Below, piece by piece: positions 1 through 64,000 of a stretch of 64,000 bases of DNA; the first letter of the stretch is position 1, and the number at the start of each line of letters is the position of its first letter. The position numbers and the translations under genes are program-made. A model generated the notes under the pieces. That model saw only the letters and a program-made list of their open reading frames with translations, did no database searches and had not been told where the DNA came from. The stretch comes from an uncultured Phycisphaerales bacterium (lineage in GTDB: Bacteria > Planctomycetota > B15-G4 > CAYZWU01), in the NCBI GenBank assembly GCA_964464495.1, contig CAYXGI010000009.1, forward strand, positions 42,498-106,497. The letters are read 5' to 3'.

Positions 1-403
1 GCAGGATGCGCGTGCGGTCCGCGATTTCGCGCAGGATCGCACGGCAGTTCGGGTTGCGAGGATCGTAGGTCCCTTGCGGAGAGTAGAAGTAGACGGGCAG
101 CACGAGTTCGCTCGCACCGCAGAGGCAGTAACCGCCGTCCGTGAGATGGGCGATGTACGCCCAGGTCGAACCGTCTTTTTCATAGGATTCGAGCAAGGCG
201 ACAGCCGTGTCGATCCTGGGGTCGGGTGTGTATGTCTGCACCCACGTTTCCACCGCTGCCCGGATAATGTCGGGGGCGAGCAGTTCCTCGTGGTTTGCGC
301 CGTTCTCGGCCCTCGCCGTCTGAAAGCCGCTTCCGGCGGAGCCGATGATGATGATCAAGAGTCCGATGATGAGATATGGTTTCGAGATTTGTTTCCAGTA
401 CAT
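1..403 (-). CDS. hypothetical exported/membrane protein (N-terminus in window, C-terminus beyond window start)
   Basis: Minus-strand ATG at 403..401 with an AAGGGGG Shine-Dalgarno about 8 nt upstream. Translation MYWKQISKPYLIIGLLIIIIGSAGSGFQTARAENG... has an N-terminal hydrophobic segment and reads open to position 1. It is absent from the ORF track because it runs off the window edge. It sits 14 bp downstream of the FG-GAP gene stop on the same strand. Confidence 0.4.
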   Translation of the reverse strand, partial: MYWKQISKPYLIIGLLIIIIGSAGSGFQTARAENGANHEELLAPDIIRAAVETWVQTYTPDPRIDTAVALLESYEKDGSTWAYIAHLTDGGYCLCGASELVLPVYFYSPQGTYDPRNPNCRAILREIADRTRIL

Positions 404-418
404 TGCGAACCCCCTTTC

Positions 419-2443
419 TTACTGCAAAGCGACGAGTACGAGGACCAGACCCTTGCCCTTTTTCAGGGAAGTCATGGCCTTGCCGATGATGGCTCCCTGG
501 CTCCGTACATGGTCGAGAACCTTCATGGCGTATCCAGGAACATCGGAGCTGGTCAGGAGGTCGCCCGGTTCGACAGCGCCTTGGGAGGCGTCCACCCAGC
601 AGTAGACGCGGCCGGTGAGGGCCACGGGAGTTTCACCGTCCGCCTTGGAGTTGTCCTGCCCCATCAGCAAACCCGTGTCGATGCCGCCTGCGCCGCTGAT
701 GATGCCTGCCACCGTGCGGTCATAGGCACTGGTGCTGACAACCAGGTTTCCGGGATGCTCCGGATCGATGCAGACCACCATGCCTGGCGCGGGCGATGGC
801 TCATTGCGGGCGCCGCGAATGTCGAAACACTCCGACAGGTCGGATCCGCCCCGGATCTCGAGGACGTCGGTGCTGCAGCCGCCCGAGAACCAGCCTCCCC
901 ATCCGTCAGGAGACTCGACTGTGCCCATCACGCCGTAGGTGACGCCCGTGGGGGAGGCGGCGTGCCCCCAGACGGCTCGACCCTGGTCGGACTCGACCTT
1001 TCCATAGACGCCGCGCGTGTAACCCGTGGTGGAGGTGGCGTAACCGATGACGCCGCGTCCCTTCTCATGGTCGGCCTCGCCGTAAACACCGTAGGAGTAC
1101 GTGGAGCTGCCCGTTGCCTCGCCTCTCAGACCGATGCCGGGACCTCTTCCCAGGACACCACAGCCGTCAGGCGATTCGGTTTTTCCGTAAACGCCCCTCA
1201 CGTCACCCGTTGTTCTCGAGGCATACCCCCTCACACCCGCACCCAACAAGCCGGCATTTTCTCCATAGACACCGTAAGAGGTCAGCGAGGGGAATCCGAG
1301 TGCCTGGCCAATAACGCCGTAACGCCTTGCTTCGCCATAGACTCCCGAATCCGAGCCCGGGTTTTTACACATCATCACGGGATCGCTCGAATCACAGGTC
1401 AACGAGAGGGGAAGCTGGAGGTCGGCCGCAACGATGGTGCCGTCCACGATGTCGTTCTGCGTGGTGGTGTCGTCGCCGCCTTCCACCTCGGGAACATCGA
1501 TTCCCACTGAACCGGGCGAATTATCGTTGATGTAGACCGAGTCGTAGACGAGCGCCGGAGGCTGGTACGGGTCGGCTCCAACAGGCCCGTTCGCGTTGTA
1601 GTCCAGCTGTCTGCCGAAGGAGAATCGGCCCGGCTTGGATAGATCGGGCGTGGGCGTGTTGTTTCCGTTCATTGCGCCGTCCAGATCGAGACCCTCGAGC
1701 CGGACGCTGTCGAAGCCTTGACCGCTTCGGTTGCGAAAGATCCTGTCTCCTCCGGGAGTCTGCACGAGGAGATCGTCGAAACCATCGCCGTCATAGTCTT
1801 CGAGATGAGCCTGAGTACTCAACAGTTCCGCGGGAAGTCCCAGGGTTTCGGTCACGTCCGTGAAACGCAGGTCGCCGTCGTTGCGGTAGAGGACGAATCC
1901 TTTTTCGAGATAGAGAAAGAGATCGTCCCGGCCGTCGCCGTTGTAGTCTCCAAAGAAACCCGCTCCTCCCTGACCGGCGCCGTTGGGAAAAGCAATGGCG
2001 GTGACATCCTTGAAACCGCCACTGCCGCGATTCTGATAGACGAGGTTGCCTTTGTGGTGGAGAACGAAGAGATCCTTGAGACCGTCACCATCGCAGTCAC
2101 CCCAGAGATGGCGGAGGGGCGGAACGGTGGCTGGTCGCTCCGGCACCGGAACGGCTGCTCGCTGATCGACGCCGATGTCGGGCTGGGAAAGGTTAAGTGA
2201 ATTTCGGGGGAGAATGGGTTCCCGGTCCCGGGTGCGATCCTCCGAGGGTGTCTCTTCTCCTGAGGAGAGTGCCTGAGCAGAGACCGCGCCGCCCAATAGA
2301 AGAAGCGCAAAAAGAAGCACGGTGAGCCATTTCGATTTCTTCATGAGATTTCCTCCTGTAATGAAATGACACAAAAAGAATTGATCCAAGGATGAAACAA
2401 TCCGGCCCATGACACGCGGCATGGGATTCGTCCTCTTTGTCAA
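419..2443 (-). CDS. secreted FG-GAP/VCBS-repeat protein with tandem Gly/Tyr-rich 'YGVYG' repeats and a distinct C-terminal domain
   Basis: 674 aa with signal peptide MKKSKWLTVLLFALLLLGGAVSAQA. Several DxDGDGxxDL calcium-binding FG-GAP-like motifs are present. Later there are repeated YGVYGE/GVYGK units. The C-terminal ~120 aa carry SDLSECFDI...GIISGAGG...GAIIGKAM. The overlapping + strand ORF 74..1510 is judged antisense artefact. Confidence 0.8.
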   Translation of the reverse strand: MTKRTNPMPRVMGRIVSSLDQFFLCHFITGGNLMKKSKWLTVLLFALLLLGGAVSAQALSSGEETPSEDRTRDREPILPRNSLNLSQPDIGVDQRAAVPVPERPATVPPLRHLWGDCDGDGLKDLFVLHHKGNLVYQNRGSGGFKDVTAIAFPNGAGQGGAGFFGDYNGDGRDDLFLYLEKGFVLYRNDGDLRFTDVTETLGLPAELLSTQAHLEDYDGDGFDDLLVQTPGGDRIFRNRSGQGFDSVRLEGLDLDGAMNGNNTPTPDLSKPGRFSFGRQLDYNANGPVGADPYQPPALVYDSVYINDNSPGSVGIDVPEVEGGDDTTTQNDIVDGTIVAADLQLPLSLTCDSSDPVMMCKNPGSDSGVYGEARRYGVIGQALGFPSLTSYGVYGENAGLLGAGVRGYASRTTGDVRGVYGKTESPDGCGVLGRGPGIGLRGEATGSSTYSYGVYGEADHEKGRGVIGYATSTTGYTRGVYGKVESDQGRAVWGHAASPTGVTYGVMGTVESPDGWGGWFSGGCSTDVLEIRGGSDLSECFDIRGARNEPSPAPGMVVCIDPEHPGNLVVSTSAYDRTVAGIISGAGGIDTGLLMGQDNSKADGETPVALTGRVYCWVDASQGAVEPGDLLTSSDVPGYAMKVLDHVRSQGAIIGKAMTSLKKGKGLVLVLVALQ

Positions 2444-2669
2444 AAAGTGTCGAATTCAATGGGGTGGGCGGAATCGGCATGGAAAAAGGGCAATGGATTT
2501 TGTCTTTTTCGGAGCGGGAGGACGGCCTGATATGTTCGATCCTTCAGGTCGGGCCTGTTGCCGAGTAGAGGAATTCTTTTCCAGTCTTCGAGATAATATG
2601 CGATATAATCAGATGATATGAAGTAGGGGGTGCTCGTTTCGGTCTTCTGAGAACAGGGCTGAAAAGAAT

Positions 2670-3227
2670 TTGACTCCCAACAAGGACGTCACGCGATTAC
2701 TCGCTGATCTGAACGCCGGCAAGGAGGGCGCCGCCGAAACTCTTCTGCCCCTCTTGTACGACGAATTGCGCTCTCTGGCCCGGTACTACATGCGCGGCGA
2801 GCGCAAGGGGCACACCCTTCAAACCACGGCGCTCGTTCACGAAGCCTATCTCCGGCTCTGCGGCACCGAGGACAGCGCCTGGGACAACCGCTCTCACTAC
2901 ATGCGCGTTGCGGCGCGCGCCATGCGCCACGTGCTCATCGACCATGCCCGCCAGAAGAAAACCGACAAGCGAGGCGGCAAGCGGCAGCGCGAGCCGCTTG
3001 ACATGGTCGACCATCTTTTGGGCGACGGTTCGGTCGATCTTCTGGCTCTCGACCACGCTCTCACCGACCTGGCCGAGATGGATCCGCGCCTGGCCCAGAT
3101 CGTGGAGCTCCGATTCTTCGGGGGATTGACCATCGAGGAGACGGCGCGCGTTCTCGATATCTCGCCCCGAACCGTGAAGTACGACTGGAAGTTGGCCAAG
3201 GCTTGGCTCAAGGAGGAGCTGGGTTAG
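2670..3227 (+). CDS. RNA polymerase ECF-type sigma-70 factor (TIGR02999-like subfamily)
   Basis: 185 aa with region 2 (LLPLLYDELRSLARYYM, HEAYLRL) and region 4 HTH (ELRFFGGLTIEETARVLDISPRTVKYDWKLAKAWL). A TATAAT-like sequence lies upstream near 2611. No anti-sigma gene follows. Confidence 0.85.
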   Translation: MTPNKDVTRLLADLNAGKEGAAETLLPLLYDELRSLARYYMRGERKGHTLQTTALVHEAYLRLCGTEDSAWDNRSHYMRVAARAMRHVLIDHARQKKTDKRGGKRQREPLDMVDHLLGDGSVDLLALDHALTDLAEMDPRLAQIVELRFFGGLTIEETARVLDISPRTVKYDWKLAKAWLKEELG

Positions 3228-4881
3228 CGGCCTTTTCTATCTCGTCGATGGTGACATCGTCGACGATCGTGGTGGCGCCGAGGCCCGTGGGAAGAACGAA
3301 GTGGAGGCGGCCCGACCTCTTCTTCTTGTCCAGATTCAGTGCATCGAGAAAGGCTTTCCAATCGACCGCAGGGGGAGTGATCGGCAAACCGCAGCGTTCG
3401 AGCGTGGCCGCAACGCGGCGCACGTAGTTCTCGTCGACCAGATCGCGATTGCGGGAGATCTTCGAGACGGCGACGAGACCGATCGAAACGGCCTGGCCAT
3501 GGGTGAGAGAGCCGTACTCGCCCAGCGTTTCGAAGGCGTGTCCCAGGGTGTGGCCCAGGTTCAGGACTCGCCGTTCGCCTTCTTCGAATGGATCGCGCTC
3601 CACGATCGATGCCTTGATCGCCGCGCACTCGAACACGCACCGTTCGAGAAAAGCGGTCCGCCGCAGCGAGTCTGTGCTCGTTTCCAGTTCCTTCTCTATG
3701 TAATGAAAGAGATCGGCCGAACCGAGGAGCGCTGTCTTGACCACCTCGGCCATTCCGTTGGAGATCTCCCCATCGTCGAGGGTGCGCAGGACGCAGGGAT
3801 CGCTCAGCACGAGGTGGGGCTGGTAGAAATTCCCAACGAGATTCTTGGCGCGCACGTGGTTGACGCCCACCTTGCCGCCGATGCTGGCGTCGACCTGGGC
3901 GAGCAGGGTTGTGGGGACCTGAACGAAGGTCATGCCGCGCATGTAGATCGACGCTGCAAAACCGCCAAGGTCGCCGGTGACGCCGCCGCCCATGGTGATC
4001 GCGATCGAATCGCGCGCCGCGCCGGAGCGGGCGAGGGCGTCGAGAATACGCCCGGCCTGATCAAAGGTCTTCTCCTTGTCCCCGTCGTGGATCGCTATTT
4101 CGGTCCAATCGATCGAGGCCGCGTCGAGAGAAGCCGCAACCTGCTCGATGTGGAGATCGCGCACGGTGGCCGGAATCATGACGAAAACCCGCGACCGCCG
4201 GCCGGACTCCCCGAGGACCGCTTCGATCTTTTCGTCCAGCCGCGAGAGGAGACCCCGTCCGATCATGATCGTGCTCTCCGATCGGTCCGTCCCCATCGAA
4301 CCCAGGGGAACGCCGAGCGTGATCGTCCGGTCCGGAATGGGAATTTCCGCCGCGATCCGGCATGCCGCTCCCCGCGGACTGAGCCGTGTCGTGTCGACGC
4401 GCGAGGGGATCTCCGAATAAGCCTGCTCGCGTTCTGCGAGAATCATCCTGATGCGGTCGGCGAGGCCGTGGTTGCCGCCGGGGGATGTCTCATCGCCTGT
4501 CAGGAGCGGCCGCGACCTGTCATCGCCCACCCGCTGCATGATCGCGTCGACCGATGCTTCGAGCAGAAAGACCCGGCCCTTGGTGGAGAGAGCCTCGAGA
4601 TTGCGGGGATCGACAAGCGCTCCGCCGCCGGTGGCCACAACGAGGTCTGTCTGGTCGGCCAGGGAGCGACAGAGCTCCTTTTCGCAGCGGCGAAAGTGGG
4701 CCTCGCCCTTCGTGGCGAAGATGTCCGACACGCTCAGACCCTCGCGCTCCTCGATGAGCTGGTCCATGTCGACGAAGGCGACGCCGAGCATCTCGGCCAG
4801 GGCGCGGCCCGCGGCGGTCTTGCCCGTGCCCATGAATCCCGTGATCACCGTGAGAGGTATCGGCTCTGTTCTGCCTGTCAC
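3208..4881 (-). CDS. bifunctional shikimate kinase / 3-dehydroquinate synthase (AroK-AroB fusion)
   Basis: 557 aa. The N-terminus has Walker A GFMGTGKTAAGRALA, typical of shikimate kinase. The C-terminal ~360 aa match DHQ synthase (GGGVTGDLGGFAASIYMRGMTFVQVPTTLLAQVDASIGGKVGVN). Confidence 0.9.
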   Translation of the reverse strand: MTGRTEPIPLTVITGFMGTGKTAAGRALAEMLGVAFVDMDQLIEEREGLSVSDIFATKGEAHFRRCEKELCRSLADQTDLVVATGGGALVDPRNLEALSTKGRVFLLEASVDAIMQRVGDDRSRPLLTGDETSPGGNHGLADRIRMILAEREQAYSEIPSRVDTTRLSPRGAACRIAAEIPIPDRTITLGVPLGSMGTDRSESTIMIGRGLLSRLDEKIEAVLGESGRRSRVFVMIPATVRDLHIEQVAASLDAASIDWTEIAIHDGDKEKTFDQAGRILDALARSGAARDSIAITMGGGVTGDLGGFAASIYMRGMTFVQVPTTLLAQVDASIGGKVGVNHVRAKNLVGNFYQPHLVLSDPCVLRTLDDGEISNGMAEVVKTALLGSADLFHYIEKELETSTDSLRRTAFLERCVFECAAIKASIVERDPFEEGERRVLNLGHTLGHAFETLGEYGSLTHGQAVSIGLVAVSKISRNRDLVDENYVRRVAATLERCGLPITPPAVDWKAFLDALNLDKKKRSGRLHFVLPTGLGATTIVDDVTIDEIEKAANPAPP

Positions 4882-4902
4882 TAATATTGCTCCGAAGTGG
4901 CG

Positions 4903-6174
4903 TCAGCTAACGAGTCGGTCGAGGTCGCGGAGAAACTCCGGATAGGAAATGTCGACCGCATCGGCATCCTCGATTGTTGTGGCGCCCTCGGCGACGAGCC
5001 CGGCCACGGCCATGGCCATGGCGATGCGATGGTCTCCGAAAGACTCGACGGTCGCACCGCGGAGCGCGCACGGTCCCTTGATTATAAAACCGTCATCGAG
5101 CTCTTCAACCACTGCGCCGAGTCGTGCGAGATTGTCCACCATGCAGCGGATCCTGTCCGATTCCTTGTGGCGGAGCTCCCCGGCGCCACGCACCACGGTT
5201 GTGCCTCGCGCCTGCGTGGCGGTCACGGCGAGCAGAGGCAGCTCGTCGATCAGCGACGGGATGATCGCGCCGTCGATTACCACCCCCTCGAGGGAGCTCG
5301 AGCGGACAATGATGTCGGCTGTCGGCTCACCGGCCGAGGTGGTGTTGTTCTCCATGGCGATCCGGGCGCCCATTCCCTGCAGCACGCGGAGCGCGCCGGT
5401 GCGCGTGGGATTGATCCCCGTGGAGTTCACGCGTACCTCGGAACCGGGACAGATCGCCGCTGCCGCCATGAAGAATGCCGCCGACGAGATATCGCCCGGC
5501 ACGCCCACGGTGACCGCGCCGAGGGGCGATTGACCCGTTACCGTGATCGTGTTGGCCTGCCGCGACAGGGACGCGCCCATGGCGCCGAGCATGAGTTCCG
5601 TGTGGTCGCGGGTGGGGGCCTTTTCGACAATGGTCGTTTCGCCCGTGGCGTTGAGGCCGGCGAGGAGCACGGCGCTCTTGACCTGCGCGCTCGCCATGGG
5701 CGGATGGTAGACGATTCCGTCGAGGCCGGTCGCCCTGATCCGCATGGGGAGGCATCCGTCGGACGCGGTCGTGACCTCGGCGCCCATGAGACGAAGCGGC
5801 TCTGCGATCCGTTCCATGGGGCGGCGTCTGAGTGACGCATCACCGTCGATGGTGCAGTCGATGCCGAGCCCGGCCACGAGGCCGGCGAGGAGCCGCGCCG
5901 TGGTTCCTGAATTTCCCGCGTCGATTGTGGCGCTGCTCTTCCAGCGTCCGGGGGAGACCCTGATCTTGTCGCCCGGCATCTCTTCCACGGCACAACCGAG
6001 AGAGCGCAGGCACGATGCCGTGCTCGCCACATCGTCCGCGAGGGGCAGCCCGTGCACGATCTGCTCTCCCCGCGCGACGGAGCCGAGGATGAGGGCGCGG
6101 TGGGCGATCGATTTGTCGCCCGGCACCCGGACCGTGCCGTTGATCTTGCCTGCCCTGGTCACGCGTCTGTTCAT
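4903..6174 (-). CDS. aroA: 3-phosphoshikimate 1-carboxyvinyltransferase (EPSP synthase)
   Basis: 423 aa. N-terminus GTVRVPGDKSIAHRALILGSVA and overall EPSP synthase architecture. Confidence 0.9.
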   Translation of the reverse strand: MNRRVTRAGKINGTVRVPGDKSIAHRALILGSVARGEQIVHGLPLADDVASTASCLRSLGCAVEEMPGDKIRVSPGRWKSSATIDAGNSGTTARLLAGLVAGLGIDCTIDGDASLRRRPMERIAEPLRLMGAEVTTASDGCLPMRIRATGLDGIVYHPPMASAQVKSAVLLAGLNATGETTIVEKAPTRDHTELMLGAMGASLSRQANTITVTGQSPLGAVTVGVPGDISSAAFFMAAAAICPGSEVRVNSTGINPTRTGALRVLQGMGARIAMENNTTSAGEPTADIIVRSSSLEGVVIDGAIIPSLIDELPLLAVTATQARGTTVVRGAGELRHKESDRIRCMVDNLARLGAVVEELDDGFIIKGPCALRGATVESFGDHRIAMAMAVAGLVAEGATTIEDADAVDISYPEFLRDLDRLVS

Positions 6175-6187
6175 GTTCTCCAGCCTC

Positions 6188-7213
6188 TCAACTCACGGCC
6201 GCCATGCGGCGTCCGACAGCGGCCGCAATGGGGCGCAGCTCGTCCATCATCGCCTCGAACTCGTCGAAGTGGAGGCTCTGGTCCCCGTCGCAGAGCGCGG
6301 TCTCGGGCGAAGGGTGCACCTCGACGATGACCCCGTCGGCGCCCGCGGCAACGGCCGCCCTCGACACGGCCGCGATGATGTCGCGCCGGCCCGTGGCGTG
6401 GCTCGGATCGACGATCACCGGAAGGTGGCTGCACTGCTTGATCACTGGCACGGCGCAGATGTCGAGGGTGTTGCGCGTCGCCTTCTCGAAGGTCCTGATG
6501 CCGCGCTCGCAGAACATGACCTGGCTGTTGCCGTTGGCGAGGATGTACTCGGCCGCGAGGAGGAGTTCCTCCACCGTGCACATCATGCCCCTTTTCAGCA
6601 GAACCGGTTTCTTGACCCGGCCCACGGCCTCGAGAAGGGAATAGTTCTGCATGTTGCGCGCCCCGACCTGAAGGATGTCGGCGTAGCGGCAGACGAGGGG
6701 AACGAGATCCGGCGCCATCACCTCGGTCACGATGGGCAGGCCGGTCTCGGCCTTGGCGGCAAGCAGGATCTTGAGTCCTTCCTCGCCCATGCCCTGGAAA
6801 CTGTAGGGCGATGTGCGCGGCTTGAACGCGCCGCCACGCAAGATACGGCCGCCCGCGGCGCGCACCGCCCGGGCGGCCGATTTGAGCTGCTCCGACGATT
6901 CGACCGAACAGGGACCGGCCATGACGACGAACTCGTCGCCGCCGATCGAGACGCCGTTGACCTTGATCACCGTGTTTTCCGGCTTGTACTCACGGTTGAC
7001 GAGCTTGAACGACTTGGAGACGGGCGTCATCTGAGCCACGCCCGGCATGGTGCCGATCTGATCGAGAGTCTTCGATCGCGTCGCGCCGATCACGCCGATG
7101 ATGGTCTCGCGCGCGCCGTGCGACGGCCGGGCTTTCAGGCCCGCGGCTTCGATGGCGCGGATGACTCCGCTGATTTCGGCGACCGATGCAGTCTGGTTCA
7201 TCACGATGATCAT
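6188..7213 (-). CDS. 3-deoxy-7-phosphoheptulonate (DAHP) synthase, class I-beta, with N-terminal regulatory domain
   Basis: 341 aa. The catalytic core ([24 protein letters not shown]...[11 protein letters not shown]) is preceded by a ~75 aa N-terminal domain like the ferredoxin-like regulatory domain of Thermotoga/Bacillus-type DAHPS. The start overlaps the trpA stop. Confidence 0.9.
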
Positions 7214-8061
7214 CTTTGTCGACTCCTCTTCGGCGGATTGATCGCCTCTTGTACAGTGTGCAGGAACTCTTCCACTTTTTCCACAGCCGCCTCCGGCGAG
7301 GGCGCCGCGTCGATGATCCTGATCAGGGCGCTCCCGATGATCACTCCGTCGACGCGCGCCGTGGCGCGCACGGCGTGTTCGGGTGTGGCAATCCCGAAAC
7401 CGGCGTAGAGCGGGAGGCGCGCCAGGGAACGGACCCTGTCGACGAATGCGTCGAAGACGCCGGTATCAGCCGCGCTCGATCCCGTCACTCCGGTGAGGGC
7501 CACGAGGTAGAGAAATCCCTCGGCATCGCTACTGATCGCCGCCAGCCTCTCCGGGCTCGATGTGAGCGCCACGAGGTCGACGAGGGTGATCGACTCTCTT
7601 GCGAGTGCCCGGCGCGGTCCGTCCGATTCTTCGATGGGGAGGTCGGGAATGATCACGCCCTTGACGCCCGACTCGGCCGCTGTGCGCGCAAAGCGTTCGA
7701 TCCCCATGCGCATGATCGGATTCAGGTAGCCCATGGCGCAGATGGAGACGGCCGATTTCGTCGACGCCGATACCGACTGCGTCGACACCGACTCCGTCGA
7801 CGCTTGCCGTGTCAGGGCGAGCGCCCGGGAAAGGGTCATTCCCCGCGCCAGAGCCGCCTCGGACGAAGCCTGGATCACCGGCCCGTCGGCAATCGGGTCG
7901 GAGAAGGGGATGCCGATTTCGACGACGCGGCACCCGGCCCTGACCGCGGCGGCCACGAGGGCGAGGAATGTCTCCTCGTCGGGGTAACCGGCAGTGAAAA
8001 AGGGAACGAGTGCTTTTAGTCCCGAGGTGCGCATCCTGTCCGTGGTGTCTGAGAGGTTCAT
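7210..8061 (-). CDS. trpA: tryptophan synthase alpha subunit
   Basis: The ORF track gives a 544 aa ORF with a low-complexity Arg/Gly-rich N-terminal extension that I reject. The TrpA-homologous part starts [28 protein letters not shown] at ATG 8061..8059. This ATG overlaps the trpB TGA (ATGA overlap). Confidence 0.85.
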
Positions 8062-9245
8062 TGTTTCAGGCGCTCCTCCACGCTTTCGACGTCCTTGTCT
8101 CCCCGGCCGGAGAGATTGATGACGATCAGGTCGGCGACGGTGTCCGCGCGGGCGAGCAGCTTGACCGTATGGGCCAGCGCGTGACTCGACTCGAGAGCGG
8201 GCAGGATCCCCTCGATCCGCGTGAGAAGACCGAACGCATCGAGAGCCTCTGCATCGGTCACCCGCGAGTAGGTCACGCGGTTCGAGTCCTTGAGGAAACT
8301 GTGCTCCGGTCCCACGCCGGGGTAGTCGAGACCGGCCGCGATCGAGTGAGCGGGCAGGACCTGTCCGTCGTCGTCCTGCATCAGGTAGCTGAACGAGCCG
8401 TGAAGGACGCCCGGTTCGCCCTCGCAGAGCGCGGCCGCGTGGCCGTCGGCCGAGCCGCCCGCCTCGACGCCGTGCAGCGCCACGGCCTCGTCGCCGACGA
8501 AAGCGACGAAGATGCCGAGCGCGTTCGACCCGCCGCCCACGCAGGCGATCACATGGGACGGGAGGCGCCCTTCGATCTCGAGAATCTGGCGCCGCGCTTC
8601 GAGACCGATCACTTTCTGAAAATCGCGCACCACCGTGGGGTAGGGGTGGGGGCCGACCGTCGATCCGATGATGTAGTGGGTGCTCTCCACCCGGGTCACC
8701 CAGTCGCGGATCGTCTCGTTGGTGGCGTCCTTGAGGGTTTGCGTGCCGCTCGTCACGGGAACCACCGCCGCGCCGAGGAGCTCCATGCGGCGCACGTTGG
8801 GATTTTGCCGCGCCATGTCGACGGCGCCCATGTAGATGGTGCACTCCATGCCGAAGAGCGCCGCCACCGTGGCCGTGGCCACGCCGTGCTGGCCGGCGCC
8901 GGTCTCGGCCACGATGCGCGTCTTGCTCATGCGGCGCGCGAGCAGGACCTGGCCGAGGCAGTTGTTGATCTTGTGGGCGCCCGTGTGATTGAGGTCCTCG
9001 CGCTTGAGATAGATCCTGGCCTTGTTGCCGCAGTGGGCGCTGAGGTTGGCCGCATGGTAGAGCGGTGTGGGCCGGCCCGAGTAGTTCTCGAGGAGGCTCT
9101 GCAATTCGGCCGTGAAAGCCGCGTCATTGACGGCGTCCTTGTAGGCGGCGTCGAACTGTTCGAGGCACGCCATCAGGGTTTCGGGCACGTACTGGCCGCC
9201 GTAGGGCCCGAATCGGCCCGGCGATCTTCGTTCACTCGTCGCCAT
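8058..9245 (-). CDS. trpB: tryptophan synthase beta subunit
   Basis: PLP-enzyme signature: [22 protein letters not shown]...HTGAHKINN. The start is chosen at the internal Met (ATG 9245..9243), not the ORF-track start at 9323, on homology extent. Confidence 0.9.
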
Positions 9246-9867
9246 TCTTGACCTCCGCGATGAAGCGTTTGACGGCCGCAGTATCCTTGACGCCCGGCTC
9301 CTTTTCCACGCCGCGGCAGACATCGACGCCGAAGGGCCGGACTTTTCTTACTGCCTCCCTCACATTCGTGGGATCGAGGCCTCCGGCGAGGAAGAGTTCG
9401 TATCCCCTGCGACTGGCCTCGGCCGCCTCGCTCCAGAGTGCGTCGATCGCTTTCATCCGAACCGGCTCGGTCTTGTCGAGATCGAGGAGAAAGTGGGCCG
9501 GCGCGATCTGCGCCGCGGGATCCTTCCTGTCGAGAAGGCGGCCCTGGGCGAGGGCCTTGACGAGCGGCAGCCCGGTGCGGGCGTGGAGCTCGGTGCAATA
9601 GGAGGCTGATTCGCTGCCGTGGAGCTGGATCATGTCGAGACCGGCGACTTGCGCGGTACGGACGATTTCGTCGAGATCGGCATCCATGAACACACCCACG
9701 AGGCGCGCATCGGGCACGGCGCGGCGGATCGCGGCGGCTTCCTCGGACGTGATCCGCCTGGGACTGTCGGCGAAGATCACCCCGAGGAAATCAGCACCCA
9801 TGCCGTGGCAGAGGAGTGCGTCCTCGGGTGAGGTGATGCCGCAGATCTTGATCTTGACCGCGTTCAT
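9232..9867 (-). CDS. trpF: phosphoribosylanthranilate isomerase
   Basis: Homology begins [21 protein letters not shown] 9867..9865 overlaps the trpC stop (ATGA). The upstream Arg-rich extension in the ORF track is rejected. Confidence 0.85.
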
Positions 9868-10658
9868 GTCGCTCCCCCGAGCAACTCCCTCAGCTTCATG
9901 GCGGGATCGCTCGATTGCAGAAGAGACCCGCCGATGAGGAACGCATCCGCGCCGAGTGCGCCGAGCTCGGCGATCTGGGCCGCATCGTCGATGCCGCTCT
10001 CGACGACGCGCACCACGTCGGCCGGAATCAGGGGAAGGAGGCCGCGCGTCGTATCGAGCGACACCTCGAGTGTGGCGAGGTTGCGGTTGTTGATTCCGAC
10101 GATGTCGGCGCCCGCGTCGAGCGCCTTGTGCAGGTCTTCCCTGTCGTGGCATTCGACGAGGGCCGCCATGCCGAGCGCCCTGATGCGTTGGAGCAGAGAC
10201 TGCAGCTCCCGCGCGCCGAGCAGCCGCGCGATGAGAAGCAAGGCGTCGGCGCCCGCGGCGCGTGCCTCTACAGCCTGGTAGGAGTCGATGACGAACTCCT
10301 TGACCAGCACGGGAAGGGCCGAGATGCAGCGCACCATGTCGACGTCGGCGAGGGACGTTCCGAAGTTCTGCGTGTCGGTCACGATCGAGATCGCTGCCGC
10401 TCCCTCGGCGTCATAGACGGCAGCGAGTTTCTCGGGCGCGCCTCCCTGCCGGAATGCGGACACGCTGGGAGATTTTTTCTTGATCTCGGCGATGATCTTG
10501 CCGCCGCCGCTGATCGCGGCCTTGAAATCACGTGGCGACTCCGACGGGAGCCGCTTCTCGAGCTCCGCTTCGGGCAGATTCCGTTTCTTGCGGGAGAGCT
10601 CCGCTTTCTTTTCCAGAACCACTCCGTCGAGAAAGTCGCCGCTAGGATGCGAGCTCAT
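9864..10658 (-). CDS. trpC: indole-3-glycerol phosphate synthase
   Basis: MSSHPSGDFLDGVVLEKKAEL...IAEIKKKSPS...LLIARLL motifs. ATG 10658..10656; 17-bp overlap with trpD. Confidence 0.85.
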   Translation of the reverse strand: MSSHPSGDFLDGVVLEKKAELSRKKRNLPEAELEKRLPSESPRDFKAAISGGGKIIAEIKKKSPSVSAFRQGGAPEKLAAVYDAEGAAAISIVTDTQNFGTSLADVDMVRCISALPVLVKEFVIDSYQAVEARAAGADALLLIARLLGARELQSLLQRIRALGMAALVECHDREDLHKALDAGADIVGINNRNLATLEVSLDTTRGLLPLIPADVVRVVESGIDDAAQIAELGALGADAFLIGGSLLQSSDPAMKLRELLGGAT

Positions 10659-11661
10659 GAGAGACCTCCCTGAGCGACTGGAGCAGTTTTTTTGCCGCAC
10701 CCGAGTCGATCGCTTCCCGTGCGAGCGCGACCCCTTCGACCGGATCGGGCGCGCGGTCGGCGAGAGCGGCGGCGAATCCGGCGTTGAGCAGGACGGCGTC
10801 GCATCGCGGTCCGCCCTTCCCGTCAACAATGTCGTTGATGTGGCCGGCGTTCTCCTCGGGCGATGCGCCGCTGATCGCCTCGATCGGCGCGCGTTCGAGG
10901 CCCGCCTCCTCGGGGGCGAAGGTGAAGGTGCGCACCCGGCCGTTCTCGAGGGCGCTCACCCTCGTCTCGCTGCTGATCGAGACCTCGTCGGTGCCGTCGA
11001 AGCCGTGGACGATGAATACTTTTTCCGAACCGAGTGTGCGGAGCACTTTGCAGAGGCGTTCGGTCAGATCGGGATGGAAGACACCGGTGAGCTGGCGCTC
11101 GACTCCGGCCGGATTGGTCAGGGGTCCGAGAATGTTGAACACGGTGCGCACGCCGAGTTCCTTGCGGACGGGCGCGGCGTGCTTCATCGCCGGATGCAGG
11201 CTGGGCGCGAAGAGAAAACCGATCCCCACGCGGTCGATCAGAGCGGCGACCTGTTCGGGCTGGAGGGCGATGTTGACGCCGAGCGCCTCGAGTACGTCGG
11301 CGCTGCCGCACTTGGACGAGACGGCGCGGTTGCCATGCTTGGCCACGGGAATCCCCAAGGCGGCGGTGACGAGCGCCGCGGCGGTCGACACGTTGAATGT
11401 GTGGCGCGCGTCGCCCCCCGTGCCGCAGGTGTCGATCATTCCTGTCCGTGCGGGCGTGATGCGGACTGCCTTCCGACGCATGGCGCTCGCGAAACCGGCG
11501 ATCTCGTCGACGGTCTCACCCTTCATGCGCAGCGCCGTGAGGATCGCCGCGATCCGGGTCTCGGACAGGGCGCCGTCCATGATCGATTCCATGAGAGCCA
11601 CGGCCTCGTCGAAGGAGAGGTCCTGTCCGTTGATAAGAGCTTCGATGGTCCGGCTGCTCAT
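10642..11661 (-). CDS. trpD: anthranilate phosphoribosyltransferase
   Basis: MSSRTIEALINGQDLS...GMIDTCGTGGDARHTFNVSTAAALV...HGNRAVSSKCGSADVLE. ATG 11661..11659 overlaps the trpG TGA (ATGA). Confidence 0.9.
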   Translation of the reverse strand: MSSRTIEALINGQDLSFDEAVALMESIMDGALSETRIAAILTALRMKGETVDEIAGFASAMRRKAVRITPARTGMIDTCGTGGDARHTFNVSTAAALVTAALGIPVAKHGNRAVSSKCGSADVLEALGVNIALQPEQVAALIDRVGIGFLFAPSLHPAMKHAAPVRKELGVRTVFNILGPLTNPAGVERQLTGVFHPDLTERLCKVLRTLGSEKVFIVHGFDGTDEVSISSETRVSALENGRVRTFTFAPEEAGLERAPIEAISGASPEENAGHINDIVDGKGGPRCDAVLLNAGFAAALADRAPDPVEGVALAREAIDSGAAKKLLQSLREVSHELAS

Positions 11662-12245
11662 GGCTGCTCCTCGTGCGGCCGGACGGTCTGGAGGTAGTTC
11701 GCCAGCAGGCCCTTCCCCTCGGGGGTCAGGATCGATTCGGGGTGGAACTGCACGCCCTCGATTCTCCGGTCGGCGAGGCGGACTCCCATGATCTCGCCTT
11801 CCGACGTGTACGCCGAAACCTGGAGCGCGTCGGGCAGGTTCTGCTCGTGCACGATGAGCGAGTGGTAGCGCGTGGCGCTGAAGGGATTGGACAGACTGTC
11901 GTAGATCGTCTTGCCGTCGTGATAGATGTTCGACACCTTGCCGTGCATGACGCGATCGGCGCGTTCGATCGTCCCGCCGTAGGCGGCCACGATGCACTGG
12001 TGGCCGAGGCAGACGCCGAGGATCGGTATGGCGCCCGCGAAGTGCTTGATCAGCTCGATCGAAACACCGGCGTCGGCCGGTGTGCCCGGTCCGGGGGAGA
12101 TGACGAGCGACTCGGGTTCGAGCGCCGCGGCTTCGTCGGCCGTGATCCGGTCGTTGCGGAAGACGCGGACCTTTTCGCCCAGCTCGCCCAGGGCCTGAAC
12201 AATGTTGAAGGTGAACGAGTCGTAGTTATCGATGAGGAGATGCAT
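11658..12245 (-). CDS. trpG: anthranilate synthase component II (glutamine amidotransferase)
   Basis: MHLLIDNYDSFTFNIVQ...GVCLGHQ...HPES class-I GATase signature. ATG 12245..12243. Sits 2 bp downstream of the trpE stop. Confidence 0.9.
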   Translation of the reverse strand: MHLLIDNYDSFTFNIVQALGELGEKVRVFRNDRITADEAAALEPESLVISPGPGTPADAGVSIELIKHFAGAIPILGVCLGHQCIVAAYGGTIERADRVMHGKVSNIYHDGKTIYDSLSNPFSATRYHSLIVHEQNLPDALQVSAYTSEGEIMGVRLADRRIEGVQFHPESILTPEGKGLLANYLQTVRPHEEQP

Positions 12246-12247
12246 GA

Positions 12248-13720
12248 TCAAAATCCTTCTTCTGCGATGGAGACGGCCTTGATGATCGCCCTGACCTTGT
12301 CGAGCGTTTCCTTGTACTCGAAGGCGGGGTCGGAGTCGGCCACGATCCCGGCCCCGGCCTGGGCATAATACCGCTTGCCTTTCATGAAGAGCGTGCGGAT
12401 CGTGATGCACATGTCCATGTCTCCCTGCCGGCCGAAGTAGCCCACGGCGCCTCCGTAAGGTCCGCGCTGCTCTTTTTCGAGATCGCCGATGATCTCCATG
12501 GCGCGGATCTTGGGAGCGCCCGTGAGCGTGCCGGCGGGGAAGACGGCGCGGAGCAGGTCGTACATGTCGAGGTCGTTTTGCAGTGAACCCGTGACCTGGG
12601 AGACGATGTGCATCACGTGCGAGTATCTCTCGATATGCATGAGAGATTCTGTTTTGACCGACCCGATCTCACACACGCGCCCGAGATCGTTGCGTCCGAG
12701 GTCGACGAGCATGACGTGCTCGGCGCACTCCTTCTCGTTGCTCAGGAGTTCCTCCTCGAGAGCGAGGTCCTCCGTGGGCGTGTTGCCCCTGGGACGAGTG
12801 CCCGCGATGGGGCAGAGGGTGACGCGCTGCTCGTCGAGCTTGACGAGCACCTCGGGCGAGGAGCCGATGATCTGGTAGTCGTCGAAGTCGATGAAGAACA
12901 TGTAAGGCGAGGGATTGAGAATCCGCAAGGCGCGATAGATCTGGAAGGGCGATGCGCCGGTCTCGCCCCTCAGGCATTGGGAGAGAACTATCTGGAAGGC
13001 GTCGCCGGCAAGGATGTGATCCTTGGCGCGCAGAACGTTGGCGGTGAATTCCTCTTCGGTCACGTTGGAAGCGGGTGACGCGAGCCGCTCGGCGGGCGCC
13101 CCGGTTCCCCCGTTCTGCAGGGGCGAGCGGAATGCGTCGAGAAGAAGATCGATCTGATTTTTCGCCACCGTGTAGGCCTCCTCCGGGTCCTGGTGGTCGG
13201 GCAGGACGAGAATCTCGATCTCGCTCTTCACGTGATCGAACACGGCGAGCGCCCCTGGAAAGAGAAAACGATAGTCGGGCAAGCCGAGCCCTTCGCCCCT
13301 GGAGAGTGGGATGTTCTCGAAGTAACGCACCATGTCGTAGGCGATGTATCCCACGGCGCCCGCGAAGGGACCGGGCAACCGGCCGCCGGCCAGATCCCCG
13401 GAATCGGCCAGTTCGTCGCGCACGGTTGCGAAGGGATCGGCAAGGTCGACCGGCTGTGCGGTGCTCGTCCCGTTCCTTCGAATGGTGACGGTCTCGTTCT
13501 GGAGGCTGATGTCGGCGTAGGGCGCGATCCCGATGAAGGAGTATCTCCCCACCTGGATCCCGCGCTCCACACTCTCGAGGAGAAAAGCCGCCCCCCGGTT
13601 CTTGAGCTTGAGATAAGCGGACACCGGCGTGTCGAGATCCGCGGGAATCGTCTTTCTCAGCGGCACGCGGCGCCCCTGGTCGGCTTTTTTCAGATAGTCG
13701 TCGAGAGATGGGGTCAACAT
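12248..13720 (-). CDS. trpE: anthranilate synthase component I
   Basis: MLTPSLDDYLKKADQGRRVPL... chorismate-binding enzyme over ~490 aa. The start is taken at the internal Met (ATG 13720..13718). The 48-codon upstream extension in the ORF track is the leader region. Confidence 0.9.
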   Translation of the reverse strand: MLTPSLDDYLKKADQGRRVPLRKTIPADLDTPVSAYLKLKNRGAAFLLESVERGIQVGRYSFIGIAPYADISLQNETVTIRRNGTSTAQPVDLADPFATVRDELADSGDLAGGRLPGPFAGAVGYIAYDMVRYFENIPLSRGEGLGLPDYRFLFPGALAVFDHVKSEIEILVLPDHQDPEEAYTVAKNQIDLLLDAFRSPLQNGGTGAPAERLASPASNVTEEEFTANVLRAKDHILAGDAFQIVLSQCLRGETGASPFQIYRALRILNPSPYMFFIDFDDYQIIGSSPEVLVKLDEQRVTLCPIAGTRPRGNTPTEDLALEEELLSNEKECAEHVMLVDLGRNDLGRVCEIGSVKTESLMHIERYSHVMHIVSQVTGSLQNDLDMYDLLRAVFPAGTLTGAPKIRAMEIIGDLEKEQRGPYGGAVGYFGRQGDMDMCITIRTLFMKGKRYYAQAGAGIVADSDPAFEYKETLDKVRAIIKAVSIAEEGF

Positions 13721-13861
13721 GGGCGATTCCTTCTTAATGTGGAGGCAAAGCGCGGGCCCGTCGATCGAGCGCAGCGCGGGGTTCTGCCGGCTGCGGGCCC
13801 ATCCTTTCCTTTTCGTCATTCTGCGAGCGAAATGCTCGTCAATCCGTGCAAAAAAGAGGCA

Positions 13862-13896
13862 CAAAAAAAAGACCCGCTGTCAGTCGGACAGCAGGT
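13862..13896 (-). terminator. intrinsic terminator hairpin + U8 in the trpE 5' leader (attenuator terminator)
   Basis: Minus-strand RNA reads GACCUGCUGUCCGACUGACAGCGGGUCUUUUUUUU. It lies ~30 nt after the leader-peptide stop and ~140 nt before the trpE ATG. Confidence 0.6.
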
Positions 13897-13928
13897 CGCG
13901 CGAATTCTGTTTATCTCGATCAACCGAT

Positions 13929-14039
13929 TCAGGTCAGATTTTCGGGAGCGGCTGTCCGTGGGGCAATGGCGTACCATCGCCACCAGCGCCAGCGGAGCGC
14001 CCGAGCAGAATGTAAAACCTCGTTCGGTTTCTGTCTCAT
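13929..14039 (-). CDS. trp operon leader peptide (36 aa, four Trp codons)
   Basis: Minus strand ATG 14039..14037 to TGA 13931..13929. Translation: MRQKPNEVLHSARALRWRWWRWYAIAPRTAAPENLT. There is an in-frame upstream TGA and no earlier ATG. Too short for the ORF track (<60 aa). Confidence 0.6.
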   Translation of the reverse strand: MRQKPNEVLHSARALRWRWWRWYAIAPRTAAPENLT

Positions 14040-14378
14040 GATGACTCGATCGTGACTGAAAAGACGGGGCTCGAAAAACGGTCAAATTGAATCAAAGAAA
14101 ATACATTAAATTGTGAAACTGTCAAGGGGAAAAAGAAAACGCGCTCCATGAGCCTGTCGGAATTGGAAATCGATCATGACTCCGGTTGAAAGGAACGAAG
14201 ACAAATGACTCTCGCAAAGCCGCCAGGGGCGCAAAGGAGGATAAGAGGTGGATTCAGGATTCAGAATCTTCTTGCGGCTGGCTGTACTGGCCGGTTCCCG
14301 ACCCGACAGTTTGCCGTGAAGCATTTTTCAATGAGCTGCTTGGCCTATAGCATCGATTTTCAAATTTTCTCTTTTTCT

Positions 14379-14424
14379 TTGACGTCCCGGAGGTGGGTGG
14401 CGTATAATTCCGAACGAACGTTCG
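14379..14424 (+). promoter_or_regulatory. sigma-70-like promoter (TTGACG-N18-TATAAT) with downstream 10-bp perfect palindrome CGAACGTTCG (putative TetR operator)
   Basis: TTGACG at 14379..14384 and TATAAT at 14403..14408. Palindrome at 14415..14424. All lie immediately upstream of the TetR gene. Confidence 0.5.
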
Positions 14425-14442
14425 ATAATATTATGACCTTTT

Positions 14443-15084
14443 TTGGGCAGAGCCATGATTCCGAAACCGACGCCCCGGAACAGACGCCCCGCAACGGACA
14501 AGAAATTTTCGCGGATTTTCACCGCGGCCGTAAAGGTCTTCTCGAAAACAGGTTTCGAGAAGGCATCGATCAGGATGGTGGCGGCGAAAGCCAAGGTCAG
14601 CCTGGCGGGGATCTACTATCACGTTCACTCGAAAGAGGAGCTTCTCTTTCTGATCCAGTACAAGGCGTTTCACACGATCCTCGAGAATCTCAAAACCACG
14701 CAGGGCGAGTTCGACGAATCCCGGCCTGTGGCGCGCCTTCACGCGATGATCAGGAATCACCTCGATTACTTTCTGAACAACATGGACGACTTGAGGATCT
14801 GCTCGCGCGAGCTCGATATTCTCACCGGCGTTTTCTACAAGAAGGTGGCCGAGGTGCGGCGCGAGTACTTCAAGATGACCCTCGATATGGTCAAGGACGT
14901 TTCCCGCGGGGACGGAAAGGACGCTGCCGTCGACCCGCGCACGGCAACGCTCTGTCTCTTCGGGATGTTGAATTGGGTCTACACCTGGTACGACCCTGGG
15001 AAAGACACTCCCGAAAGCCTGTCGGAACAACTGCTGCGGTTGTATCTTCATGGTGTCCACTCCGGGATCGAAGGGAGAACTTGA
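14443..15084 (+). CDS. TetR/AcrR family transcriptional regulator
   Basis: N-terminal HTH (FSRIFTAAVKVFSKTGFEKASIRMVAAKAKVSLAGIYYHVHSKEELL) plus an all-alpha C-terminal domain. An alternative start lies at M5 (14455). Confidence 0.85.
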   Translation: MGRAMIPKPTPRNRRPATDKKFSRIFTAAVKVFSKTGFEKASIRMVAAKAKVSLAGIYYHVHSKEELLFLIQYKAFHTILENLKTTQGEFDESRPVARLHAMIRNHLDYFLNNMDDLRICSRELDILTGVFYKKVAEVRREYFKMTLDMVKDVSRGDGKDAAVDPRTATLCLFGMLNWVYTWYDPGKDTPESLSEQLLRLYLHGVHSGIEGRT

Positions 15085-15229
15085 TCATCGAGAAATTCAG
15101 CGATCGGGTCGGAAACGATGACGACCTTGACGAACTCTTTTAACGGGCTGTAAACAGAGACAGGTCGATGCTAAAATGAGCCTTCCAGTTTTTGCATCAT
15201 GGACAGGCACACGAGATTGAAGGAGATAC

Positions 15230-16240
15230 TTGATGGCTTCAAAGGAGATTCCAGTCGCTGTCGTCGGCGCGGGTACGGTCGGCTCGATGTTGATCGGCCA
15301 TTTTCTGCGCGCGGGATACGAAGACGTGGCCATAGTCGACATTCCTGAACGCATCGATCAGATCAAGGAGAAGGGCATACGCATCTCCAAGCTGAGAAGC
15401 ATCGACGTCAGGCCGGGCAATCTTTTCGAATCGATCGCGGACCTCAAGGGCCTGCACATTCAGACTCTCTACGTGGCCACGAAATCGACCCACCTGGCCA
15501 TGGTGGCGCCCGAGATCCAGAAGATTCACGCCAACGGAATGAAGGTGATCAGCTTTCAGAACGGGATCGGCACGGAAAATTATCTGGCCCAGTTCGTCGA
15601 TCCGGCGTGCGTGGCGCGGGTGACCGTCAATTTCGCGGGCAATCAGGACGAGGATTCGGGCGATGTGTTCATGAGCTGGTTTCATCCGCCCAATTTCCTC
15701 GGCCCCTATTATGAACAGAATCTGGAGCCCTTCGTACGCATCGCCGAAACACTCACCGAGATCGGTCTCGACACGCGCGCCGTGACGCACAAGGAGATCA
15801 AGAGGCAGGTTTTCTTCAAGACGATTCTGAACGCGGCGCTCAACGCACTCTGCGCCACCACCGGTTTGACAATGTCCGCCGCGATGCGCATGAAGCACAC
15901 ACGCCACCTGGCGCGCGAGCTCCTGCGCGAAGGGCTCAGCGTTGCGGCCCACATGGGCCACTCCTACGGCGAGGATGCGCTTTCACAGTGCATGGATTAC
16001 CTCGACAAGGGCGGCGACCACTACCCGTCGATGTGGTCCGATCTCAAGAAGAACAGGCGCACCGAGATCGATTACATCAACGGCAAGATCGTCAAGATCG
16101 CGCTCATGTTCACCGACCTGTCGGTGGAACTCAACAGGTTCTTCTGTACCATGGTCATGACCGAGGAGATCAAGGCCGGTTCACGCCGCGAGGAGGAGAT
16201 TCCCGACTATCTCGGCTGCGCCATCCGCCATTGCGGTTGA
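15230..16240 (+). CDS. 2-dehydropantoate 2-reductase (ketopantoate reductase, ApbA/PanE family)-like oxidoreductase
   Basis: Rossmann motif VAVVGAGTVGS at the N-terminus and a C-terminal ApbA_C-like region (RTEIDYINGKIV). Confidence 0.75.
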   Translation: MMASKEIPVAVVGAGTVGSMLIGHFLRAGYEDVAIVDIPERIDQIKEKGIRISKLRSIDVRPGNLFESIADLKGLHIQTLYVATKSTHLAMVAPEIQKIHANGMKVISFQNGIGTENYLAQFVDPACVARVTVNFAGNQDEDSGDVFMSWFHPPNFLGPYYEQNLEPFVRIAETLTEIGLDTRAVTHKEIKRQVFFKTILNAALNALCATTGLTMSAAMRMKHTRHLARELLREGLSVAAHMGHSYGEDALSQCMDYLDKGGDHYPSMWSDLKKNRRTEIDYINGKIVKIALMFTDLSVELNRFFCTMVMTEEIKAGSRREEEIPDYLGCAIRHCG

Positions 16241-16280
16241 TCGAAGCACGCAGTCGATCACAAAAAGATGATAAAAAAAA

Positions 16281-16323
16281 CCGGAAACAGCCGCGCCGTG
16301 AAGCGGGCTGTTTCCGGTTTTTT
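16281..16323. terminator. bidirectional intrinsic terminator
   Basis: A8 run, CCGGAAACAGCC...GGCUGUUUCCGG 12-bp perfect stem, then T6. Sits between convergent genes 15230..16240 (+) and 16342..18021 (-). Confidence 0.7.
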
Positions 16324-16341
16324 GATTGCCGGAGTCTCTGA

Positions 16342-18021
16342 TCAGGGTAGTACGGTCACGGTCACGTAGCTCTTGCTGGCCTCTTTTGTGACCCATCCAG
16401 GCGATCCGAAGAGGACCTGGATATGGTTGGTTAAACCGACGAGACCGGACCAGTTGGGCAGATTGACCGTATCGTAGGTCACGCCCGAACCCGGCATGAC
16501 GCTCACGTACATCTGATGGTAGGGGAAAGTGAGATCGAGATAGACAACGCCTGCGGGATAGGACACGCCCTCGGGTACGTCGGCCGCGCAGCGATAGGGG
16601 ATGTAGTTCCAACCCGGTGTGCCGTGGATCTCGAGCACGAAGCTCTGGCCCACGTTCGGCTTGCCGCGCACGATCACATCCTCATCGCCGAGATCGTAGC
16701 AGTAGACGTCGCCGCCATTGCCTGAGATGTTTGCGTGAATCGCCTTCCCGCCCGACACGGTGACCTGCCCGTCGAGGGCGATGTCCACGGCATAAGCCGA
16801 ACCGCGCATGTCGATGCTGCCCACGGGATTGTCGTCGCCCTTTTCGAGAATGTAGACTTCGTGGTTCGCGTTCAACTGGTCGCCCCAGCGGGCGAGCGCA
16901 AAGTACATGCCGTCATGGCTGATCGCCGCGGAGGAACAGACATCCTGGTAGTTTCCGTTGCTGCTCCACGTGGCGTGGGACTCGATGACTCCTCCTCCGG
17001 CCACGTCCATGATGTAGCCCTCGCATTTACCGGAGTACGGAGAGTACTGGGTGACACCAAATCCGAGTGTGGTGCCGTCGTCGGAGAAGTCCATCTCGTC
17101 GGCGTAATTGCCTGAACCTGTGCTGTAGTAAATCGTGTTCACGTAGGTGGAGCCGTTCCACTCGTAGATCTTGACGTTTCCGAATCCGCCGAAAGCGAAC
17201 TTTTCGCCGTTCCCCGAGAGGCAGTGTCCGTCGAAGGATCCGTCCGTCGAGGTGGTAAAGATGATCTGGTTCGATGCGATATCGAAGATGTGTACCGTTG
17301 TGCCGCCGTGGAAATAGAGGGTGGAACCGTCGGCAGACAGGTCGAATCCCCGCAATCCGGTGAGCGCGACTGAGAAACTGTTCGTCACGTTTCCATTTGC
17401 CGGATCGAGGAAGTAGAGGTCTGTCATGTTCGTGTTGTTGTTGGACACGGCCACGGCCACGACCGTGCCGTCCCTGTCCGTGGCGACCTTGGAGCCGGAG
17501 TTGATGGTCGTACCATAGTTCCACGTCCAGAGCGGCGTGCTCGATGAGGAATCGTAGGCGTGGACCCAGGGAATCCGGTTGTAGCTGTCGGGAGATTTTA
17601 CCTGGTACATAGCCACATGGAAGTCACTGTTCGACGCGGACGAACACATGTAGCTTCCGTCTGTGTCGTAGATCGAGGTGTCGGTCCAGATCGGAACAGG
17701 AGGATCGTCGTCGAAGGCGGAGAAGAGTTCAACACGTTCGTTGTTGAGGTAGCAGATCGCGCAGACCTGCGTACCGCGGTTCCCGATCGACACGTTGCTG
17801 GCGATCCAGAAGAGTCCGTTGTCGGGATAGTTCCAGAGCAACCCCGGCGTTGTGTTTCTCGTGACGGTACCCGTTGAGTCGATGCTGTGAGCGCCAAATT
17901 CGGTGACTTCCTCCACACCGGCGGGTGTCACCTTGGTGTACGTCCTGATCGCGCTGTCCTGTGCGAGCAGAAACGTGGGAACAATACAAAAGGCCAGGAT
18001 CCACAGAGCTGCTTTCTTCAT
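16342..18021 (-). CDS. secreted beta-propeller-like repeat protein, function unknown
   Basis: Signal peptide MKKAALWILAFCIVPTFLLAQDSA at an internal Met (ATG 18021). Ser/Thr/Gly/Asp-rich repeats run throughout. The ORF-track start at 18093 was trimmed. Confidence 0.65.
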   Translation of the reverse strand: MKKAALWILAFCIVPTFLLAQDSAIRTYTKVTPAGVEEVTEFGAHSIDSTGTVTRNTTPGLLWNYPDNGLFWIASNVSIGNRGTQVCAICYLNNERVELFSAFDDDPPVPIWTDTSIYDTDGSYMCSSASNSDFHVAMYQVKSPDSYNRIPWVHAYDSSSSTPLWTWNYGTTINSGSKVATDRDGTVVAVAVSNNNTNMTDLYFLDPANGNVTNSFSVALTGLRGFDLSADGSTLYFHGGTTVHIFDIASNQIIFTTSTDGSFDGHCLSGNGEKFAFGGFGNVKIYEWNGSTYVNTIYYSTGSGNYADEMDFSDDGTTLGFGVTQYSPYSGKCEGYIMDVAGGGVIESHATWSSNGNYQDVCSSAAISHDGMYFALARWGDQLNANHEVYILEKGDDNPVGSIDMRGSAYAVDIALDGQVTVSGGKAIHANISGNGGDVYCYDLGDEDVIVRGKPNVGQSFVLEIHGTPGWNYIPYRCAADVPEGVSYPAGVVYLDLTFPYHQMYVSVMPGSGVTYDTVNLPNWSGLVGLTNHIQVLFGSPGWVTKEASKSYVTVTVLP

Positions 18022-18274
18022 GTCAACCTCTCCTAAAAAAAGGAACACGAATTTCCTCCTCATCGTCGGAAGGCGGGAAAAGATCTGAATCATGTTTTTC
18101 GGGTGCTCGATACCAGTGCGGTTCAGTGTTCAGGCTTTCCGCTGAATCGCGCCACTGTGCCAGTCCTTCTATTGGATTAGATTAAACTATTTGAATCGGA
18201 AAGTAAACACCCAACCATAGTGGGTGAAAGGGCCAGGTGCCCCGAAAGAGTTAGACTAGGCAAGTAATGAAAAT

Positions 18275-18303
18275 AGCCGGCGAGGTCTGTCCCCGCCGGC
18301 TTT
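18275..18303 (-). terminator. intrinsic terminator (GCCGGCGG-loop-CCGCCGGC + U-rich), ~270 nt downstream of the 18576 gene stop
   Basis: Minus-strand RNA reads AAAAGCCGGCGGGGACAGACCUCGCCGGCUAUUUUCAUU. The + strand reading also has A-run / stem / UUUU, so it could be bidirectional. Confidence 0.5.
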
Positions 18304-18575
18304 TGTCGACTCTCCGACCTCTCGATGTAACGCTCCTCAGGGCAACACAGACCCTCTATATTCTGTTATGCCCTCCAGCCTGACAAAGATAACCACTTCG
18401 TCTTACCTGAGGAGCGTTGCAGTTTTGTCTGCCTGGCGCGGCCATGCGTATAGAGGAAGGCCTCCATCGTCACAGGCGCCGGCCGGTTCAAAGAATCGAG
18501 AATCCGAAAAGTTGATAATATAATAATATATATTGATATATAAGTAAAGTGAATTCTCGACTCGATCAGAGAATT

Positions 18576-21071
18576 TTAGAATCGCAGCTCCAGTCCGGTT
18601 ACGCCTTCCGGGGGAACGTCGATGGCGCTTGCTCCAATCCGGCCTGAAGGAAATTCCACGGCGCACCTGTAGGTTCCCGGTTCGAGAAAGGCTTCGAATC
18701 CGCCGTCCCGATCGGTCATCAAGCTTCGAATCGTCCATTCGACATTGATGAAGCGGAGCAGGGCCAGGCCGGCTGGTTTGTCGAGGTCTCCGAAAAAGGC
18801 TTTCCCGCTCACCCTCACGCCCTGAGTCAACACAAGATCGAGAACGGCGGCCTCGTCACCCTCGAGTAATTCGAGTCCGCAAAGACGAGACGAACCAAAT
18901 CGAAGATCCCACGCAATGAGGTCATACCTGCCCTGGACGAGCCCACGGAAATGAAAGCATCCCGCTCCGTCAGTGACCGTCTCGGAAGTGAAACCCGCTC
19001 TGGGATTCTGCGAGGTGCCCGCGGCGCGCAGCGCCGTATCGACGAGGGTGACGCGAATATTTTTCAGTGGAGACCGGTTCGGATCGGCGAGCACACGTCC
19101 TTTCAATTCGATGGTCTTCCCGTAGACAAAGACGAGGTCCTCGAGATGTTCGCCTTCTTCGATACAGAACTGGCCGACGATTTTTTCGGGGAGAGACTCC
19201 TGGAGAGACCGTCCGCCGACTTCCACGACGTAATTGCCGGGGAGGAGGTTCTTGATCGAAAAAGTACGGTTGTCCGCGTGACAAGACCTGGACGCCCGCT
19301 GGTCGTCATCGCCTTGTCGCACCATGCGGACGCGGGGGATTGCGCCGGGTGGAATGTCTTCGATCCTTCCAGACACTGCCGCGGCGCGGTACGCCCTGAA
19401 TTCGATCCCGTCCGTGTCGGGAAGGACCATTCGTGGAAGGTCGTCGATCCGTTCTACAGTTCTCCGGCGGTCGGGGTCCCTCGCCCTGACCATGTGGCGC
19501 GCTCCATCCCAGAGCCCGGAGACACGAAAACAACCGTCCCCTGCAGATCGTGTGTTGAAGGGGGTGATCGACTGCCCCTGGGGCAAGGGCCAGGGAGTGA
19601 ACTCCACAACGATTCCCGGAACGGGCCTGCCTTCGAGATCGGCGATCCGACCGGTCGCGCAGAGTGCGCCTTTCTCGATAACGAACAGCTTGTCAGCGGC
19701 CTCGCCCGTTTTCACGGTGAACCAATCGGAGAGACGATTGCCGTAACCCTGCTTGTAAGCCCTCAGGCGGAATTCTCCTGCATCGAGCCGGTCGAAAGCA
19801 AAAGCGCCTGTTCTGTCGGTTTTCTGTACGGAGAGGCATTTGGGTTTTGCTTGCGAAGATCCGCCGAAAGAGAAGATTCCTTTTTTCTGACGCCCATGGA
19901 GGTTGATCAGAGCGCCTTGGACCGGCGCGTCGGTCTCATCAATGACCGTGCCCGTGATCATCGCACCGGCAGTGGCGCGGAGTACGATCCCGCTCAGAGC
20001 CTCTCCGATGTCGAGAACAATGGGCGCACTCTCCACACGACTGTGGCCGGGTACGATTGCCGCAATCGTGAGTTCGATGCCTGGGGGCACTGCCGGAATT
20101 TTGAAGTAACCCTCGCTGTCGGTCCGTGTCGAGCACTCCGCGAAAACTTCCATTCCGTCGAGAAGGACTCTCTTCCCGAGATCCTGAAAGAAACGGAAGG
20201 ATTTCGTTGCCTGAGACTCGCCGTGATAGGCCAAGACCGGCACTTCGGCAGCGCCGCCACCCCGCCCATCGAGAACTCGTCCTGAAACACTCAGGCCCGG
20301 TTCGAGGTAGAGCGTGGTTTCGAATCGATCCTCGCCGAGAGGCGTGAACAGGATCTCCGGTGCGTTGTTGAGCGAAAAGTAGAGGCTCTTTCCCCAGCGC
20401 AGGTTGCTTCTCTCCGGAGAGCGGCCGGCAGGAAGTCCGCTGAGACGAAATCGACCCTCCTCCGTTGACTCAGCTTTTCGATCGGCTCCGGTCACAGGAT
20501 CGTGGTACCTCAGCCGTACCCCCGCAATGGGGCGCTGCGTTGAGAGACCGATGACCTTTCCTTCGAGCGAAACTCCGGGTTCGAGAAGTATGAGAATCTC
20601 CCGCTCTCTTTCATCGAGAGTCAGCTTCGCGCTTGCGCGGCCGTCAGCATATCCTTCCCCCAGAGCGCGCACCTCGTAGGAGCCCGCCGGGAGCGATGCG
20701 AACAAGACCTTGCCGCTCTTGTCGGTCGTCGATTCGAGAGTTTCGCTCACCCCCAGAAGGATCACGCGGACCTCGTCCAGAGGTCTGCCTGAAGGCCCTT
20801 CTCGGATGAGCACCCACAGGGAATTGCCGGTCGCCCCTGTCGCGCCAGGCAGCCCGATACGCTCCCGTCCGCGGACAGCCTCGTCTGGCTCCTCGTCGAG
20901 CAATGGGGCGGAATCCGCCTCGCACGCATCGCGTGCGCCCGAAGCGGATTCCAGAGATTTGTCGATCGATGACCCTATGTCCGGATTATCCCGGAAGAGA
21001 ACCCACCAGCCGGCAATCAGAATCAATGCGGCCAGTACTGCTCCAAGAAGGATCGCACACCATCTTTTCAT
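18576..21071 (-). CDS. membrane-anchored protein with multiple carboxypeptidase-regulatory-like (CarboxypepD_reg / transthyretin-like) domains
   Basis: 831 aa. N-terminal TM segment AILLGAVLAALILIAGWWVLF. Repeated ~80 aa units of the form G.V.D..G.P..GA.V....T..DG.F....L..G.Y.L (e.g. VRVILLGVSETLESTTDKSGKVLFASLPAGSYEVRALGEGYA). Confidence 0.8.
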   Translation of the reverse strand: MKRWCAILLGAVLAALILIAGWWVLFRDNPDIGSSIDKSLESASGARDACEADSAPLLDEEPDEAVRGRERIGLPGATGATGNSLWVLIREGPSGRPLDEVRVILLGVSETLESTTDKSGKVLFASLPAGSYEVRALGEGYADGRASAKLTLDEREREILILLEPGVSLEGKVIGLSTQRPIAGVRLRYHDPVTGADRKAESTEEGRFRLSGLPAGRSPERSNLRWGKSLYFSLNNAPEILFTPLGEDRFETTLYLEPGLSVSGRVLDGRGGGAAEVPVLAYHGESQATKSFRFFQDLGKRVLLDGMEVFAECSTRTDSEGYFKIPAVPPGIELTIAAIVPGHSRVESAPIVLDIGEALSGIVLRATAGAMITGTVIDETDAPVQGALINLHGRQKKGIFSFGGSSQAKPKCLSVQKTDRTGAFAFDRLDAGEFRLRAYKQGYGNRLSDWFTVKTGEAADKLFVIEKGALCATGRIADLEGRPVPGIVVEFTPWPLPQGQSITPFNTRSAGDGCFRVSGLWDGARHMVRARDPDRRRTVERIDDLPRMVLPDTDGIEFRAYRAAAVSGRIEDIPPGAIPRVRMVRQGDDDQRASRSCHADNRTFSIKNLLPGNYVVEVGGRSLQESLPEKIVGQFCIEEGEHLEDLVFVYGKTIELKGRVLADPNRSPLKNIRVTLVDTALRAAGTSQNPRAGFTSETVTDGAGCFHFRGLVQGRYDLIAWDLRFGSSRLCGLELLEGDEAAVLDLVLTQGVRVSGKAFFGDLDKPAGLALLRFINVEWTIRSLMTDRDGGFEAFLEPGTYRCAVEFPSGRIGASAIDVPPEGVTGLELRF

Positions 21072-21603
21072 AGTAATTCCTCAGTCCAACGCGGTGCGGC
21101 TCGATCGATGCGAGCCGACCCAACCAGAGAAGAATGGGAGAAGCCTTTTGCCTCTCCGGTTCGTATCTTTGCACGAACCATTTAAGGGAGAAGAAATTCA
21201 GAACTCCCTTCCAGAAGGTGGAAGGCTTGGTGATCCCCGTGGACGGTCCTGTTTCTCCATTGATGATTACCGACACAACATACTCCGTACCGGGATCGTC
21301 ACCGCCTGTCCCGGGATATCCCACCTCGTCGCCCGAGTCCTCGCCGGGCCAGTTCCCGTCGCCGTCCGTATCGTTTGGCGGATCACCATTGGGCGGTTCC
21401 TGGTTCCACTCGGGCATCTGGGTCACGATCACCTCGATCGGTACGTTGGCCGGTGCGCCCGTAATGTGAATGTTGAGGACCTGTGGATTCCCTAACCAGC
21501 GATGATGGATTACCACACCATCGGCCTGAGCCATGGCTGCCGTGCCGGCCAGAAAAACGACCGCCAGCGCGCAAAGACAGACAAGATATTTTGTAGCATT
21601 CAT
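20986..21603 (-). CDS. small secreted Asp/Gly/Pro-rich protein (hypothetical)
   Basis: Signal peptide MNATKYLVCLCALAVVFLAGTAAMAQA. Acidic DTDGDGNWPGEDSGDE tract. The 3' end overlaps the start of the 18576..21071 gene by ~85 bp, so the true stop/extent is uncertain. Confidence 0.4.
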   Translation of the reverse strand: MNATKYLVCLCALAVVFLAGTAAMAQADGVVIHHRWLGNPQVLNIHITGAPANVPIEVIVTQMPEWNQEPPNGDPPNDTDGDGNWPGEDSGDEVGYPGTGGDDPGTEYVVSVIINGETGPSTGITKPSTFWKGVLNFFSLKWFVQRYEPERQKASPILLWLGRLASIEPHRVGLRNYYEKMVCDPSWSSTGRIDSDCRLVGSLPG

Positions 21604-22097
21604 TTCCCTTCCTCCCAAAAAAATAAAATAAGAACGCGATCCCGAACAACCGGTCCGGATGCAATTGGGGACGGAACCGTCAGGAGATGGTTACGGAAAG
21701 AAAAATATGCTCACACCGACGACGAAAACCAACGGGAAGGGATGACTGGGGGGCTGTCGGACTTATGAATGGGAAGAGTTTACTCTCGCAAAGGCGCCGA
21801 GGTCGCCAAGAATACTTCAATGTGAATTTGGGGTTTTGGATATACCTGCCGTCGGTGCTGTTTTTGATCGGGCGTCCGTTAGGAGGGCTTGCCAAAGGCA
21901 ATGCCGAATGGGGGTCGGTCCGCCTGGCGTACATTGTGAAAAGGCTGTGTCGTCCGAAGATGGGGTGACCACAGAGAAGGGTGAAACGAAATCGAAGGAG
22001 TCTATCAGACTCGAGATTCGACTGTAAGGCCCGCGCGGTCGGAGGTGGTGCCACCTCCGACCTGAGACCTTCCTTTTCGGATGGCCAAGACAGATTC

Positions 22098-23129
22098 TTA
22101 GAGACTGCGGGTGCTCATGGTGAGCGCCATGAGGGCCTTGGCCGTGTGGAGGCGGTTCTCGGCCTCGTCGTAGATGAGCGACGCGGGGCTGTCGACAACG
22201 TCGTCGTCCACCTCGCGTCCCCGATCGACCGGCATGGAGTGCATCAACCGCGCATCGTCTGCGGCGAGACCGATCGTCTTCGCCGTGCAGCGCCAGTCCC
22301 TGTACTTTGCGAGATTGGCAGCCATGACCCTGCGCTGCTCGTCGTTGTCCTTGTAGATGTTGAAAGAGGCGAAGCCGCCCCAGTTCTTGGGGATCACCAC
22401 CCGAGCGCCCTCGGAAGCCGCGTCCATGTCGTTCACGAAGGTGAGCGACCCGTCATTCTCCGCGGCATGATCCTGCGCCTTGCGCGTGACCTCGGCCGAG
22501 AGGGGGAATTCCTCGGGAGCGGCCACGGTGATGTTCATTCCGTAGCGGGCGAAGAGCGATATCTGCGTGTGGGGAACGGAGAGCGGTTTGGGAGGCGTCG
22601 CGGCATAGGCCCAGGAGATCGTGACCTCGAGTCCCCTCAGGCTTTCGCCGAAGGTCTCCTGCAAGGTCATCAGGTCAGCCACGCCCTGCATGGGGTGGTA
22701 GAGATCGCTCTGCAGGTTGAAGACCGGAATCGACGCACACCGGGCAAGTTCCTCCAGGTAGCTGTGGCCCATGCCGTAGAAATAGTTCCGGCAGGCAATG
22801 GCGTGCCCCATGCGCGAGAGAACCTCGGCCGTGTCCTTGGCGTTCTCGCCGTGAAAGAGCTGGATCATCTCCGGTGCGAGATCGTGGGCGTGGCCGCCGA
22901 GCTGAGTGATTCCGGCGCTGATCGAGGAGCGCGTGCGCGTCGACTGCTCGAAGAAGATGTTGAAGATGCTCTTGTCCTGGAGGAAGCGGTGGGGGATTCC
23001 CGAGTGAAACATCTTCTTGAGATTCTTGGCCGTCTTCAGAAGAGTGTCGAGCTCCTCGCGCGTCCAGTCCTCGCAGGAGATGAAATCTTTTCCTTTGAGC
23101 TGCTGTTCTGCCATGACTTCTATCCTCAC
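22098..23129 (-). CDS. aspartate/ornithine carbamoyltransferase family protein (atypical; substrate unassigned)
   Basis: STRTR carbamoyl-phosphate binding motif (FNIFFEQSTRTRSS). A C-terminal HSMP motif replaces the canonical HCLP of ornithine carbamoyltransferase. 343 aa. An alternative start lies at 23114. Confidence 0.75.
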   Translation of the reverse strand: MRIEVMAEQQLKGKDFISCEDWTREELDTLLKTAKNLKKMFHSGIPHRFLQDKSIFNIFFEQSTRTRSSISAGITQLGGHAHDLAPEMIQLFHGENAKDTAEVLSRMGHAIACRNYFYGMGHSYLEELARCASIPVFNLQSDLYHPMQGVADLMTLQETFGESLRGLEVTISWAYAATPPKPLSVPHTQISLFARYGMNITVAAPEEFPLSAEVTRKAQDHAAENDGSLTFVNDMDAASEGARVVIPKNWGGFASFNIYKDNDEQRRVMAANLAKYRDWRCTAKTIGLAADDARLMHSMPVDRGREVDDDVVDSPASLIYDEAENRLHTAKALMALTMSTRSL

Positions 23130-23243
23130 TCAAAAATCGTCAGCCCATTCACAGACCATATCATGAGGAATGAAACAGGGCGAGCGCAAGCTAGAATCGT
23201 GCTGTTGGAAGATGTTTGGTAGGTAGGGGTGGTGCGCCGGTGT

Positions 23244-23801
23244 CTAGTTAAGACAGTCCGATTTCCAGCAGCTTCCCTCTCCGAGGTAGTAACTGAGGCG
23301 CGACGCACCGTCATGCCTCACGCGGCCCGAAAAGCGTATTCCGTCGTCAAGATCAGCATCGATGCATTCTAAAGCACCCTTGGGAAAGGCGCCCTCGACC
23401 TCGAGGTAAACCTCATTGCCTGAAACGAAGTCGAAGTCGAACACCGCGCAGCTGCCGCGCTCGTAATTGTAGGTTCCGCCCCAGGGACAGGCCGCGGGCC
23501 ACGCATCGAGATAGGGCCCTTTCCAGGCAGTGCAGAAGTCGACGGGGACAGCTTGATTCGACCGAAGGCCAGGATCGACGCCCGCGGCGACATCGTCGGG
23601 AAAGACTTCGAGATCAGCGCTCGCCGCCTTGACGGCGGTCCTGATCGCGGTCAGATCCTCTTCGATCGTGCGGATCTTGGTGTTCATCACGTACATGCTG
23701 ATGGGGGGGGCGACGATCGCGCTCAAGATCGCGATGCACGAAAGGACGACAATCAGTTCGATCGCCGAGAAACCTCTCTTGCTCGTGTCATCTCTGTTCA
23801 T
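23244..23801 (-). CDS. prepilin-type N-terminal cleavage/methylation domain protein (GspG-like pseudopilin paralog)
   Basis: Leader MNRDDTSKRG then FSAIELIVVLSCIAILSAIVAP (class III signal peptide: G|F...E+5 hydrophobic helix). 185 aa. Confidence 0.8.
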   Translation of the reverse strand: MNRDDTSKRGFSAIELIVVLSCIAILSAIVAPPISMYVMNTKIRTIEEDLTAIRTAVKAASADLEVFPDDVAAGVDPGLRSNQAVPVDFCTAWKGPYLDAWPAACPWGGTYNYERGSCAVFDFDFVSGNEVYLEVEGAFPKGALECIDADLDDGIRFSGRVRHDGASRLSYYLGEGSCWKSDCLN

Positions 23802-23942
23802 TTTTTTCCCTCCGGGAGACGGAGTTCTTTCGAGAACGATTGATTTTGTCTCGACGTTTCATTTATCGGAAATGTGCCGTATGAAACTTGACCCGAAGAT
23901 GGGCGAAAGAGAGGCCGCTTTAAGGCGTTTATTCTTAGGTGG

Positions 23943-24839
23943 TTATAGAACCAAGGATTGCAGCGCCTCAGTCAGGTTCTCCTCGCGGAAGTCGAATCCG
24001 GAACGCCGCAGTGCTGCCGGTTCGACGCGAGCGCCGGCCAAAAGGAGTTCGTCCGCCATCTGGCCGAGGAGAAGGCGTACGATCGGCGCGGGCATCGGCA
24101 AGAAGGTCGGCCGCTTGAGAACCGCACCGAGTGTTCTGGTGAATTCCCTGTTCGTGACCGGTCGGGGCGCCACAGCGTTGAGCGGACCGGCGAGGCTGTC
24201 TGTTTCGATGCAGTGGACACAGGCGCTCAGGAGGTCGTCGAGAACGATCCAGCTCATGTACTGATGACCCTTTCCGAGTCTGCCGCCGAGGCCGAGCCGG
24301 AAGGGGAGCAACATCCTCGACAGAGCGCCCCCCGAGCGGCTCAACACGACGCCGATGCGGAAATTCACCGTTCGGATGCCTGCCTGGCGCGCTGGTTCGG
24401 TAGCCTTCTCCCACTCCTGGCAGAGGTCTGCGAGGAATCCGCTCCCCGCGGTGCTTGACTCGTGTAGGAGCTCATTGCCCCTGTTTCCGTAGTAGCCGAT
24501 GGCCGAGGCGGAGACGAATACCCGCGGAGGGGGATCGAGCGCGGCCAGAGACTTGGAGAGAAGTCTCGTGCCGTCGATGCGGCTGCGCCTGATGCGCGTC
24601 CTGCGCGCGGTGGTCCATCTTCCCGAGGCGATGTTTTCGCCCGCGAGGTGGACGACCGCGTCAAGCCGCCCGCAGGGCGAGAGGTCGATCTCTCCTTCCG
24701 ACGGGGACCAGAACGCCTCGCGCCCGGGAGCCCGAGGCGGATCTCGAACGAGTCGGACGACCTCGTTGCGCGCTTTCTCGAGGCGGTCGACGAGCGCCGA
24801 CCCGATCAATCCGTGAGAACCGGTGACAAGGATCTTCAT
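23943..24839 (-). CDS. TIGR01777/YfcH-like NAD-dependent epimerase/dehydratase family protein
   Basis: MKILVTGSHGLIGSALV Rossmann N-terminus and a C-terminal DUF1731-like region. Start at the internal Met (ATG 24839). Confidence 0.8.
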   Translation of the reverse strand: MKILVTGSHGLIGSALVDRLEKARNEVVRLVRDPPRAPGREAFWSPSEGEIDLSPCGRLDAVVHLAGENIASGRWTTARRTRIRRSRIDGTRLLSKSLAALDPPPRVFVSASAIGYYGNRGNELLHESSTAGSGFLADLCQEWEKATEPARQAGIRTVNFRIGVVLSRSGGALSRMLLPFRLGLGGRLGKGHQYMSWIVLDDLLSACVHCIETDSLAGPLNAVAPRPVTNREFTRTLGAVLKRPTFLPMPAPIVRLLLGQMADELLLAGARVEPAALRRSGFDFREENLTEALQSLVL

Positions 24840-24934
24840 TGGCACTCTCCCGCGCTGGGCCGAAAAGGACCGATGAATCTTAGAATAGACTGCATCGGAC
24901 TGCAACCGGTCGCGGAGTCAGAGCAGGCCGGAAC

Positions 24935-24985
24935 AAAAAAAGCCATCTCCTTCCGTACGAGGAAAGAGATGGCCTGATTTGTTTA
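24935..24985 (-). terminator. intrinsic terminator downstream of pseudopilin gene 25017..25556
   Basis: Minus-strand RNA reads GGCCAUCUCUUUCCUCGUACGGAAGGAGAUGGC then UUUUUUU. The + strand has an A7 run, so it may act in both directions. Confidence 0.6.
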
Positions 24986-25016
24986 GGTGGGACGTCGAGA
25001 TGGTCCGCGAAGGAAA

Positions 25017-25556
25017 CTACCAGCGCGGGCCTTCGCCGCAATAATAGTACAGGGTCGTCGAATTGTTGTGCCTGATCATTCCGGCGTTCCGTTTGCCGTC
25101 GTCGAGTTCCCTGTCGACGCGTTCCAGGATGGCACGAGTGAAGCTGTTCCTGGCAATCATGTAGACCTCGTTGCCGGCTGTTCCATCGAGATTGAACGCG
25201 GTATAAGCTCCATACTGATAGTCATAGGTTCCGCCCCAGGGGTGGCTGGTCGGCCATCTTTCCATGTAGGGGCCTTCCCATTTGGTCGCGTAAGCGGCCG
25301 GGATTCCCGTTTTGGTCATGAACTTGGGATCGACGTTGTTTGCCACTTCCCTCGGAAAGACGCCGAGATCGGAGTACAATGCCGTGACCGCCGTCTTGAA
25401 TGATTTGAGCTCGTTTTCAAGACGGCTGATCTTCGATTTCTCCACCAGCTTGGTGACCTGGGGCGCAACGATGGCCGCCAGAATCGACAAGACCGAGACC
25501 ACGATGACCAGCTCGATGAGAGAGAAACCTTTCACACTTTTACCATTCCGTGCCAT
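25017..25556 (-). CDS. prepilin-type N-terminal cleavage/methylation domain protein (GspG-like pseudopilin paralog)
   Basis: Leader MARNGKSVKG then FSLIELVIVVSVLSILAAIVAP. The C-terminal region is paralogous to 23244..23801 (WxGPY...PWGGTYxY...GNEVY). Start at ATG 25556 gives a 10-aa leader like its paralog. Confidence 0.8.
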   Translation of the reverse strand: MARNGKSVKGFSLIELVIVVSVLSILAAIVAPQVTKLVEKSKISRLENELKSFKTAVTALYSDLGVFPREVANNVDPKFMTKTGIPAAYATKWEGPYMERWPTSHPWGGTYDYQYGAYTAFNLDGTAGNEVYMIARNSFTRAILERVDRELDDGKRNAGMIRHNNSTTLYYYCGEGPRW

Positions 25557-25768
25557 TAACCATTCCTCCATAGAATCGAAAAGAGACATAGGTGAGCACC
25601 CAGGTTTTTCGTTCGATATTCCTCTCTTTCGATCGAATCATGAAAGTACTTGAATGAAATATTTGATCGTTCCCTTTCGTGGGTCCGTGAAATCGAGACT
25701 GTGGCAAAGTTTTATTTTGTAAGGTATTAACCTTATTCTTCCGCGCGTGAAATGTTCCGGGTTAAGGG

Positions 25769-27172
25769 TCAGGGAAATATCTTTCCAGGGTTCAGGATCC
25801 CCTCGGGATCGAAGGCCGCACGCACTCTGCGCATCACATCGACCTGGGGAGGATCGAGAGCCGCGGCGAGGTGCTCTTTTCGCGTGGCGCCGATTCCGTG
25901 TTCGCCCGAGATCATCCCACCGAGCGAGAGAGCGAGCGCGTAGATGTCCTGATCGACGAGGGGGACGATCGAGCCCCAGGCCTCATCGTCGAGGCTTTCC
26001 TTGAGCACGTTGACATGTACGTTGCCATCGCCGGCGTGTCCGTAGCTGATGATGCGGACAGCGTGCTTCTCGGCGATATTCCTGACGCCGGCGAGCAGAA
26101 CGGGGATCTCGGAGCGGGGGACGACCACGTCCTCCATGTGAATGACGGGGCTCTGGTTCCGCACTGCGTCGAGCAGCTGGCGGCGCGCCGACCAGAGCCT
26201 TTCGCGCGTGGGCCTGTCCTGGGCGACGAGAAGATCGACGGCGCCCTTCGTCAGGCAGATGGCGCCCACCCTTTCCGCGTCGGCTTCGACCTGGTCGCGC
26301 TCGTTTCCGTCGAGCTGGATCAGCAGATGGGCCGCCGCCCCGCTGAAGGGGAGCTTTTTGTCGAGCAGCTTCTCGCAGGCCTCGATGCTGTCCCTTTCCA
26401 TGAACTCGATCGTCGTTGGAACGAGTCGGCTCCTGATGATTTCGGCCACCGTTTCGGCGGCGGTCCCGATGTCGCTGAAAGGAACGAGGAGATCAACGCG
26501 CGCCGCGGGGAGCGGCAGGAGGCGAAGAATGATGCGTGTCACCACGGCGAGCGTTCCCTCTGACCCGACGAGGAGCTGGACCAGGTTGTAGCCGGTGACA
26601 TTCTTGACCAGCTTGCCGCCGGCCGAGACGATGTCGCCCGTGGGGAGCACCGCCTCGAGGCCGCACACATAATCGGACGTCACACCGTACTTGACCGCCC
26701 TTGGACCGCCCGAATTCTCGGCGATGTTGCCGCCGATCGAGCAGGAATCGAGGCTCGCCGGGTCGGGGGGATAGAAGAGCCCCTCGGCTTCGACGGCGCG
26801 GTGCAGGTCGCCGGTGATGACACCCGGTTCGACGACAGCCATCAGATTGTGTGTGTCGATCTCCAGAATGCGGTTCATCTTTTCGAGGGAGAGAACGATG
26901 CCGCCCGCGAGGGGCACGGCGCCACCGCTCAGCCCCGTTCCGGCGCCCCGCGGTGTGACCGGTATCTTCTCCCTGCAGGCGAGTTGCATGATGCGTGCGA
27001 TCTGCTGCGCGGTGGACGGTTTGACCACCGCCTCGGGAAAGGCGGAGAGGCCAACCACCTCGTCGTGTGAATAGGGCTCGCGGTCCTCTTCGGAAACCAG
27101 GACATTCGCTCTGCCCACGATCTGCTTCAACTCATCCAGATCGCGGTCATCGATTTTTTTGTACATCACCAT
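25769..27172 (-). CDS. FAD-binding oxidoreductase (GlcD / D-lactate dehydrogenase-like, FAD-linked oxidase family)
   Basis: 467 aa with FAD-binding PCMH domain (VVKPSTAQQIARIMQLACREKIPVTPRGAGTGLSGGAVP) and a C-terminal FAD-oxidase_C region. Confidence 0.85.
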   Translation of the reverse strand: MVMYKKIDDRDLDELKQIVGRANVLVSEEDREPYSHDEVVGLSAFPEAVVKPSTAQQIARIMQLACREKIPVTPRGAGTGLSGGAVPLAGGIVLSLEKMNRILEIDTHNLMAVVEPGVITGDLHRAVEAEGLFYPPDPASLDSCSIGGNIAENSGGPRAVKYGVTSDYVCGLEAVLPTGDIVSAGGKLVKNVTGYNLVQLLVGSEGTLAVVTRIILRLLPLPAARVDLLVPFSDIGTAAETVAEIIRSRLVPTTIEFMERDSIEACEKLLDKKLPFSGAAAHLLIQLDGNERDQVEADAERVGAICLTKGAVDLLVAQDRPTRERLWSARRQLLDAVRNQSPVIHMEDVVVPRSEIPVLLAGVRNIAEKHAVRIISYGHAGDGNVHVNVLKESLDDEAWGSIVPLVDQDIYALALSLGGMISGEHGIGATRKEHLAAALDPPQVDVMRRVRAAFDPEGILNPGKIFP

Positions 27173-28485
27173 TTCCCGGTTGAGGTTAAGATCGGGCTGA
27201 ACGAGGTGAACGCGCGCCTGAGCGGGAAGGACTCGCGATTGGCGGCCACCACGAGGGAGCGCCGTTTTCGGAAGAAATCGACGACGGCGGCCATCTTGGC
27301 GTCCTCGGGCAGGGCGGCTCCCTGTTCGGCGATCTCACGGGCGATATCCTCGGGAGGGCGCGGATCTGCAGGTACGCTTCGGCCGTAGGGCTCGTTATTG
27401 TCCTTCATGGCGACCTCGACCCGCTCCTGCCAGTAGAAGCGAAAGGAGTGCGCCATGAGTCCCGCCATGTCGGGCAGGATGGCGCTGTCGAGAGCCGGAT
27501 TCATCCGGAAGCAGAAGAGCCACTCCAGTGATTCGCGATCGCGCAGCTCCCTGTCGAGAGCGGGGAGCGTGTCCGTGTCATCGACGACGAGGAGTTCGCC
27601 TGTTCCCCTCCTGTCCTCGAATGGGCGTACCGGCCTGTCGAGAATTCTTCCCGCTGCGAGAGCGAGCGGATAGCCGTCGCCACCGAGAGTGAGAATCGCT
27701 TCGGGGATGATTCCCATCCCGTGGACGAAGGTCTTGAGGAGCCGGAGCATGGCGCCGACCGCTGCGGCATTCATGACAAGCGACTGAAAGCGCCCATGGC
27801 TCCCCTCGGCGCGCGATTCGGCGAGGAGCACTCCGCCGTGCTGGATGAAATGCCACATTCGCGCGCCCGCAGGTTGGTTGTCGCCGTCGAGACTGCGCAG
27901 CCTGGAGGCCATCAGTTCGAGCGCCTCGAGACTGTCTTCCCGATCGCGGCTCGTGAGCTCGTCGCGCAAAAGGCCGATCCGCTCCTCGGCATTGTCGAGG
28001 CGCCCGAGCAGGAGGAGGCATTCGATCTGGAGCAGCTCGGCTGCGGCGGCGCGCTCGGGATTCAGGTTCTCTGTCGCCCTGGTGAGCTGGTCGATCGCAG
28101 CGGTGTAGGAGCGGGTCAGAAAAAGGCTGTATCCCAGTTCGTAGCGGACATCGTCGCTGTTCGGGCTTAGCTCGAGGCATTTTTCGAGCAAGGAGACGCT
28201 CACATCGGGGCGGCCCATGCCGATCAGGTGATAGCCGAGCGCGTAGAGATGTTTGGGGTTTTCGATCGACCGGTTGAGAGCCTCGAAAAGAGTGCTGCCT
28301 GTTGAGTCGCCGAGCAGCTCGGCCGCCTTGGCCGCCGCCGCGAGCGATTCTCCATGCTGGGGATCTTGCTTCAATGCCTCGAGCAGGTGGGAAAAACCCC
28401 TGCGCAGGTCGCCCTTGGCCGTGGAATCCTGCGCTTTCCGGAAGGAGGCTTCGGCAGAACCGTTCTTTTTCGCGATCATCTCCAA
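27166..28485 (-). CDS. TPR-repeat protein, function unknown
   Basis: N-terminal half has repeated helical hairpins with TPR-like spacing (AAAKAAELLGD, LYALGYHLIGMGRPDVSVSLLEKCLELSPN, RYELGYSLFL...). Overlaps the GlcD start by 7 bp. Confidence 0.6.
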   Translation of the reverse strand: MEMIAKKNGSAEASFRKAQDSTAKGDLRRGFSHLLEALKQDPQHGESLAAAAKAAELLGDSTGSTLFEALNRSIENPKHLYALGYHLIGMGRPDVSVSLLEKCLELSPNSDDVRYELGYSLFLTRSYTAAIDQLTRATENLNPERAAAAELLQIECLLLLGRLDNAEERIGLLRDELTSRDREDSLEALELMASRLRSLDGDNQPAGARMWHFIQHGGVLLAESRAEGSHGRFQSLVMNAAAVGAMLRLLKTFVHGMGIIPEAILTLGGDGYPLALAAGRILDRPVRPFEDRRGTGELLVVDDTDTLPALDRELRDRESLEWLFCFRMNPALDSAILPDMAGLMAHSFRFYWQERVEVAMKDNNEPYGRSVPADPRPPEDIAREIAEQGAALPEDAKMAAVVDFFRKRRSLVVAANRESFPLRRAFTSFSPILTSTGKW

Positions 28486-28764
28486 TCCTCAACGAGGCCA
28501 GCCGGCGATTGCGGCACGGCACGGTGCGGGCCGTCGGCCGACAGGGCTAAAACCATGATCGTTCCGCATCATACAGACACGTTCTCAGAGATACAACCGA
28601 TCGGGACGAAATGGCCCCGATCGATGCATTGGATCGAGATGGCGGTTGACCTCGGCTCTCCGGGACCATAGACTCAAGCTCTAGCGGGTCAGATCAAGAC
28701 ATTCCAGGCTGCTCGGAAGGAGCGGCGCATTTCGTTTGTGGAGCACTGCAGGGGTGGCGGCGCA

Positions 28765-29733
28765 ATGAGAGTCATCGCATTGATCAACCAGAAGGGGGGC
28801 GTGGGCAAGACGACCACGACTGTCAACCTCGGCGCGGGGCTGGCGCGACAGGGCAAAAAGGTGCTCGCCATCGACATCGATCCCCAGGCCAACCTGAGCC
28901 TTCATCTCAATATCAATGTATTCGAGTCGGGAAAGTCGGTCTACGATCTGCTCGTGGGACGCTGTCCGCTGAAAGACGTGGCCAGGGAGACGGAGATTCC
29001 CAATCTCCAGGTCGTCCCTTCGAGCATCGATCTGTGCAGCGCTGAGCTGGAACTGGTCAATACGGTGGGGCGCGAAGTTCTCCTCCGTGACGCGCTGTAC
29101 CAGTTCATCGATTCGCTCGACGAGCCCCTCGACTACGTGCTCATCGACTGTCCTCCTTCGCTCGGGCTCCTCTCGCTCAATGCTCTGGCCGCGGCCCAGG
29201 AGGTCTTCGTCCCGATCCAGGCCGAGTTTTTCGCCCTCCAGGGAATGGGAAAACTCATGGAAGTCGTCGAGCTCGTTCGGAACCGGCTCAACCCGGTGCT
29301 CAAGGTGACGGGGATCGTGGTCTGCATGTTCCGCGCTCAGACGAATCTCGCCCGCGAGGTGCTGAGCGAGGTTCGGGCCTTCTTCGGTGACGTCGTGTTC
29401 GAGACACGGATCAGGCAGAACATCAATCTCGCCGAGGCGCCGAGCCACGGGAAGTCGATTTTCGACTACGCCATTCATTCCAATGGTGCGCAGGACTATC
29501 TCGCCTTGACCGACGAGATACTCGCGCAGGAATCGGGAAGGACGCGGGAAAAAACTGCCGCGGAATCGGAGAAGTCTACTGAGAGCGTTGCGCCGGTCGA
29601 GGAAAGTTCCCCAGAGAAAAATCCCGACGATCCCGGCACGGCCGATATCATCGGCAGGAATCACGACGTGGGCGCGCGCCGATTCGCCGTGGAAATTGAA
29701 GAAAAGGAGAGAGCGCTCGAAGACGGGGCTTGA
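28765..29733 (+). CDS. ParA/MinD-family P-loop ATPase with low-complexity acidic C-terminal extension
   Basis: MRVIALINQKGGVGKTTTTVNLGAGLA deviant Walker A. A ~70 aa Glu/Ser/Pro-rich C-terminal tail follows. No parB-like gene is adjacent. 4-bp overlap with lpxK. Confidence 0.85.
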   Translation: MRVIALINQKGGVGKTTTTVNLGAGLARQGKKVLAIDIDPQANLSLHLNINVFESGKSVYDLLVGRCPLKDVARETEIPNLQVVPSSIDLCSAELELVNTVGREVLLRDALYQFIDSLDEPLDYVLIDCPPSLGLLSLNALAAAQEVFVPIQAEFFALQGMGKLMEVVELVRNRLNPVLKVTGIVVCMFRAQTNLAREVLSEVRAFFGDVVFETRIRQNINLAEAPSHGKSIFDYAIHSNGAQDYLALTDEILAQESGRTREKTAAESEKSTESVAPVEESSPEKNPDDPGTADIIGRNHDVGARRFAVEIEEKERALEDGA

Positions 29734-30806
29734 ACATTCAGATCATGGGGAGGGATGAACTCTTAAAGTCGATCGTCTCCGGGCAGAAACGCGGATTGAC
29801 AGGATCTCTCACCTATTCTTTTCTCTACCTCCTTTCTCTCCCATATAACATTTTAATCCGTTTGAGAAACCTCCTCTATGATTGCGGTCTGCTCAAGGTT
29901 CGCCGCGCCGCGGCAAAGGTCGTCAGCGTGGGAAACCTCACCGTGGGCGGGACCGGGAAGACACCGCTCGTGGCTTACCTCGTCGAACAGGCGATCGAAG
30001 GCGGCCTCCGCCCGGCGGTGATCGCTCGCGGCTACAAGGGTGCGTTGCATGGGGGCGAGTGGCTCAACGACGAGGGACTCCTGCTGAAGGAGAGATTCCC
30101 CGGGCTCATCGTGATTCAGAATCCCGACCGGATCGCGGCGGCTCGCAGAGCGGTCGACGAGATGGGTGCCGATTTTATCATTCTCGATGATGCCTTCCAG
30201 CACAGGCGCATCGGTCGCGATGTGGATCTGCTGACTGTCGACGCGCGTGTGCCCTTTGGCAACGGGAGAGTTCTGCCCGCGGGGATTCTTCGGGAACCGA
30301 TTTCCGGGATCAAGAGGGCGGACGTCATTGTGCTCACTCGATGTGCCGGGCTCGGCCAAGGGAGAATCGACGAGGTCAAGGAGCAGCTTGTCAGTTTCGC
30401 CGGGGAGATTCCCGTCTTTTTGACCGATCATGCTCCCCGGCGGCTCCGCCGTCTCGACGGCAGCGAGGAGAGGCCCGTCGACTCTCTCGACGGTAAGAGA
30501 CTTTTCATCTGCAGCGGAATCGCTCTGCCTGAAGCTCTCAGAATGACCGTGGAATCTCTGGGAGGAACGATTTGCGGCGAGCGGATCTTCGCCGACCACT
30601 ATCGATACGAGGAGAGCGATCTCGATCGAATCCTCGACGAGGCGCGCGAGGCCGACGCCGATGCGATCGTGACCACGGAGAAGGACGCGGTGAAGCTGCA
30701 AGATTTCGATCAGGCCGGCGACATCCTGGTTCTTGGAATAACGATCCGCTTTCGTGACAACGAAGAAGGATTCAAACAGCTTCTGTTCGATTCACTCCCG
30801 GACTGA
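29730..30806 (+). CDS. lpxK: tetraacyldisaccharide 4'-kinase
   Basis: P-loop VSVGNLTVGGTGKTP and LpxK-family length (358 aa). N-terminal membrane-associated helix. Confidence 0.85.
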   Translation: MNIQIMGRDELLKSIVSGQKRGLTGSLTYSFLYLLSLPYNILIRLRNLLYDCGLLKVRRAAAKVVSVGNLTVGGTGKTPLVAYLVEQAIEGGLRPAVIARGYKGALHGGEWLNDEGLLLKERFPGLIVIQNPDRIAAARRAVDEMGADFIILDDAFQHRRIGRDVDLLTVDARVPFGNGRVLPAGILREPISGIKRADVIVLTRCAGLGQGRIDEVKEQLVSFAGEIPVFLTDHAPRRLRRLDGSEERPVDSLDGKRLFICSGIALPEALRMTVESLGGTICGERIFADHYRYEESDLDRILDEAREADADAIVTTEKDAVKLQDFDQAGDILVLGITIRFRDNEEGFKQLLFDSLPD

Positions 30807-32393
30807 TCATTCCTCCCAGTCGCCGCCCGATTCGAAACGAGCGGCGAATTTCTCACCGAGAAGACCCCTTTGCTTGTCCCCGTCGCCGACCATGGTGCGT
30901 GCGGCTTTCTTGAGCGAATCCTCGGCAGCCTGTCTGTTGCTGGAGCCGAATCCCTTGGATTCCTGCCCCTTGCCGATTGCAAAGGGAATAGTCTTAGAGG
31001 TTTCGAGTTCGAGCGCGTCGAGCGATACGCGGGTCTTGAAGCAGATCCCCAGTGCGGTGGTGCTGGAGTAGTCCGACTCGGCCGTACCAACGATGACGTA
31101 GTCGTACTTACCGCCGAAGAGCTTCGCCAGCGCTTTCATGGACATGCCGGCCACCTGCTTCACCGATTTTCCGGCCAGATCGGGAGAGGTGACCTGAAAT
31201 CCGAGATCGTTGAGGGAGACCTTGATCGCTTCGCCAACAATCGAATTCGGATTTTCTTTGCCTTGGACCGTCTCGTGAATGACCACTGCGATCCGTGTGG
31301 TCTCCATCGTCGGCATGAGATAGGTGACCGTACAACTCGGCGGGACCGCGTCGGAGCGCTTTTCGATTGCGGCGAAATCGAGCTCCACCTTGACGGCGTT
31401 GGCGTGCGAACCGGTGGCGGCGATTTCCTTGAGGCTGAAGGCGAAGAGTCCCTTCTCGTTCGTCGTTTCCGCGCGTGGGATGACCGTGGCGCTGTCGCGG
31501 ATTTTTTCCGGAAGGCGCACGGTCATGGGGAAGCCGGCAAGAGGCTTGCCGCTCGGGCCGGTCACCTTGACCACGATCTGTTCCTTCACGTTGCCCGAGA
31601 GATTGGCGACCTGCTCGTTGCCGGAGAGGACCTTCAATTGAATCGCCGATGCCTGGCGATCGTGGTCCTGAACCACGTTGTTCCAGAGGCCGCCGAGGTC
31701 GAGCGCGTCGAAACGGCCCTTTTGTTTCTTATCCGTGCCGACTGCGAGGGCCTTGGCGTGGCTGGAGAGAGCCACGGCCGCTGCGCGGCGCGCATGAACA
31801 ACGCTCTTCAGGGCATTGGTGAAATCTTTGCTCCCCAATGCGGTTCGCGAGGATTCGAGATAGCCGAGCGCTTCTTTCTTCTTGTCAGTGGCTTGATTGC
31901 AGAGCCTCTCCGAGAGCGCCAGCCGGTTCATGACGAGAAAGGCGTATGCAGTCCCGCTCTCCGGATCGTACCACTCCTCCACCTTTGTGGCGCCGGCGAG
32001 CAGTTCCGACGTCTCCATGCGCGTGTTGATCGCCACATCCTCGAAGGAATCGATCGAATCGTTGTACACGATCTGCCGCTGGATCGAGTCGAACTGGCTT
32101 TCCACGCGGGCCATGATCTGTTCCGAGATCTGAGTCAGGGCGTTCACTCTCGCAAGATCGAAGGCGTCCGTTTCAGTATGTTCGGGCTGGGAGACCCCTC
32201 GTGCGCGAATGAAATTCCCCACGGGATACCCCTTGACGTCGCCCGTCCTGATCCAGTCCGGACCGTTGGAGACGGTGGGGACCGTGTTGTTTTCGGGAGC
32301 CGTCCCATTCGGCGTCGTGACGCACGAGACACTGAGTATGACGGGCATTGCGAGAAAGACGAGGAGGGCCAGTTTCTTGACGCTCGATTTCAT
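30807..32393 (-). CDS. lipoprotein, function unknown
   Basis: Signal peptide with lipobox-like LSVSC (MKSSVKKLALLVFLAMPVILSVSC). 528 aa. The C-terminal region (DYVIVGTAESDYSSTTALGICFKTRVSLD) resembles LpoB/CsgG/TolB-N-like small beta domains. Antisense ORF 30870..32720 rejected. Confidence 0.55.
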   Translation of the reverse strand: MKSSVKKLALLVFLAMPVILSVSCVTTPNGTAPENNTVPTVSNGPDWIRTGDVKGYPVGNFIRARGVSQPEHTETDAFDLARVNALTQISEQIMARVESQFDSIQRQIVYNDSIDSFEDVAINTRMETSELLAGATKVEEWYDPESGTAYAFLVMNRLALSERLCNQATDKKKEALGYLESSRTALGSKDFTNALKSVVHARRAAAVALSSHAKALAVGTDKKQKGRFDALDLGGLWNNVVQDHDRQASAIQLKVLSGNEQVANLSGNVKEQIVVKVTGPSGKPLAGFPMTVRLPEKIRDSATVIPRAETTNEKGLFAFSLKEIAATGSHANAVKVELDFAAIEKRSDAVPPSCTVTYLMPTMETTRIAVVIHETVQGKENPNSIVGEAIKVSLNDLGFQVTSPDLAGKSVKQVAGMSMKALAKLFGGKYDYVIVGTAESDYSSTTALGICFKTRVSLDALELETSKTIPFAIGKGQESKGFGSSNRQAAEDSLKKAARTMVGDGDKQRGLLGEKFAARFESGGDWEE

Positions 32394-32444
32394 TATTTGT
32401 CTCCGTTGCCGGCAGAAGTCGGGAGAGGACGCATCCAGCGCCGC

Positions 32445-33296
32445 TCAGAAAATGTACTCTTTGCCCTGTTCGAGCAGGGCGACGTTTTCGAGGCCGAGAG
32501 CCTCGATCTCGTTGCTAATAGTTGTAAGGTATTCAGGTTTCAAGTGAGTGACGAAAACCTTCACGTTGCCGAGGGTTTTCTCGATTTCATGGCCGAAAGC
32601 GGTCGTCGAAAGATGTTTGGATATCTTCGCGATCTTCGCTTGATCGGCCGGAAAGGAGGCCTCGAGAAAAGTGGCCTTGAGATTCTTGACCTGGTCGAGG
32701 ATTTGAGCGAGACCTTCTAGAGAAGATGTGTCGCTGCAGATTGCGACAGTGGAGTCCGGATCCCGAATCAGGTAGCCGTAGCATTCCACGGAATGGTCCA
32801 TCGGGAAAGGGACGATCTCGATGTTTCCGATCGCCACGTTCTCACCGGCCGCGAGCACGGTCATTTCGAGAATATCCGTGTGCGCGTTGGAAAACTTCGA
32901 GAAATCGGGCCAGAGGTAGTCGTTGAAGAGATGGTCCTTCAAACAACGGATCGTGTCCTCGGGACCGAGAACCTTCACAGGCTTCGAGATGAGGGAAAAG
33001 ACATTGTCCAGAAGAAACGGCAGACAAGCGAGATGATCGATGTGGGAGTGGCTGACAAAAACATGACTGATCCGCGCTTGCTCTTCGATGGGAAGGACAT
33101 GAGCCAGCGCCCCCGCGTCTATTGCGATCCGATCGTCGATCAGGTACGACGTGGTCCACATCCCCGGCGCGTAGCCTCCGTAACATCCCAGTACTCGAAT
33201 TCTCAAGAAACCCCCTTTTCTATGAAGGTTTGTTGATGTCGACTGCCCATCCCTGTCGCTCGGGATCCTATCAGGGAACTCGGGGCTGGTCAACAT
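32445..33296 (-). CDS. MBL-fold metallo-hydrolase (class II cyclic-nucleotide phosphodiesterase-like)
   Basis: HxHxDH motif (VSHSHIDHLACLPF) and further His/Asp ligands (PMDHS, VTHLKPEY). The actual start may be an internal or non-ATG codon near 33200; the ORF-track start is used. Confidence 0.65.
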   Translation of the reverse strand: MLTSPEFPDRIPSDRDGQSTSTNLHRKGGFLRIRVLGCYGGYAPGMWTTSYLIDDRIAIDAGALAHVLPIEEQARISHVFVSHSHIDHLACLPFLLDNVFSLISKPVKVLGPEDTIRCLKDHLFNDYLWPDFSKFSNAHTDILEMTVLAAGENVAIGNIEIVPFPMDHSVECYGYLIRDPDSTVAICSDTSSLEGLAQILDQVKNLKATFLEASFPADQAKIAKISKHLSTTAFGHEIEKTLGNVKVFVTHLKPEYLTTISNEIEALGLENVALLEQGKEYIF

Positions 33297-33399
33297 GTTG
33301 CGTTTGTTAACTCTTTTTGCCTCAATAGGGGACGTGAATCAAAGAGATTTCCTGACTCGCGGGCGGGACGACTCTTACAACGACTGAGCAGTCTGCTTT

Positions 33400-35001
33400 T
33401 TGGAGTGGTGCATGATGGGATTTTTCCTGGCAACTGCGACCGACTGGGTCGGCTGGATCGCGGTTCTGGTCGCTGTCTATTTCATGGTAATTCTGATCAA
33501 GCAATCGCTCCGGCGCACGAAAGATCTGAGGTCGGTCCTGATCGTTGCCGCCCTCGTTCTCCTTCCCGCCGTGCTCCTGGCGTTTCTCTATTACGATGGG
33601 AATGTTCTCGGAGTCTTCGATCCTGATCTCGACGCGCAGAAGGCCGATCAGTGGTGGATCTTCGAGATCGAGAGGACCAATGGTGAAGATGAGGGCGCCG
33701 AGGCGATCACCGTGACGGTCAATCTTCTTGCGGCGTTGATCATCATCGCCACCCTGTACATTGTCATGACTGTCCTGATCTCCATCGCGTCGACGATGTA
33801 CTTCAATAGAAAAAAGACGGAGTGGCTCGCGATCCACAAGGCGCTGATCAAGTGGCCGATCGTAATCGTTGGGTGTCTCGTCTGTTTGAAAATCCAGATT
33901 GGGGCTATTCTCCTCGGCACGAGTGTCATCGTGATCGGCCTCGGACTTGTGTTGAAGGAGATGCTCGAAAACCTTTTTACGGGTATGGCGCTCGAGATGG
34001 AGGGCACCCTCAATCAGGGGGACTGGATCCAGGTCGGCAACAGCGATCAGGTGGGGCGCGTCTACGAAAAGAGCTGGCGCGTGACCAAGGTTCATACTCT
34101 CAACGACGAGTCGATCACCATCCCCAACAGGCTCCTGGGCACTGAAAAGATTCTGAATTACAACAAACCCGCCGGTCCACATGCCCGCAACCTTTACGTG
34201 GGCACCTCCTACAACGATCCGCCGGTCAAGGTCAAGGAGATCTTGAGGACGATTCTTATCCGCGAACCCGAAGTTCTCAACGACCCCCAGCCTCTCGTTC
34301 GTACCATCGAGTACGGAGATTTCGCCATCAACTTCGAGATGAAATTCTGGATCAGGAGTTATGCCAGGCGGAATTTCATCGAAGACAAGATCATGACCCA
34401 GATCTGGTATGCGTTCAAGTATTACGGTGTGCAGATCCCCTTCCCGATCCGGACTTTGCACATGAAGAAGATGGGGCACCTCGACGCGGAGAGCGACGCG
34501 ATCACCGACGAGGTGAAAGAAAAGCTCGATTTCCTGAGAGGCCTGCCCTACTTCAGCGGCCTCGTGCAGAAGGATCTCGAGTACATGGCTCTCAATTCCT
34601 TCAGGCGCAACTATGACGTGGGCGAACGCGTGGTCCACAAGAACGAGATCGGCGACGCCCTATACGTCGTGATGAGCGGCTGGTGCGATGCGTTGCTTCC
34701 CGACGGCCGCCGGCCGCGCATCGAAGCAGGGCAGTACTTCGGCGAGATGGGTCTCCTCGGGGCGAGTCCCCGAACCGTCGATGTGGCGGCGGGCGAAGAG
34801 GGGGCGCTCGTCATGAGAATCGACAAGCATTGCATGTCGGTTCTCTTCAGGAGCTATCCCGAACTCCTCGATCACTTCCGCGAAATTCGCGATGCCAGAA
34901 GAAAAGAACTCCCTGCCGAAGACAGGGAGGAGGCTGTGCGCAGAGTGGGACTGGTTCGGAAACTCTGCCTGGGGATGAAGGATTTCTTCAGGCCCTGGTA
35001 A
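33400..35001 (+). CDS. MscS-family mechanosensitive channel fused to C-terminal cyclic nucleotide-binding domain
   Basis: Multiple N-terminal TM helices. MscS beta-domain signature GDWIQVGNSDQVGRVYEKSWRVTKVHTLNDESITIPNRLL. C-terminal cNMP-binding domain (GERVVHKNEIGDALYVVMSGW...QYFGEMGLLGASPRTVDVAA). Confidence 0.8.
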   Translation: MEWCMMGFFLATATDWVGWIAVLVAVYFMVILIKQSLRRTKDLRSVLIVAALVLLPAVLLAFLYYDGNVLGVFDPDLDAQKADQWWIFEIERTNGEDEGAEAITVTVNLLAALIIIATLYIVMTVLISIASTMYFNRKKTEWLAIHKALIKWPIVIVGCLVCLKIQIGAILLGTSVIVIGLGLVLKEMLENLFTGMALEMEGTLNQGDWIQVGNSDQVGRVYEKSWRVTKVHTLNDESITIPNRLLGTEKILNYNKPAGPHARNLYVGTSYNDPPVKVKEILRTILIREPEVLNDPQPLVRTIEYGDFAINFEMKFWIRSYARRNFIEDKIMTQIWYAFKYYGVQIPFPIRTLHMKKMGHLDAESDAITDEVKEKLDFLRGLPYFSGLVQKDLEYMALNSFRRNYDVGERVVHKNEIGDALYVVMSGWCDALLPDGRRPRIEAGQYFGEMGLLGASPRTVDVAAGEEGALVMRIDKHCMSVLFRSYPELLDHFREIRDARRKELPAEDREEAVRRVGLVRKLCLGMKDFFRPW

Positions 35002-35015
35002 GGCCGATCCGACTA

Positions 35016-36209
35016 TTACTGGCCCGTGTATTTTTGGAACCGCTCGACGTTGAGTTGCCCCCTGTTCTTGAGTCCCAGTTTCACCATGTCCATTTTCATG
35101 GTGGTGATTCTCTGAGATGGAGTCGGGTGGGACGACATGCACTTGCCGAGGGTCTTCGAATCCCCGAAGACATCCCTGAACCGTTCCAGAAGAGTGATCG
35201 CCGCCTGAGGGTTGTAGCCGGCGCGGGCGAGGTAGACGAGAGATGCGCGGTCTGCCTCGTTCTCCATGACCTGGTTGTAGGGGTTTTGCGTGTAGGCGTA
35301 GAATTCATCGCCGATCGCAGTGAGCTCCTCGACCAGTTTCTTGAAGTCCTCGGCCTGCTCGGGGAGCTGTTCGTCCAACTCGGCGAGAGCGTCCTTCATC
35401 ATGTAGCGGTACTTGGCCTTGTTGAGCGATTGGACAGCGTGGCGCTCGGAGACGTGACCCAGCTCGTGGGCGAGGATCGCGGCGAGCTCGGCTTCGTTTT
35501 TACAGAAATCGATCGCGCCGCGGGTGATGAACAGGAAGCCGCCCGGGACGGAAAAGGCGTTCACTTCATCGGAGTCGAGAATGACGAAGTAATAGGTGAG
35601 GGTGTTGCGGGGGCTGACCTGGGCGAGCGTTGTACCCACGAAGGAGACGTACTCCCAGAGTTTCGGATCGTTCCACTCGGGCGTCTCGTGGAGGATGCGG
35701 GCGGAAACACCCTTGCCGAGCTCGATCTCGTCGGCGTCGGAAAAGGATGATGTCAGGTCACCGCTTATGGCGTCGCGTCCGGCCTTGCGGTTTTTGAGGT
35801 CCTCGAGGTCATCGATGACCGCCTGGTCTTCTTCCAACGCGGCCGGCAGGCGGGAGAGAGCGGTTTCCTTGTCGCCCGCGATGACCGCCTTCCGTCTCGC
35901 CTCGGCAGCCTCCTCTGCAGAGGGTTCGTCCTTTTCGGCAGGCTCTTCGGCTCTGGCCGGCTCTTCGGCAACGGCCACGACCTCTTCGGGAGGTGCCTCT
36001 TCGGTCACGGGTTCCTCATACCCCTCTTCGTACTGCGGTCGCACCCTGTCGACGGTCCGTGTGACTCGCGATTGCGACGAGGTGGACGCAAAGGAGGGCT
36101 TCTTGGCAAGCGGCGCTGTCTGGCCGGTCTGTTTCTCGGTGGTGGCGCACGAGAGACTGCTGAGAAGGAGGATGGTACAGACGACGAGGCTGATGAGTTT
36201 CCGCATCAT
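35016..36209 (-). CDS. M48-family zinc metalloprotease lipoprotein (BepA/LoiP-like)
   Basis: Lipobox LLLSSLSC. HEXXH zinc motif AILAHELGHVSERH. Acidic/Ala-rich linker region. Confidence 0.8.
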   Translation of the reverse strand: MMRKLISLVVCTILLLSSLSCATTEKQTGQTAPLAKKPSFASTSSQSRVTRTVDRVRPQYEEGYEEPVTEEAPPEEVVAVAEEPARAEEPAEKDEPSAEEAAEARRKAVIAGDKETALSRLPAALEEDQAVIDDLEDLKNRKAGRDAISGDLTSSFSDADEIELGKGVSARILHETPEWNDPKLWEYVSFVGTTLAQVSPRNTLTYYFVILDSDEVNAFSVPGGFLFITRGAIDFCKNEAELAAILAHELGHVSERHAVQSLNKAKYRYMMKDALAELDEQLPEQAEDFKKLVEELTAIGDEFYAYTQNPYNQVMENEADRASLVYLARAGYNPQAAITLLERFRDVFGDSKTLGKCMSSHPTPSQRITTMKMDMVKLGLKNRGQLNVERFQKYTGQ

Positions 36210-36673
36210 TATTTCAAGCCTCCATTGCGAATGAAGCTTTCGAATCGGTTGAAATTCAACCGGCGGTCCATGACACTCTTTACTTTGGTCGTGTCAGTCC
36301 CGTTCTTGTTCGCGTAGAGATCGCCTGAAAAACCTTTGGCAACGAGACCGGACGTGGCCGGAGTGGCTGCAACGGGAAGTTTCAGATCTCCTGCAGGAGC
36401 GGCATCGGTCTTGATTTCACAGAAGACCCACCCCTTCTTGTCGAGGGATTCGACCTCGACCTGCTTCCACGATCCCCTCTCCCTGAGAATGGTGAGGATC
36501 TCGCCCTCCTTGATCTCCGCCAGGGGTTTGAAAGCCTTGTTCCAGCGGGGGAAGAGCTTGAGACCGTCCTTGCCGACTTTCAACGAGGACTTGTCCTGGA
36601 GCGACATGGAGAGGGCGGTTGCGGCGAGAAGAAGAAAGACGATGAGAAAAAAGAATTTAGAGCGATCAAGCAT
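36209..36673 (-). CDS. membrane-anchored SH3b-domain protein
   Basis: Start at ATG 36673 (GGAG RBS 8 nt upstream) gives MLDRSKFFFLIVFLLLAATALS as TM/signal, followed by an SH3-like beta domain (KEGEILTILRERGSWKQVEV...GWVF). Its stop overlaps the M48 gene start by 1 nt. Confidence 0.6.
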   Translation of the reverse strand: MLDRSKFFFLIVFLLLAATALSMSLQDKSSLKVGKDGLKLFPRWNKAFKPLAEIKEGEILTILRERGSWKQVEVESLDKKGWVFCEIKTDAAPAGDLKLPVAATPATSGLVAKGFSGDLYANKNGTDTTKVKSVMDRRLNFNRFESFIRNGGLK

Positions 36674-36729
36674 TGTGAGACTCCAGATTTTACGATCCCA
36701 CATGAGTTCCTGTAAAAGAGACCCGACTT

Positions 36730-39066
36730 CTATTTGCTTTCAATCCTGAAAACTCCGCCCCAGTCTTGAGCAGGCGGAGATTTGGCGAACTGCGAGCAGC
36801 GGTCGAGAAAGACAAGTGAAGGCCGGTCTCCGGTTTTCTTGCTGATTTTATCAAAGAGATCGGCCGCTTCCCTGAAGCGGCTTTCTCCGTAGAGCGACCG
36901 CGCTCTTTCAAAATCTATCAGGAGCTCTTTGTCAAGAGGATTTGTTTCCTCTGCTCTGGAGAGCACCTGGTAAATCCCGATGGGGGGGGCTTCTTCGACC
37001 AGGCCCGGAACCCTGATCTTGTCGACGAAACGTGACTGGATCGCATCGCCCGCCATGGTGTATGTGCTGTCACCGATCAGGATCAGCGTGCCGTAAACCT
37101 TGTTGACTCCCTCGAGGCGTGAGGCGAAGTTCACCGACGATCCGATCGCGGTGTAACTGAACCTGTCGAGCGAGCCCACGCACCCCACCGTGGCTTCTCC
37201 CGAATAGAGACCGATTCGTGTGACGAGGGCCGGATCGCCCGCCTCGACAGCGTTGGAGTTGAATACGTCGAGGCGGCGTTGGCATTCGAGAGCTGCCTGG
37301 CAAGCGGCTCGTGCATGGTTCTCGATCGGCAAGGGAGCACCGAAAATGGCGACCACCGCATCGCCGATGTACTTGTCGAGAGTCCCTCCGCAATCGGTGA
37401 TCGCGTGGGTCATCTCGGTGAGGTAGGCGTTGAGGTGGTCGGTGAGCCGTTCGGGATTCTCACGCATCTCGGGTGTGTTCGAGATGCTCGTGAAGCCCTG
37501 GATGTCCGAGAAAAAGACGGTGATGTCCCTCTTTTCGCCTCTCGTGAAGAGGGCATCGGGATTACTGATGAGATGCTGCACCACGGCGGGCGGCGCAAAG
37601 TGCTTGAACATGCGGGAGATCTCCCGACTCCGCCGCCCTTCGGTGAAGTAGTTGTAGGTTGTCCCGCTCGAATAGGCCAGCGCGATGCCGAAGAGAGGGG
37701 CGATCGTGTCGAGCCAGAATCCCGCTCCCAGAAAAAGCCACGCCGCGGCCGCCATATAGACGAGCGCGATGCCCAGAATCGAGACGAGCTTGAGCATGTT
37801 GAGCCTGACGAGAAAGGTGATCAGGGCGGCTGTCGCGGCGAGACACGCCGCCAGGATCGCGCGTGCCAACAGACCGAGGCGGGCGATCGCCTCACCTCTG
37901 AGAACACTCTCTGTTAGGGCCGCGTGCACCTTGACGCCGGGATAATTCTCGGAAATGGGTGTCGCCTTGAGGTCGTAGAGTCCGGGCGCGTTTGCGCCGA
38001 GAAAGACGATCTTGTCCTTGAAGAGCCCAGGTTCGAGATAGGAACTCTCATCGATCTCGTCGGCCGGCATCCCCTGATCTTTGAGCATGGAACAGAACAC
38101 GCGTCCAGCCGGGTAAATCTTGAAATACCCCGCTTCGAGGCTGGTGATATCTCTCTCGTCATTGTCTCGCCACTTGACGAGAACATCTCCGCTCGGCGTC
38201 AGAGGCAGCACGAGCCTCTCTTCTTCGGATTTCCGGTCGAGAAGGAGACTGCTCCCTTCGACTGCGAGCTCCCAGCTTTCAGCCCCGTCCGTCGATTCGA
38301 TCGAGGCCAGGGCCGCCGCAAGGCCGAGGGACGGATAGTGATGCCCGCCAAAGGAGACGAAGGGCCGGACCCGTCTGATCACCGAGTCCGAATCGGGTTG
38401 CGCGCAGACCGCGCCGAGACGAAGAAACTCTTCGGCCCCGTTGAATTCCTGGAGAATACCGGTGTAGGGCAGGAACACCTCCTGGTAGGGGCCGTCCTCG
38501 GTGCGGCCGAAGGGAAGGTCCGATTCTTCAGCGCCGCTGACCGTGATCGCACTCGTCGCGAGGCATGCCTTCTGGAGGGGTGTGAACTCGGGCAGGTCGG
38601 GGCTCGGATTCTCGTAGGCGGCGAAATTGATCGTGTGAATGACGAAGGGATTTCCCTCTTCGTTCTGGAAACAGGTCCCGGCTCCGAGCGCGCTGTCGCC
38701 ATCGAGCGCATCCTGGGAATAAGGATTCGAGAACTCGAAGTCGAAGGCGAGGGCCCGCGCACCCTCGTTGGCCATGTACTGAATGATCATGTCGTAGACG
38801 AGCCGGTTCCAGGGCCAGTTGAAGATGTAGGCTCTCTCGTCCTTGTCCTTGTACTTGAGATAGTAGTCCCGTCCCCAGTCGAGAGTCGACTTGTCGATCA
38901 TGATGATGCTGACGATGTCGCTCTGCGTCTCGTCTTCCGTTCCCGCCCGGGCGAGAAGGTCGTATACGTCGTGCTCCCAGCGTTCGAAAAAGTTGACCTC
39001 GACGAGCAGAATCAACAGGAGAGCCAACAGACCCGTGAAAAGCAGAATCGCCGTGCGTCGTTTCAT
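36730..39066 (-). CDS. CHASE2 sensor domain-containing class III adenylate/guanylate cyclase
   Basis: 778 aa. N-terminal TM plus large periplasmic CHASE2-like region, then TM helices. Cyclase homology domain (FSDIQGFTSISN...DKYIGDAVVAIFGAPL...RIGLYSGEATVG). Confidence 0.85.
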   Translation of the reverse strand: MKRRTAILLFTGLLALLLILLVEVNFFERWEHDVYDLLARAGTEDETQSDIVSIIMIDKSTLDWGRDYYLKYKDKDERAYIFNWPWNRLVYDMIIQYMANEGARALAFDFEFSNPYSQDALDGDSALGAGTCFQNEEGNPFVIHTINFAAYENPSPDLPEFTPLQKACLATSAITVSGAEESDLPFGRTEDGPYQEVFLPYTGILQEFNGAEEFLRLGAVCAQPDSDSVIRRVRPFVSFGGHHYPSLGLAAALASIESTDGAESWELAVEGSSLLLDRKSEEERLVLPLTPSGDVLVKWRDNDERDITSLEAGYFKIYPAGRVFCSMLKDQGMPADEIDESSYLEPGLFKDKIVFLGANAPGLYDLKATPISENYPGVKVHAALTESVLRGEAIARLGLLARAILAACLAATAALITFLVRLNMLKLVSILGIALVYMAAAAWLFLGAGFWLDTIAPLFGIALAYSSGTTYNYFTEGRRSREISRMFKHFAPPAVVQHLISNPDALFTRGEKRDITVFFSDIQGFTSISNTPEMRENPERLTDHLNAYLTEMTHAITDCGGTLDKYIGDAVVAIFGAPLPIENHARAACQAALECQRRLDVFNSNAVEAGDPALVTRIGLYSGEATVGCVGSLDRFSYTAIGSSVNFASRLEGVNKVYGTLILIGDSTYTMAGDAIQSRFVDKIRVPGLVEEAPPIGIYQVLSRAEETNPLDKELLIDFERARSLYGESRFREAADLFDKISKKTGDRPSLVFLDRCSQFAKSPPAQDWGGVFRIESK

Positions 39067-39089
39067 AGTGAATTCAAAGCCCCCCCTGG

Positions 39090-41105
39090 TCAGTGTGCGC
39101 AGATGTCAAGGACGAGCAGGGCATAGGAGGTGGCCAGAACCGGATTTCCCTCGAACCACCGCGGCGACCTCTCATTGATCCACGACCCGTCGATTCGCTG
39201 GATGCTCAGGATTTTCTGAGCCAGCTCCTTTTTCCACGGGTGGGGCGTTCCGCGCGAGTCGGTGATGATCTCGCGTCCAAAGGCGTCGAGAGCCCTCGCC
39301 ATGGTCAGGTAATAATAGAACAAGCCCTGCTGTCCGGCGTCGGGGTTTTTCGTCTGCTCGAACCCCGGATTCTCCTCGAGAGTATAATGGTTTTCGACCC
39401 ACGTTACTGCAGCTTTGACCCGTTTGTCCTTTCGATCGAGTCCAGTGAAGATCAACGATTTCAAAAGGGCGTAGGTCATCGAGCCGTAGGATCGTGCCAC
39501 GAAAACACCCTTGTCCACCTCGCTGACGCCTGCCTTGGAGTCACCTGGATAGTAGATTCCGCCTCCGTCCGTACCAGCCACGACTTTTCGCCCATCACTC
39601 AGGATGACCTCGGTGGGATTGGTCTCGGCCTGGTTCTGGCACTTCCTGATGAAATTCAGGGCTTTCTGAAAAGCCTCGTGATCTTTGTCGAGACCGGCAG
39701 CCCGTAGCGCGTCGAGCGCCATCTGCGTGTTGGAGAGGTCGGGCCGCTCATCGCCGCCATAACCCAGCCCGCCGTAAAAGGGATCTTCTTCCATCGAATA
39801 CCCTTCGTCCTCGTCGGCCTGGACAGCGACGAGAAAGGCGCGTGCCTTCTCGATCGTTTCGGAGTAAGCCGGATCGCGCGAGTCGACGAAAGCCATGAGC
39901 GCCACTGATGTGACGTACGTCTTCAGACCGGTGAGAAAGATGCTCCCGTCGTCTTTGCGAAGAGAATCGAGATAATGGAGCCCTTGATCGACGTAAGACG
40001 GTGAAGAGCGTTCGAGGAGGCGCGCACTCCTGATCGCTGCCGAAAGGGCCATTCCGGTGATCCCAGGGTCGTCGTATCCGTCGAAACCGAACTTGCCTGA
40101 TTTCTGGTTTCCGTCGAGAAAATCCAGTCCTTTTGCCACGGCATCATTCAGCCCAAGCGGTGTTGCCACGATGTCGGGCAGGGGGGGGGCTTCGTCAGGG
40201 GGCGCAGCCTGACGCTCCGCCTTCTGAGCACTCTCAGCACATAGGGACATGGCGGCCGCGATCAGGGCGGACTCCGCGAGGTGGTTCTTCATCGGTTGAT
40301 CGTCAAGATCGGCGATGCGGGAGATTGCGATCCCCGCCATGCGGTCTGCCCAGAGCAGCGGCGGGGTTCCACTGTTTTCGAGTTCGAGAAAGAGTTCGCA
40401 AGCGGCCAGGATGGCAATGGGAGAGAGTTCGGGAGCGTCCGCTTGGCGGATATTTCTCTCTAATTTTTCCCGCCATTCGGTCACGAAGCCGGCTGCTATT
40501 TCCCGACCGCTCATCAGGCGACAAACGCTCTTGTAGAGTTGCGCCCGCGGACCCTCACCGCACCGGGATTCGGCAGTGGCCAGAATGGAGGCTCTCTCGT
40601 GTGCGAAAGCGAGGCACAGCGCAAAGCAGGTTTCCGGGTCGATCGGGCTGTCGGTCTGCTCGATCTGCTTGACCAGGAATTCAGTCGCTCCAGATATGGA
40701 GTCAGCGTATCCAACTCCGTTGACCCTCGAGAGAGCAGCCACGACGAGCGCCGTCGAACGCACGATGTCGCCATGTTCGGCTGGTTTAAAGGAGCCGTCC
40801 GCGCGTTGTGTCGCAATCAGGCCCTCGGCCGCCTTCCGTACGAAGGGGCCGTCCCTGTCAGTGTATTTCCGAGGAGACGTGGCCATGGTGAAAAGCACCA
40901 TCGATGTCACATCCGGTTGCAGGGACTGACGTCCGTAGGTGCCGTCCTGATTCTGACAGGTGCGAAGATCGCGGATCGTGGCGTCGACCATGTCCTTGAG
41001 ATCTTGACCTTGAGCCGGAGAACTCAAGCTGAGTGCGATCAGCAAGCAACCCAGAATCGAAAGAGCCGAAAAGAGTCTGATCTTCCGCTGTTTTTGAACT
41101 CTCAT
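39090..41105 (-). CDS. secreted prenyltransferase/squalene-oxidase-repeat (alpha/alpha-toroid) protein
   Basis: Start at the internal Met (ATG 41105) gives signal peptide MRVQKQRKIRLFSALSILGCLLIALSLSSPAQG. Repeated QxxDGSF/GxW-type motifs are typical of terpenoid-cyclase/protein-prenyltransferase toroid repeats (QNQDGTYG, QRADGSFK, RKDDGSIF, QRIDGSW). Confidence 0.65.
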   Translation of the reverse strand: MRVQKQRKIRLFSALSILGCLLIALSLSSPAQGQDLKDMVDATIRDLRTCQNQDGTYGRQSLQPDVTSMVLFTMATSPRKYTDRDGPFVRKAAEGLIATQRADGSFKPAEHGDIVRSTALVVAALSRVNGVGYADSISGATEFLVKQIEQTDSPIDPETCFALCLAFAHERASILATAESRCGEGPRAQLYKSVCRLMSGREIAAGFVTEWREKLERNIRQADAPELSPIAILAACELFLELENSGTPPLLWADRMAGIAISRIADLDDQPMKNHLAESALIAAAMSLCAESAQKAERQAAPPDEAPPLPDIVATPLGLNDAVAKGLDFLDGNQKSGKFGFDGYDDPGITGMALSAAIRSARLLERSSPSYVDQGLHYLDSLRKDDGSIFLTGLKTYVTSVALMAFVDSRDPAYSETIEKARAFLVAVQADEDEGYSMEEDPFYGGLGYGGDERPDLSNTQMALDALRAAGLDKDHEAFQKALNFIRKCQNQAETNPTEVILSDGRKVVAGTDGGGIYYPGDSKAGVSEVDKGVFVARSYGSMTYALLKSLIFTGLDRKDKRVKAAVTWVENHYTLEENPGFEQTKNPDAGQQGLFYYYLTMARALDAFGREIITDSRGTPHPWKKELAQKILSIQRIDGSWINERSPRWFEGNPVLATSYALLVLDICAH

Positions 41106-41492
41106 TGTGATCTCAATCCTTTTTTTGACGTCACGGGACAAAGAGCTATTGTGGCACAACGAATAGAATTCACGAAGGTTCTTTGCATATTGGCCTGACC
41201 TCACGCTTTCCATCTCTTTGGGGGGGGCGCGGCGTGAAGATTGACTGCTCGGAATGCCTGGTAAAATAGCGACGATCTGTACGCGGCGCACGGTGTGTGG
41301 GTCAATTCTGCACTCTGTTCGGACCGTTGTGATTACAGTTACCCTCTGACTCATCGTTGAACAACCGGTACTCTGGGCGAAAAATCTCCAGAGTCGAGCG
41401 CGGAGTGGCAAATTTTACTTAACCTCTATAATTTGAGGATATTATGAAAATTATTCCACGGAACCGGCCAATGGCACAGTGAAGTCCGAATA

Positions 41493-41512
41493 CCATGAAC
41501 AAATGTTCATGG
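41493..41512. promoter_or_regulatory. 20-bp perfect palindrome CCATGAACAAATGTTCATGG (GAAC-N4-GTTC core; Cheo/LexA-box-like operator)
   Basis: Seen directly in the AT-rich intergenic region between divergent genes 39090..41105 (-) and 41860..43512 (+). A TGATACAAT extended -10-like element lies at ~41666. Confidence 0.4.
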
Positions 41513-41859
41513 TCTCTGAAATCCTTTCAGCGATCGCGGAAGTGGTGTGAGAATTCTGATCAATGAGTCCATTATTTTAATCATCATAATGTATTTAAAT
41601 TAAACTGGATAGAAGTCTTTGATAGATTTTCTCTTTCGGACGCACTAATCGTTTTTTATTTGATACAATGACACTGACGCCGTTGTAATCAGTGTTGAAA
41701 GCGATGTTGCTTGATTCTGCAAAATCTCGTCACCACTGATAATGTGTGGATTATTCTGGAGAATTTTGCCGGAAAAATTAGAATTTGAAACCATTCTTCG
41801 AGGGTTTTCTATGCCAGGGAGGCACGAGTCGATACTTGCCCTCTTGAAGCGAGGATAGT

Positions 41860-43512
41860 ATGCCAGCAAAAAAGACGAGCCCCATGCTCAAGAAGATCTG
41901 TTCTCTCCTCAAAAGTGAGAACACGGAATTCCAATGCGCAGCGTCGATGGTGCTGGGTGAATTGGGCTCGAAGGATTCGCTCATAATCAAATCACTGGGC
42001 GAAGTTTTGAACAACGGGGAAGACAAGGTCCTCAAAGGGTTGATTCTCGATGCCTTTGCCAAGATCAAATCCAAGGAATCGCTGAAATACCTTCTGCCTT
42101 TTCTTTTCAACAAATCCTTTCAGGAGAGTGAATTCGGGAACAAGGCGATCGCCATCGCGTCCTCTCTCAGCAACGACAGCGCCAGAGAACTCAAATCCCT
42201 CTTGAAGAAAGCCAACGCTGAGAAGAGGAAGGTAATCAACTCGATCTTCATCAAAATGAAAAGTGTGGAGGGCCTCAAAGTCGTTCTTGATTCGCTCTTT
42301 GACGACGACGAGACGGTGATCGCCGATATCTGCAGGCTGATGAAGCACGAAATGAAGCTTCTCAATGGCAAGGAGCGAAAATCCTTTAGTTCACGTGTTG
42401 AAAAATTCCTGATCACTCCAAAAACACGCAAAAATTTGAACGCTACTGCCGCGGCGATCAAGATTCTCGGCTACATCGGTGACTCTAACGCGTTGAACAC
42501 GCTGATGATGTTCACTGTCCTCCAGAATCACCCGACGATCCGGAGCTACGCGCTAACTTCTTTGAGAGAAATCCCTTTTCACGACAAGGTCAAGAACGAC
42601 GTCATCCGCAAGCTGGTTTCCTTCTTGAACGAAAAGGAATTCAACGCCATCGTCAGCCCAACCCTCGACATTCTTTCGCGAGCTCCGATTCATTCGAGCC
42701 TGAGCGACATCATCATCAATCTCCTCGGGAGCGACCACGATGCAGTGAGACGATTCGCGCTCAGGAAGATGAGAGAATTCAACACGGTAAAGGTCGTCAA
42801 GATCCTCATCGAAAAACTTTCAGATCAGGACCCGCGCATTCGGGACCTCGCTGCCGAATCTCTTTGCTGGCTCGATTCCGCTCGCAACGTTCTTCTCGAT
42901 AACCTCTTGAAAGAAAAAGATCTGGAAAGGTCGAGACTTCTCTCGAGGATTCTCCGGCCCCATTCGACCAAGTTCAGAAAAGACCAAGTCAACAAGATCG
43001 GCGATGTTCTCAAGGGGCATCTCAAAACGGAGAGCCCTCTCCAGGAGCCACTGATTCTCCTTCTGAAAACACGCTCCCCTGACTATCTCCACGATATCCT
43101 TCTGAGCCGTGCGGTCGAGTTTAAGAAGAGGAAAAAATTCGAGAGTGCCGTGAAGGTCCTCGATCTCTTAAAGAAGAACGAACACCTTACCGTCGAGGGG
43201 CAGTATCTCATGGGTGTCTGCCTCCTCAGGCTGTCCAAAAAAAGCATCATCAGGGTGCATCGCGATTCTGATGAATGCCTCAATATCTTTCAGAGATTGA
43301 TAAAGAACGACTCCTTCCCCCTCTCCCAGAAGCTGCGGAGCGACTCGTCTCTCGATCAGGCCGATCTCTTCTACGTGGGATACCACTTTTCCGAGAAAAT
43401 GCAGACCGAGCGTATATTGGGCGGAGAATTGCTCAGATATCTCGCGAAGAAGAAGTCCAAGGCCAAGGTCTGTGTCGCGTCCCGCGACAAGATCCTTGAG
43501 GAAGGTCTCTGA
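41860..43512 (+). CDS. HEAT/PBS-lyase-like repeat protein, lysine-rich, on a low-GC segment
   Basis: 550 aa all-alpha protein with repeated ~30-40 aa helix-turn-helix units (LGELGSKDSLIIKSLGEVL, LGYIGDSNALNTLMMF, LREIPFHDKV, RFALRKMREFNTVKVVKILIEKLSDQDPRIRDLAAESL). GC is ~47% (counted on the first ~150 nt) against ~65% in flanks. GGGAGG RBS upstream. Confidence 0.7.
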   Translation: MPAKKTSPMLKKICSLLKSENTEFQCAASMVLGELGSKDSLIIKSLGEVLNNGEDKVLKGLILDAFAKIKSKESLKYLLPFLFNKSFQESEFGNKAIAIASSLSNDSARELKSLLKKANAEKRKVINSIFIKMKSVEGLKVVLDSLFDDDETVIADICRLMKHEMKLLNGKERKSFSSRVEKFLITPKTRKNLNATAAAIKILGYIGDSNALNTLMMFTVLQNHPTIRSYALTSLREIPFHDKVKNDVIRKLVSFLNEKEFNAIVSPTLDILSRAPIHSSLSDIIINLLGSDHDAVRRFALRKMREFNTVKVVKILIEKLSDQDPRIRDLAAESLCWLDSARNVLLDNLLKEKDLERSRLLSRILRPHSTKFRKDQVNKIGDVLKGHLKTESPLQEPLILLLKTRSPDYLHDILLSRAVEFKKRKKFESAVKVLDLLKKNEHLTVEGQYLMGVCLLRLSKKSIIRVHRDSDECLNIFQRLIKNDSFPLSQKLRSDSSLDQADLFYVGYHFSEKMQTERILGGELLRYLAKKKSKAKVCVASRDKILEEGL

Positions 43513-43823
43513 GCGAACGAGCTCCCATACATTAGTTGATCCCACTCTTCTCATTCCCCGATCCAGGCCCTCCGTGGTCTGAGATCCCACTGTTTTCGCA
43601 CTTTCCGCCGGACCACGTCACGCTCGTCGGGAATCTCATGCCCGACAGCAGTCCATGCCCGAAGTCGATGATTTACGCGGACTAAAGACTTGCGCGCATT
43701 CTGGCGATGATTAGGTGGATAAGAAACCTGGGAGTATTCCGTTCCGACGGGGCGCTTTCCGTTCCGACGGGACGTACTCCCTTTGGACAGTGTCGAAATT
43801 ACCGATACGCTTGGAACCAAGCT

Positions 43824-45113
43824 ATGCGCCTACTAGAAGCGGACAGAAGTCTCGAACTGCTCGAAGAGAACCGAAAGAGACTCGACGAAGTCACCTTCGA
43901 ACTTCTGAACACCTATGAACACCTCGCCGCGATCTATGAACTGGCGGCACGTTTGTCAAATACACGGTCGATCAGCGACGCGGCCCGGCTGACACTCTCC
44001 TCTGCCGTGAACGTGTCCGAATCGACAGGCGGCGTAATCATCATTCCGCGCCACGGCGTGATGGAGACCATTGCGGGTCTCTATTCGACCAAAGAGATCG
44101 AAGACTATGCCCAACTGAAAGCCAAGCAGCACCTCAACGAGTGCCGGTACGAGGACAAGGTGCAGCAAAGGATCTCAGCGCACGACGGACGCTTTCTGTC
44201 GAGTACTCTCTACATACCCCTCGCCGTCGGTGGAAGACGGGACGGCATTCTGTTCCTCTTTTCCACGAAACAGAAATCCTACTCGAGCGTGGACGTGAAG
44301 ATCACGCGCGTCCTCGCCGGCCAGGCAGCACTCGCTGTCAAGAACCTCGTCATGCTCGATGAACTCGAGGAGAAGAACGCGCGCCTGTCCGAGGCTCTGA
44401 GAGACCTCGGGACCGTCCAGAACGAGCTCATCCGATCGGAGCGCTTCTCGGCCCTCGGTGAGATGTCGAGCATGATCGTTCACGACATCAAGAATCCGAT
44501 GAGCGGGCTTCAGGGTTACGCCCAACTGCTTTATGCCACTGCAGAGTCCGTCCTTCCCGACCAGGTGCGGGAGTACTCCGGCCTGATCATCCAGGAAATG
44601 AGGAGGCTCTCCGGCCTGACCGAGGAAATACTGGATTTTTCGCGGGGAGTGGACAGCAAACTCAACCTCAGAAAAATGGAACCGCGCGACGTGGTCAACA
44701 CAGCCTGGCCCCTGCTCAAATCGGACCTCGAAAGCCACGGCATGACGATGGTCAGGGGAAATCTCGAAACCCAAAAAAAGGTCAGAGTCGATTCCGACAA
44801 GATGGAGCGTGTTCTGATCAATCTTGCTGTGAACGCACGGCAAGCCATGGGATCGGGCGGCTGTCTGACTGTTTCGATTCACGAGACCGACAAGTGGGTG
44901 GAGATTTCCTTCAAGGATACAGGCACGGGAATCCCTGAGGACCGTGTCAATGAGATCTTCGATCCCTTTGTGACGCGAAAGCGGGGGCAGAGTCTCGGCA
45001 TCGGCCTGGCCATGTCCCGCTGGATCGTTCATTCTCACGAAGGGGATGTTCTACTCGCCGAAACCGGTACCGACGGCACCAGAATGGTGGTCAGGCTGCC
45101 GGCAGTGACATGA
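43824..45113 (+). CDS. cytoplasmic GAF-domain sensor histidine kinase
   Basis: Start at the internal Met (MRLLEADRSLELLE). GAF-like N-terminal region. HisKA H-box SALGEMSSMIVHDIKNPMSGL. HATPase_c motifs (NLAVNARQAM, DTGTGIP, GQSLGIGLAMS). No TM segment. Confidence 0.8.
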   Translation: MRLLEADRSLELLEENRKRLDEVTFELLNTYEHLAAIYELAARLSNTRSISDAARLTLSSAVNVSESTGGVIIIPRHGVMETIAGLYSTKEIEDYAQLKAKQHLNECRYEDKVQQRISAHDGRFLSSTLYIPLAVGGRRDGILFLFSTKQKSYSSVDVKITRVLAGQAALAVKNLVMLDELEEKNARLSEALRDLGTVQNELIRSERFSALGEMSSMIVHDIKNPMSGLQGYAQLLYATAESVLPDQVREYSGLIIQEMRRLSGLTEEILDFSRGVDSKLNLRKMEPRDVVNTAWPLLKSDLESHGMTMVRGNLETQKKVRVDSDKMERVLINLAVNARQAMGSGGCLTVSIHETDKWVEISFKDTGTGIPEDRVNEIFDPFVTRKRGQSLGIGLAMSRWIVHSHEGDVLLAETGTDGTRMVVRLPAVT

Positions 45114-45125
45114 TGGTTGGAGAGA

Positions 45126-45667
45126 CGATGGGCAGGAGCGGATTCACTCTCATAGAATTGCTGATCGTGGTGATCATACTGGCCATTCTGGCCGGGATCG
45201 TCATTCCTCAGTTTAGAGCCAATATCGACGACGTGAAGATGGCGAGTGTCGAAACCAATGTGGAAGTGGTCCGCAAGGCGATCGAGATCTACCACACGGA
45301 CCATGGCGGGACCTTTCCGGGCCATCCTGACGGCGACACTTCGCTCAGCCCGACCGAAGGGGTTCTCATCAACCAGCTTCTTCTCAAAACCGACAAGCGC
45401 GGCGTCATCGATCCGGGCGGAACTTGTGGACCATACCTCAGAGCGCAAGCCGGATTTTTCCCCATCAATCCCTTCAACAAGAAAGCCGCAGTCGCGGTCT
45501 ACATGAGAAGCGGCGAGGTGCCGACCGTTGACAGTGAGTTCGGGTGGTACTACATCGCGTCAACGGGCGACTTCAATGGCGTAACCCCTGAATCCGCTGA
45601 GACTCCGGAGACACCGCCCGCCGACATGCCTCCTGGCCGCGGCCGGCGTCCAGAGGGCAGCCTCTGA
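45126..45667 (+). CDS. GspG-like major pseudopilin / type IV pilin (prepilin N-terminal methylation domain)
   Basis: MGRSG|FTLIELLIVVIILAILAGIVIPQF class III signal. GGAGAG RBS 4-5 nt upstream. An alternative start lies at 45110 (ATGA overlap with the kinase stop). Pro/Glu-rich C-terminal tail. Confidence 0.8.
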
Positions 45668-45860
45668 TCGTGTGATCGCGCAGCGTCAGGTGCGCGGCCG
45701 AGTTTCAGAATCCTTGTGGTCCCCACATGCTCGGCGTGATCGATCTTTTTTTTACTCTCGATTAAATTTCCCCAATCCCGGTGCCGATAAGCAACTAATG
45801 ATGAACATACTTTAATACGCCGACGATGGAGACAGTCTGTTCGGGATAAGGAGAAAGGAA

Positions 45861-46337
45861 ATGAATATGCATCGTAAGGAAGGTTTTACACTGGTTGAAC
45901 TCTTGATCGTGGTCATCATTCTCGGGATTCTGGCCGCAGTCGTGATTCCGCAGTTCGGAAGCGCGTCTCTGGAAGCCAAGGAATCAGCGCTGATGACCAA
46001 TCTCGCCGCTGTGCGCGGAGCGATCGACCTCTACCGGATCCAGCACCTGGAGGTGTTTCCAGGGGATCTGAGCGGCGTCGTGAGCTGGGCTAACTTCGAG
46101 ACGCAGATGACAGCGCAAACCGACGTCGATGGCGCCGCGGGCACAGACTATGGTCCGTATCTCAGAACCGGTATTCCGCGCAATCCGATCAACGGGTTCA
46201 ACACGGGCACCGAAGGTGCGATCCCCGGGGCTCCTGATGGACTCACGGGATGGTACTACGACCAGTCGACAGGCGAGCTCCGGGCGAATGCGGCCGGAAC
46301 CGGCCCTTCGACCGGGATCGACTATTTCGACATGTAA
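45861..46337 (+). CDS. GspG-like major pseudopilin / type IV pilin
   Basis: MNMHRKEG|FTLVELLIVVIILGILAAVVIPQF. AAGGAGA RBS. 158 aa. Confidence 0.8.
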   Translation: MNMHRKEGFTLVELLIVVIILGILAAVVIPQFGSASLEAKESALMTNLAAVRGAIDLYRIQHLEVFPGDLSGVVSWANFETQMTAQTDVDGAAGTDYGPYLRTGIPRNPINGFNTGTEGAIPGAPDGLTGWYYDQSTGELRANAAGTGPSTGIDYFDM

Positions 46338-46467
46338 GACAGTCATGGGACGGATGAAGCGAGGGTGAGGTGGGACGGCTCCTCGAGGCGAGATGCTCTC
46401 GGGGAGCTGTTTCATGCCGCCAACAACACTGACCGGGAAGGGGGCGAACGTCGGGGAGACGTGAGCG

Positions 46468-47010
46468 ATGGGAAATACCGGATCGAAAAGCAGGCCGGCA
46501 ACTCATAATGCCGGACAGACACTCACGGGGAAGAACCGAAACGGTTTCACACTCGTTGAAGTCATGATTGCCGTGGTGGTCGTCGGTATCGGCGTCGCCG
46601 CATCGCTTTTCGGCATGGGAACCAGCGTGATCAACGCAGACGCCGGCCGCGACGTGCTCGTCGCGGGGATCCTCTCCGACTACATCTGGCAGTATTCAGA
46701 AGAGCTCGAATTCTGGGATCCTCAAGAGAACGAGAATTTCGGGATCGAGACGGACGAAAACGGTTTCGACGACTACGACGACATCGACGATCTTCACGGA
46801 CAGGTCATATCCCCACCCGTGGGCGCAGACGGTGAAATTCTGACATCATTCCCGAACTGGACTCAAGAGATCACCGTTGCCGGACTCGATCCGGTCTCTT
46901 TCCTGGCGCTCGTCAATCCAGGGGTCACTCCTGTCCGCAGAGTGCGGGTCACCATCCTGAAAGCCGACAGGGAGGTGGAGAGTTACGAGTGGATCGTGAC
47001 GAGACTGTGA
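46468..47010 (+). CDS. minor pseudopilin (GspI-like)
   Basis: GFTLVEVMIAVVVVGIGVAASLF prepilin helix, preceded by an unusually long N-terminal leader in the ORF-track model; the true start may be later. 180 aa. Acidic mid-region. Confidence 0.65.
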   Translation: MGNTGSKSRPATHNAGQTLTGKNRNGFTLVEVMIAVVVVGIGVAASLFGMGTSVINADAGRDVLVAGILSDYIWQYSEELEFWDPQENENFGIETDENGFDDYDDIDDLHGQVISPPVGADGEILTSFPNWTQEITVAGLDPVSFLALVNPGVTPVRRVRVTILKADREVESYEWIVTRL

Positions 47011-47017
47011 GGCGATT

Positions 47018-48145
47018 ATGAAAAGAGCATGTGAAAAAGACAGATCTTTCCTTCAGAGGGGAACGATTCTGGTCCCCTGCCTGTTCATGCTCACTCTCAT
47101 CTCCATGATCACTCTCGGAATCCTTAACGTGGGCGGTGTGGGAGCGAACATCTCAGCGGCGCTGGCCCAGAAATCCCAGGCGGAACTCGTCGCCACATCG
47201 GGCCTCGAGATCGGTTACCGAAGGCTGTGCGAGGATCTCAACTATTCGGGCGAGTCCTGCTTGCCGCTTTCGATCCCCGCGTCGTCTGTCGAGATCTCGG
47301 TTCTGCCGCTGGCCAACAACGAGTACGAGATCACTTCGCTGGGGCGGGCGCGCGATGCAGAGCGGCTGCTCAGGACCAAGGTCCAGGGCAGGCAGTGGGT
47401 TTACAACTATCCTCTCTCCGTGGGCGGCGATCTGGGGCTCTGGGGATCGGCGAAAATCCTGGGCGATTGCTACGTGACCGGTGCCATCCGCGGTGGGAGC
47501 CCGGCTTTCATCGCCGGCGACCTCCACCTTCCCGGAGACAGGGATATCCAGTACGACGTGTACGGAAATCCCACGCGTGTCGATGGCTACGTCATTTCGG
47601 GAATCGAAGGAAACATTCACACCTATGCGCGGGCTCTCGATTTTCCCGGGATCTCGCTTGCGGCGCTGCGCGAACAGGCGATCGCCGCCGGCCAGCTCTA
47701 CTCGGGAGCTGTCTTCCTCGAGAATCAGGTCTTTGACGGTGTTGTCTACATCGAGAACACCTATCTGACTCCGGTTCTCTCGAACGTGGTGATCAACGGA
47801 ACCCTGGTCTGCGAAGACGTCTGGATCCTGAGCGTGGGCAACGGCTTCCTGAAGGTCCGCTGCAACGAGGGTGTTTGCGCCAATGTGGCGGTTATCGCCC
47901 CGGAGACCTGTTTTGCCGTCGGGGTCAACGCCGAGGTTGATCTCTACGGACTCAGCTTCTTCGGTGCGGGGCATTTCTTCGGCAAAGGGACTTTTACCGG
48001 CCCTCTCGTCATCTGGAACACCCTGGTGACCTACGGCGGATCGTCCCTCTGCTGTCAGTTTCCCGCGGTACTCAAGGACTTCATCTATTCCAACCTGATG
48101 TGGTCCGAACACAGTATCAAAGAGTTGGAGTTCGAGGTTCAGTGA
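47018..48145 (+). CDS. minor pilin-like protein (PilX/GspK-like N-terminus) with beta-helix-like C-terminal region
   Basis: N-terminus RSFLQRGTILVPCLFMLTLISMITLGILNV resembles the PilX_N/GspK hydrophobic segment. The C-terminal ~250 aa show ~20-25 aa periodic G/V/I-rich repeats (VISGIEGN, VFLENQVFDGVVYIENTY, VVINGTLVCEDVWILSVGNG) suggestive of a beta-solenoid. Confidence 0.6.
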   Translation: MKRACEKDRSFLQRGTILVPCLFMLTLISMITLGILNVGGVGANISAALAQKSQAELVATSGLEIGYRRLCEDLNYSGESCLPLSIPASSVEISVLPLANNEYEITSLGRARDAERLLRTKVQGRQWVYNYPLSVGGDLGLWGSAKILGDCYVTGAIRGGSPAFIAGDLHLPGDRDIQYDVYGNPTRVDGYVISGIEGNIHTYARALDFPGISLAALREQAIAAGQLYSGAVFLENQVFDGVVYIENTYLTPVLSNVVINGTLVCEDVWILSVGNGFLKVRCNEGVCANVAVIAPETCFAVGVNAEVDLYGLSFFGAGHFFGKGTFTGPLVIWNTLVTYGGSSLCCQFPAVLKDFIYSNLMWSEHSIKELEFEVQ

Positions 48146-48609
48146 AAACTAATCGCGACGCATTCACGCTGGTTGAGTTGATGGTGACGATTGTCATCCT
48201 TGCCGTTCTGGGAGGCATTGTGGTCACGGCGACAGTCGACACGGTGAGCACCAAGGCGGAAATCAACTCACGTGAAATCAAGAGTGCCATTCGCTATGCC
48301 AAGGTTTTCGCTCTTTCCCAGCGGTGCGCACACAGGATCATCTTCGATTCGGGCAGCAACGCGATCAGGGTCGAAGACGACGCCGGTAATGTCGCCTGGA
48401 ATCCGGTGACCTACTCGCCCTACGAGTGGACACTCGCCCACGGCACGATCGGGTCTGTCGATTTCGACGGCGGCAACTTTCTGGAATTCGGCACCTCGGG
48501 TGAGGGCGAGTCGGGCGGCAGCTTTGAAGTCGCCTACAACGGATTGACCCAGACCTTCACGGTCTCGCCGATCACGGGGCGTGTCGCCCTCGAGGAGGTG
48601 AGAAATTGA
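48142..48609 (+). CDS. minor pseudopilin (GspH/FimT-like)
   Basis: GTG start overlapping the previous stop (GTGA). DAFTLVELMVTIVILAVLGGIVV prepilin helix. ~155 aa. Confidence 0.7.
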   Translation: MKTNRDAFTLVELMVTIVILAVLGGIVVTATVDTVSTKAEINSREIKSAIRYAKVFALSQRCAHRIIFDSGSNAIRVEDDAGNVAWNPVTYSPYEWTLAHGTIGSVDFDGGNFLEFGTSGEGESGGSFEVAYNGLTQTFTVSPITGRVALEEVRN

Positions 48610-49706
48610 AGTGCAACAGCCTGGCAAGCCAATCTGGTTTCACTCTGATCGAGATCCTTCTCGTCGCCGCGATCGGCGGAGTCCTGCTCACGGCCCTGAC
48701 CATTTCGACGGGAGTCTTTCTCGACAACTACTCTGTAGCGCTCGATAGCCAGGATTTGACTCTCGCCCATCAGATCGCTCTCGATCGGGTTCTCGATTCG
48801 ATCACCGAGGCCGAGGAGATCGAAGTGGAGTCTTCCAATTCGATCCGGCTCACCTTTCCCGATGGGAACAGCGATCGGTATTTCTGGTCGGGCAACGCGG
48901 GCGAATGCCTCAAACTCGAACGGAACGGCGGCGATGCCCATCCCTTTGTCGACGGCGTGGTGAGTCTCGACTTCACGGGCAATATCGCTTCTGCCTACAA
49001 CGAGGTGATTCAGGTGGAGACCGAGAATCTTCTGAGTTTCGATGACTTCAGCGGCTACGCGTTCGGCTGGGAAAACCATGCCATCGAGCCGTCGAGCCTG
49101 CATGGATTCACCTTTTACATCACCTGGAACGAGAGGGTGGAGGAGATCGCGCTGACGCAGCTCGATCTGAGGCTCGCCAAGCTGCCCGCGCAGCAGGGAG
49201 ATCTCAAGATTTCGCTTCTCGAAGGGATCACCGAAAAAGTACCCCGCATGAACGGGGACGCCATCGCGAGCTGCGTGATATCCAACGCCGACATTGCCGC
49301 GGCCTACTGGGATGGACATGACTGGGTGATCGGATCGACGACGTTTGTCTTGACAGAAGATTTCGTCATCCAGCCCAACAGGTACTACTGCCTCCTCTGC
49401 GAACCCGCGGGCGGGGTCGAAGCGGCCACGATGGCCGTGGCGTGCATCACGAGCAATTACGGCCCTGTCAACGGCAGCGTTTACATCGGCTCGGTCGACG
49501 GGGGGGCCACATGGGATCCTCCCCTGACCTGGGGTGAATACAGGCAAAAGGATGTCCCTTTCCAGCTGACGGGAGACGTTCAGTTTTACGAACGGATCCC
49601 TGAGCAGTATGTCAAGTCTGTCGACGTGACGCTCGGGATCGAACTTGGCGGGAAGGAAGAATACGGCTCGGGAAGAGCCCAAGTGCGAGGAGGTGGTGAG
49701 AGGTGA
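48606..49706 (+). CDS. large minor pseudopilin (GspJ-like, 366 aa)
   Basis: MKCNSLASQSG|FTLIEILLVAAIGGVLLTALT class III signal. Long C-terminal globular region. 4-bp overlap with both neighbours. Confidence 0.65.
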   Translation: MKCNSLASQSGFTLIEILLVAAIGGVLLTALTISTGVFLDNYSVALDSQDLTLAHQIALDRVLDSITEAEEIEVESSNSIRLTFPDGNSDRYFWSGNAGECLKLERNGGDAHPFVDGVVSLDFTGNIASAYNEVIQVETENLLSFDDFSGYAFGWENHAIEPSSLHGFTFYITWNERVEEIALTQLDLRLAKLPAQQGDLKISLLEGITEKVPRMNGDAIASCVISNADIAAAYWDGHDWVIGSTTFVLTEDFVIQPNRYYCLLCEPAGGVEAATMAVACITSNYGPVNGSVYIGSVDGGATWDPPLTWGEYRQKDVPFQLTGDVQFYERIPEQYVKSVDVTLGIELGGKEEYGSGRAQVRGGGER

Positions 49707-51397
49707 AAAAGCTTTTTTCTCTGAATGTGTCGACCCTGTCTCCGATCAGCGTGAGAGTCGGTCGAAAATCGGTTTACCTGCTCCAGGCGAGATTTCACCA
49801 GGGGGCGATCGCGGCGCTCAATTCGGAGTCGGTGACGATCGAAGAATCGGACAGCGACCGGGACCGCGCCGTGGCGAAGTCGATCGCCTACTGCCTGAGC
49901 AAGGGTGAGTTCAAGGGCCGAAAGGCAGTACTGATCCTGAGCAATGAAGAGGTCCTGATCGAGCACCAACGTGTTCCCGTCGGCCCGGACGAGGGGGCAG
50001 GTAGTGATATCGAAGCACGATTGCTCGAGGAACTGCGTCTGAGCAACACCTGCGACATGGACAATTCTTTCACGCGCTACCTGCCGCTGGGCGAGGTCTA
50101 CGAGAGACACGAGCGCAAGGAGGAGTTGCTTCTCATGGTGGTCGGGACCGAGGTCATCGATCGCTATATCAAGGTGTTCAAGAGCGCCCATCTGACCCTC
50201 CACCGTATCGCAGTGGAACCCTTCGCTTTGCAAAGCGCGGCGCTCCGGTTCTGTCCCGTTGAATGGATGGGCGAGAATCCGACGGGGATGATCAACATCG
50301 GCGAGACCAAGATCGATATTCTCATTCTCCACAAGGGCCAGGTGGCGTTTGTCCGTTCCCTGCCGCTTGGAGTGGAGAAATTCACCGCTTCGATCGCCCG
50401 TCGCATGAGCATAGACGAGGAAGGAATGGCCAGAATCGTCCATGCCATGGGAAACGGCGGTAGCGTGAACGAGACCGTTGAGAAGGCGGTCAAGGCCGCC
50501 GTGCGCCCCGACATGGAACTCGTCGCTTCCGAGATAATCACCTGCTTCAGGTATTTTTCAGCGAACCACAACCGCGAACCGGTCGACCGGCTGATCGTCG
50601 TGGGAAGCGGCGCCGCACAGCTGGCGGGAAAGAATTTTCTCCGCGATCGGCTCGATGTGCCGGTTCTCTTCTGGAGAGACGATCTTCCCGTCGCCGGCGA
50701 CGGCAACCCCCTGTCGGGCAACCGGCTCGACGACGAGTACGTTTCTCTCGCGGGGCTCGCCGCAGACGAGTTCGCGGGGGTGAAACAGGATGTCGATTTT
50801 CTTCCCGAGGAAGTCGAGACGCGCCGTCTTCGCAAAAAGGTCAACAGGCTGAGAACGGTCTACCTGCTTTTGACTCTCTGTCTCATCGCAATGTTCTACT
50901 CCAAGGCCTCACAGCGGCTCACCCGGCTCAATAGCCTCAATGACATGTTCGTGAGCAGGAGCAACCTGCTCCAGATGAATACCAAGGCGGTCGATCAGCT
51001 CAAGACGCTCTCTTCCAATTTCGTCGATCGAGAGTCGCAGCTCTCCATGACGGTCTGCCCAGTGCTCCCGTCGCGCGTCCTGGCCGAGATCGTTTGTGTC
51101 GCCGGACCGGGAATCAGCCTTGGCATGATGTCGGCCGACTTTTCCTACGACACGCGCCACGAGGCTTATGGAAAGAAGGGCAAAAAAACACGCCAGGTCA
51201 CCGACCATGCCAATCCGCGTCTCTTCTTGACTGTAGTGGGAAAGGCCGCTTCCGCCGACGAGGTGTCGCTCTTCGTGGAACGGCTCAAGAAGACGGGCGC
51301 CTTTTCGTCGATCCGTGACGAGGGCTCGTGGGACGTCCTGCGGAACAACTCCGACCAGAAGCAGTTCACTATCAAGCTCACCGTGGGAGAAGGATAG
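49703..51397 (+). CDS. PilM-PilN fusion / GspL-like inner-membrane assembly protein
   Basis: N-terminal ~380 aa actin-like ATPase fold typical of PilM (NIGETKIDILILHKGQVAFVRSLPLGVEKFT...LIVVGSGA). A single TM (LRTVYLLLTLCLIAMFY) and a ~160 aa periplasmic domain follow. Confidence 0.75.
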   Translation: MKKLFSLNVSTLSPISVRVGRKSVYLLQARFHQGAIAALNSESVTIEESDSDRDRAVAKSIAYCLSKGEFKGRKAVLILSNEEVLIEHQRVPVGPDEGAGSDIEARLLEELRLSNTCDMDNSFTRYLPLGEVYERHERKEELLLMVVGTEVIDRYIKVFKSAHLTLHRIAVEPFALQSAALRFCPVEWMGENPTGMINIGETKIDILILHKGQVAFVRSLPLGVEKFTASIARRMSIDEEGMARIVHAMGNGGSVNETVEKAVKAAVRPDMELVASEIITCFRYFSANHNREPVDRLIVVGSGAAQLAGKNFLRDRLDVPVLFWRDDLPVAGDGNPLSGNRLDDEYVSLAGLAADEFAGVKQDVDFLPEEVETRRLRKKVNRLRTVYLLLTLCLIAMFYSKASQRLTRLNSLNDMFVSRSNLLQMNTKAVDQLKTLSSNFVDRESQLSMTVCPVLPSRVLAEIVCVAGPGISLGMMSADFSYDTRHEAYGKKGKKTRQVTDHANPRLFLTVVGKAASADEVSLFVERLKKTGAFSSIRDEGSWDVLRNNSDQKQFTIKLTVGEG

Positions 51398-51402
51398 GAG
51401 AG

Positions 51403-51936
51403 ATGAAGAAAAAAGAACTGATGTTGGTGATAGGGGTGGCGATCGGAATCGTTCTCTGCTTCTACCTCATAGTCTACAAGCCCTCGTCGAGCGAGATCGA
51501 CAAGATCAAGTCCGGCATGCACCAGTATCAGGGCATCGGGCTCCGTGAGAAGGTCATGAAGCAGACCCATTTCAAGAAGAAGGAAGAGGTGGAGGAATTG
51601 ACGACGCGAGTCGACTGCCTCGCCGAAAGGCTTCTCAGTCCCGAAGACGAGGATGTCTTCATGAAGGAGCTCAGACGAATCGTCGCCGCCGCGGAGGTCC
51701 ACGGCGATTCGGTCAAGCGCAACGGAGTGGTTCGCAAGGGCGAGCAGACCTTCCTCACCTTCGGCGTCCGGCTCAAGGGGAGTTTCGAAAAAGTATACGC
51801 CTTCCTGCGCGCCGTTGAAGACCTGGACAAGAACGTCTGGTTCGACAAACTCAAGCTGACCCGCGCCGAGGGAACGAGCGGAATCGTTTCGCTCGATCTG
51901 AGTCTCAGTGTGCCGCAGTTGAAAGAATTGGAGTGA
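51403..51936 (+). CDS. PilO/GspM-like bitopic assembly protein
   Basis: ATG 51403 with AGGAG RBS. Single N-terminal TM (LMLVIGVAIGIVLCFYLIVY), coiled-coil region, C-terminal ferredoxin-like region. Position after PilM/N is conserved in type IV pilus / T2SS operons. Confidence 0.6.
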   Translation: MKKKELMLVIGVAIGIVLCFYLIVYKPSSSEIDKIKSGMHQYQGIGLREKVMKQTHFKKKEEVEELTTRVDCLAERLLSPEDEDVFMKELRRIVAAAEVHGDSVKRNGVVRKGEQTFLTFGVRLKGSFEKVYAFLRAVEDLDKNVWFDKLKLTRAEGTSGIVSLDLSLSVPQLKELE

Positions 51937-52514
51937 GTCCCGTGGGATTGAAGGTAGATAATCTCAAAAACACGCTCAAAAAGGAACAGAAGAAGGTCGC
52001 CTTTTTGGTCGCGCTCGCAGCGGTTTTTCTCTACGTCTGGATCCCTCTCATGAAGGGATCCGATCCGGTTCCGAATCCAGCGGCGGCCAACCTCAATCCA
52101 AAAGCCACGGCGAAAAGCCGGACAGGCAAGGCGGGGCGCGAAGCAACTCCGCCCGTGACGGAGAAAGAACGAAAAGTCACCTATCCCGCATTCCTGAAAA
52201 AACCCCTTCCGGCAGTGATGCTGCCAAGAAATCCATTCCTCTCGTTGGCCGACGAAACCCCACCCGAACCGGAACCTGTCGCAGTGGAAGAGACCAACAC
52301 CGAGGAAGAGGCCCTCAAGGCGACTGAAAAGGCGCGGGCCGAGAAGATGGTCATCACATCGACAATGCTCTCCGGTCGCAACCCGTCGTGCGTGGTCGAC
52401 GGACTCGTTCTGGTTAAGGGATCCGAATATAACGGTTTCAAGGTCAAGAAGATAAGCGAGTTCGGCGTCGTCTTCGTGGGTGAATACGGCGCGTATCAGG
52501 TCACGATACGTTAA
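51933..52514 (+). CDS. PilP/GspC-like periplasmic assembly protein
   Basis: N-terminal TM (VAFLVALAAVFLYVWIPLM), Pro/Glu-rich linker, C-terminal small beta domain (GLVLVKGSEYNGFKVKKISEFGVVF). Immediately precedes the secretin. Confidence 0.5.
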   Translation: MSPVGLKVDNLKNTLKKEQKKVAFLVALAAVFLYVWIPLMKGSDPVPNPAAANLNPKATAKSRTGKAGREATPPVTEKERKVTYPAFLKKPLPAVMLPRNPFLSLADETPPEPEPVAVEETNTEEEALKATEKARAEKMVITSTMLSGRNPSCVVDGLVLVKGSEYNGFKVKKISEFGVVFVGEYGAYQVTIR

Positions 52515-52591
52515 GTCTAAAGTATTCGACGTGGAAAGACGATTACTTGTTTAACTCAAGAGTGTTAACCACTTGTTATGGGGTGGATTCC

Positions 52592-54316
52592 ATGTGCAGC
52601 AAAAAGTGCATTGTTTTCTGGTCGACTCTGGCAGCGCTTGTTATCTGGTCGTCGACGCTTTGCGCTCAAGATGAGCCTCCCGTGGAAGAACCGGTGATCG
52701 AGGCCACGATCCTCGAATTGGAAGTCGATGATGAAGAGATCGAGATGGGCGAGGGGATCTTCCTCAACGCCCCCTCGGCCGATATCCGCGCTCTGCTACA
52801 GCAGATTTCCCAGTCGGAGCGGATCAACATCGTTGCCGCCGGTGATGTGGAAGGCAGCGTGTCGGTCAACCTCTACGGCGCGACAGTCGACCAGGCCCTC
52901 GAGGCGATCCTCTCTCCGCAGGGTTACGGCTACGTGCGCAAGGGCAACTTCATCTACGTCATGAAATTGGACGAGCTCGGCGCGTTCGGTGTGAGCCAGG
53001 GACGCCTCGAAACAAAGATCTATATCCTCAACTACCTCTCCATCGACGACGCGAAGGAACTGCTCCCCCTTTATCTCTCCGACGATGGAGAGATGAAGCT
53101 CTGTAAGGAGTCGGAAGCGGGTATTCCCACGGGCGACACCGAAACCGGGGGCGAGTCGAACGCGTCCAACAATCTCATCGTGATCAAGGATTTTCCCGAC
53201 GTCCACCGCAACCTCGCCGAGGCGCTCATGGTTCTCGACGCTCCTCCGAGGCAGGTCTTGGTCGAAGCCACGATCGTCGAGGTCACTCTCGACGACACGA
53301 ACCGTCTCGGTGTGAATTTCACCGCCCTCGGCGGAGTTGATTTCGCCGATCTGGACCCCTCCACCACGTCGGACCTCAGGGGTATCACGCCCGGCGATGC
53401 CGGGGCAGGATCGATCGACGCAGGATTCAACGCTTTCGGGACGCGCGGTTTCTTATCGCCCCAATCCGATCAGGGATTCTCCTTCGGAATCCTGAAGAGC
53501 GATCTCGCTATTTTCCTCGATGCTCTGGAGAGCGTGACCGACACGAACGTCCTGGCCAATCCCAAGATCCTCGCGTTGAACCGACAGCGGGCGGAGTTCA
53601 TCAGTGGCGGCCGGTTGGGATATTTCGGCAGCGAGACCTTGAGCGACGGCGGATTTTCCCAGCAGGAGGTCGAATTCCTCGACGTGGGAACGCAACTCAG
53701 GTTTCGCGCTTTCATCGGCGCCGACGACTTCGTCAGGATGGAGATTCATCCCGAGCGGTCGGACGGCGTGGTCGATTCCGTCACCGGCCTGCCCTCTGAG
53801 ACCACCTCCGAGGTGACGACCAACATTCTCGTCAGGAACGGCGACACCGTGGTCATCGGCGGCATGATCGAGGAGAGAGACACGTCGACCGTCTCCCAGG
53901 TTCCGCTCCTCGGATCGATCCCGATCATCGGATGGCTCTTCAAGAAGGAAGAAACGTCCACCCGTCGCGTGGAGATCATCATTATGATCACCCCCAAGAT
54001 CATCGATCCCTATTCCCAGGACGACGAGGCCGAGGAGATGCTCGCCGGGTTCAAGGAACGCAAGAAGGCGTTCCGCCACGGATTCAAATTTTACACGCGC
54101 ACGGTGAGAGCCGAGTGCCACAGGGAGAGAGCGCGCCACGCCATCGAGGACGGCAAGTACGGGCACGCCGGTTTTCATCTCGGCTGGGCGCTGAGTCTCG
54201 ATCCCAATGTTTCCGAAGCCCACGAGCTCAAAGCGCAGCTCGAGGCCCTCAATGCGGCAAGTGAACCGCAAGAGGATACGCTGGAAGAATATATCTGGAG
54301 CAGTGAAATCAAATGA
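52592..54316 (+). CDS. secretin (GspD/PilQ family)
   Basis: Signal peptide MCSKKCIVFWSTLAALVIWSSTLCA. N-domains, then the secretin core (VLANPKILALNRQRAEFISGG...TTNILVRNGDTVVIGGM...VPLLGSIPIIGWLFKKEETSTRRVEIIIMITPKII). The ORF-track start at 52547 is also possible. Confidence 0.85.
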   Translation: MCSKKCIVFWSTLAALVIWSSTLCAQDEPPVEEPVIEATILELEVDDEEIEMGEGIFLNAPSADIRALLQQISQSERINIVAAGDVEGSVSVNLYGATVDQALEAILSPQGYGYVRKGNFIYVMKLDELGAFGVSQGRLETKIYILNYLSIDDAKELLPLYLSDDGEMKLCKESEAGIPTGDTETGGESNASNNLIVIKDFPDVHRNLAEALMVLDAPPRQVLVEATIVEVTLDDTNRLGVNFTALGGVDFADLDPSTTSDLRGITPGDAGAGSIDAGFNAFGTRGFLSPQSDQGFSFGILKSDLAIFLDALESVTDTNVLANPKILALNRQRAEFISGGRLGYFGSETLSDGGFSQQEVEFLDVGTQLRFRAFIGADDFVRMEIHPERSDGVVDSVTGLPSETTSEVTTNILVRNGDTVVIGGMIEERDTSTVSQVPLLGSIPIIGWLFKKEETSTRRVEIIIMITPKIIDPYSQDDEAEEMLAGFKERKKAFRHGFKFYTRTVRAECHRERARHAIEDGKYGHAGFHLGWALSLDPNVSEAHELKAQLEALNAASEPQEDTLEEYIWSSEIK

Positions 54317-55446
54317 TACCCTTCAAGGAGAAGAATCGAGGCCGGAATCGGGCGCCCCTGTTCGCGGGCGCCCTTCTGCTGTTTCTGATCTCGGCCGCGG
54401 GATGCGTTTCGGTCGAATCCGATCCGAAGGGAGAACACGATTCGTCCTTCGACTACGCTCTCGTGAACTTTCATTACAAGATGGCCGAAAAATTCTGGAA
54501 CCAGGGCAAGGAGGATCTGGCGGTCAAGTATCTCCACAAAGCCGTGGTCGGCGATCCGACCGCCCTCGAACCGAGGCTTGGACTCATCGACATCCACGTG
54601 GCCAGAGGCAGCGTCGATGAGGCGCTGACGACGATCGACAGCTTTCCCGAGGAGATGAAGTACGATTCCGAAGTGCTCGATCGCCTCCTCTACATTCTCG
54701 AACTCAAAGGCGACGACGAGGCGGCCGCCCGTGTGATCGCCGAGGCTCAGGATCGCGAGGTCCCGACGGCGCGGTTCTTGAAGACGCGGGCCGAGGCACG
54801 CGTTTTTCGGAACGATTTTGCCACGGCCCTGAAATTCTACGAGCGGGCGCGCAGGGATTTCCCCCAGGACACCGCCCTGCTCGAAGCGATGTCGGCACTT
54901 TACGGCCTCATGGGACGGGAGGCGCAAAGAGCCGAGATCCTCGTCGATCTCATCGCTCTTCTTCCGGAGAGAACCGACTTTCCGATCGAGGCGGCGCGTG
55001 CCTTTGAAAAGGCCGGGCGCCCGAAGGAAGGAATCGTCCAGCTCGAGTCGCTGATTCTCGGCGAGGGCAGGATGGTCCGCGGCGACGTCTGCCAGGGGCT
55101 CGGGTATCTCTATATCCGCGAGGAGCGCTGGCAGCACGCCTGCGAGATCTATGAGCGGGCTCGCGTGCGGGGGGACGCCGTCCTGACCTTGGAGGAGAGG
55201 AAAAGTCTTGCCGAGACCTATCTCAGAAACGGTGAAAACGTCAAGGCCGCGGCCGAACTGCAGGACCTCGTGCTGCGGCAGCCGGAAGATCCCGTGACGC
55301 GCGCCGCGCTCGCTCTCGCCTACTGGCGCATGGGCCACGTTGAGCGCGCCGAGGAGATAGTCAAGGGCGCCGGTGCGGGAACGAAAGAGGGGACCGTTCT
55401 TGGCGCGGTGGAGAATAAGATAAGAGGAGGAAAGAGCGTTGACTAG
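54313..55446 (+). CDS. TPR-repeat lipoprotein (PilF/PilW-like candidate secretin pilotin)
   Basis: Lipobox LISAAGC. Multiple TPR-like hairpins (FWNQGKEDLAVKYLHKAVVGDP, ALKFYERARRDFPQD, YERARVRGDAVLTLEERK). 4-bp overlap with the secretin stop. Confidence 0.7.
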   Translation: MIPFKEKNRGRNRAPLFAGALLLFLISAAGCVSVESDPKGEHDSSFDYALVNFHYKMAEKFWNQGKEDLAVKYLHKAVVGDPTALEPRLGLIDIHVARGSVDEALTTIDSFPEEMKYDSEVLDRLLYILELKGDDEAAARVIAEAQDREVPTARFLKTRAEARVFRNDFATALKFYERARRDFPQDTALLEAMSALYGLMGREAQRAEILVDLIALLPERTDFPIEAARAFEKAGRPKEGIVQLESLILGEGRMVRGDVCQGLGYLYIREERWQHACEIYERARVRGDAVLTLEERKSLAETYLRNGENVKAAAELQDLVLRQPEDPVTRAALALAYWRMGHVERAEEIVKGAGAGTKEGTVLGAVENKIRGGKSVD

Positions 55447-56845
55447 CAGACAGGGAGTGATTCCGGCGGGCGCCTACTTTGTGGGTATAGCCATGGTTGC
55501 AGCCGGCACCGCGCTCTCCTTTCAGGCTTCGGGGACGGCCGGAATGCCGGTCGTGCTCGCCGCCGCGGGGGTTGCGCTTCTACTCGTGGCGATCCCCTTG
55601 TTCAACAGCCGTTTTCTCAAGCCGATCAGGAAACTCAAGTGTGAGGCCGAGCGCTTCGCCAGCGCCTGTCTCGACGGAGGCGCGCGCCGCGGCGAGACCA
55701 TCGCAGATGTGGCGCACAGCCTCGAAGCGATCCAGGCGGAGCTTTCCGAGAGCCGGCTGAAGACAAAGGAACTCGAGTCGACGGTCAACGTCTTCATGGC
55801 CGAGAAGCAGCAGACCGAGGCGATTCTCAAGTCTCTGCCGAGCCCCGTACTGGTGACCGACCGGTTCGAGGATCTGCTCCTCGCCAACGATGTGGCGGGC
55901 CGGCTTTTTGGATTCGATTCCATGGAAAGCCGCGGGAAGCCGCTGTCTGAAATCCTCGAATTCGATCTTCTCGTCAACCTCATTCGCGAGACATCGGCGA
56001 GCAAGCTCAAGGTGCCGCGACGCACCGTCGAGGTCAGCTACAAGACCGCTGACGGAGAGCTGGTCGAACTGCGGGCGTGTCTCTCGAGTATCATCGACCC
56101 TTCGGGCCAGATCCTCGGCGTGGTGACCATCATCCAGGACATCACCAAGGACAAGGAGATCGACAGGATGAAATCGGAGTTCGTGGCCAACGTGTCCCAC
56201 GAACTCAAGACACCACTTTCTTCGATACAGGCCTACGTGGAGATGCTCGTCGATGGGGAGGCACCGGACGAAGAAACGCGCCAGAGCTTCTACTCGATCG
56301 TCGACTCGGAAACCAAACGTCTCAGCTCGATGATCGAAAACCTCCTCAATCTCTCCAGGCTGGAAGCCGGCGTCATACAGCTCGAAAAGGACCGGGTCGC
56401 TCTGCACAAGGTGCTGGAGGAGGTGACACAGGTCATCACCCCTCACATGGAACGGAAGAGCCAGAAGCTGGAGACCGAAATTTCTCCCTATCTTGTTCCC
56501 GTGGCGGGCGACAAGGCCTACCTCTCGCGGGTCTTCACTAATCTGCTGTCCAATGCATGCAAGTACACTCCCGAGAAGGGAACAGTCAAGCTCAAGGCGC
56601 GCGTCGAGGGGGACATGGTCCGCGTCGACGTGATCGACACGGGCTATGGAATATCGGCGGAGGAGAAGAAGAAGATCTTCGACAGTTTCTATCGCGTCCA
56701 GGGCGCTGCCAGCAAAGCGCAGGGAACGGGTCTCGGGCTCGCCATCTCACGGAAGATCATCGAGATGCAGAACGGGACGATCAAGGTCGAGTCGGAAACC
56801 GGCAAGGGAAGTTGCTTCACCGTGTCCCTTCCGGCCGCCGAGTGA
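55439..56845 (+). CDS. membrane-bound PAS-domain sensor histidine kinase
   Basis: Two N-terminal TM helices. PAS-like region (LPSPVLVTDRFEDLLLANDVAGRLFGF). HisKA (FVANVSHELKTPLSSIQAY). HATPase_c (NLLSNACKYTP, DTGYGIS, GTGLGLAIS). Possible TTG/GTG/ATG starts between 55439 and 55493. Confidence 0.85.
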   Translation: MTSRQGVIPAGAYFVGIAMVAAGTALSFQASGTAGMPVVLAAAGVALLLVAIPLFNSRFLKPIRKLKCEAERFASACLDGGARRGETIADVAHSLEAIQAELSESRLKTKELESTVNVFMAEKQQTEAILKSLPSPVLVTDRFEDLLLANDVAGRLFGFDSMESRGKPLSEILEFDLLVNLIRETSASKLKVPRRTVEVSYKTADGELVELRACLSSIIDPSGQILGVVTIIQDITKDKEIDRMKSEFVANVSHELKTPLSSIQAYVEMLVDGEAPDEETRQSFYSIVDSETKRLSSMIENLLNLSRLEAGVIQLEKDRVALHKVLEEVTQVITPHMERKSQKLETEISPYLVPVAGDKAYLSRVFTNLLSNACKYTPEKGTVKLKARVEGDMVRVDVIDTGYGISAEEKKKIFDSFYRVQGAASKAQGTGLGLAISRKIIEMQNGTIKVESETGKGSCFTVSLPAAE

Positions 56846-56861
56846 GGCGAGGAGGCGCGAA

Positions 56862-57149
56862 TTGGGAGTGAAAACCGTTCTCATCGTCGATGACGAGTTC
56901 CACATCGTGAACGCGTTGGCCCTGAAATTTCGAAGCTCGAACTTCTTTGTGGTCACCGCCGGCAACGGCCGGGAAGCCCTGCAGAGAATCGGTGAATCGA
57001 AACCCGATCTCGTGATCACCGCACGGGAACAGGACTTCGACGAAGCATCCGGGGGGAAGGTGGACGTCGATGCTTTCGTGAGCAAACCCTTCAGTCCGCG
57101 AGCGATGGTGTCGCAGTCGAGGAAATTGATCGGAGCGCGCCATGAGTGA
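56862..57149 (+). CDS. single-domain response-regulator receiver protein (divergent)
   Basis: TTG/GTG start after the kinase stop. VKTVLIVDDEFHIVNALALKF...DLVITA...KPF receiver-domain hallmarks but an atypical acidic-pocket region. ~95 aa. No output domain. Confidence 0.55.
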   Translation: MGVKTVLIVDDEFHIVNALALKFRSSNFFVVTAGNGREALQRIGESKPDLVITAREQDFDEASGGKVDVDAFVSKPFSPRAMVSQSRKLIGARHE

Positions 57150-57492
57150 TCTGAGCAGCGTTACGAATCTCGAGAGCGTCGTCAAGGCCGAGATCATCGA
57201 GCTCGAGGAGGAATATCTCTCCAGGAACACTCAGGCCTTCACCGAGAGCGTGACCGACGCGATCGAGCGGGGACGCCGACTCATCGTGGTCGACTGCCAC
57301 AGGTGTAAAAGTGTCGACTCGGCGAGCCTCGAGAGTCTGCTGTGGGCGATCGAGGAGATCCAGGACAGGGGAGGCCTCATGAAGATCGCCTGCCTCAACG
57401 ACACGATGAAAAAGGTCTTCGAAATCACGCAGTTCGACAGGATTTTCGAAGTTTACGACGACGTGCTCTATGCCGTCAAAGCCTTTGCCTAG
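57142..57492 (+). CDS. STAS-domain protein (anti-sigma-factor antagonist, SpoIIAA-like)
   Basis: 116 aa. LIVVDCHRCKSVDSASLESLLWAIEEIQDRGGLMKIACLNDTMKKVFEITQFDRIFEVY matches STAS/anti-anti-sigma topology with a conserved Ser (SVDSAS). Confidence 0.7.
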   Translation: MSDLSSVTNLESVVKAEIIELEEEYLSRNTQAFTESVTDAIERGRRLIVVDCHRCKSVDSASLESLLWAIEEIQDRGGLMKIACLNDTMKKVFEITQFDRIFEVYDDVLYAVKAFA

Positions 57493-57508
57493 GAGGACGT
57501 ACCGAGGA

Positions 57509-59221
57509 ATGGAGACTGTCGCGCCGCATCAGACAAACCTTGGGGAAACGCTCGTCAGGAAAGGGATTCTCACTCCCGATCAGCTCGAGCTCGCTCTGGT
57601 CGAGAAGGAAAAAGTTCCCTTCGAGAAACTGGCCGAAACCCTGAAGAGGCTCGAACTCATCGAGGAGGAAGAGCTTCTCGCCGTCATGGCGGAGCAGAAC
57701 GGTATCCCCTATCTCAAGATCGAGAAGGGGCTCTACGATCCTGATGTTTTCGGCGTCCTTCCCAAGGAATTCATCGAGAGCAACCTCGTGCTGCCCCTCT
57801 TCAAGATCCGCGACACGCTGACCATGGCGGTCCCGGAGCCGCTCAATATCTTTCTCATGGACTCGCTGAAGAGGCTCTCGGGCCTCAACGTGAATATCGC
57901 GCTTGCCAGTCCCGAGGACCTGGCGCGGGCGATCCGGCAGATCGGCGACTGCAAGAAGGCCTTTCTCGTCGACGATATCATCGAGAACATTCGCGAGGAC
58001 GACATCAAGGTCGTGGAGCGCGAGGTCGACGACATCGACCAGATCGAGGCTGCGGCCGGGCTCTCACCCGTGGTGCGTCTCGTCAACTTCATCATCTACA
58101 AGGGGATCAACGAGGGCGCTTCCGACGTCCATATCGAACCGGACGAGGGGATGCTGCGCGTGCGTTACCGCGTGGACGGAATTCTCAGGGAAGGCATGAG
58201 GCCGCCCGTCCAGCTCCAGTCGGCGGTCGTTTCGAGAATCAAGATCATGTCCGACCTTGACATCGCCCAGCGCCGTATCCCCCAGGACGGCAGGATGCAG
58301 GTCATGATGAACAACCGGCTCATCGACCTGCGTATCTCGATCCTGCCGACCTTTCACGGCGAAAAGGTGGTCATCAGGATTCTCGACAAAGACTCGGCGC
58401 TCAAGGGACTGGACAAGCTCGGTTTCGGGATCGAGACGCTCGAGGAATTTTCGAAGCTGATCATCAAACCGAACGGCATCATCCTCGTGACCGGCCCCAC
58501 GGGAAGCGGCAAGACGACCACGCTCTACTCGAGCCTCCAGACGATCAACTCGGTCGACAAGAATATCAGCACCGTGGAAAATCCGATCGAATACAACCTC
58601 AAATTCGTGAACCAGGTTCAGATCAACGAAAAAGCGGGCCTCACCTTTGCCGGTTCGTTCCGCTCCCTTCTCCGGCAGGACCCGGACATCATTCTTGTCG
58701 GCGAGATCCGCGACAAGGAAACGGCCCAGATCGCTGTCCAGGCCGCCCTGACAGGCCACCTCGTTCTGTCGACCCTGCACACGAACGACAGTCTCGGCGT
58801 GGTGACGCGACTGATCAACATGGGCGTCGAGCCCTTTCTGATCTCGTCTTCCCTGTCGGCGGCGCTCGCCCAGAGGCTGGTGCGGAAGATCTGTCCCGCC
58901 TGCCGCGAACAGATTCCGGTCACGTCCATCGTCACCCGTCTTTTCAAGAAACACGATCTCGATGTGGAGACGGTTTACGAGGGCAGGGGCTGCTCCAAGT
59001 GCGGCCGAACAGGATACGCCGGCCGAGTCGGCGTCTACGAACTCCTGACCGTCGACGATGATCTGCGCGACCTCATCGTCACGTCCCCGGCGATCAGCGA
59101 GCTGCGGGACTACGCGCGGTCTCACAACTTGAAAAGTCTGCGCTACGATGCGCTTCGAAAAGTGCGCGAAGGTTTGACTACCGTCGATGAGGTTACCCGT
59201 ATCAGTGAGGATACGTTCTGA
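57509..59221 (+). CDS. type II secretion / type IV pilus assembly ATPase (GspE/PilB family)
   Basis: AGGAGG RBS, ATG 57509. N-terminal GSPII_E_N domain. Walker A GPTGSGKTTTLYS, Asp box, Walker B, His box. Tetracysteine motif CPACR...CSKCGRTGY. Confidence 0.9.
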   Translation: METVAPHQTNLGETLVRKGILTPDQLELALVEKEKVPFEKLAETLKRLELIEEEELLAVMAEQNGIPYLKIEKGLYDPDVFGVLPKEFIESNLVLPLFKIRDTLTMAVPEPLNIFLMDSLKRLSGLNVNIALASPEDLARAIRQIGDCKKAFLVDDIIENIREDDIKVVEREVDDIDQIEAAAGLSPVVRLVNFIIYKGINEGASDVHIEPDEGMLRVRYRVDGILREGMRPPVQLQSAVVSRIKIMSDLDIAQRRIPQDGRMQVMMNNRLIDLRISILPTFHGEKVVIRILDKDSALKGLDKLGFGIETLEEFSKLIIKPNGIILVTGPTGSGKTTTLYSSLQTINSVDKNISTVENPIEYNLKFVNQVQINEKAGLTFAGSFRSLLRQDPDIILVGEIRDKETAQIAVQAALTGHLVLSTLHTNDSLGVVTRLINMGVEPFLISSSLSAALAQRLVRKICPACREQIPVTSIVTRLFKKHDLDVETVYEGRGCSKCGRTGYAGRVGVYELLTVDDDLRDLIVTSPAISELRDYARSHNLKSLRYDALRKVREGLTTVDEVTRISEDTF

Positions 59222-60411
59222 TGAATATGCCTGACACAAACAACCAGAGTGGACTTGGATCTCAGCCGGCCAACGGCCTGGCAACGGATTCGAAATCCCA
59301 GGATCGGCTCTCGCCTCTCACTCCCAAGGTCGACGAGGCCGAGCAGCCCGTGAAGCCAAGTCTTTTCGAAAAGCGCAAGGTGAGCGACAAGGACGTGCTC
59401 TACCTGGTGGACCAGCTGGCCATCATGTTCGAGACGGGCCTCAACCTTCTTCTCGCTCTCGACTGCCTCGCGGTTCAAACCAAGAATCCGGCTTTGAGGC
59501 GTGTCGTGGTCGAGCTCCGGGACGCCATCAAGGAGGGCTCGTCCCTGGCCGACGCCATGTCCAATTTTCCAAAGGTATTCGGTCCGGTCTGCGTCAACAT
59601 GGTCCGCGCCGGTGAGGTGTCGGGCAACATGGACGAGATGCTTCGCCAACTGTCGGAGTATCTCGACAGGGAAATCGAGACACGCAGCCAGATCAAGTCG
59701 GCTCTCAGTTATCCCGTGATCATGCTCTGCATGGCGTTTCTGGTCATCGCCTTTCTGATCATTTACGTTTTTCCCAGGTTCTCGGTCTTCTTCGAGGGGC
59801 ACGAGGAACTTCTTCCGGGGCCGACGAGGATCTTTCTCTGGATCGGAATGACGTGTGAGGCCCACTGGAAATTCATTCTTCCCGGTGTGGTCGCCCTTGG
59901 CGTGGGTGTGTTCTTCGTTTTGAGAGAGCAAAGGGTCAAGGAGATGCTGGACAGGTTCTTCCTTGTCGTGCCCTTTCTCGGAGACCTGATCAGCAAATCG
60001 TCGCTTTCCAGGTCGTTCCACCTGCTCGCCGTGCTGCTTCACGGCGGCATCCCGATCCTGGAGGCGCTGAGGCTGTCCCAGGAAGTGGCCGGTAATGCGA
60101 TCTTTCGGAGGAGCTGGCAGAGGGTCTCCGAAGATCTTCGAAACGGCAAGGACTTCGCGACGCCGTTGAAGGAGAATCCCTACATCCCCATGTCCGAGGT
60201 TCAGATGCTGAGCCTGGGGGAGCGGTCGGGACACCTTTCGACGGTACTCACGAAACTGAGCAAGCACTACGAGAGAGAGATTACTAACGCGATCAGGAGC
60301 CTCATCAAATTCGTGGAGCCCGCTCTGATCATCTGTATGGGATTTCTCGTCGGCCTGATCGTGATGTCCCTGATCCTGCCGATCTTCGCCATCTCCAAAT
60401 GCCAGGGGTGA
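59221..60411 (+). CDS. type II secretion system F-family platform protein (GspF/PilC)
   Basis: 396 aa with two repeats of the T2SSF domain and three TM segments. ATGA overlap with the ATPase gene. Confidence 0.9.
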   Translation: MNMPDTNNQSGLGSQPANGLATDSKSQDRLSPLTPKVDEAEQPVKPSLFEKRKVSDKDVLYLVDQLAIMFETGLNLLLALDCLAVQTKNPALRRVVVELRDAIKEGSSLADAMSNFPKVFGPVCVNMVRAGEVSGNMDEMLRQLSEYLDREIETRSQIKSALSYPVIMLCMAFLVIAFLIIYVFPRFSVFFEGHEELLPGPTRIFLWIGMTCEAHWKFILPGVVALGVGVFFVLREQRVKEMLDRFFLVVPFLGDLISKSSLSRSFHLLAVLLHGGIPILEALRLSQEVAGNAIFRRSWQRVSEDLRNGKDFATPLKENPYIPMSEVQMLSLGERSGHLSTVLTKLSKHYEREITNAIRSLIKFVEPALIICMGFLVGLIVMSLILPIFAISKCQG

Positions 60412-60456
60412 GTCGAAGGGGACTTCGCGATCTCAGCGGCGCGGAGTGACAGGTGA

Positions 60457-62076
60457 TCAGGAGAGTGACTCGGGTCGTGGCATCAGACTGTTCAGGGTCT
60501 CGATAGCCACGGCTCGATCGCCGAGGAGAGCGCGCACCGCGTCAAGAGAGACCGTTCCTTCCACGAGCGCTCGAAAGAGCTTGAGTCCGATCTCGAATCC
60601 TTCCCGTTCTCTCCTGTGGGCAGCCGTGAATCTCTGACGGACAGGTAGACTCAAGGCGGGATGCAGCCTGGGTACCAGCGACTCGTGGGCGATGTACGGA
60701 TCGAGCAGCGCTGCTCCAAGGGCGCCCAGCGCGCGCCGGAGTAGAGCGTTACCTCGACGAAAAGATTCGCCTCTCTGAAGAGGCGCGCCTTCGAGCCGCG
60801 GCGGTCCCGACCCGTTGGTCGGCCCCAGCGCGGCGAGATGCAGCGCGGCCGTTCTCCCGAGATGGGCCGGGGTCACTTCTTTGATCCACGCCAGGTTGTA
60901 CTCCGGGACATAAAGGCATTCGGTGCGCTGCGCCTCTTCGAGCAGCGAGTGAATCGTGGCGGCGTTCATTCCGTCCCGCCGGAATCGTTCGATAAAACGG
61001 AAGTCATCGCCCCTGTAGATATGAAAATCTTCGAGTCCCTTGGTGCGGCAGTTGAAGAACCGCGCCAGTTCAGACACCACTCTGCCGAACAGCCCGGCCT
61101 CGTCGAAGGGGACTTCGCAATCGTCATCGTCGTCGAGACAGGGCGCGTCGGAGTCGGCCTGGCCGAAGTCGGAAGCCAGAAAGCTGGAGTGCTCTTTGTG
61201 GAACCAGTTCAGATCGCCCGCCGTCAAGGTGAGGGGAGAGACTTCGAGCAGACAGAAGCGTCCGGCACGATCCTTGAACGCGGCCGGCGTTCCCCTGTAC
61301 CCGTTAGAGAGAAAATCGAAGTAGAGAGACGGTACATTGCAGTGGATATGGATCGTGGGGCCGCTCACGCCCTTTTCGCGACAAGCGCCTTCGAGAGCGT
61401 CGGCCAGATGAGGCGGGGCGAGGTGTTTCTCGCCGACGAGGATCAAGGCGACGCTGTCGGCCGACCCGTTGTTCGCCCCGGCCTTGTCGAGCTCCCCGGC
61501 AATGACCGATGCGGCAAATTTGTCTCTCACTGTGAGCGTTGCAGTGGGAGAGCGTACATTGATCCCGAAGAGGCGCGTCCCGCTCCGTGCCGCACTCCGG
61601 AGAATGGGCCTGTAGAGAGACCAGTCGAAGCCGAAGGATGAATGATATCCCACGGCAGCGAGGAATTCCGTCTCGTCGATTGCGGCGTCGGTGAACGCAT
61701 CGATCTCCTTCTGAAAGCCATTGGGCAATGCTTCGAGAAAAACGAGCGTCCTGCGCCCGAGACGGTTGAGATTATCGAGCAGCCAGAGGACCGTGTTGGA
61801 CGAGTAGGGATTGGTATGGTAATCGCCCACGATGATGGCGCGCGCGTCCGTGGCATGGGCGAGGATTTCCATCGGCGACGCCGCTGACCATATTTTGGGG
61901 AGGGTCTCCTCGTAAGATCTGAGGTATGACTGGAAATCGTCACTCCCCTCTCGGCCCGACGGGAATGTTTCATCCACGATCGCACCGGCGAGATTTTGCT
62001 GCAGCCGGATCCAGTCCTTTTTGAAAGCCATCCCCTTTCCCCAAGAGATTCGAGTCGATTGATCCGTTGGAATCAT
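60457..62076 (-). CDS. hypothetical protein with N-terminal ChaN/Tiki/TraB-like domain
   Basis: 539 aa. The N-terminal half has a (V)IIVGDYHTNP...HxxxxxGxxL pattern reminiscent of the ChaN / erythromycin-esterase / Tiki superfamily. The C-terminal half has no recognisable family. Convergent with the GspF gene. Confidence 0.45.
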   Translation of the reverse strand: MIPTDQSTRISWGKGMAFKKDWIRLQQNLAGAIVDETFPSGREGSDDFQSYLRSYEETLPKIWSAASPMEILAHATDARAIIVGDYHTNPYSSNTVLWLLDNLNRLGRRTLVFLEALPNGFQKEIDAFTDAAIDETEFLAAVGYHSSFGFDWSLYRPILRSAARSGTRLFGINVRSPTATLTVRDKFAASVIAGELDKAGANNGSADSVALILVGEKHLAPPHLADALEGACREKGVSGPTIHIHCNVPSLYFDFLSNGYRGTPAAFKDRAGRFCLLEVSPLTLTAGDLNWFHKEHSSFLASDFGQADSDAPCLDDDDDCEVPFDEAGLFGRVVSELARFFNCRTKGLEDFHIYRGDDFRFIERFRRDGMNAATIHSLLEEAQRTECLYVPEYNLAWIKEVTPAHLGRTAALHLAALGPTNGSGPPRLEGAPLQRGESFRRGNALLRRALGALGAALLDPYIAHESLVPRLHPALSLPVRQRFTAAHRREREGFEIGLKLFRALVEGTVSLDAVRALLGDRAVAIETLNSLMPRPESLS

Positions 62077-62312
62077 CGACAGGACAGGGTGGGGAACATT
62101 AGGAAAAAAGCCGGTGAGAAAGCTATGTAATGTCTTTTCGAATAATTAATTACAGGTTTTTGTACCACGGGCGTGTTTTGGGGTCTGGACGTGGATGTTC
62201 CCTGCGACTCGGCAACCGCCCCTTTTTTACCTTGCCAATGAATCTGAGCGGGGTTTAATGTCTCCTTTTCTGAATCATTACATCGAAGCGTATAAACTAA
62301 TCAGGTGCCAAC

Positions 62313-63302
62313 ATGCCAAGTTCTTCGCAGGGAGATCCCTTTCAAGGGTGCCCAGAATTTGAGCGGCCCATCATCGAACTCGACCAGAAGATCAAGGATC
62401 TCGAGCGTCTCGGCGAATCGACGCAGACCGATTTTTCCCAGGAGGTCCGTTCCCTCAGAGGTCTTCGCGACAAGATGGTCCAGAAGATCTATATAAACCT
62501 CGATCCCTGGGACCGCGTCAAGCTGGCCAGGCACCCCATGCGGCCCATCACGTCCGATTACATCGACCTCATCTTCAACAACTTCATCGAGCTCTTCGGC
62601 GATCGGCTCTATTCCGACGACCGCGCGGTGGTGACCGGACTCGCCATGCTGGGCGACGAGAAAGTCATGCTCGTCGGACATCGCAAGGGAAAGACGACGG
62701 AGGACAGGATCGGCTGCAACTGGGGATGCGCCCATCCCGAAGGATATCGCAAGGCGCTTCTCAAGATGAAGACGGCCGAGAAATTCAACATCCCCGTGGT
62801 CACCCTGATCAACACACCGGGCGCGTACCCCGGCATCGGCGCCGAGGAGCGGGGACAGGCCGGCGCCATCGCCAAGAACATTCTCGAAATGTCGCGCCTC
62901 AAGGTTCCGATCGTGAGCATTGTGATCGGCGAAGGGGGATCGGGCGGCGCACTCGGGATCGGTGTTTGCGATCACCTGATCATGCTCGAGTATTCCTACT
63001 ATTCGGTGATCTCTCCCGAGGGCTGTGCGGCCATTCTCTGGAAAGACGGTTCCAAGGCTCCCGAAGCCGCGTCGGCGTTGAAACTCACATCCGAACATCT
63101 CAAGAAACTCAATCTCGTCGACGAGGTGATTCCCGAACCGCTGGGGGGGGCGCATCGCGATACCAACGCCATGGCGTTCGTCATGCGCGACCGCATTCTC
63201 AAAAAACTCAAAGCACTCAAGAAACTCGGCGTGGACGAACTTCTCGATCAGAGGTACAAAAAATATCGCTCCATTGGGAATCCGCCCACGCCGGAAGAAT
63301 GA
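62313..63302 (+). CDS. accA: acetyl-CoA carboxylase carboxyltransferase subunit alpha
   Basis: 329 aa. Matches AccA throughout (LDPWDRVKLARHPMRP, GHRKGKTTEDRIGCNWGCAHPEGYRKA, IGEGGSGGAL). Confidence 0.9.
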   Translation: MPSSSQGDPFQGCPEFERPIIELDQKIKDLERLGESTQTDFSQEVRSLRGLRDKMVQKIYINLDPWDRVKLARHPMRPITSDYIDLIFNNFIELFGDRLYSDDRAVVTGLAMLGDEKVMLVGHRKGKTTEDRIGCNWGCAHPEGYRKALLKMKTAEKFNIPVVTLINTPGAYPGIGAEERGQAGAIAKNILEMSRLKVPIVSIVIGEGGSGGALGIGVCDHLIMLEYSYYSVISPEGCAAILWKDGSKAPEAASALKLTSEHLKKLNLVDEVIPEPLGGAHRDTNAMAFVMRDRILKKLKALKKLGVDELLDQRYKKYRSIGNPPTPEE

Positions 63303-63339
63303 TCCTATCGCCCTTCCAATCAACAGATTGAGTCGATTC

Positions 63340-63378
63340 GTATCGCGGGCGTTCTCCTTCCGCCCGGCACGGTTTTTC
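63340..63378 (+). terminator. possible intrinsic terminator after accA
   Basis: GCGGGCG-uucuccuuc-CGCCCGG stem, followed after 4 nt by TTTTT. Weak U-tract. Confidence 0.3.
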
Positions 63379-63549
63379 TTGTATCAACATTGACCTCAAA
63401 CACTTGACGCAGCCCGGCGTAGATGGTGAAGAAGTACTTTTGAGCCAACGACTTCCTGTGATCACGCTTGGAGCACTAATTGTTGATGCCGGTTTGGGCT
63501 GGATTTGGCCGACAAGAAGGTTACAAGTGATTTCGGATCAGAGCAAGAG

Positions 63550-64000
63550 ATGAACGGTGTAGCTAATTCGGCCATGGTTGATTATCACGACGACGCAGAG
63601 ATCATTCGGCACTGCCAGCAAAACGATCAGAGGGCTTACACCGCTCTGGTGGAGAAATATCAGGATCGAGCCTTCTGGGTCGCCTACAACATGGTCGGCA
63701 ATGCGGAGGAAGCGAGGGATGTGATCCAGGAAGCTTTCGTCCGCGTCTTCAGAGCCATCCAGCGATTCGATTTCAACATGAGTTTCTACACTTGGCTCTA
63801 TCGCATCGTATCAAACCTGTCTATCGACCATCTTCGGAAGATGAAAAGACGACGGCCGGTGCGGCTTGACGACCTTGGCGACAAAGCCTCCGAATTCGTC
63901 GAACAGGTCTCCCCGTCGGCCAGGATCGAGGAGAGCGAAGTGAAACGCGAGGTGCACGCCGTTCTCGACAAACTGCCGCCTAACTACAAGAACGTGATCG
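63550..64000 (+). CDS. RNA polymerase ECF sigma factor (sigma-24/RpoE-like), 3'-partial at window end
   Basis: MNGVANSAMVDYHDDAEIIRHCQQNDQRAYTALVEKYQDRAFWVAYNMVGNAEEARDVIQEAFVRVFRAI...YTWLYRIVSNLSIDHLRK sigma-70 region 2. Runs off the window end. Confidence 0.8.
   Translation, partial: MNGVANSAMVDYHDDAEIIRHCQQNDQRAYTALVEKYQDRAFWVAYNMVGNAEEARDVIQEAFVRVFRAIQRFDFNMSFYTWLYRIVSNLSIDHLRKMKRRRPVRLDDLGDKASEFVEQVSPSARIEESEVKREVHAVLDKLPPNYKNVI

Follow-up and report, generated by a model that had tools for sequence, protein, structure and literature searches.

The 64,000-nt stretch of DNA analysed here (the window) carries a tryptophan operon, trpEGDCFBA, on its minus strand, with a gene for a DAHP synthase directly 3' of trpA (Table 1). 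The DAHP synthase gene runs over the trpA stop by a few bases. The entry step of aromatic biosynthesis thus seems to share its transcript, and with it the attenuation, with the trp genes. A divergent gene for a TetR-family regulator lies upstream, and the intergenic region is common to this gene and the trp promoter. Ahead of trpE and on the same strand, a sigma-70-like promoter, a small Trp-rich ORF and an intrinsic terminator follow each other. Since the upstream neighbour is divergent, the terminator closes no gene. We infer a transcript start near 14091.

Table 1. Genes and regulatory features around the trp leader (positions are those of the window)
Feature	Position	Strand	Description
TetR-family regulator gene	14443..15084	+	Divergent neighbour upstream of the trp leader
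TetR-side promoter-like site	14379..14408	+	TTGACG-18-TATAAT, strong
Sigma-70-like promoter	14125..14098	-	TTGACA 14125..14120, 16-nt spacer, TATTTT 14103..14098; 10/12 consensus matches
Leader ORF (trpL-like)	14039..13929	-	ATG 14039, 36 codons, TGA 13931..13929; translation MRQKPNEVLHSARALRWRWWRWYAIAPRTAAPENLT
Segment 1	14004..13974	-	5' strand of the predicted 1:2 hairpin (MFE pairs); holds all four Trp codons
Regulatory Trp codon block	13974..13991	-	UGG-CGC-UGG-UGG-CGA-UGG (W-R-W-W-R-W)
Segment 2	13969..13942	-	Partner of segment 1, inside the leader ORF; core CGGACAGCCGC 13958..13948 alternatively pairs with segment 3
Segment 3	13899..13885	-	GCG 13899..13897 and GCUGUCCG 13892..13885; common to the antiterminator and the terminator 5' arm
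Intrinsic terminator (3:4)	13897..13863	-	Stem 13897..13871, GACCUGCUGUC / GACAGCGGGUC, 11 bp with 7 G-C pairs; loop CGACU; T8 13870..13863
Operon trpEGDCFBA and DAHP synthase	13720..6188	-	Pfam matches; ORF starts as listed, unrefined
trpE	13720..12248	-	Chorismate_bind and Anth_synt_I_N; ATG 13720
trpG	to 11658	-	Pfam match
trpD	to 10642	-	Pfam match
trpC	to 9864	-	Pfam match
trpF	to 9232	-	Pfam match
trpB	9323..8058	-	Pfam match
trpA	to 7210	-	Pfam match
DAHP synthase	7213..6188	-	N-terminal ferredoxin-like domain

The initial annotation of this DNA had described a 36-codon leader ORF with Trp at codons 17, 19, 20 and 22. The ORF is present on the minus strand at the coordinates given there, with its UGG codons at 13991-89, 13985-83, 13982-80 and 13976-74. 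The upstream in-frame TGA that had also been described was located at 14084..14082, and no ATG, GTG or TTG was found between it and the ATG at 14039. The Shine-Dalgarno sequence before this ATG is weak (GAG only). Fourteen codons remain in the ORF beyond the last Trp codon, and segment 2 is therefore translated. The sequence suggests that the leader ORF is translated and that ribosomes stall at its Trp codons. In the window, an additional TGA in the same frame precedes the ancestral stop by three codons (TGA-ATC-GGT-TGA).

The terminator starts 31 nt past the leader stop codon. The annotated hairpin with its U8 tract was found, and the boundaries drawn for it (13896..13862) were slightly short of the stem given in Table 1. 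The trpE start codon lies about 142 nt past the U tract, where roughly 140 nt had been estimated. The segment GGACAGC, noted earlier around 13955 as a possible partner of GCUGUCC in the terminator 5' arm, was placed at 13957..13951; the two are complementary, and the pairing is longer than stated, extending to CGGACAGC (13958..13951) with GCUGUCCG plus CGC with GCG.

The spacer between the terminator and trpE folded no better than its shuffles (z = -0.5), and a second element is not claimed there. Within this spacer, at 13800..13861 on the minus strand, the window has a 21-nt insertion (CGGATTGACGAGCATTTCGCT) that is absent from L001, one of the relatives described below.

Folding of the leader RNA gave a structure that beat all 200 dinucleotide shuffles (z = -3.3). 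In the minimum free energy structure of the inferred transcript (14091..13860), segment 1 (14004..13974) pairs with segment 2 (13969..13942) and the terminator is formed too. With a 30-nt ribosome footprint over any one of the Trp codons and a transcript cut before segment 4, the core of segment 2 paired with GCG and GCUGUCCG of segment 3 and consumed the terminator 5' arm. The calculated energies in the window were -35.6 kcal/mol for the 1:2 hairpin, -25.3 kcal/mol for 2:3 (helix alone -14.4) and -18.7 kcal/mol for the 3:4 terminator. With segment 1 free, 1:2 and 3:4 are favoured together by these energies; with segment 1 covered, 2:3 beats 3:4. As modelled, the ranking 1:2 > 2:3 > 3:4 is what a working switch needs. 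A fold of the minus-strand leader had been proposed as a check on the annotation, and the alternative 1:2, 2:3 and 3:4 pairings were all found in such folds.

The TrpE of the window was scanned against one genome per species, which returned 80 loci, and the 24 closest were analysed together with the window (25 sequences). All 24 were uncultured MAGs, with TrpE identities of 59-90%. They are labelled as Krumholzibacteriia, Latescibacteria, Eisenbacteria or simply 'bacterium', and the closest three labelled ones are given as Phycisphaerales. L001, L002 and L004 are titled 'uncultured Phycisphaerales', and L007 and L011-L022 are titled Krumholzibacteriia, Latescibacteria or Eisenbacteria. These labels conflict: either some of them are mistaken, or the trp operon has been transferred from one phylum to another. 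A limited literature search returned no paper linking Krumholzibacteriota with trp regulation.

The Trp-rich small ORF and the intrinsic terminator, whose conservation in relatives had been named beforehand as a second check, were found in all 24 loci together with the promoter, and the order promoter, small ORF, terminator and trpE was kept in each. The promoter has at least 9 of 12 consensus matches in 25 of 25 sequences, mostly with a perfect TTGACA, and lies 41-137 nt before the first Trp codon. An ATG is found 10-18 codons ahead of the Trp block in nearly all relatives. The blocks themselves include WRWWRW, WRWWWY, WSWWWY, WWWC, CWWC and WWAWRAW. In all 25 sequences the clustered TGGs of the block share one frame, and this frame is open from a start codon to a stop that is always reached within segment 2 or beyond it, but ahead of segment 3. 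The conserved frame and start codon lend indirect support to translation of the leader. The more distant loci L025-L064 (Chloroflexota, Nitrospirota, Nitrospinota and Geobacter-like) contained no such Trp-rich ORF.

Many members of the family, the window included, have a weak Shine-Dalgarno-like motif or none. In L011 and L020 (also in L013, L015 and L016), the end of the -10 hexamer lies merely about 8-23 nt before the leader ATG, and with the two so near each other some leader mRNAs may be leaderless or nearly so.

Alignment of the window with L001 showed that the promoter block is almost unchanged, while the flanking DNA has diverged. In these two sequences the identity over 14091..14125 (minus strand of the window) reaches past the -35 and -10 hexamers, following CTTGACAGTTTC.C.ATTT.ATGTATTTTCTTTGAT.CAA. 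The conserved stretch beyond the hexamers could be a repressor operator. The TetR gene was considered as a conserved co-regulator and rejected, being found among the relatives in L001 only (84% identity).

A metagenome pattern scan with TGGCGNTGGTGGCGNTGG was uninformative. It returned at least 120 stretches, mostly other frames of ordinary coding DNA, and none of the matches listed encodes TrpE.

A MAFFT alignment of all 25 sequences was made without structural input; it begins 15 nt ahead of the Trp block and extends to the U tract (mean column identity 45%). For the terminator (3:4), 92.7% of the cells were paired and 6 of 11 pairs were compensatory; none of 500 shuffles was as good, controls with slid registers reached 37-56%, and RNAalifold recovered the helix de novo. 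For the antiterminator (2:3; alignment columns 75-84 with 157-166), 77.4% of the cells were paired and 9 of 10 pairs were compensatory. Again none of 500 shuffles was as good; slid controls reached 30-54%, and the paired fraction stands in spite of a one-column register shift visible in one subgroup. The antiterminator strand and its partner change together, from GGACAGC/GCUGUCC in the window to GGAUAGUGG/CCACUAUCC in L003, GGAAUGUGGG/CCCACUUCC in L012 and GGUGGUGG/CCACCAUC in L008.

The complementarity was also measured without an alignment, as the best duplex between the terminator 5' arm and the preceding spacer, compared with dinucleotide-shuffled spacers. The mean z was -2.8, and in 19 of 25 genomes no more than 4% of the shuffles were as good. 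In the stalled-ribosome folds described below, the 5'-arm partner lies 13-31 nt past the last Trp codon in most genomes, just beyond the leading edge of a ribosome stalled there. The antiterminator and terminator first proposed for the window as alternatives thus both covary, and the complementarity of the antiterminator beats shuffled sequence in most genomes.

In the register of the window, 60.5% of the 1:2 cells were paired family-wide, compared with 42-53% in slid controls, and the inner 1:2 hairpin over the Trp codons was 67.5% paired, with 7 of 10 pairs compensatory. The duplex-versus-shuffle test for 1:2 was not significant; it is a poor test, since G+C-rich partners always give low energies. 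The 1:2 helix is predicted in the window, and family-wide support for it is weak.

When a stalled ribosome was modelled and the transcript was cut before segment 4, 20 of 25 genomes had at least 70% of the terminator 5' arm paired; in folds of cut transcripts without a ribosome, the 5' arm was often paired as well. Equilibrium folds of the full-length leader with the Trp codons masked gave another picture: the terminator persisted in 20 of 25 genomes and was replaced by the antiterminator in 5. The terminator usually wins at equilibrium, so the switch would have to be kinetic and chosen during transcription, as in E. coli. Full-length equilibrium folding was rejected as a test because the decision falls during transcription, and cut transcripts were used instead.

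Two placements of the leader stop codon were found in the family. In L001, L011, L013-L016, L018 and L020 the stop is a UAG within the segment-2 motif GGAUAGCGG; in the window and most of the others it lies 36-54 nt past the last Trp codon. Comparison of L001 with the window (L001:2213-2384 versus 13862..14006) showed that a 23-nt insertion in the L001 ORF produces the change of stop. With the UAG in segment 2, a terminating ribosome would mask this segment directly. A ribosome at the window's stop (13931) leaves segment 2 uncovered, so that termination under Trp excess relies on timing or on refolding of 1:2. The two designs may be two kinetic solutions, masking by the ribosome and 1:2 refolding behind it. 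The family has kept its RNA switch even though the leader stop moves into or out of segment 2.

The element is very probably a classical ribosome-mediated Trp attenuator of the trp operon. The order of its parts, their conservation, the covariation of terminator and antiterminator and the ranking of the energies come directly from the sequence and its comparison. On this reading translation would be coupled to transcription, and transcripts would actually end at the hairpin.

Transcription would begin at the conserved promoter, and the 36-codon leader would be translated as it is made. If charged tRNA-Trp is scarce, the ribosome would stall on W-R-W-W-R-W (13991..13974), with a footprint that hides segment 1 and stops just short of CGGACAGCCGC. 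The freed CGGACAGCCGC could then pair with GCG/GCUGUCCG once these are transcribed. This antiterminator uses up the terminator 5' arm, and RNA polymerase would therefore read into trpEGDCFBA and the DAHP synthase gene. If Trp is plentiful, the ribosome would pass the Trp codons and segment 2, and behind it the most stable helix, that of segments 1 and 2, would form again, so that without a stall segment 2 would be either covered or recaptured. Segment 3 would be left for segment 4, and the hairpin with its U8 tract would end the transcript at about 13863.

The same terminator and antiterminator could be set by a factor acting in trans, such as a TRAP-like protein or an uncharged tRNA bound as in a T-box, with the UGG stretch as the binding or pairing element and the ORF incidental. 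We consider this improbable. The weak Shine-Dalgarno sequence of the window and the fact that the UGG repeats double as an RNA helix strand would suit it. Leaders bound by TRAP carry about 9-11 (G/U)AG triplets at a spacing of 2-3 nt, overlapping an antiterminator. On reading the sequence, such an array is absent from the leader, whose repeats are UGG codons instead. The T-box covariance model gave no match in 13500..14500 of the window or in 20 relatives, and no Rfam family reached its gathering score in those relatives. Trp operons of other phyla do use TRAP or T-boxes (PMC3064811, PMC2965389); an incidental ORF, however, would not be expected to keep its UGGs in one open frame, usually begun by an ATG, with a conserved placement of the stop in 25 of 25 genomes. 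Nor does it account for a footprint on the last Trp codon that ends where the antiterminator strand begins.

Alternatively, the ORF might encode a functional Trp-rich peptide and stand next to an unrelated constitutive or leaky terminator, with trpE regulated elsewhere, for example by a repressor at the promoter. Such a peptide has a precedent in peTrpL of Sinorhizobium, which acts in trans (PMC7298713), and the promoter block conserved past its -10 hexamer in the window and L001 offers a possible operator. However, comparison of the leader peptides showed that they are alike in the Trp block alone, with unrelated N-termini. The residues after the block track the RNA motif GGAYRGYGG (R/G, then T/I/M, then A/V) and vary as the RNA pairing dictates. 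The constraint therefore seems to lie on the RNA and the Trp codons, not on the peptide. Although the RNA segments are fixed in place, the stop also occupies either of two positions, and the covariation of the antiterminator is left without explanation. This makes a functional peptide highly improbable, more so than a trans-acting factor.

A chance meeting of a Trp-rich ORF with a terminator is effectively refuted: G+C-rich DNA does give many small ORFs and hairpins (a consensus scan found 6 terminator sites in the window and 4.3 in shuffles), but only one block with four Trp within six codons turns up when all six frames of the window are read, where block shuffles predict 0.06, and the arrangement recurs with covariation in 24 of 24 relatives.

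The ribosome-mediated attenuator thus favoured was compared with known leaders. Rfam searches of 13500..14500 gave no match up to E = 10, the enterobacterial Trp leader included, and no gathering score was reached across the 64-kb window, which therefore contains neither rRNA genes nor riboswitches nor any other curated RNA family of Rfam. Pfam and NCBIfam leader-peptide models gave no match up to E = 10 with the four leader peptides searched. Lacking a match in Rfam, Pfam or NCBIfam, the element does not belong to the enterobacterial trpL family. The term 'E. coli-style' used in the initial annotation therefore holds for the mechanism and fails for family membership; as judged from its sequence, the element works like E. 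coli trpL from outside that family.

The mechanism of trp attenuation in E. coli is described in PMC1183508. Like the trpL leaders of E. coli and Salmonella (Rfam Trp_leader), the element has a promoter-proximal small ORF with UGG codons beside Arg codons (UGG-UGG-CGC in E. coli), four segments with mutually exclusive 1:2, 2:3 and 3:4 pairings, and, immediately before trpE, an intrinsic terminator. The leader peptide here has 36 aa and four Trp codons in the middle of the ORF, whereas that of E. coli has 14 aa and two Trp codons. Segment 2 is translated here, whereas the E. coli stop lies near the boundary of segments 1 and 2. The 1:2 helix is far more stable than 2:3 in the window, while the stabilities in E. 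coli are similar (PMC1183508). The distance of about 140 nt from the terminator to trpE also sets the window apart from E. coli, and no TrpR-type control is evident in the window.

Trp attenuators of the classical kind are established in Proteobacteria, and in Actinobacteria they have been predicted (PMC1262725). For Firmicutes, attenuators with leader peptides were described later (PMC2965389), and a broader attenuator survey, that of Lopatovskaya et al. 2010, is cited in PMC4833913. The actinobacterial trp attenuators (Corynebacterium, Streptomyces) are predictions from comparative genomics (PMC1262725). They share with the present family UGG codons in twos or threes, terminators that are G+C-rich and carry poly-U, and conserved complementary triples common to antiterminator and terminator (PMC1262725). 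The motif is GGAYRGCGG / CCGCYRTCC / GGAYRGCGGG here and gGCC-rGCy-GGCC in Actinobacteria. The lineage is unrelated, and the actinobacterial leader peptides are different and shorter.

Bacillus TRAP and T-box leaders likewise place terminator and antiterminator alternatives before trp genes (PMC3064811). They sense Trp by a protein, or tRNA by RNA pairing, without a translated leader. The rnTrpL leader of Sinorhizobium meliloti, a ribosome-dependent attenuator before trpE(G), gives rise on termination to a short leader RNA (PMC6614838), as is proposed for the window. Trans functions of rnTrpL and peTrpL were demonstrated in Sinorhizobium (PMC6614838, PMC7298713). By analogy, the terminated leader RNA of about 230 nt (about 14091-13863), which would be released under Trp excess, or the Trp/Arg-rich peptide might have a second job in trans, which we regard as unlikely. 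If it were so, the attenuator would also signal Trp status to other genes in an uncultured lineage.

The element most likely controls the whole tryptophan pathway together with DAHP synthase in uncultured bacteria known from metagenomes alone. The 25 sequences form a family outside Rfam that can be used to annotate such genomes. Classical attenuation works only when translation follows close behind transcription, so the conservation of the element is indirect evidence that the two are coupled in these bacteria. A textbook mechanism thereby gains another lineage; the understanding of attenuation is unchanged, and a specialist would not be surprised.

A different family of Trp leaders was seen among the more distant loci of the TrpE scan, in the Syntrophales/Syntrophaceae MAGs L065, L076, L077 and L078, at a distance of 170-385 nt before trpE. 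These leaders had no Rfam match. Their ORFs end in ...NWWWW(N/K/Q)...EGFV(H/R)... and are followed by one or two tandem terminators, each a hairpin with a U tract.

Follow-up and report, generated by a model that had tools for sequence, protein, structure and literature searches.

A five-gene locus from an uncultured planctomycete-like bacterium that probably encodes a cAMP signalling cassette joining a CHASE2 cyclase to an MscS-type channel

Five adjacent genes in an uncultured planctomycete-like bacterium encode a CHASE2 cyclase, an SH3b protein, an M48 protease, an MscS channel with a cyclic nucleotide-binding domain (CNBD) and an MBL-fold phosphodiesterase. Do they work together as one circuit, or do they simply lie side by side within the 64,000-nucleotide stretch of DNA analysed here (the window)? 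The original prediction had proposed a route from sensor to second messenger to ligand-gated channel to degradation, and this is favoured by comparative genomics, through both residue conservation and recurrent co-location. The component families are all known already, while their grouping into this cassette and the pairing of M48 with SH3b appear to be undescribed. The coordinates and strands of the five ORFs held, as did their domain calls (by Pfam, or by other means for the SH3b protein), the 1.7 kb between cyclase and channel, the divergence of the channel and MBL genes and the 1-nt stop/start overlap of the SH3b and M48 genes (TAATG). Three starts did not, and those of the MBL ORF (first given as 32445-33296, minus strand), the channel (33400-35001, plus strand) and the small protein (36209-36703, minus strand) were moved to internal start codons (Table 1). 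Scanning for promoter and terminator consensus sequences did not reveal any operon boundaries.

Table 1 Predicted features of the locus, in window positions
Feature	Positions	Strand	Basis
Putative cytoplasmic MBL-fold atypical class-II cyclic-nucleotide phosphodiesterase, 253 aa, most likely start TTG 33206	32445..33206	-	PDEase_II, motif, AF2/Foldseek
Candidate sigma-70-like promoter TTGACC-17-TAGGAT, divergent intergenic region	33265..33293	-	Consensus scan, alignment A6
bCNG-type MscS channel, 529 aa, ATG 33412	33412..35001	+	Pfam, MscS alignment, alignment A1
Exported M48 zinc metalloprotease, 397 aa	35016..36209	-	Pfam Peptidase_M48, sequence, hydropathy
Exported SH3b-like protein, 154 aa, ATG 36673	36209..36673	-	Homologue lengths, AF2/Foldseek, fusion
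CHASE2-sensor class IIIb adenylate cyclase, 778 aa	36730..39066	-	Pfam, hydropathy, alignment A2

The predicted sensor, as had been claimed, carries both CHASE2 (2.5e-36, 126 bits) and a class III cyclase domain (Guanylate_cyc, 1e-16, 61.5 bits; Pfam). Its layout comprises an N-terminal TM helix, a periplasmic CHASE2 domain (~31-392), a TM cluster placed by hydropathy at 393-470 and a cytoplasmic cyclase domain (~510-690) followed by an extension of ~80 aa. The metal, substrate and transition-state residues are all invariant across seven cyclases sharing 27-83% identity (alignment A2), and the class IIIb adenylate cyclase catalytic set (D521/D569, K565/T639, N646, R650) is intact. Among proteins of solved structure its best relatives are CyaB1, P. 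aeruginosa CyaB and Spirulina CyaC, and the Lys/Thr pair suggests that the product is cAMP.

The small protein following the cyclase had been called SH3b. SH3_3 scores 18 bits in the window copy, under its cut-off of 27 (Pfam), but several other lines confirm the call: the protein matches multi-SH3_3 proteins in a profile search, its beta-barrel core (AF2 pLDDT ~95) matches SH3/SH3b domains exclusively in Foldseek, and homologous neighbours at two other loci (L091, L134) pass the SH3_3 cut-off. Homologues are 153-156 aa long, and the protein has a signal peptide ahead of an SH3-like beta-barrel (~30-90); its conserved tail carries the motif AA(S/T)P(T/A)TSGLVxKG(F/W)S, followed by helices. The neighbouring protease (Peptidase_M48, 92.7 bits, 3.3e-26; Pfam) is probably a lipoprotein, having a signal peptide with Cys21, an acidic Glu/Ala/Pro-rich linker (~60-150) and an M48 domain with the motifs H248-E-L-G-H252 (HExxH) and E316-N-E-A-D320. 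In seven representative clusters (P0206, P0207, P0209, P0210, P0212, P0213 and P0217) SH3b is fused N-terminally to Peptidase_M48, and the two proteins of the window can therefore be regarded as a single unit; at L170 and L173 the fusion gene lies immediately after the cyclase.

We compared the neighbourhoods of 80 arbitrary CHASE2-cyclase loci with those of 53 control loci. An M48 gene directly adjoined the cyclase, on the same strand and either upstream or downstream, at 14 of the 80 loci and at none of the 53 controls (Fisher p = 8e-4). The phosphodiesterase type of the cassette was found at 9/80 loci against 0/53 controls (p = 0.011), the MscS-CNBD channel at 6/80 CHASE2 loci and FecR at 12/80 (E<=1e-4); FecR also lies beside the CHASE2 cyclase at L001 and L087. 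About 60 of the 80 sampled cyclases had none of the cassette neighbours, many of them lying on short contigs.

These counts bear on the alternative that survives best, although we consider it rather unlikely, namely that the M48 and SH3b proteins are general envelope-quality-control proteins of the BepA/LoiP kind, merely co-transcribed with the cyclase and without a signalling role. BepA is indeed the best NCBIfam match of the protease, an M48/SH3b-CHASE2 interaction is predicted from gene context only, and the cassette is conceptually workable without the pair, FecR standing in its place at L001 and L087. Like BepA and LoiP, the protease has the M48 fold, carries HExxH and ExxAD and is exported or a lipoprotein. 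Its scores, however, are far under the equivalog cut-offs (94.5 bits against 570 for the partial BepA match; 39.2 against 365), and the TPR domain of BepA is missing (Pfam). It differs further in having a long acidic linker, a paired or fused SH3b-tail partner and a genomic link to CHASE2 cyclases. Both the same-strand adjacency absent from controls and the fusion placed directly after the cyclase also argue against simple quality control. The position of M48 is filled in other CHASE2 loci by periplasmic FecR (PMC5192318), which suggests a co-sensor slot. The earlier proposal that these proteins process or anchor envelope components is sharpened here: gene context points to one M48/SH3b unit tied specifically to the CHASE2 cyclase.

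Known CHASE2 systems offer parallels for such a partner. The Sinorhizobium meliloti cyclases CyaD1, CyaD2 and CyaK, in which CHASE2 is likewise fused to a class III cyclase, perceive a signal of protein nature with the help of NsrA, an outer-membrane beta-barrel that serves as a separate envelope partner, and the cAMP acts on a CNBD effector, the transcription factor Clr (PMC13001267), whereas in the window the predicted partner is an M48 protease plus an SH3b protein and the adjacent effector an ion channel. In the Burkholderia 'BiofilmReg' operon a CHASE2 histidine kinase is accompanied by a periplasmic LysM-FecR protein (PMC5192318). Both loci place a CHASE2 receptor beside an exported partner whose probable cell-wall-binding domain is LysM in Burkholderia and SH3b in the window; the Burkholderia output is a kinase and response regulator and the partner a FecR protein, as opposed to a cyclase and a protease.

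The expected MscS-family channel with a C-terminal cNMP-binding domain was confirmed by Pfam matches to MS_channel_2nd, MS_channel_3rd and cNMP_binding, and residues 25-280 of E. coli MscS can be aligned to it. The phosphate-binding cassette F447-G448-E449 ... R458-T459 (533-aa numbering) shows little or no variation, and G448, E449 and R458 are invariant across 26 channels (alignment A1); the R-T-V sequence does not discriminate between cAMP and cGMP. This architecture is common to most among the 120 homologues listed and is that of bCNG channels, an established MscS-CNBD family (Caldwell et al. 2010 and Malcolm et al. 2012, summarised in PMC13591265), with which it shares the MscS pore helix, the vestibule domains and, after them, the CNBD at the C-terminus. 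Described bCNG members are mostly cyanobacterial, whereas that of the window comes from an uncultured planctomycete-like lineage, has two additional N-terminal hydrophobic segments (hydropathy) and sits in a conserved cyclase/phosphodiesterase cassette. According to a 2026 review, bCNG channels have neither a known physiological role nor a known structure, and the review names no cyclase or phosphodiesterase dedicated to them (PMC13591265).

Gene order is conserved all the way from the TPR gene to HisKA in the closest relatives (87% and 60% identity), and these copies are therefore uninformative on linkage. At L173, with 40-50% identity and without the flanking genes of the window, the CHASE2 cyclase is followed by the SH3-M48 fusion, which converges on an MscS-CNBD channel divergent from the MBL gene; L171 has the same cassette, again between unrelated flanks, and L089 (channel identity 41%) keeps all five genes. 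L001 has the divergent phosphodiesterase and channel genes, the latter converging on a CHASE2 cyclase, with FecR and TPR genes instead of M48, and in two Thermoanaerobaculia MAGs (L018, L026) the channel converges on a CHASE2 cyclase preceded by M48. Same-strand permutations occur at seven loci (L096, L106, L112, L127, L129, L131 and L133). Shuffled forms of the cassette are present in Thermoanaerobaculia MAGs and on unassigned metagenome contigs. The divergent MBL/MscS-CNBD pair is still present where channel identity has dropped to 31% (L004, L001, L002/L088). None of the cassette partners accompanies the channel of L086 (54% identical), and no cyclase or phosphodiesterase lies within 10 kb of most bCNG-type channels of Verrucomicrobiota in a GTDB sample (L009-L027). 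The co-location of the five genes exceeds chance, as judged by the neighbourhood statistics together with the cassette copies in foreign flanks.

The same comparisons address a second and less probable alternative, in which the CHASE2 cyclase with M48/SH3b and the phosphodiesterase/bCNG pair are two independent units with no dedicated wiring, the cyclase feeding effectors elsewhere (e.g. CRP-type regulators) and the pair sensing cAMP from any cyclase. The modules are separable, since L088 has the divergent phosphodiesterase and channel without the cyclase trio, and seven loci (L091, L100, L122, L128, L134, L148, L168) have the CHASE2 cyclase and M48 without channel or phosphodiesterase; cAMP being diffusible, coupling would also not need genomic adjacency. 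However, the cyclase adjoins an MscS-CNBD channel in at least four arrangements and in distant lineages (L087, L001, L018/L026, L096, L127-L133, L173), the four- or five-gene cassette has been transferred intact between different flanks, and these genes are absent from the control loci. Since the five genes stay together in other, unrelated genomes, one signalling circuit is very probable.

As first given, the ORF of the enzyme proposed to end the signal scored 53 bits for Lactamase_B_2 and 45 bits for PDEase_II (cut-off 23.7). The start is most likely TTG 33206, because an AAGGGGG Shine-Dalgarno sequence lies upstream, homologues are 253 aa long and the longer ORF contains a conserved promoter-like element. 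GGTCAAC and TAnCA do not vary among the orthologous intergenic regions from seven loci (alignment A6), and the element is a candidate promoter of the phosphodiesterase gene. The HxHxDH signature that had been noted is present as S52-H-S-H-I-D-H58, and together with the invariant H138, D159, H198 and H221 the dinuclear-metal ligand set is complete. [T/S]HxHxDH defines the atypical class-II phosphodiesterases, which hydrolyse cAMP and have a broad specificity that includes 2',3'-cNMPs (PMC9293780), and cAMP turnover by the window protein therefore stays putative. Like Rv1339, B. subtilis YhfI, C. glutamicum CpdA (PMC9293780) and phage Apyc1 it has the MBL fold, this motif, a length of ~250 aa and kinship to RNase Z; unlike typical atypical class-II enzymes it additionally passes the gathering score of PF02112 (typical class II), and unlike Apyc1 it is not phage-borne.

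That kinship raises the question of whether the protein could instead be an RNase Z/BN-type nuclease or a PhnP-type phosphoesterase, its adjacency to the channel having nothing to do with cAMP, which we regard as improbable. The highest NCBIfam scores are partial RNase Z matches (64.9 bits against a cut-off of 315), the best PDB sequence match is E. coli RNase Z/ZipD (4e-10) and several homologues are named 'ribonuclease BN' by JGI, but the RNase Z matches all fall far under their cut-offs and cover the N-terminal half only, and PDEase_II is above its gathering score in 41/41 aligned family members. At 253 aa the protein is nearer to YhfI (~240-250 aa) than to the fold-matched RNase Z chains (~270-307 aa), and the top Foldseek matches of its AF2 model (pLDDT 97) are YhfI (6kns, 4.7e-17), although at only ~21% sequence identity, and yeast PDE1 (4ojv, 1.1e-16), with BA1088, RNase Z and Apyc1 among the further matches. 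In addition to carrying the phosphodiesterase motif, the gene lies repeatedly beside cyclase and CNBD-protein genes, and at L151 it is fused to GAF-HD.

A Pycsar-like anti-phage system, in which an infection-triggered cyclic (pyrimidine) nucleotide would open the membrane through the MscS-like CNBD effector with a host-encoded Apyc1-like brake, shares the same three domain types (class III-type cyclase, CNBD on a membrane effector, MBL phosphodiesterase) and draws on partial PADLOC PycC matches of the cyclase domain (best 5.8e-26, 89.5 bits), weak CNBD matches to PycTIR effectors, PF23023 Anti-Pycsar_Apyc1 among the precomputed Pfam matches of close phosphodiesterase homologues and the Apyc1 structures among the fold matches, but is very hard to credit given that the PADLOC matches are limited to the shared class III and CNBD domains and are lacking for the MBL, M48 and SH3b proteins, that the cyclase has a periplasmic CHASE2 sensor and a Lys/Thr pair typical of adenylate cyclases, that the effector retains the full MscS core and that the locus lies in conserved core synteny (ParA-like gene, LpxK ... 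HEAT, HisKA; 41-87% identity) and not in a variable island.

On the favoured reading the five genes probably form one cAMP signalling cassette of two modules. The input module would consist of the cyclase, SH3b and M48 genes, in that order on the minus strand and probably co-transcribed. Periplasmic CHASE2, with the exported SH3b and M48 proteins in the same compartment, would read a cue from the envelope or from outside the cell (probably a protein or peptide) and switch on the cytoplasmic class IIIb catalytic domain to convert ATP to 3',5'-cAMP. In the divergent phosphodiesterase/channel pair, the output and reset module, cAMP would bind the C-terminal CNBD of each subunit of what is presumably a heptamer and alter gating, such that the passage of solutes or ions through the inner membrane answers a chemical signal instead of or besides membrane tension, and the soluble phosphodiesterase would then hydrolyse cAMP to end the signal. 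The identity of the nucleotide as cAMP, the direction of the channel effect, the nature of the cue and the way in which M48/SH3b acts on it are the parts of this scheme that we infer. The compartments predicted from hydropathy (CHASE2, M48 and SH3b exported or periplasmic; catalytic domain, CNBD and phosphodiesterase cytoplasmic) are consistent with a single circuit. Neither the CHASE2 sensor nor the bCNG channels are well understood, and the cassette provides each with partners that can be tested.

The five reading frames that the original prediction listed at 32445-39066 were recovered exactly as they stood, and every domain assigned to them was upheld by Pfam: CHASE2 and Guanylate_cyc in the cyclase, Peptidase_M48 in the protease and both the MscS-type pore and the C-terminal cNMP_binding domain in the channel. 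Three of the starts did not hold however, and those of the MBL-fold protein, the channel and the small protein have been corrected in the table below. Everything we say about the function of this cassette draws on gene neighbourhood and on the sequences and predicted structures of its proteins.

Positions of the cassette features and of two flanking genes
Feature	Position	Strand	Remarks
CHASE2 cyclase	36730-39066	minus	778 residues; CHASE2 and Guanylate_cyc
Small protein, start	ATG 36673	minus	
Channel, start	ATG 33412	plus	
MBL-fold protein, most likely start	TTG 33206	minus	253 aa; AAGGGGG upstream; homologues typically 253 aa
Promoter-like site TTGACC-17-TAGGAT	33293-33265	minus	upstream of the putative phosphodiesterase gene, inside the longer MBL reading frame of the original prediction
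Probable lipoprotein	30807-32393	minus	528 aa; 51 bp downstream of the putative phosphodiesterase gene
Squalene-hopene-cyclase-like alpha/alpha-toroid protein	39090-41411	minus	773 aa as listed; ends 23 bp upstream of the cyclase

Of the sites returned when 30.5-42 kb was scanned for promoter and terminator consensus sequences, only the promoter-like site in the table proved to be conserved. Seven orthologous divergent intergenic regions share without variation GGTCAAC, which contains the minus-strand -35 box TTGACC, and TAnCA, which belongs to the -10 box, whereas the sequence around them is only about 42% identical. Terminator-like sites in the same interval did not clearly exceed what shuffled sequence would give, and no operon boundaries could be read from them. 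No inverted repeats or CRP-box-like palindrome were found between the phosphodiesterase and channel genes, an Rfam scan of the whole window returned no RNA families and no further CNBD or cyclase genes were found within the 64 kb.

The M48 protein starts with a signal peptide that has Cys21, has an acidic linker of considerable length, and carries the HExxH zinc motif as H248-E-L-G-H252 and, downstream of it, the ExxAD motif of the Glu ligand as E316-N-E-A-D320; with a Peptidase_M48 (PF01435) score of 92.7 bits it shows the features of family M48. A more specific assignment to BepA was rejected, since the score reaches 94.5 bits where 570 are needed and Pfam finds no TPR domain. Its gene and that of the small protein do share the predicted 1-nt stop/start overlap (TAATG). 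The small protein itself is predicted to be exported and its core is modelled by AF2 as an SH3-like barrel (pLDDT about 95), for which all top Foldseek matches are SH3 or SH3b domains, some with an rmsd of about 2.1 A over 56-60 residues, at E-values that are weak (3e-3 and above). The window copy scores below threshold for SH3_3 (18 bits against 27) but the SH3-type fold and the family profile, which matches multi-SH3_3 proteins, agree with the predicted SH3b assignment. The corresponding reading frames in two comparison loci from other genomes or metagenome contigs (L091 and L134) do pass the cut-off with 36.4 and 32.9 bits, and in both this bona fide SH3_3 domain protein lies alongside M48 and the cyclase. 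By profile or fold the small protein can thus be placed among predicted SH3b-domain proteins.

As a word-index search with the small protein returned only 4 near-identical sequences, an exhaustive HMMER search with its profile was needed and this retrieved 74 proteins. Seven representative clusters, 478-511 aa in length, begin with the small protein in its entirety, conserved tail as well as SH3 core, and continue into Peptidase_M48. On sequence grounds this is a Rosetta-stone fusion, which marks M48 and the small protein as one predicted unit, and in L170 and L173 the fusion gene lies directly downstream of the orthologous CHASE2 cyclase.

We looked at how far the cassette is kept together in other genomes, judging the independence of the arrangements from gene order and identity. 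Relatives with 87% and 60% channel identity were discarded as evidence of functional linkage since their synteny reaches well beyond the cassette. In L173 and L171, where proteins are 40-50% identical to those of the window, a CHASE2 cyclase is followed on the same strand by an SH3-M48 fusion convergent with an MscS-CNBD gene, which in turn is divergent from the MBL phosphodiesterase gene, while the flanks are entirely different and hold no homologues of LpxK, the 528-aa lipoprotein, the SQHop-like protein or the HEAT protein. All five genes are kept in L089 (41%) with rearranged flanks. The divergent phosphodiesterase and channel pair is kept in L088 (43%), where the cyclase trio is absent as a block, and in L004 (Phycisphaeraceae, 31%). 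L001 and L087 have the channel gene in convergent orientation to another CHASE2 cyclase, with FecR and TPR genes rather than M48 upstream of that cyclase, and L001 also keeps the divergent phosphodiesterase gene. Two Thermoanaerobaculia MAGs (L018 and L026, 29-31%) have the channel convergent with a CHASE2 cyclase that is preceded on its own strand by M48.

The 528-aa lipoprotein and the SQHop-like protein were considered as further members of the cassette and rejected, being absent from L171, L173, L001 and L088 or split from the cyclase in L089; in the latter PMT_2 and radical-SAM genes separate the SQHop-like gene from the cyclase, which places it outside the cassette. The lipoprotein has no Pfam or NCBIfam match and its gene is kept next to that of the phosphodiesterase in L081, L084, L089 and the P0004 contig; in the window lineage the two may be co-transcribed. 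The SQHop-like reading frame is probably too long as listed, with a signal-peptide-like segment at residues 110-134 and homologues of 655-711 aa. The G+C content is 0.51-0.54 at 14001-16000 and 40001-44000 of the window, against 0.58-0.66 elsewhere in it.

In order to see what accompanies CHASE2 cyclases more widely we examined 80 arbitrarily chosen metagenome loci with a CHASE2-type cyclase (27-39% identity), and because these were drawn among the 600 pattern matches listed and many of the contigs are short the frequencies are rough lower bounds. An M48 gene adjoined that of the cyclase, in the same orientation, in at least 14 of the 80 loci, a cassette-type phosphodiesterase was found in at least 9 and an MscS-CNBD channel in at least 6. 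The order was permuted between loci and included M48-cyclase-channel, cyclase-M48-channel, channel-M48-cyclase, phosphodiesterase-cyclase-M48 and cyclase-CNBD-phosphodiesterase-channel. The 53 control loci (809 kb) were built around MscS genes mostly without a CNBD, of which 2 gave a CNBD match, and they contained no M48, cyclase or cassette-type phosphodiesterase gene (Fisher p of 8e-4 for M48 and 0.011 for the phosphodiesterase, with a control set that is small and not matched by phylogeny). This specific enrichment beside CHASE2 cyclases speaks against M48 and the SH3b protein being unrelated envelope housekeeping, an explanation that we consider doubtful. That the cyclase on the one hand and the channel and phosphodiesterase on the other are independent modules which happen to be neighbours is unlikely; cAMP diffuses and the modules are separable, as such an explanation would have it, but their adjacency is repeated in different orders and the whole cassette has been transferred intact, which points to dedicated coupling.

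FecR-domain proteins appear as alternative periplasmic neighbours of CHASE2 cyclases (L001:14723-16947, L087:17237-19419 and at least 12 of the 80 sampled loci), often together with a TPR protein and in L087 also with a 1196-aa fn3-rich protein, and within the metagenome sample FecR and M48 appear to be mutually exclusive. Several sampled loci carry other CNBD proteins, namely CNBD-rhodanese proteins whose genes come straight after that of the phosphodiesterase, a 3xCNBD-ferredoxin protein and a CNBD protein of 218 aa that stands alone (alternative effectors at L125:12273-13478, L157:2793-3965, L116:6831-9089 and L112:6515-7168), and from these it seems that output modules are exchanged within the cassette. 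In L151 an 808-aa reading frame directly after the CHASE2 cyclase (11386-13809, plus strand) fuses a cassette-type phosphodiesterase to GAF and HD_5 (HD-GYP-like) domains and is possibly a ligand-regulated dual phosphodiesterase.

The channel matches PF00924 and PF21082 and aligns to residues 25-280 of E. coli MscS including the TM3 pore helix (GLGLVLKEMLENLFTG vs GLAVGLALQGSLSNLAAG), so that it has the MscS pore helix and vestibule of the bCNG family, and its cNMP_binding domain (PF00027, 47.7 bits) supplies the CNBD. Within the phosphate-binding cassette F447, G448, E449 and R458 are invariant across 26 homologues and T459 is found in at least 90% of them. The channel is thus of bCNG-family architecture as judged from its sequence, with gating by nucleotide predicted, and its nearest named relatives come from uncultured Phycisphaerales and Planctomycetota MAGs.

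The MBL-fold protein was predicted to carry the HxHxDH signature and this was borne out, the motif reading S52-H53-S54-H55-I56-D57-H58 and fitting [T/S]HxHxDH, the defining signature of the cAMP-hydrolysing atypical class-II phosphodiesterases Rv1339, YhfI and CpdA (PMC9293780). PDEase_II is matched above its gathering score (45 bits against 23.7) and in all 41 aligned family members, and the dinuclear-metal ligands H53, H55, D57, H58, H138, D159 and H221 are invariant across 41 homologues. The AF2 model (pLDDT 97) has the alpha-beta sandwich and compact size of the YhfI group, with B. subtilis YhfI (6kns) as its top Foldseek match (4.7e-17, TM 0.76-0.80); YhfI and yeast PDE1 rank best and RNase Z and Apyc1 follow. 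The full-length match to the cyclic nucleotide-degrading phosphodiesterase model NF041851 (residues 31-254 on profile 1-223) scores 44.9 bits, short of the equivalog cut-off of 400 bits, and by sequence the protein is a relative of that family and not an equivalog. An identity as RNase Z or RNase BN is very unlikely, as it is contradicted by size (253 aa, close to the 240-250 aa or so of YhfI, against about 270-307 aa in the matched RNase Z chains), family profile, fold ranking and gene context, and the equivalog cut-offs are not reached, the best score being 64.9 bits against 315 over the N-terminal half only. On account of the motif, PDEase_II and the YhfI/PDE1 fold match, and with scores that fall short of the RNase Z and NF041851 equivalog cut-offs, we place the protein among the putative atypical class-II cNMP phosphodiesterases with predicted activity on cAMP.

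The cyclase gives 126 bits for CHASE2 (PF05226) over residues 15-398 and 61.5 bits for Guanylate_cyc (PF00211). Hydrophobic segments at 2-30 and 393-452 together with the Pfam matches predict an N-terminal TM helix, a periplasmic CHASE2 stretch of some 360 residues, a cluster of TM segments and a catalytic domain in the cytoplasm, that is, the layout of a CHASE2 receptor with the extracytoplasmic domain held between the N-terminal TM and a C-terminal TM cluster upstream of the output domain. Six residues are invariant across seven CHASE2 cyclases of 27-83% identity, namely D521 and D569 as metal ligands, N646 and R650 as transition-state residues and K565 and T639, which define the substrate. 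In the classification of Linder & Schultz Lys together with a Thr replacing the Asp of class IIIa is reportedly the class IIIb adenylate-cyclase pattern, and CyaB1, P. aeruginosa CyaB and Spirulina CyaC, all of them IIIb enzymes, are its best solved relatives in the PDB. By these residues the protein is a class III nucleotidyl cyclase of adenylate cyclase subclass IIIb with cAMP as its predicted product. A C-terminal extension of about 80 aa (residues about 700-778, LIDFERARSLY...FLDRCSQF...GVFRIESK) is common to many metagenome cyclases, whose matches reach residue 778, and is missing from those of L001, L087, L018 and L026. A Pycsar-like defence cassette with cCMP or cUMP as the cyclase product is highly improbable, for the partial PADLOC match to PycC (89.5 bits) and weak matches to PycTIR fall only within the shared cyclase and CNBD domains and the CHASE2 sensor, the Lys/Thr pair and the core-genome synteny all argue against it.

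The most economical reading would be one of two modules, an input module of cyclase, SH3b protein and M48 and an output and reset module of channel and phosphodiesterase. Binding of cAMP to the channel CNBD would alter the gating of the MscS-type pore and the phosphodiesterase would remove the cAMP. M48 and the SH3b protein may form a co-sensor that acts upon a protein or peptide cue or presents it, which we infer from the periplasmic compartment that hydropathy predicts them to share with the CHASE2 domain, from the FecR-type proteins that take their slot elsewhere, such as the LysM-FecR periplasmic protein beside a CHASE2 receptor in Burkholderia (PMC5192318), and from the S. meliloti CHASE2 cyclases, which respond to a protein signal via a separate envelope protein (PMC13001267). 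Going further, exported M48 and its SH3b-tail partner could be an obligate proteolytic co-sensor for CHASE2 that makes, trims or removes a periplasmic or cell-wall-associated protein ligand, the state of which CHASE2 would read. The cAMP would then gate the bCNG channel directly, and a protein cue of envelope or extracellular origin would be turned in seconds into a changed flux of solutes or ions. We hold this fuller form tentatively, as possible rather than probable; if true it would be the first mechanistic handle on CHASE2 sensing and on the purpose of bCNG channels.

Each gene of the cassette belongs to a known family, and circuits of cyclase, phosphodiesterase and CNBD effector are classical textbook logic, so the result is a hypothesis generator and no surprise in kind. 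In the open-access literature, where silence is no proof of absence, we found no description of a conserved cassette of CHASE2 adenylate cyclase, bCNG channel and atypical class-II phosphodiesterase or of M48/SH3b as a recurrent partner of CHASE2 cyclases, and nothing relevant on CHASE2-M48 or MscS-CNBD/cyclase neighbourhoods. Two long-standing gaps, the CHASE2 cue and the role of bCNG channels, come together here. What CHASE2 domains recognise is still not known according to PMC5192318, and the only protein-signal example is in rhizobia (PMC13001267). For the bCNG family both physiological role and structure were unknown as of a 2026 review (PMC13591265), which as to their action reports only that overexpressed bCNG channels gave E. 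coli no protection from hypoosmotic shock. In the cassette a bCNG channel, a dedicated putative phosphodiesterase and a protease/SH3b partner are tied to a CHASE2 adenylate cyclase. As a defined system of four or five genes, open to reconstitution in E. coli, it bears on both gaps and suggests fast, non-transcriptional outputs of cAMP through channel gating outside the cyanobacteria.

Follow-up and report, generated by a model that had tools for sequence, protein, structure and literature searches.

To our knowledge, next to nothing has been reported on how the Planctomycetota regulate transcription, and nothing on their uncultured Phycisphaerales. Sites that act by looping or from a distance include the E. 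coli araO2 operator at about -280, deoO, and the sites of enhancer-binding proteins. Short dyads with a GAAC-N4-GTTC core are the LexA motif of the Firmicutes and Actinobacteria, with variants in the Cyanobacteria and Chloroflexi (PMC4951493). Within the PVC superphylum, an SOS response is described only for the Verrucomicrobia, with the motif TGTTC-N4-GAACA (Erill et al. 2016, PMC4951493), and we found no report of a LexA motif for the Planctomycetota in the literature searched. Searches for LexA regulons use the region from -250 to +50 (PMC4951493). The non-SOS LexA of Synechocystis binds upstream of the minor-pilin operons pilA7 and pilA9 (PMC4759255), and repair-gene targets are not an absolute criterion for LexA (PMC4759255). 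Dyads with similar letters are also read by TetR repressors, the box of Thermus thermophilus PaaR being CNAACG-NN-CGTTNG (PMC6651687).

The window, by which we mean the whole 64-kb stretch of Phycisphaerales DNA analyzed here, contains a 14-bp dyad, TGAAC-AAAT-GTTCA, in the intergenic region upstream of a gene for a HEAT-repeat protein (Table 1). With the LexA operators of Firmicutes and Actinobacteria (CGAAC-N4-GTTCG) it shares the 14-bp length, the 5-bp half-sites, the GAAC/GTTC core and an AT-rich 4-bp spacer. It differs from them in having T/A as its outer base pair and GCAC or GTGC in two related lineages, in lying about 290 bp from a promoter-like element, and in preceding secretion/pilus genes. 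The locus may also resemble looping operators such as araO2 and deoO, in which a single conserved dyad precedes by a few hundred bp the promoter to which its position is linked; unlike looping and enhancer systems, it has no sigma-54 promoter and no clear second operator. The Verrucomicrobia motif comes from the same superphylum and has the same half-site letters and length, but the order of its half-sites is mirrored, and GAAC-N4-GTTC occurs there only between tandem sites (PMC4951493), whereas no tandem is found here. The operators of FadR/PaaR-like TetR repressors are likewise 14-bp GAAC...GTTC palindromes for a dimeric helix-turn-helix repressor (PMC6651687). Those operators keep an inner CG and overlap the repressor's own promoter, while the inner four positions of the dyad vary.

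Table 1. Coordinates of features in the window and placement of the dyad in six lineages
Feature	Position	Strand	Remarks
Planctomycete-type ECF sigma factor	2670-3227		
CGAACG-AA-CGTTCG	14411-14424	n/a	sole other GAAC-N4-GTTC in the window
TetR-family gene	14455-15084	n/a	TetR_N and TetR_C_24
Class-II cAMP phosphodiesterase	32445-33296		
MscS channel with cNMP-binding domain	33400-35001		
CHASE2 adenylate/guanylate cyclase gene	36730-39066	same side as toroid gene, after it	Pfam
Secreted alpha-alpha-toroid (squalene-hopene-cyclase-like) protein gene	39090-41105	-	divergent from the HEAT gene
Divergent intergenic region	41106-41859	n/a	754 bp; 44% G+C against about 59% for the window; dyad inside, mid-spacer
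Promoter-proximal block of the divergent toroid gene	about 41145-41190	n/a	conserved
Small ORF MKIIPRNRPMAQ	41445-41483		GAGGA Shine-Dalgarno
Extended inverted repeat ACCATGAACA-AA-TGTTCATGGT	41492-41513	n/a	10-bp arms, 2-nt AA center; in this genome only
20-mer CCATGAACAAATGTTCATGG	41493-41512		
14-bp dyad TGAAC-AAAT-GTTCA	41496-41509	n/a	putative site for a dimeric DNA-binding protein
GAAC-N4-GTTC core	41497-41508		
TGATACAAT block	about 41626-41672	n/a	conserved in the three closest lineages
Sigma-70-like promoter candidate TGGAGA-N16-TAGAAT for the HEAT operon	41757-41784	+	consensus scan; putative
HEAT-repeat protein gene	41860-43512	+	first in the co-directional cluster (Pfam scans, ORF translations)
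Co-directional cluster	41860-60411		
Dyad, window	-364 from ATG		HEAT identity 100%; CCA TGAAC AAAT GTTCA TGG
Dyad, L014	-364 from ATG		HEAT identity 94%; CTA TGAAC GTTT GTTCA TGG
Dyad, L007 = MAG locus L016	-362 from ATG		HEAT identity 93%; CTA TGAAC ATTC GTTCA CAC
Dyad, L012	-361 from ATG		HEAT identity 74%; CCG TGCAC ATTT GTTCA TAA
Dyad, L029	-386 from ATG		HEAT identity 73%; CAT TGAAC GTTT GTTCA CAT
Dyad, L026/L027	-382 from ATG		HEAT identity 69%; TTG TGAAC AATT GTGCA TAC

The site had been described in the original prediction as a perfect 20-bp palindrome with a GAAC-N4-GTTC core, in a low-GC leader about 360 bp from the HEAT gene and about 390 bp from the divergent gene. The 20-mer CCATGAACAAATGTTCATGG is self-complementary at 18 of its 20 positions, and its reverse complement, CCATGAACATTTGTTCATGG, mismatches it at the 2 central ones. 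It is an imperfect palindrome because its AAAT center is not self-complementary, and the repeat actually present in this genome is the extended one with the AA center. The rest of the description agrees with our measurements. The core is in place, the intergenic region is poorer in G+C than the window, the divergent gene starts 388 bp away from the repeat, and the HEAT ATG is 347-367 bp away. A long spacer is a feature of all the orthologous loci (372-838 bp). Identical copies of the locus are carried by JGI and Logan metagenome contigs.

To judge how unusual such a repeat is, its frequency was compared with chance. GAAC-N4-GTTC occurs twice in the 64-kb window against 1.56 expected, and perfect inverted repeats with arms of at least 10 and a spacer of at most 10 occur four times against about one expected per 64 kb. 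The chance of finding such an inverted repeat inside this 754-bp spacer is about 1.2%. Since about one is expected by chance in every 64 kb, the palindrome taken alone is mildly unusual and weak evidence.

The decisive evidence comes from relatives. Orthologues of the HEAT protein form a graded series from 94% down to 47% protein identity, and the upstream DNA was compared for thirteen of them. The HEAT-protein motif AAESLCWLD is invariant, and its back-translated pattern matched three uncultured Phycisphaerales MAGs in a collection of species-representative genomes. This places the organism in the class Phycisphaerae of the Planctomycetota, with which the planctomycete-type ECF sigma factor encoded in the window (Table 1) is in agreement. 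Six uncultured marine Phycisphaerales lineages, with HEAT identities of 69-100%, have a dyad of the form TG[A/C]AC-N4-GT[T/G]CA at 361-386 bp upstream of the HEAT ATG. A match to this pattern is expected by chance in 0.0014-0.0038 of shuffled upstream regions, the A/C and T/G degeneracy having been fixed after the orthologues were seen. With the dyad as anchor, pairwise identity averages 93% at the ten half-site positions, 57% at the four spacer positions and 31% in the flanks (40 bp on each side), and the intergenic DNA around it can hardly be aligned at all. Nine of the ten half-site positions are invariant over four lineages and eight over all six. Neutral sites have diverged far more: of the fourfold-degenerate sites of the HEAT gene, only 21% are invariant over the same four lineages, and 46% when just the three closest are compared. 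The letters of the dyad's spacer vary without restriction (AAAT, GTTT, ATTC, ATTT, GTTT and AATT), and it is AT-rich throughout. The distance on the HEAT side is kept, whereas that to the divergent gene is unconstrained and ranges from 183 to 456 bp across the lineages.

The palindrome is real because relatives keep it, and its conservation is selective. GAAC-N4-GTTC is intact in four of the six lineages (the window, L014, L007/L016 and L029), and one half-site is altered in each of the other two, to GCAC in L012 and to GTGC in L026. In each arm the outermost 5 bp are peculiar to single lineages, the outer arms not being kept in L007, L012, L029 or L026. The dyad is absent from L008-L010 (54-65% identity), in which a second HEAT gene sits inserted upstream, and from the most distant orthologues, L011 and L013 (47-50% identity). 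It has the features generally found in operators of dimers, namely dyad symmetry, kept half-sites, a looser spacer, a non-coding location and a fixed position relative to a gene. Because it occupies the same spot upstream of a secretion/pilus-like cluster in all six lineages, the dyad very probably serves to bind a dimeric regulator.

A long co-directional cluster begins with the HEAT gene. Prepilin-type N_methyl proteins account for five of its products, and PilM, a PilO-like protein, a secretin, a GspE ATPase and GspF are encoded as well. There are two histidine kinases, one with a GAF and one with a PAS domain, together with a truncated receiver. A TPR protein is also encoded, and one further ORF, judged by its sequence alone, resembles a STAS-domain anti-sigma-factor antagonist. 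Pfam found no DNA-binding domain or regulator among the cluster ORFs scanned. For the ORFs scanned, which include the two histidine kinases and the truncated receiver, a regulator of the dyad encoded in the cluster itself was rejected on this ground.

The promoter candidate of the HEAT operon came from a consensus scan. Orthologues with protein identity as low as 63-69% still keep TTAGAAT and GGATTATT unchanged. The dyad lies 278-298 bp upstream of TTAGAAT, and exactly 282 bp from it in the three closest lineages. Elsewhere the spacing differs between lineages by -4, +12 and +16 bp, so there is no strict helical phasing. By inspection, no -10 or -35 hexamers are kept on either side of the dyad among the six lineages, and a promoter overlapping the dyad was rejected on this ground. 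A second full site for looping was not found in the region; the nearest thing to one is a set of loose GTTC/ATTC sequences, resembling half-sites, that directly follow the -10. A sigma-54 promoter with the dyad as the site of an enhancer-binding protein was also rejected, as the best GG-N10-GC candidates match 5-7 of 11 positions and are unconserved between lineages.

Taken together with its conservation, this placement suggests that the dyad is probably a site, operator or upstream element, from which a homodimeric regulator acts at a distance on the HEAT/secretion-pilus operon. The regulator is probably a helix-turn-helix protein whose gene would lie in another part of the genome. Each monomer would read one 5-bp half-site, and the AT-rich 4-bp spacer would not be read base-specifically. 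The HEAT-led cluster is the likely target, that is, the rightward HEAT-kinase-pseudopilin-secretin-GspE/F operon (type II secretion/type IV pilus-like) of an uncultured marine Phycisphaerales clade; the divergent toroid and CHASE2 cyclase genes are a less likely one. Because it is about 280-300 bp upstream of the promoter-like element, the site would have to work from afar, either as an upstream activating site or by looping of the DNA towards a weak site near the promoter, or else through an unmapped upstream promoter. The dyad is unusually far from any promoter-like element.

The other GAAC-N4-GTTC of the window shows what the core can stand for. This box, CGAACG-AA-CGTTCG, is a perfect match to the Firmicutes LexA consensus (CGAAC-N4-GTTCG). 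It is flanked by a TTGACG-18-TATAAT promoter-like site and by a TetR-family gene. The closest solved relatives of the TetR protein are mostly unnamed TetR/AcrR regulators, with B. subtilis FadR (3whb) among them. A homologue from the Gemmatimonadaceae (L030), 41% identical, adjoins an enoyl-CoA hydratase gene, with TGAACG-AG-CGTTCGA at the corresponding position, 20 bp ahead of its start codon. The box in the window also fits the PaaR consensus given above. Because the box travels with that gene across phyla, it can be assigned to the TetR gene as its own operator; by sequence comparison it is demonstrably the autoregulatory site of a FadR/PaaR-like TetR repressor. A second SOS box at this position was rejected, as the box accompanies the FadR/PaaR-like gene into the Gemmatimonadaceae. 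The core is therefore not diagnostic of LexA. The dyad upstream of the HEAT gene was in turn rejected as an operator of this TetR type, its inner bases varying and no TetR gene being adjacent.

A LexA operator was the reading first proposed for the dyad. A Phycisphaerales LexA would read (T)GAAC-N4-GTTC(A) and keep either the secretion/pilus-like operon or some unannotated transcript silent until DNA damage triggered its self-cleavage. The likeness that had been pointed out to the B. subtilis consensus CGAACATATGTTCG holds at 11 of 14 positions. The core matches the motif of the Firmicutes and Actinobacteria, and the 5-N4-5 dyad with an AT-rich spacer has the architecture of a LexA box. The TGCAC half-site variant resembles the box of Fibrobacter LexA as reportedly described by Mazon et al. 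(2004). Pilin operons can be LexA targets, as in Synechocystis (PMC4759255). Set against these points, the only characterized PVC motif is the mirror image of the dyad, the outer positions are T/A and not C/G in all six lineages, GAAC or GTTC is broken in L012 and L026, and the core is shared with the TetR box of the same window. With the start codon 361-386 bp away and the promoter-like element about 290 bp away, the dyad is unsuited to promoter occlusion; it falls outside the -250 to +50 range, and 183-456 bp separate it from the divergent gene. No lexA, recA or repair gene was found near it. Using E. coli and B. subtilis LexA and E. coli RecA as queries, tblastn gave no match in the window or in the fetched loci, and Pfam scans of about 50 window ORFs revealed no SOS or repair gene, in agreement with the earlier statement that the window has no lexA. 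The neighboring genes (the secretion/pilus-like cluster, the toroid gene and the CHASE2 cyclase) are not of the repair, mutagenesis or cell-cycle-arrest kind expected of SOS targets. Because it neither overlaps a promoter nor adjoins SOS target genes, we do not file the dyad as an SOS box. The evidence leans against LexA, and we regard this reading as unlikely. That the dyad is the first LexA box to be identified in the Planctomycetota, intermediate between the Firmicutes and Fibrobacter types and controlling the secretion/pilus-like cluster from afar, is a distinctly doubtful proposal. A further search for members of a regulon gave nothing: the window has no second TGAAC-N4-GTTCA, even with one mismatch allowed, and no further TGMAC-N4-GTKCA was found elsewhere in the window or in any fetched locus. 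A regulon inside the window was rejected accordingly.

The 5-N4-5 architecture is also that of FNR-type and PrfA-type boxes, TTGAT-N4-ATCAA and TTAAC-N4-GTTAA respectively. A box for a CRP/FNR-family or other cyclic-nucleotide-responsive regulator would tie both the secretion/pilus cluster and the toroid-CHASE2-cyclase operon to cAMP or cGMP, and genes concerned with cyclic nucleotides are close by (the CHASE2 cyclase, the class-II cAMP phosphodiesterase and the cNMP-binding MscS channel). The argument for it is one of context. We consider it quite improbable, as the window has no CRP-family gene, the spacing between dyad and promoter-like element fits neither class I nor class II, and its half-site has no exact match to any characterized CRP/FNR box. 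An RNA or DNA hairpin, serving for example in attenuation, termination or the processing of a long 5' leader, or belonging to a small RNA, would account for the strong fold predicted in the window (-13.1 kcal/mol) and in L014 (-16.9 kcal/mol), with z about -4.5. In L014 a C-to-U change keeps a G-U pair and a T-to-G change lengthens the stem. The stem of L007, however, has only 5 bp (-6.0 kcal/mol, z -1.0), and in L012 it is lost in that register, with -2.6 kcal/mol in a different one. No U-tract or T-run follows the repeat, as a terminator would have, no conserved upstream promoter was found, and Rfam gave no match at the gathering score or at E<=1, bar one spurious match elsewhere. Structured RNA, terminator and small RNA were rejected on the unconserved stem, the lack of a T-run and the lack of an Rfam family. 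A leader peptide with an attenuator fares no better: the start codon of the small ORF MKIIPRNRPMAQ is lost in L007 (ATG to ACG), and there is no frame-specific conservation, the translated comparisons showing every frame conserved solely at places where the underlying DNA is conserved. The fallback offered in the original prediction, regulation of a short transcript that is unannotated, is supported by neither a conserved ORF nor a conserved promoter nor an Rfam match. Because the half-sites stay while the spacer changes freely and the outer arms are lost, the dyad looks like a protein site and not a hairpin, for which we see very little likelihood. A functionless chance palindrome in AT-rich spacer DNA would be in keeping with the expectation of about one inverted repeat with arms of at least 10 per 64 kb and with the expected frequency of GAAC-N4-GTTC. 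It is hardly credible given that position and half-sites are kept in six lineages with flanks at 31% identity, and this conservation effectively refutes it. Sites of the dif/Xer, parS, IHF, Fur and LacI types were also considered, and none of their familiar consensus sequences fits.

A distal site for a homodimeric regulator thus remains the preferred reading, and the dyad is best called an ordinary candidate operator, phylogenetically footprinted in a barely studied lineage. The footprinted 14-bp dyad offers a testable handle on the control of a large secretion/pilus-like cluster, and it could serve as bait in DNA-affinity capture or as the query of a genome-wide motif scan. If the same motif were found on Phycisphaerales lexA and recA promoters, it would define the missing LexA motif of the phylum together with an unusual target. 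A LexA-controlled secretion/pilus cluster, if true, would parallel the non-SOS LexA of Synechocystis at its minor-pilin operons. The GAAC-N4-GTTC core by itself is no sign of an SOS box, as the TetR-owned copy in the same window illustrates.

The dyad (TGAAC-N4-GTTCA, 41496-41509) was absent from three of the orthologous loci of the HEAT gene, L008, L009 and L010, whose HEAT proteins are 54-65% identical. In all three, an inserted second HEAT-repeat gene, coding for 638-649 aa, separates the toroid gene from the HEAT gene. Loss of the site thus coincides with a rearrangement upstream. In a more distant orthologous locus, L011 (50% identity), 12 nt at 2610-2625 (position -391) match the right arm alone (ATGTTCATGGTC), with the left half-site missing beside them, and this match may be a relic or due to chance.

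Two blocks of the spacer, 41626-41672 and 41728-41859, are more conserved than the neighboring coding DNA in the three closest lineages (the window, L014 and L007). The first includes TGATACAAT (41661-41669), which resembles an extended -10 element. The second comprises the 132 bp preceding the HEAT ATG and is about 95% identical across the same lineages. Together they may represent an additional promoter and a leader that is structured or bound by protein. The promoter-like TGGAGA-N16-TAGAAT (41757-41784) and the adjoining GGATTATT are invariant upstream of HEAT genes down to 63-69% protein identity, and this candidate is likely the core promoter of the secretion/pilus-like operon. Also invariant, in six lineages, is a CCTC-N7-GAGG hairpin in the HEAT 5' leader (41839-41854), which as predicted would sequester the Shine-Dalgarno sequence. 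A GAGGG lying upstream of it (about 41803), kept in the same six lineages, could compete for the CCCTC of the leader. The loop between the two elements diverges while both are retained. Support from RNAalifold for the leader structure was weak, with no covariation found in the Shine-Dalgarno stem.

On the divergent side, a highly conserved block at 41145-41190 (GCTATTGTGGCACAACGAATAGAATTCACGAAGGTTC), 40-85 bp upstream of the toroid gene, is probably the promoter or operator of that gene. TGGCAC is present in this block; a sigma-54 -12 element is absent from it. Genes for cyclic-nucleotide signaling are clustered beside the dyad locus (32445-39066).

Another LexA-like box in the window, at 14411-14424, perfectly matches the Firmicutes LexA consensus. 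A TetR homologue from Gemmatimonadaceae (L030, 41% identity), whose gene adjoins one for enoyl-CoA hydratase, has TGAACG-AG-CGTTCGA at the equal position upstream. Such a like box in the same place identifies the window box as the operator of the FadR/PaaR-like TetR protein itself. The box can be set beside the Thermus PaaR box, CNAACGNNCGTTNG (PMC6651687).

Of the perfect inverted repeats in the window, the longest is GGTCGGAGGTGG-TG-CCACCTCCGACC (22037-22062, 12-bp arms). It lies directly past the 3' end of a carbamoyltransferase gene (22098-23129, minus strand) and is probably a terminator hairpin.

Within the secretion/pilus-like cluster, the receiver-domain protein encoded after the PAS histidine kinase is shortened, and its Pfam match is confined to positions 1-48 of the 111-position profile. 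The next small ORF (57142-57492) resembles a STAS-type anti-sigma-factor antagonist. As judged from these sequences, the pair suggests that control within the cluster works by partner switching and not through a DNA-binding response regulator.

Coordinates of selected features (window positions unless a locus is named)
Feature	Position	Remark
Inserted second HEAT-repeat gene	L008 478-2394; L009 466-2382; L010 275-2224	
Promoter-like site and box	14379-14424	TTGACG-18-TATAAT, then CGAACG-AA-CGTTCG directly after
FadR/PaaR-like TetR gene	14455-15084	preceded by the box
Gemmatimonadaceae counterpart	L030 965-1024; 1044-1667	upstream region; TetR homologue gene
Class-II cAMP phosphodiesterase	32445-33296	
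MscS channel with cNMP-binding domain	33400-35001	
CHASE2 adenylate/guanylate cyclase	36730-39066	member of operon divergent from dyad
Shortened receiver and STAS-like small ORF	56870-57492	3' of PAS histidine kinase
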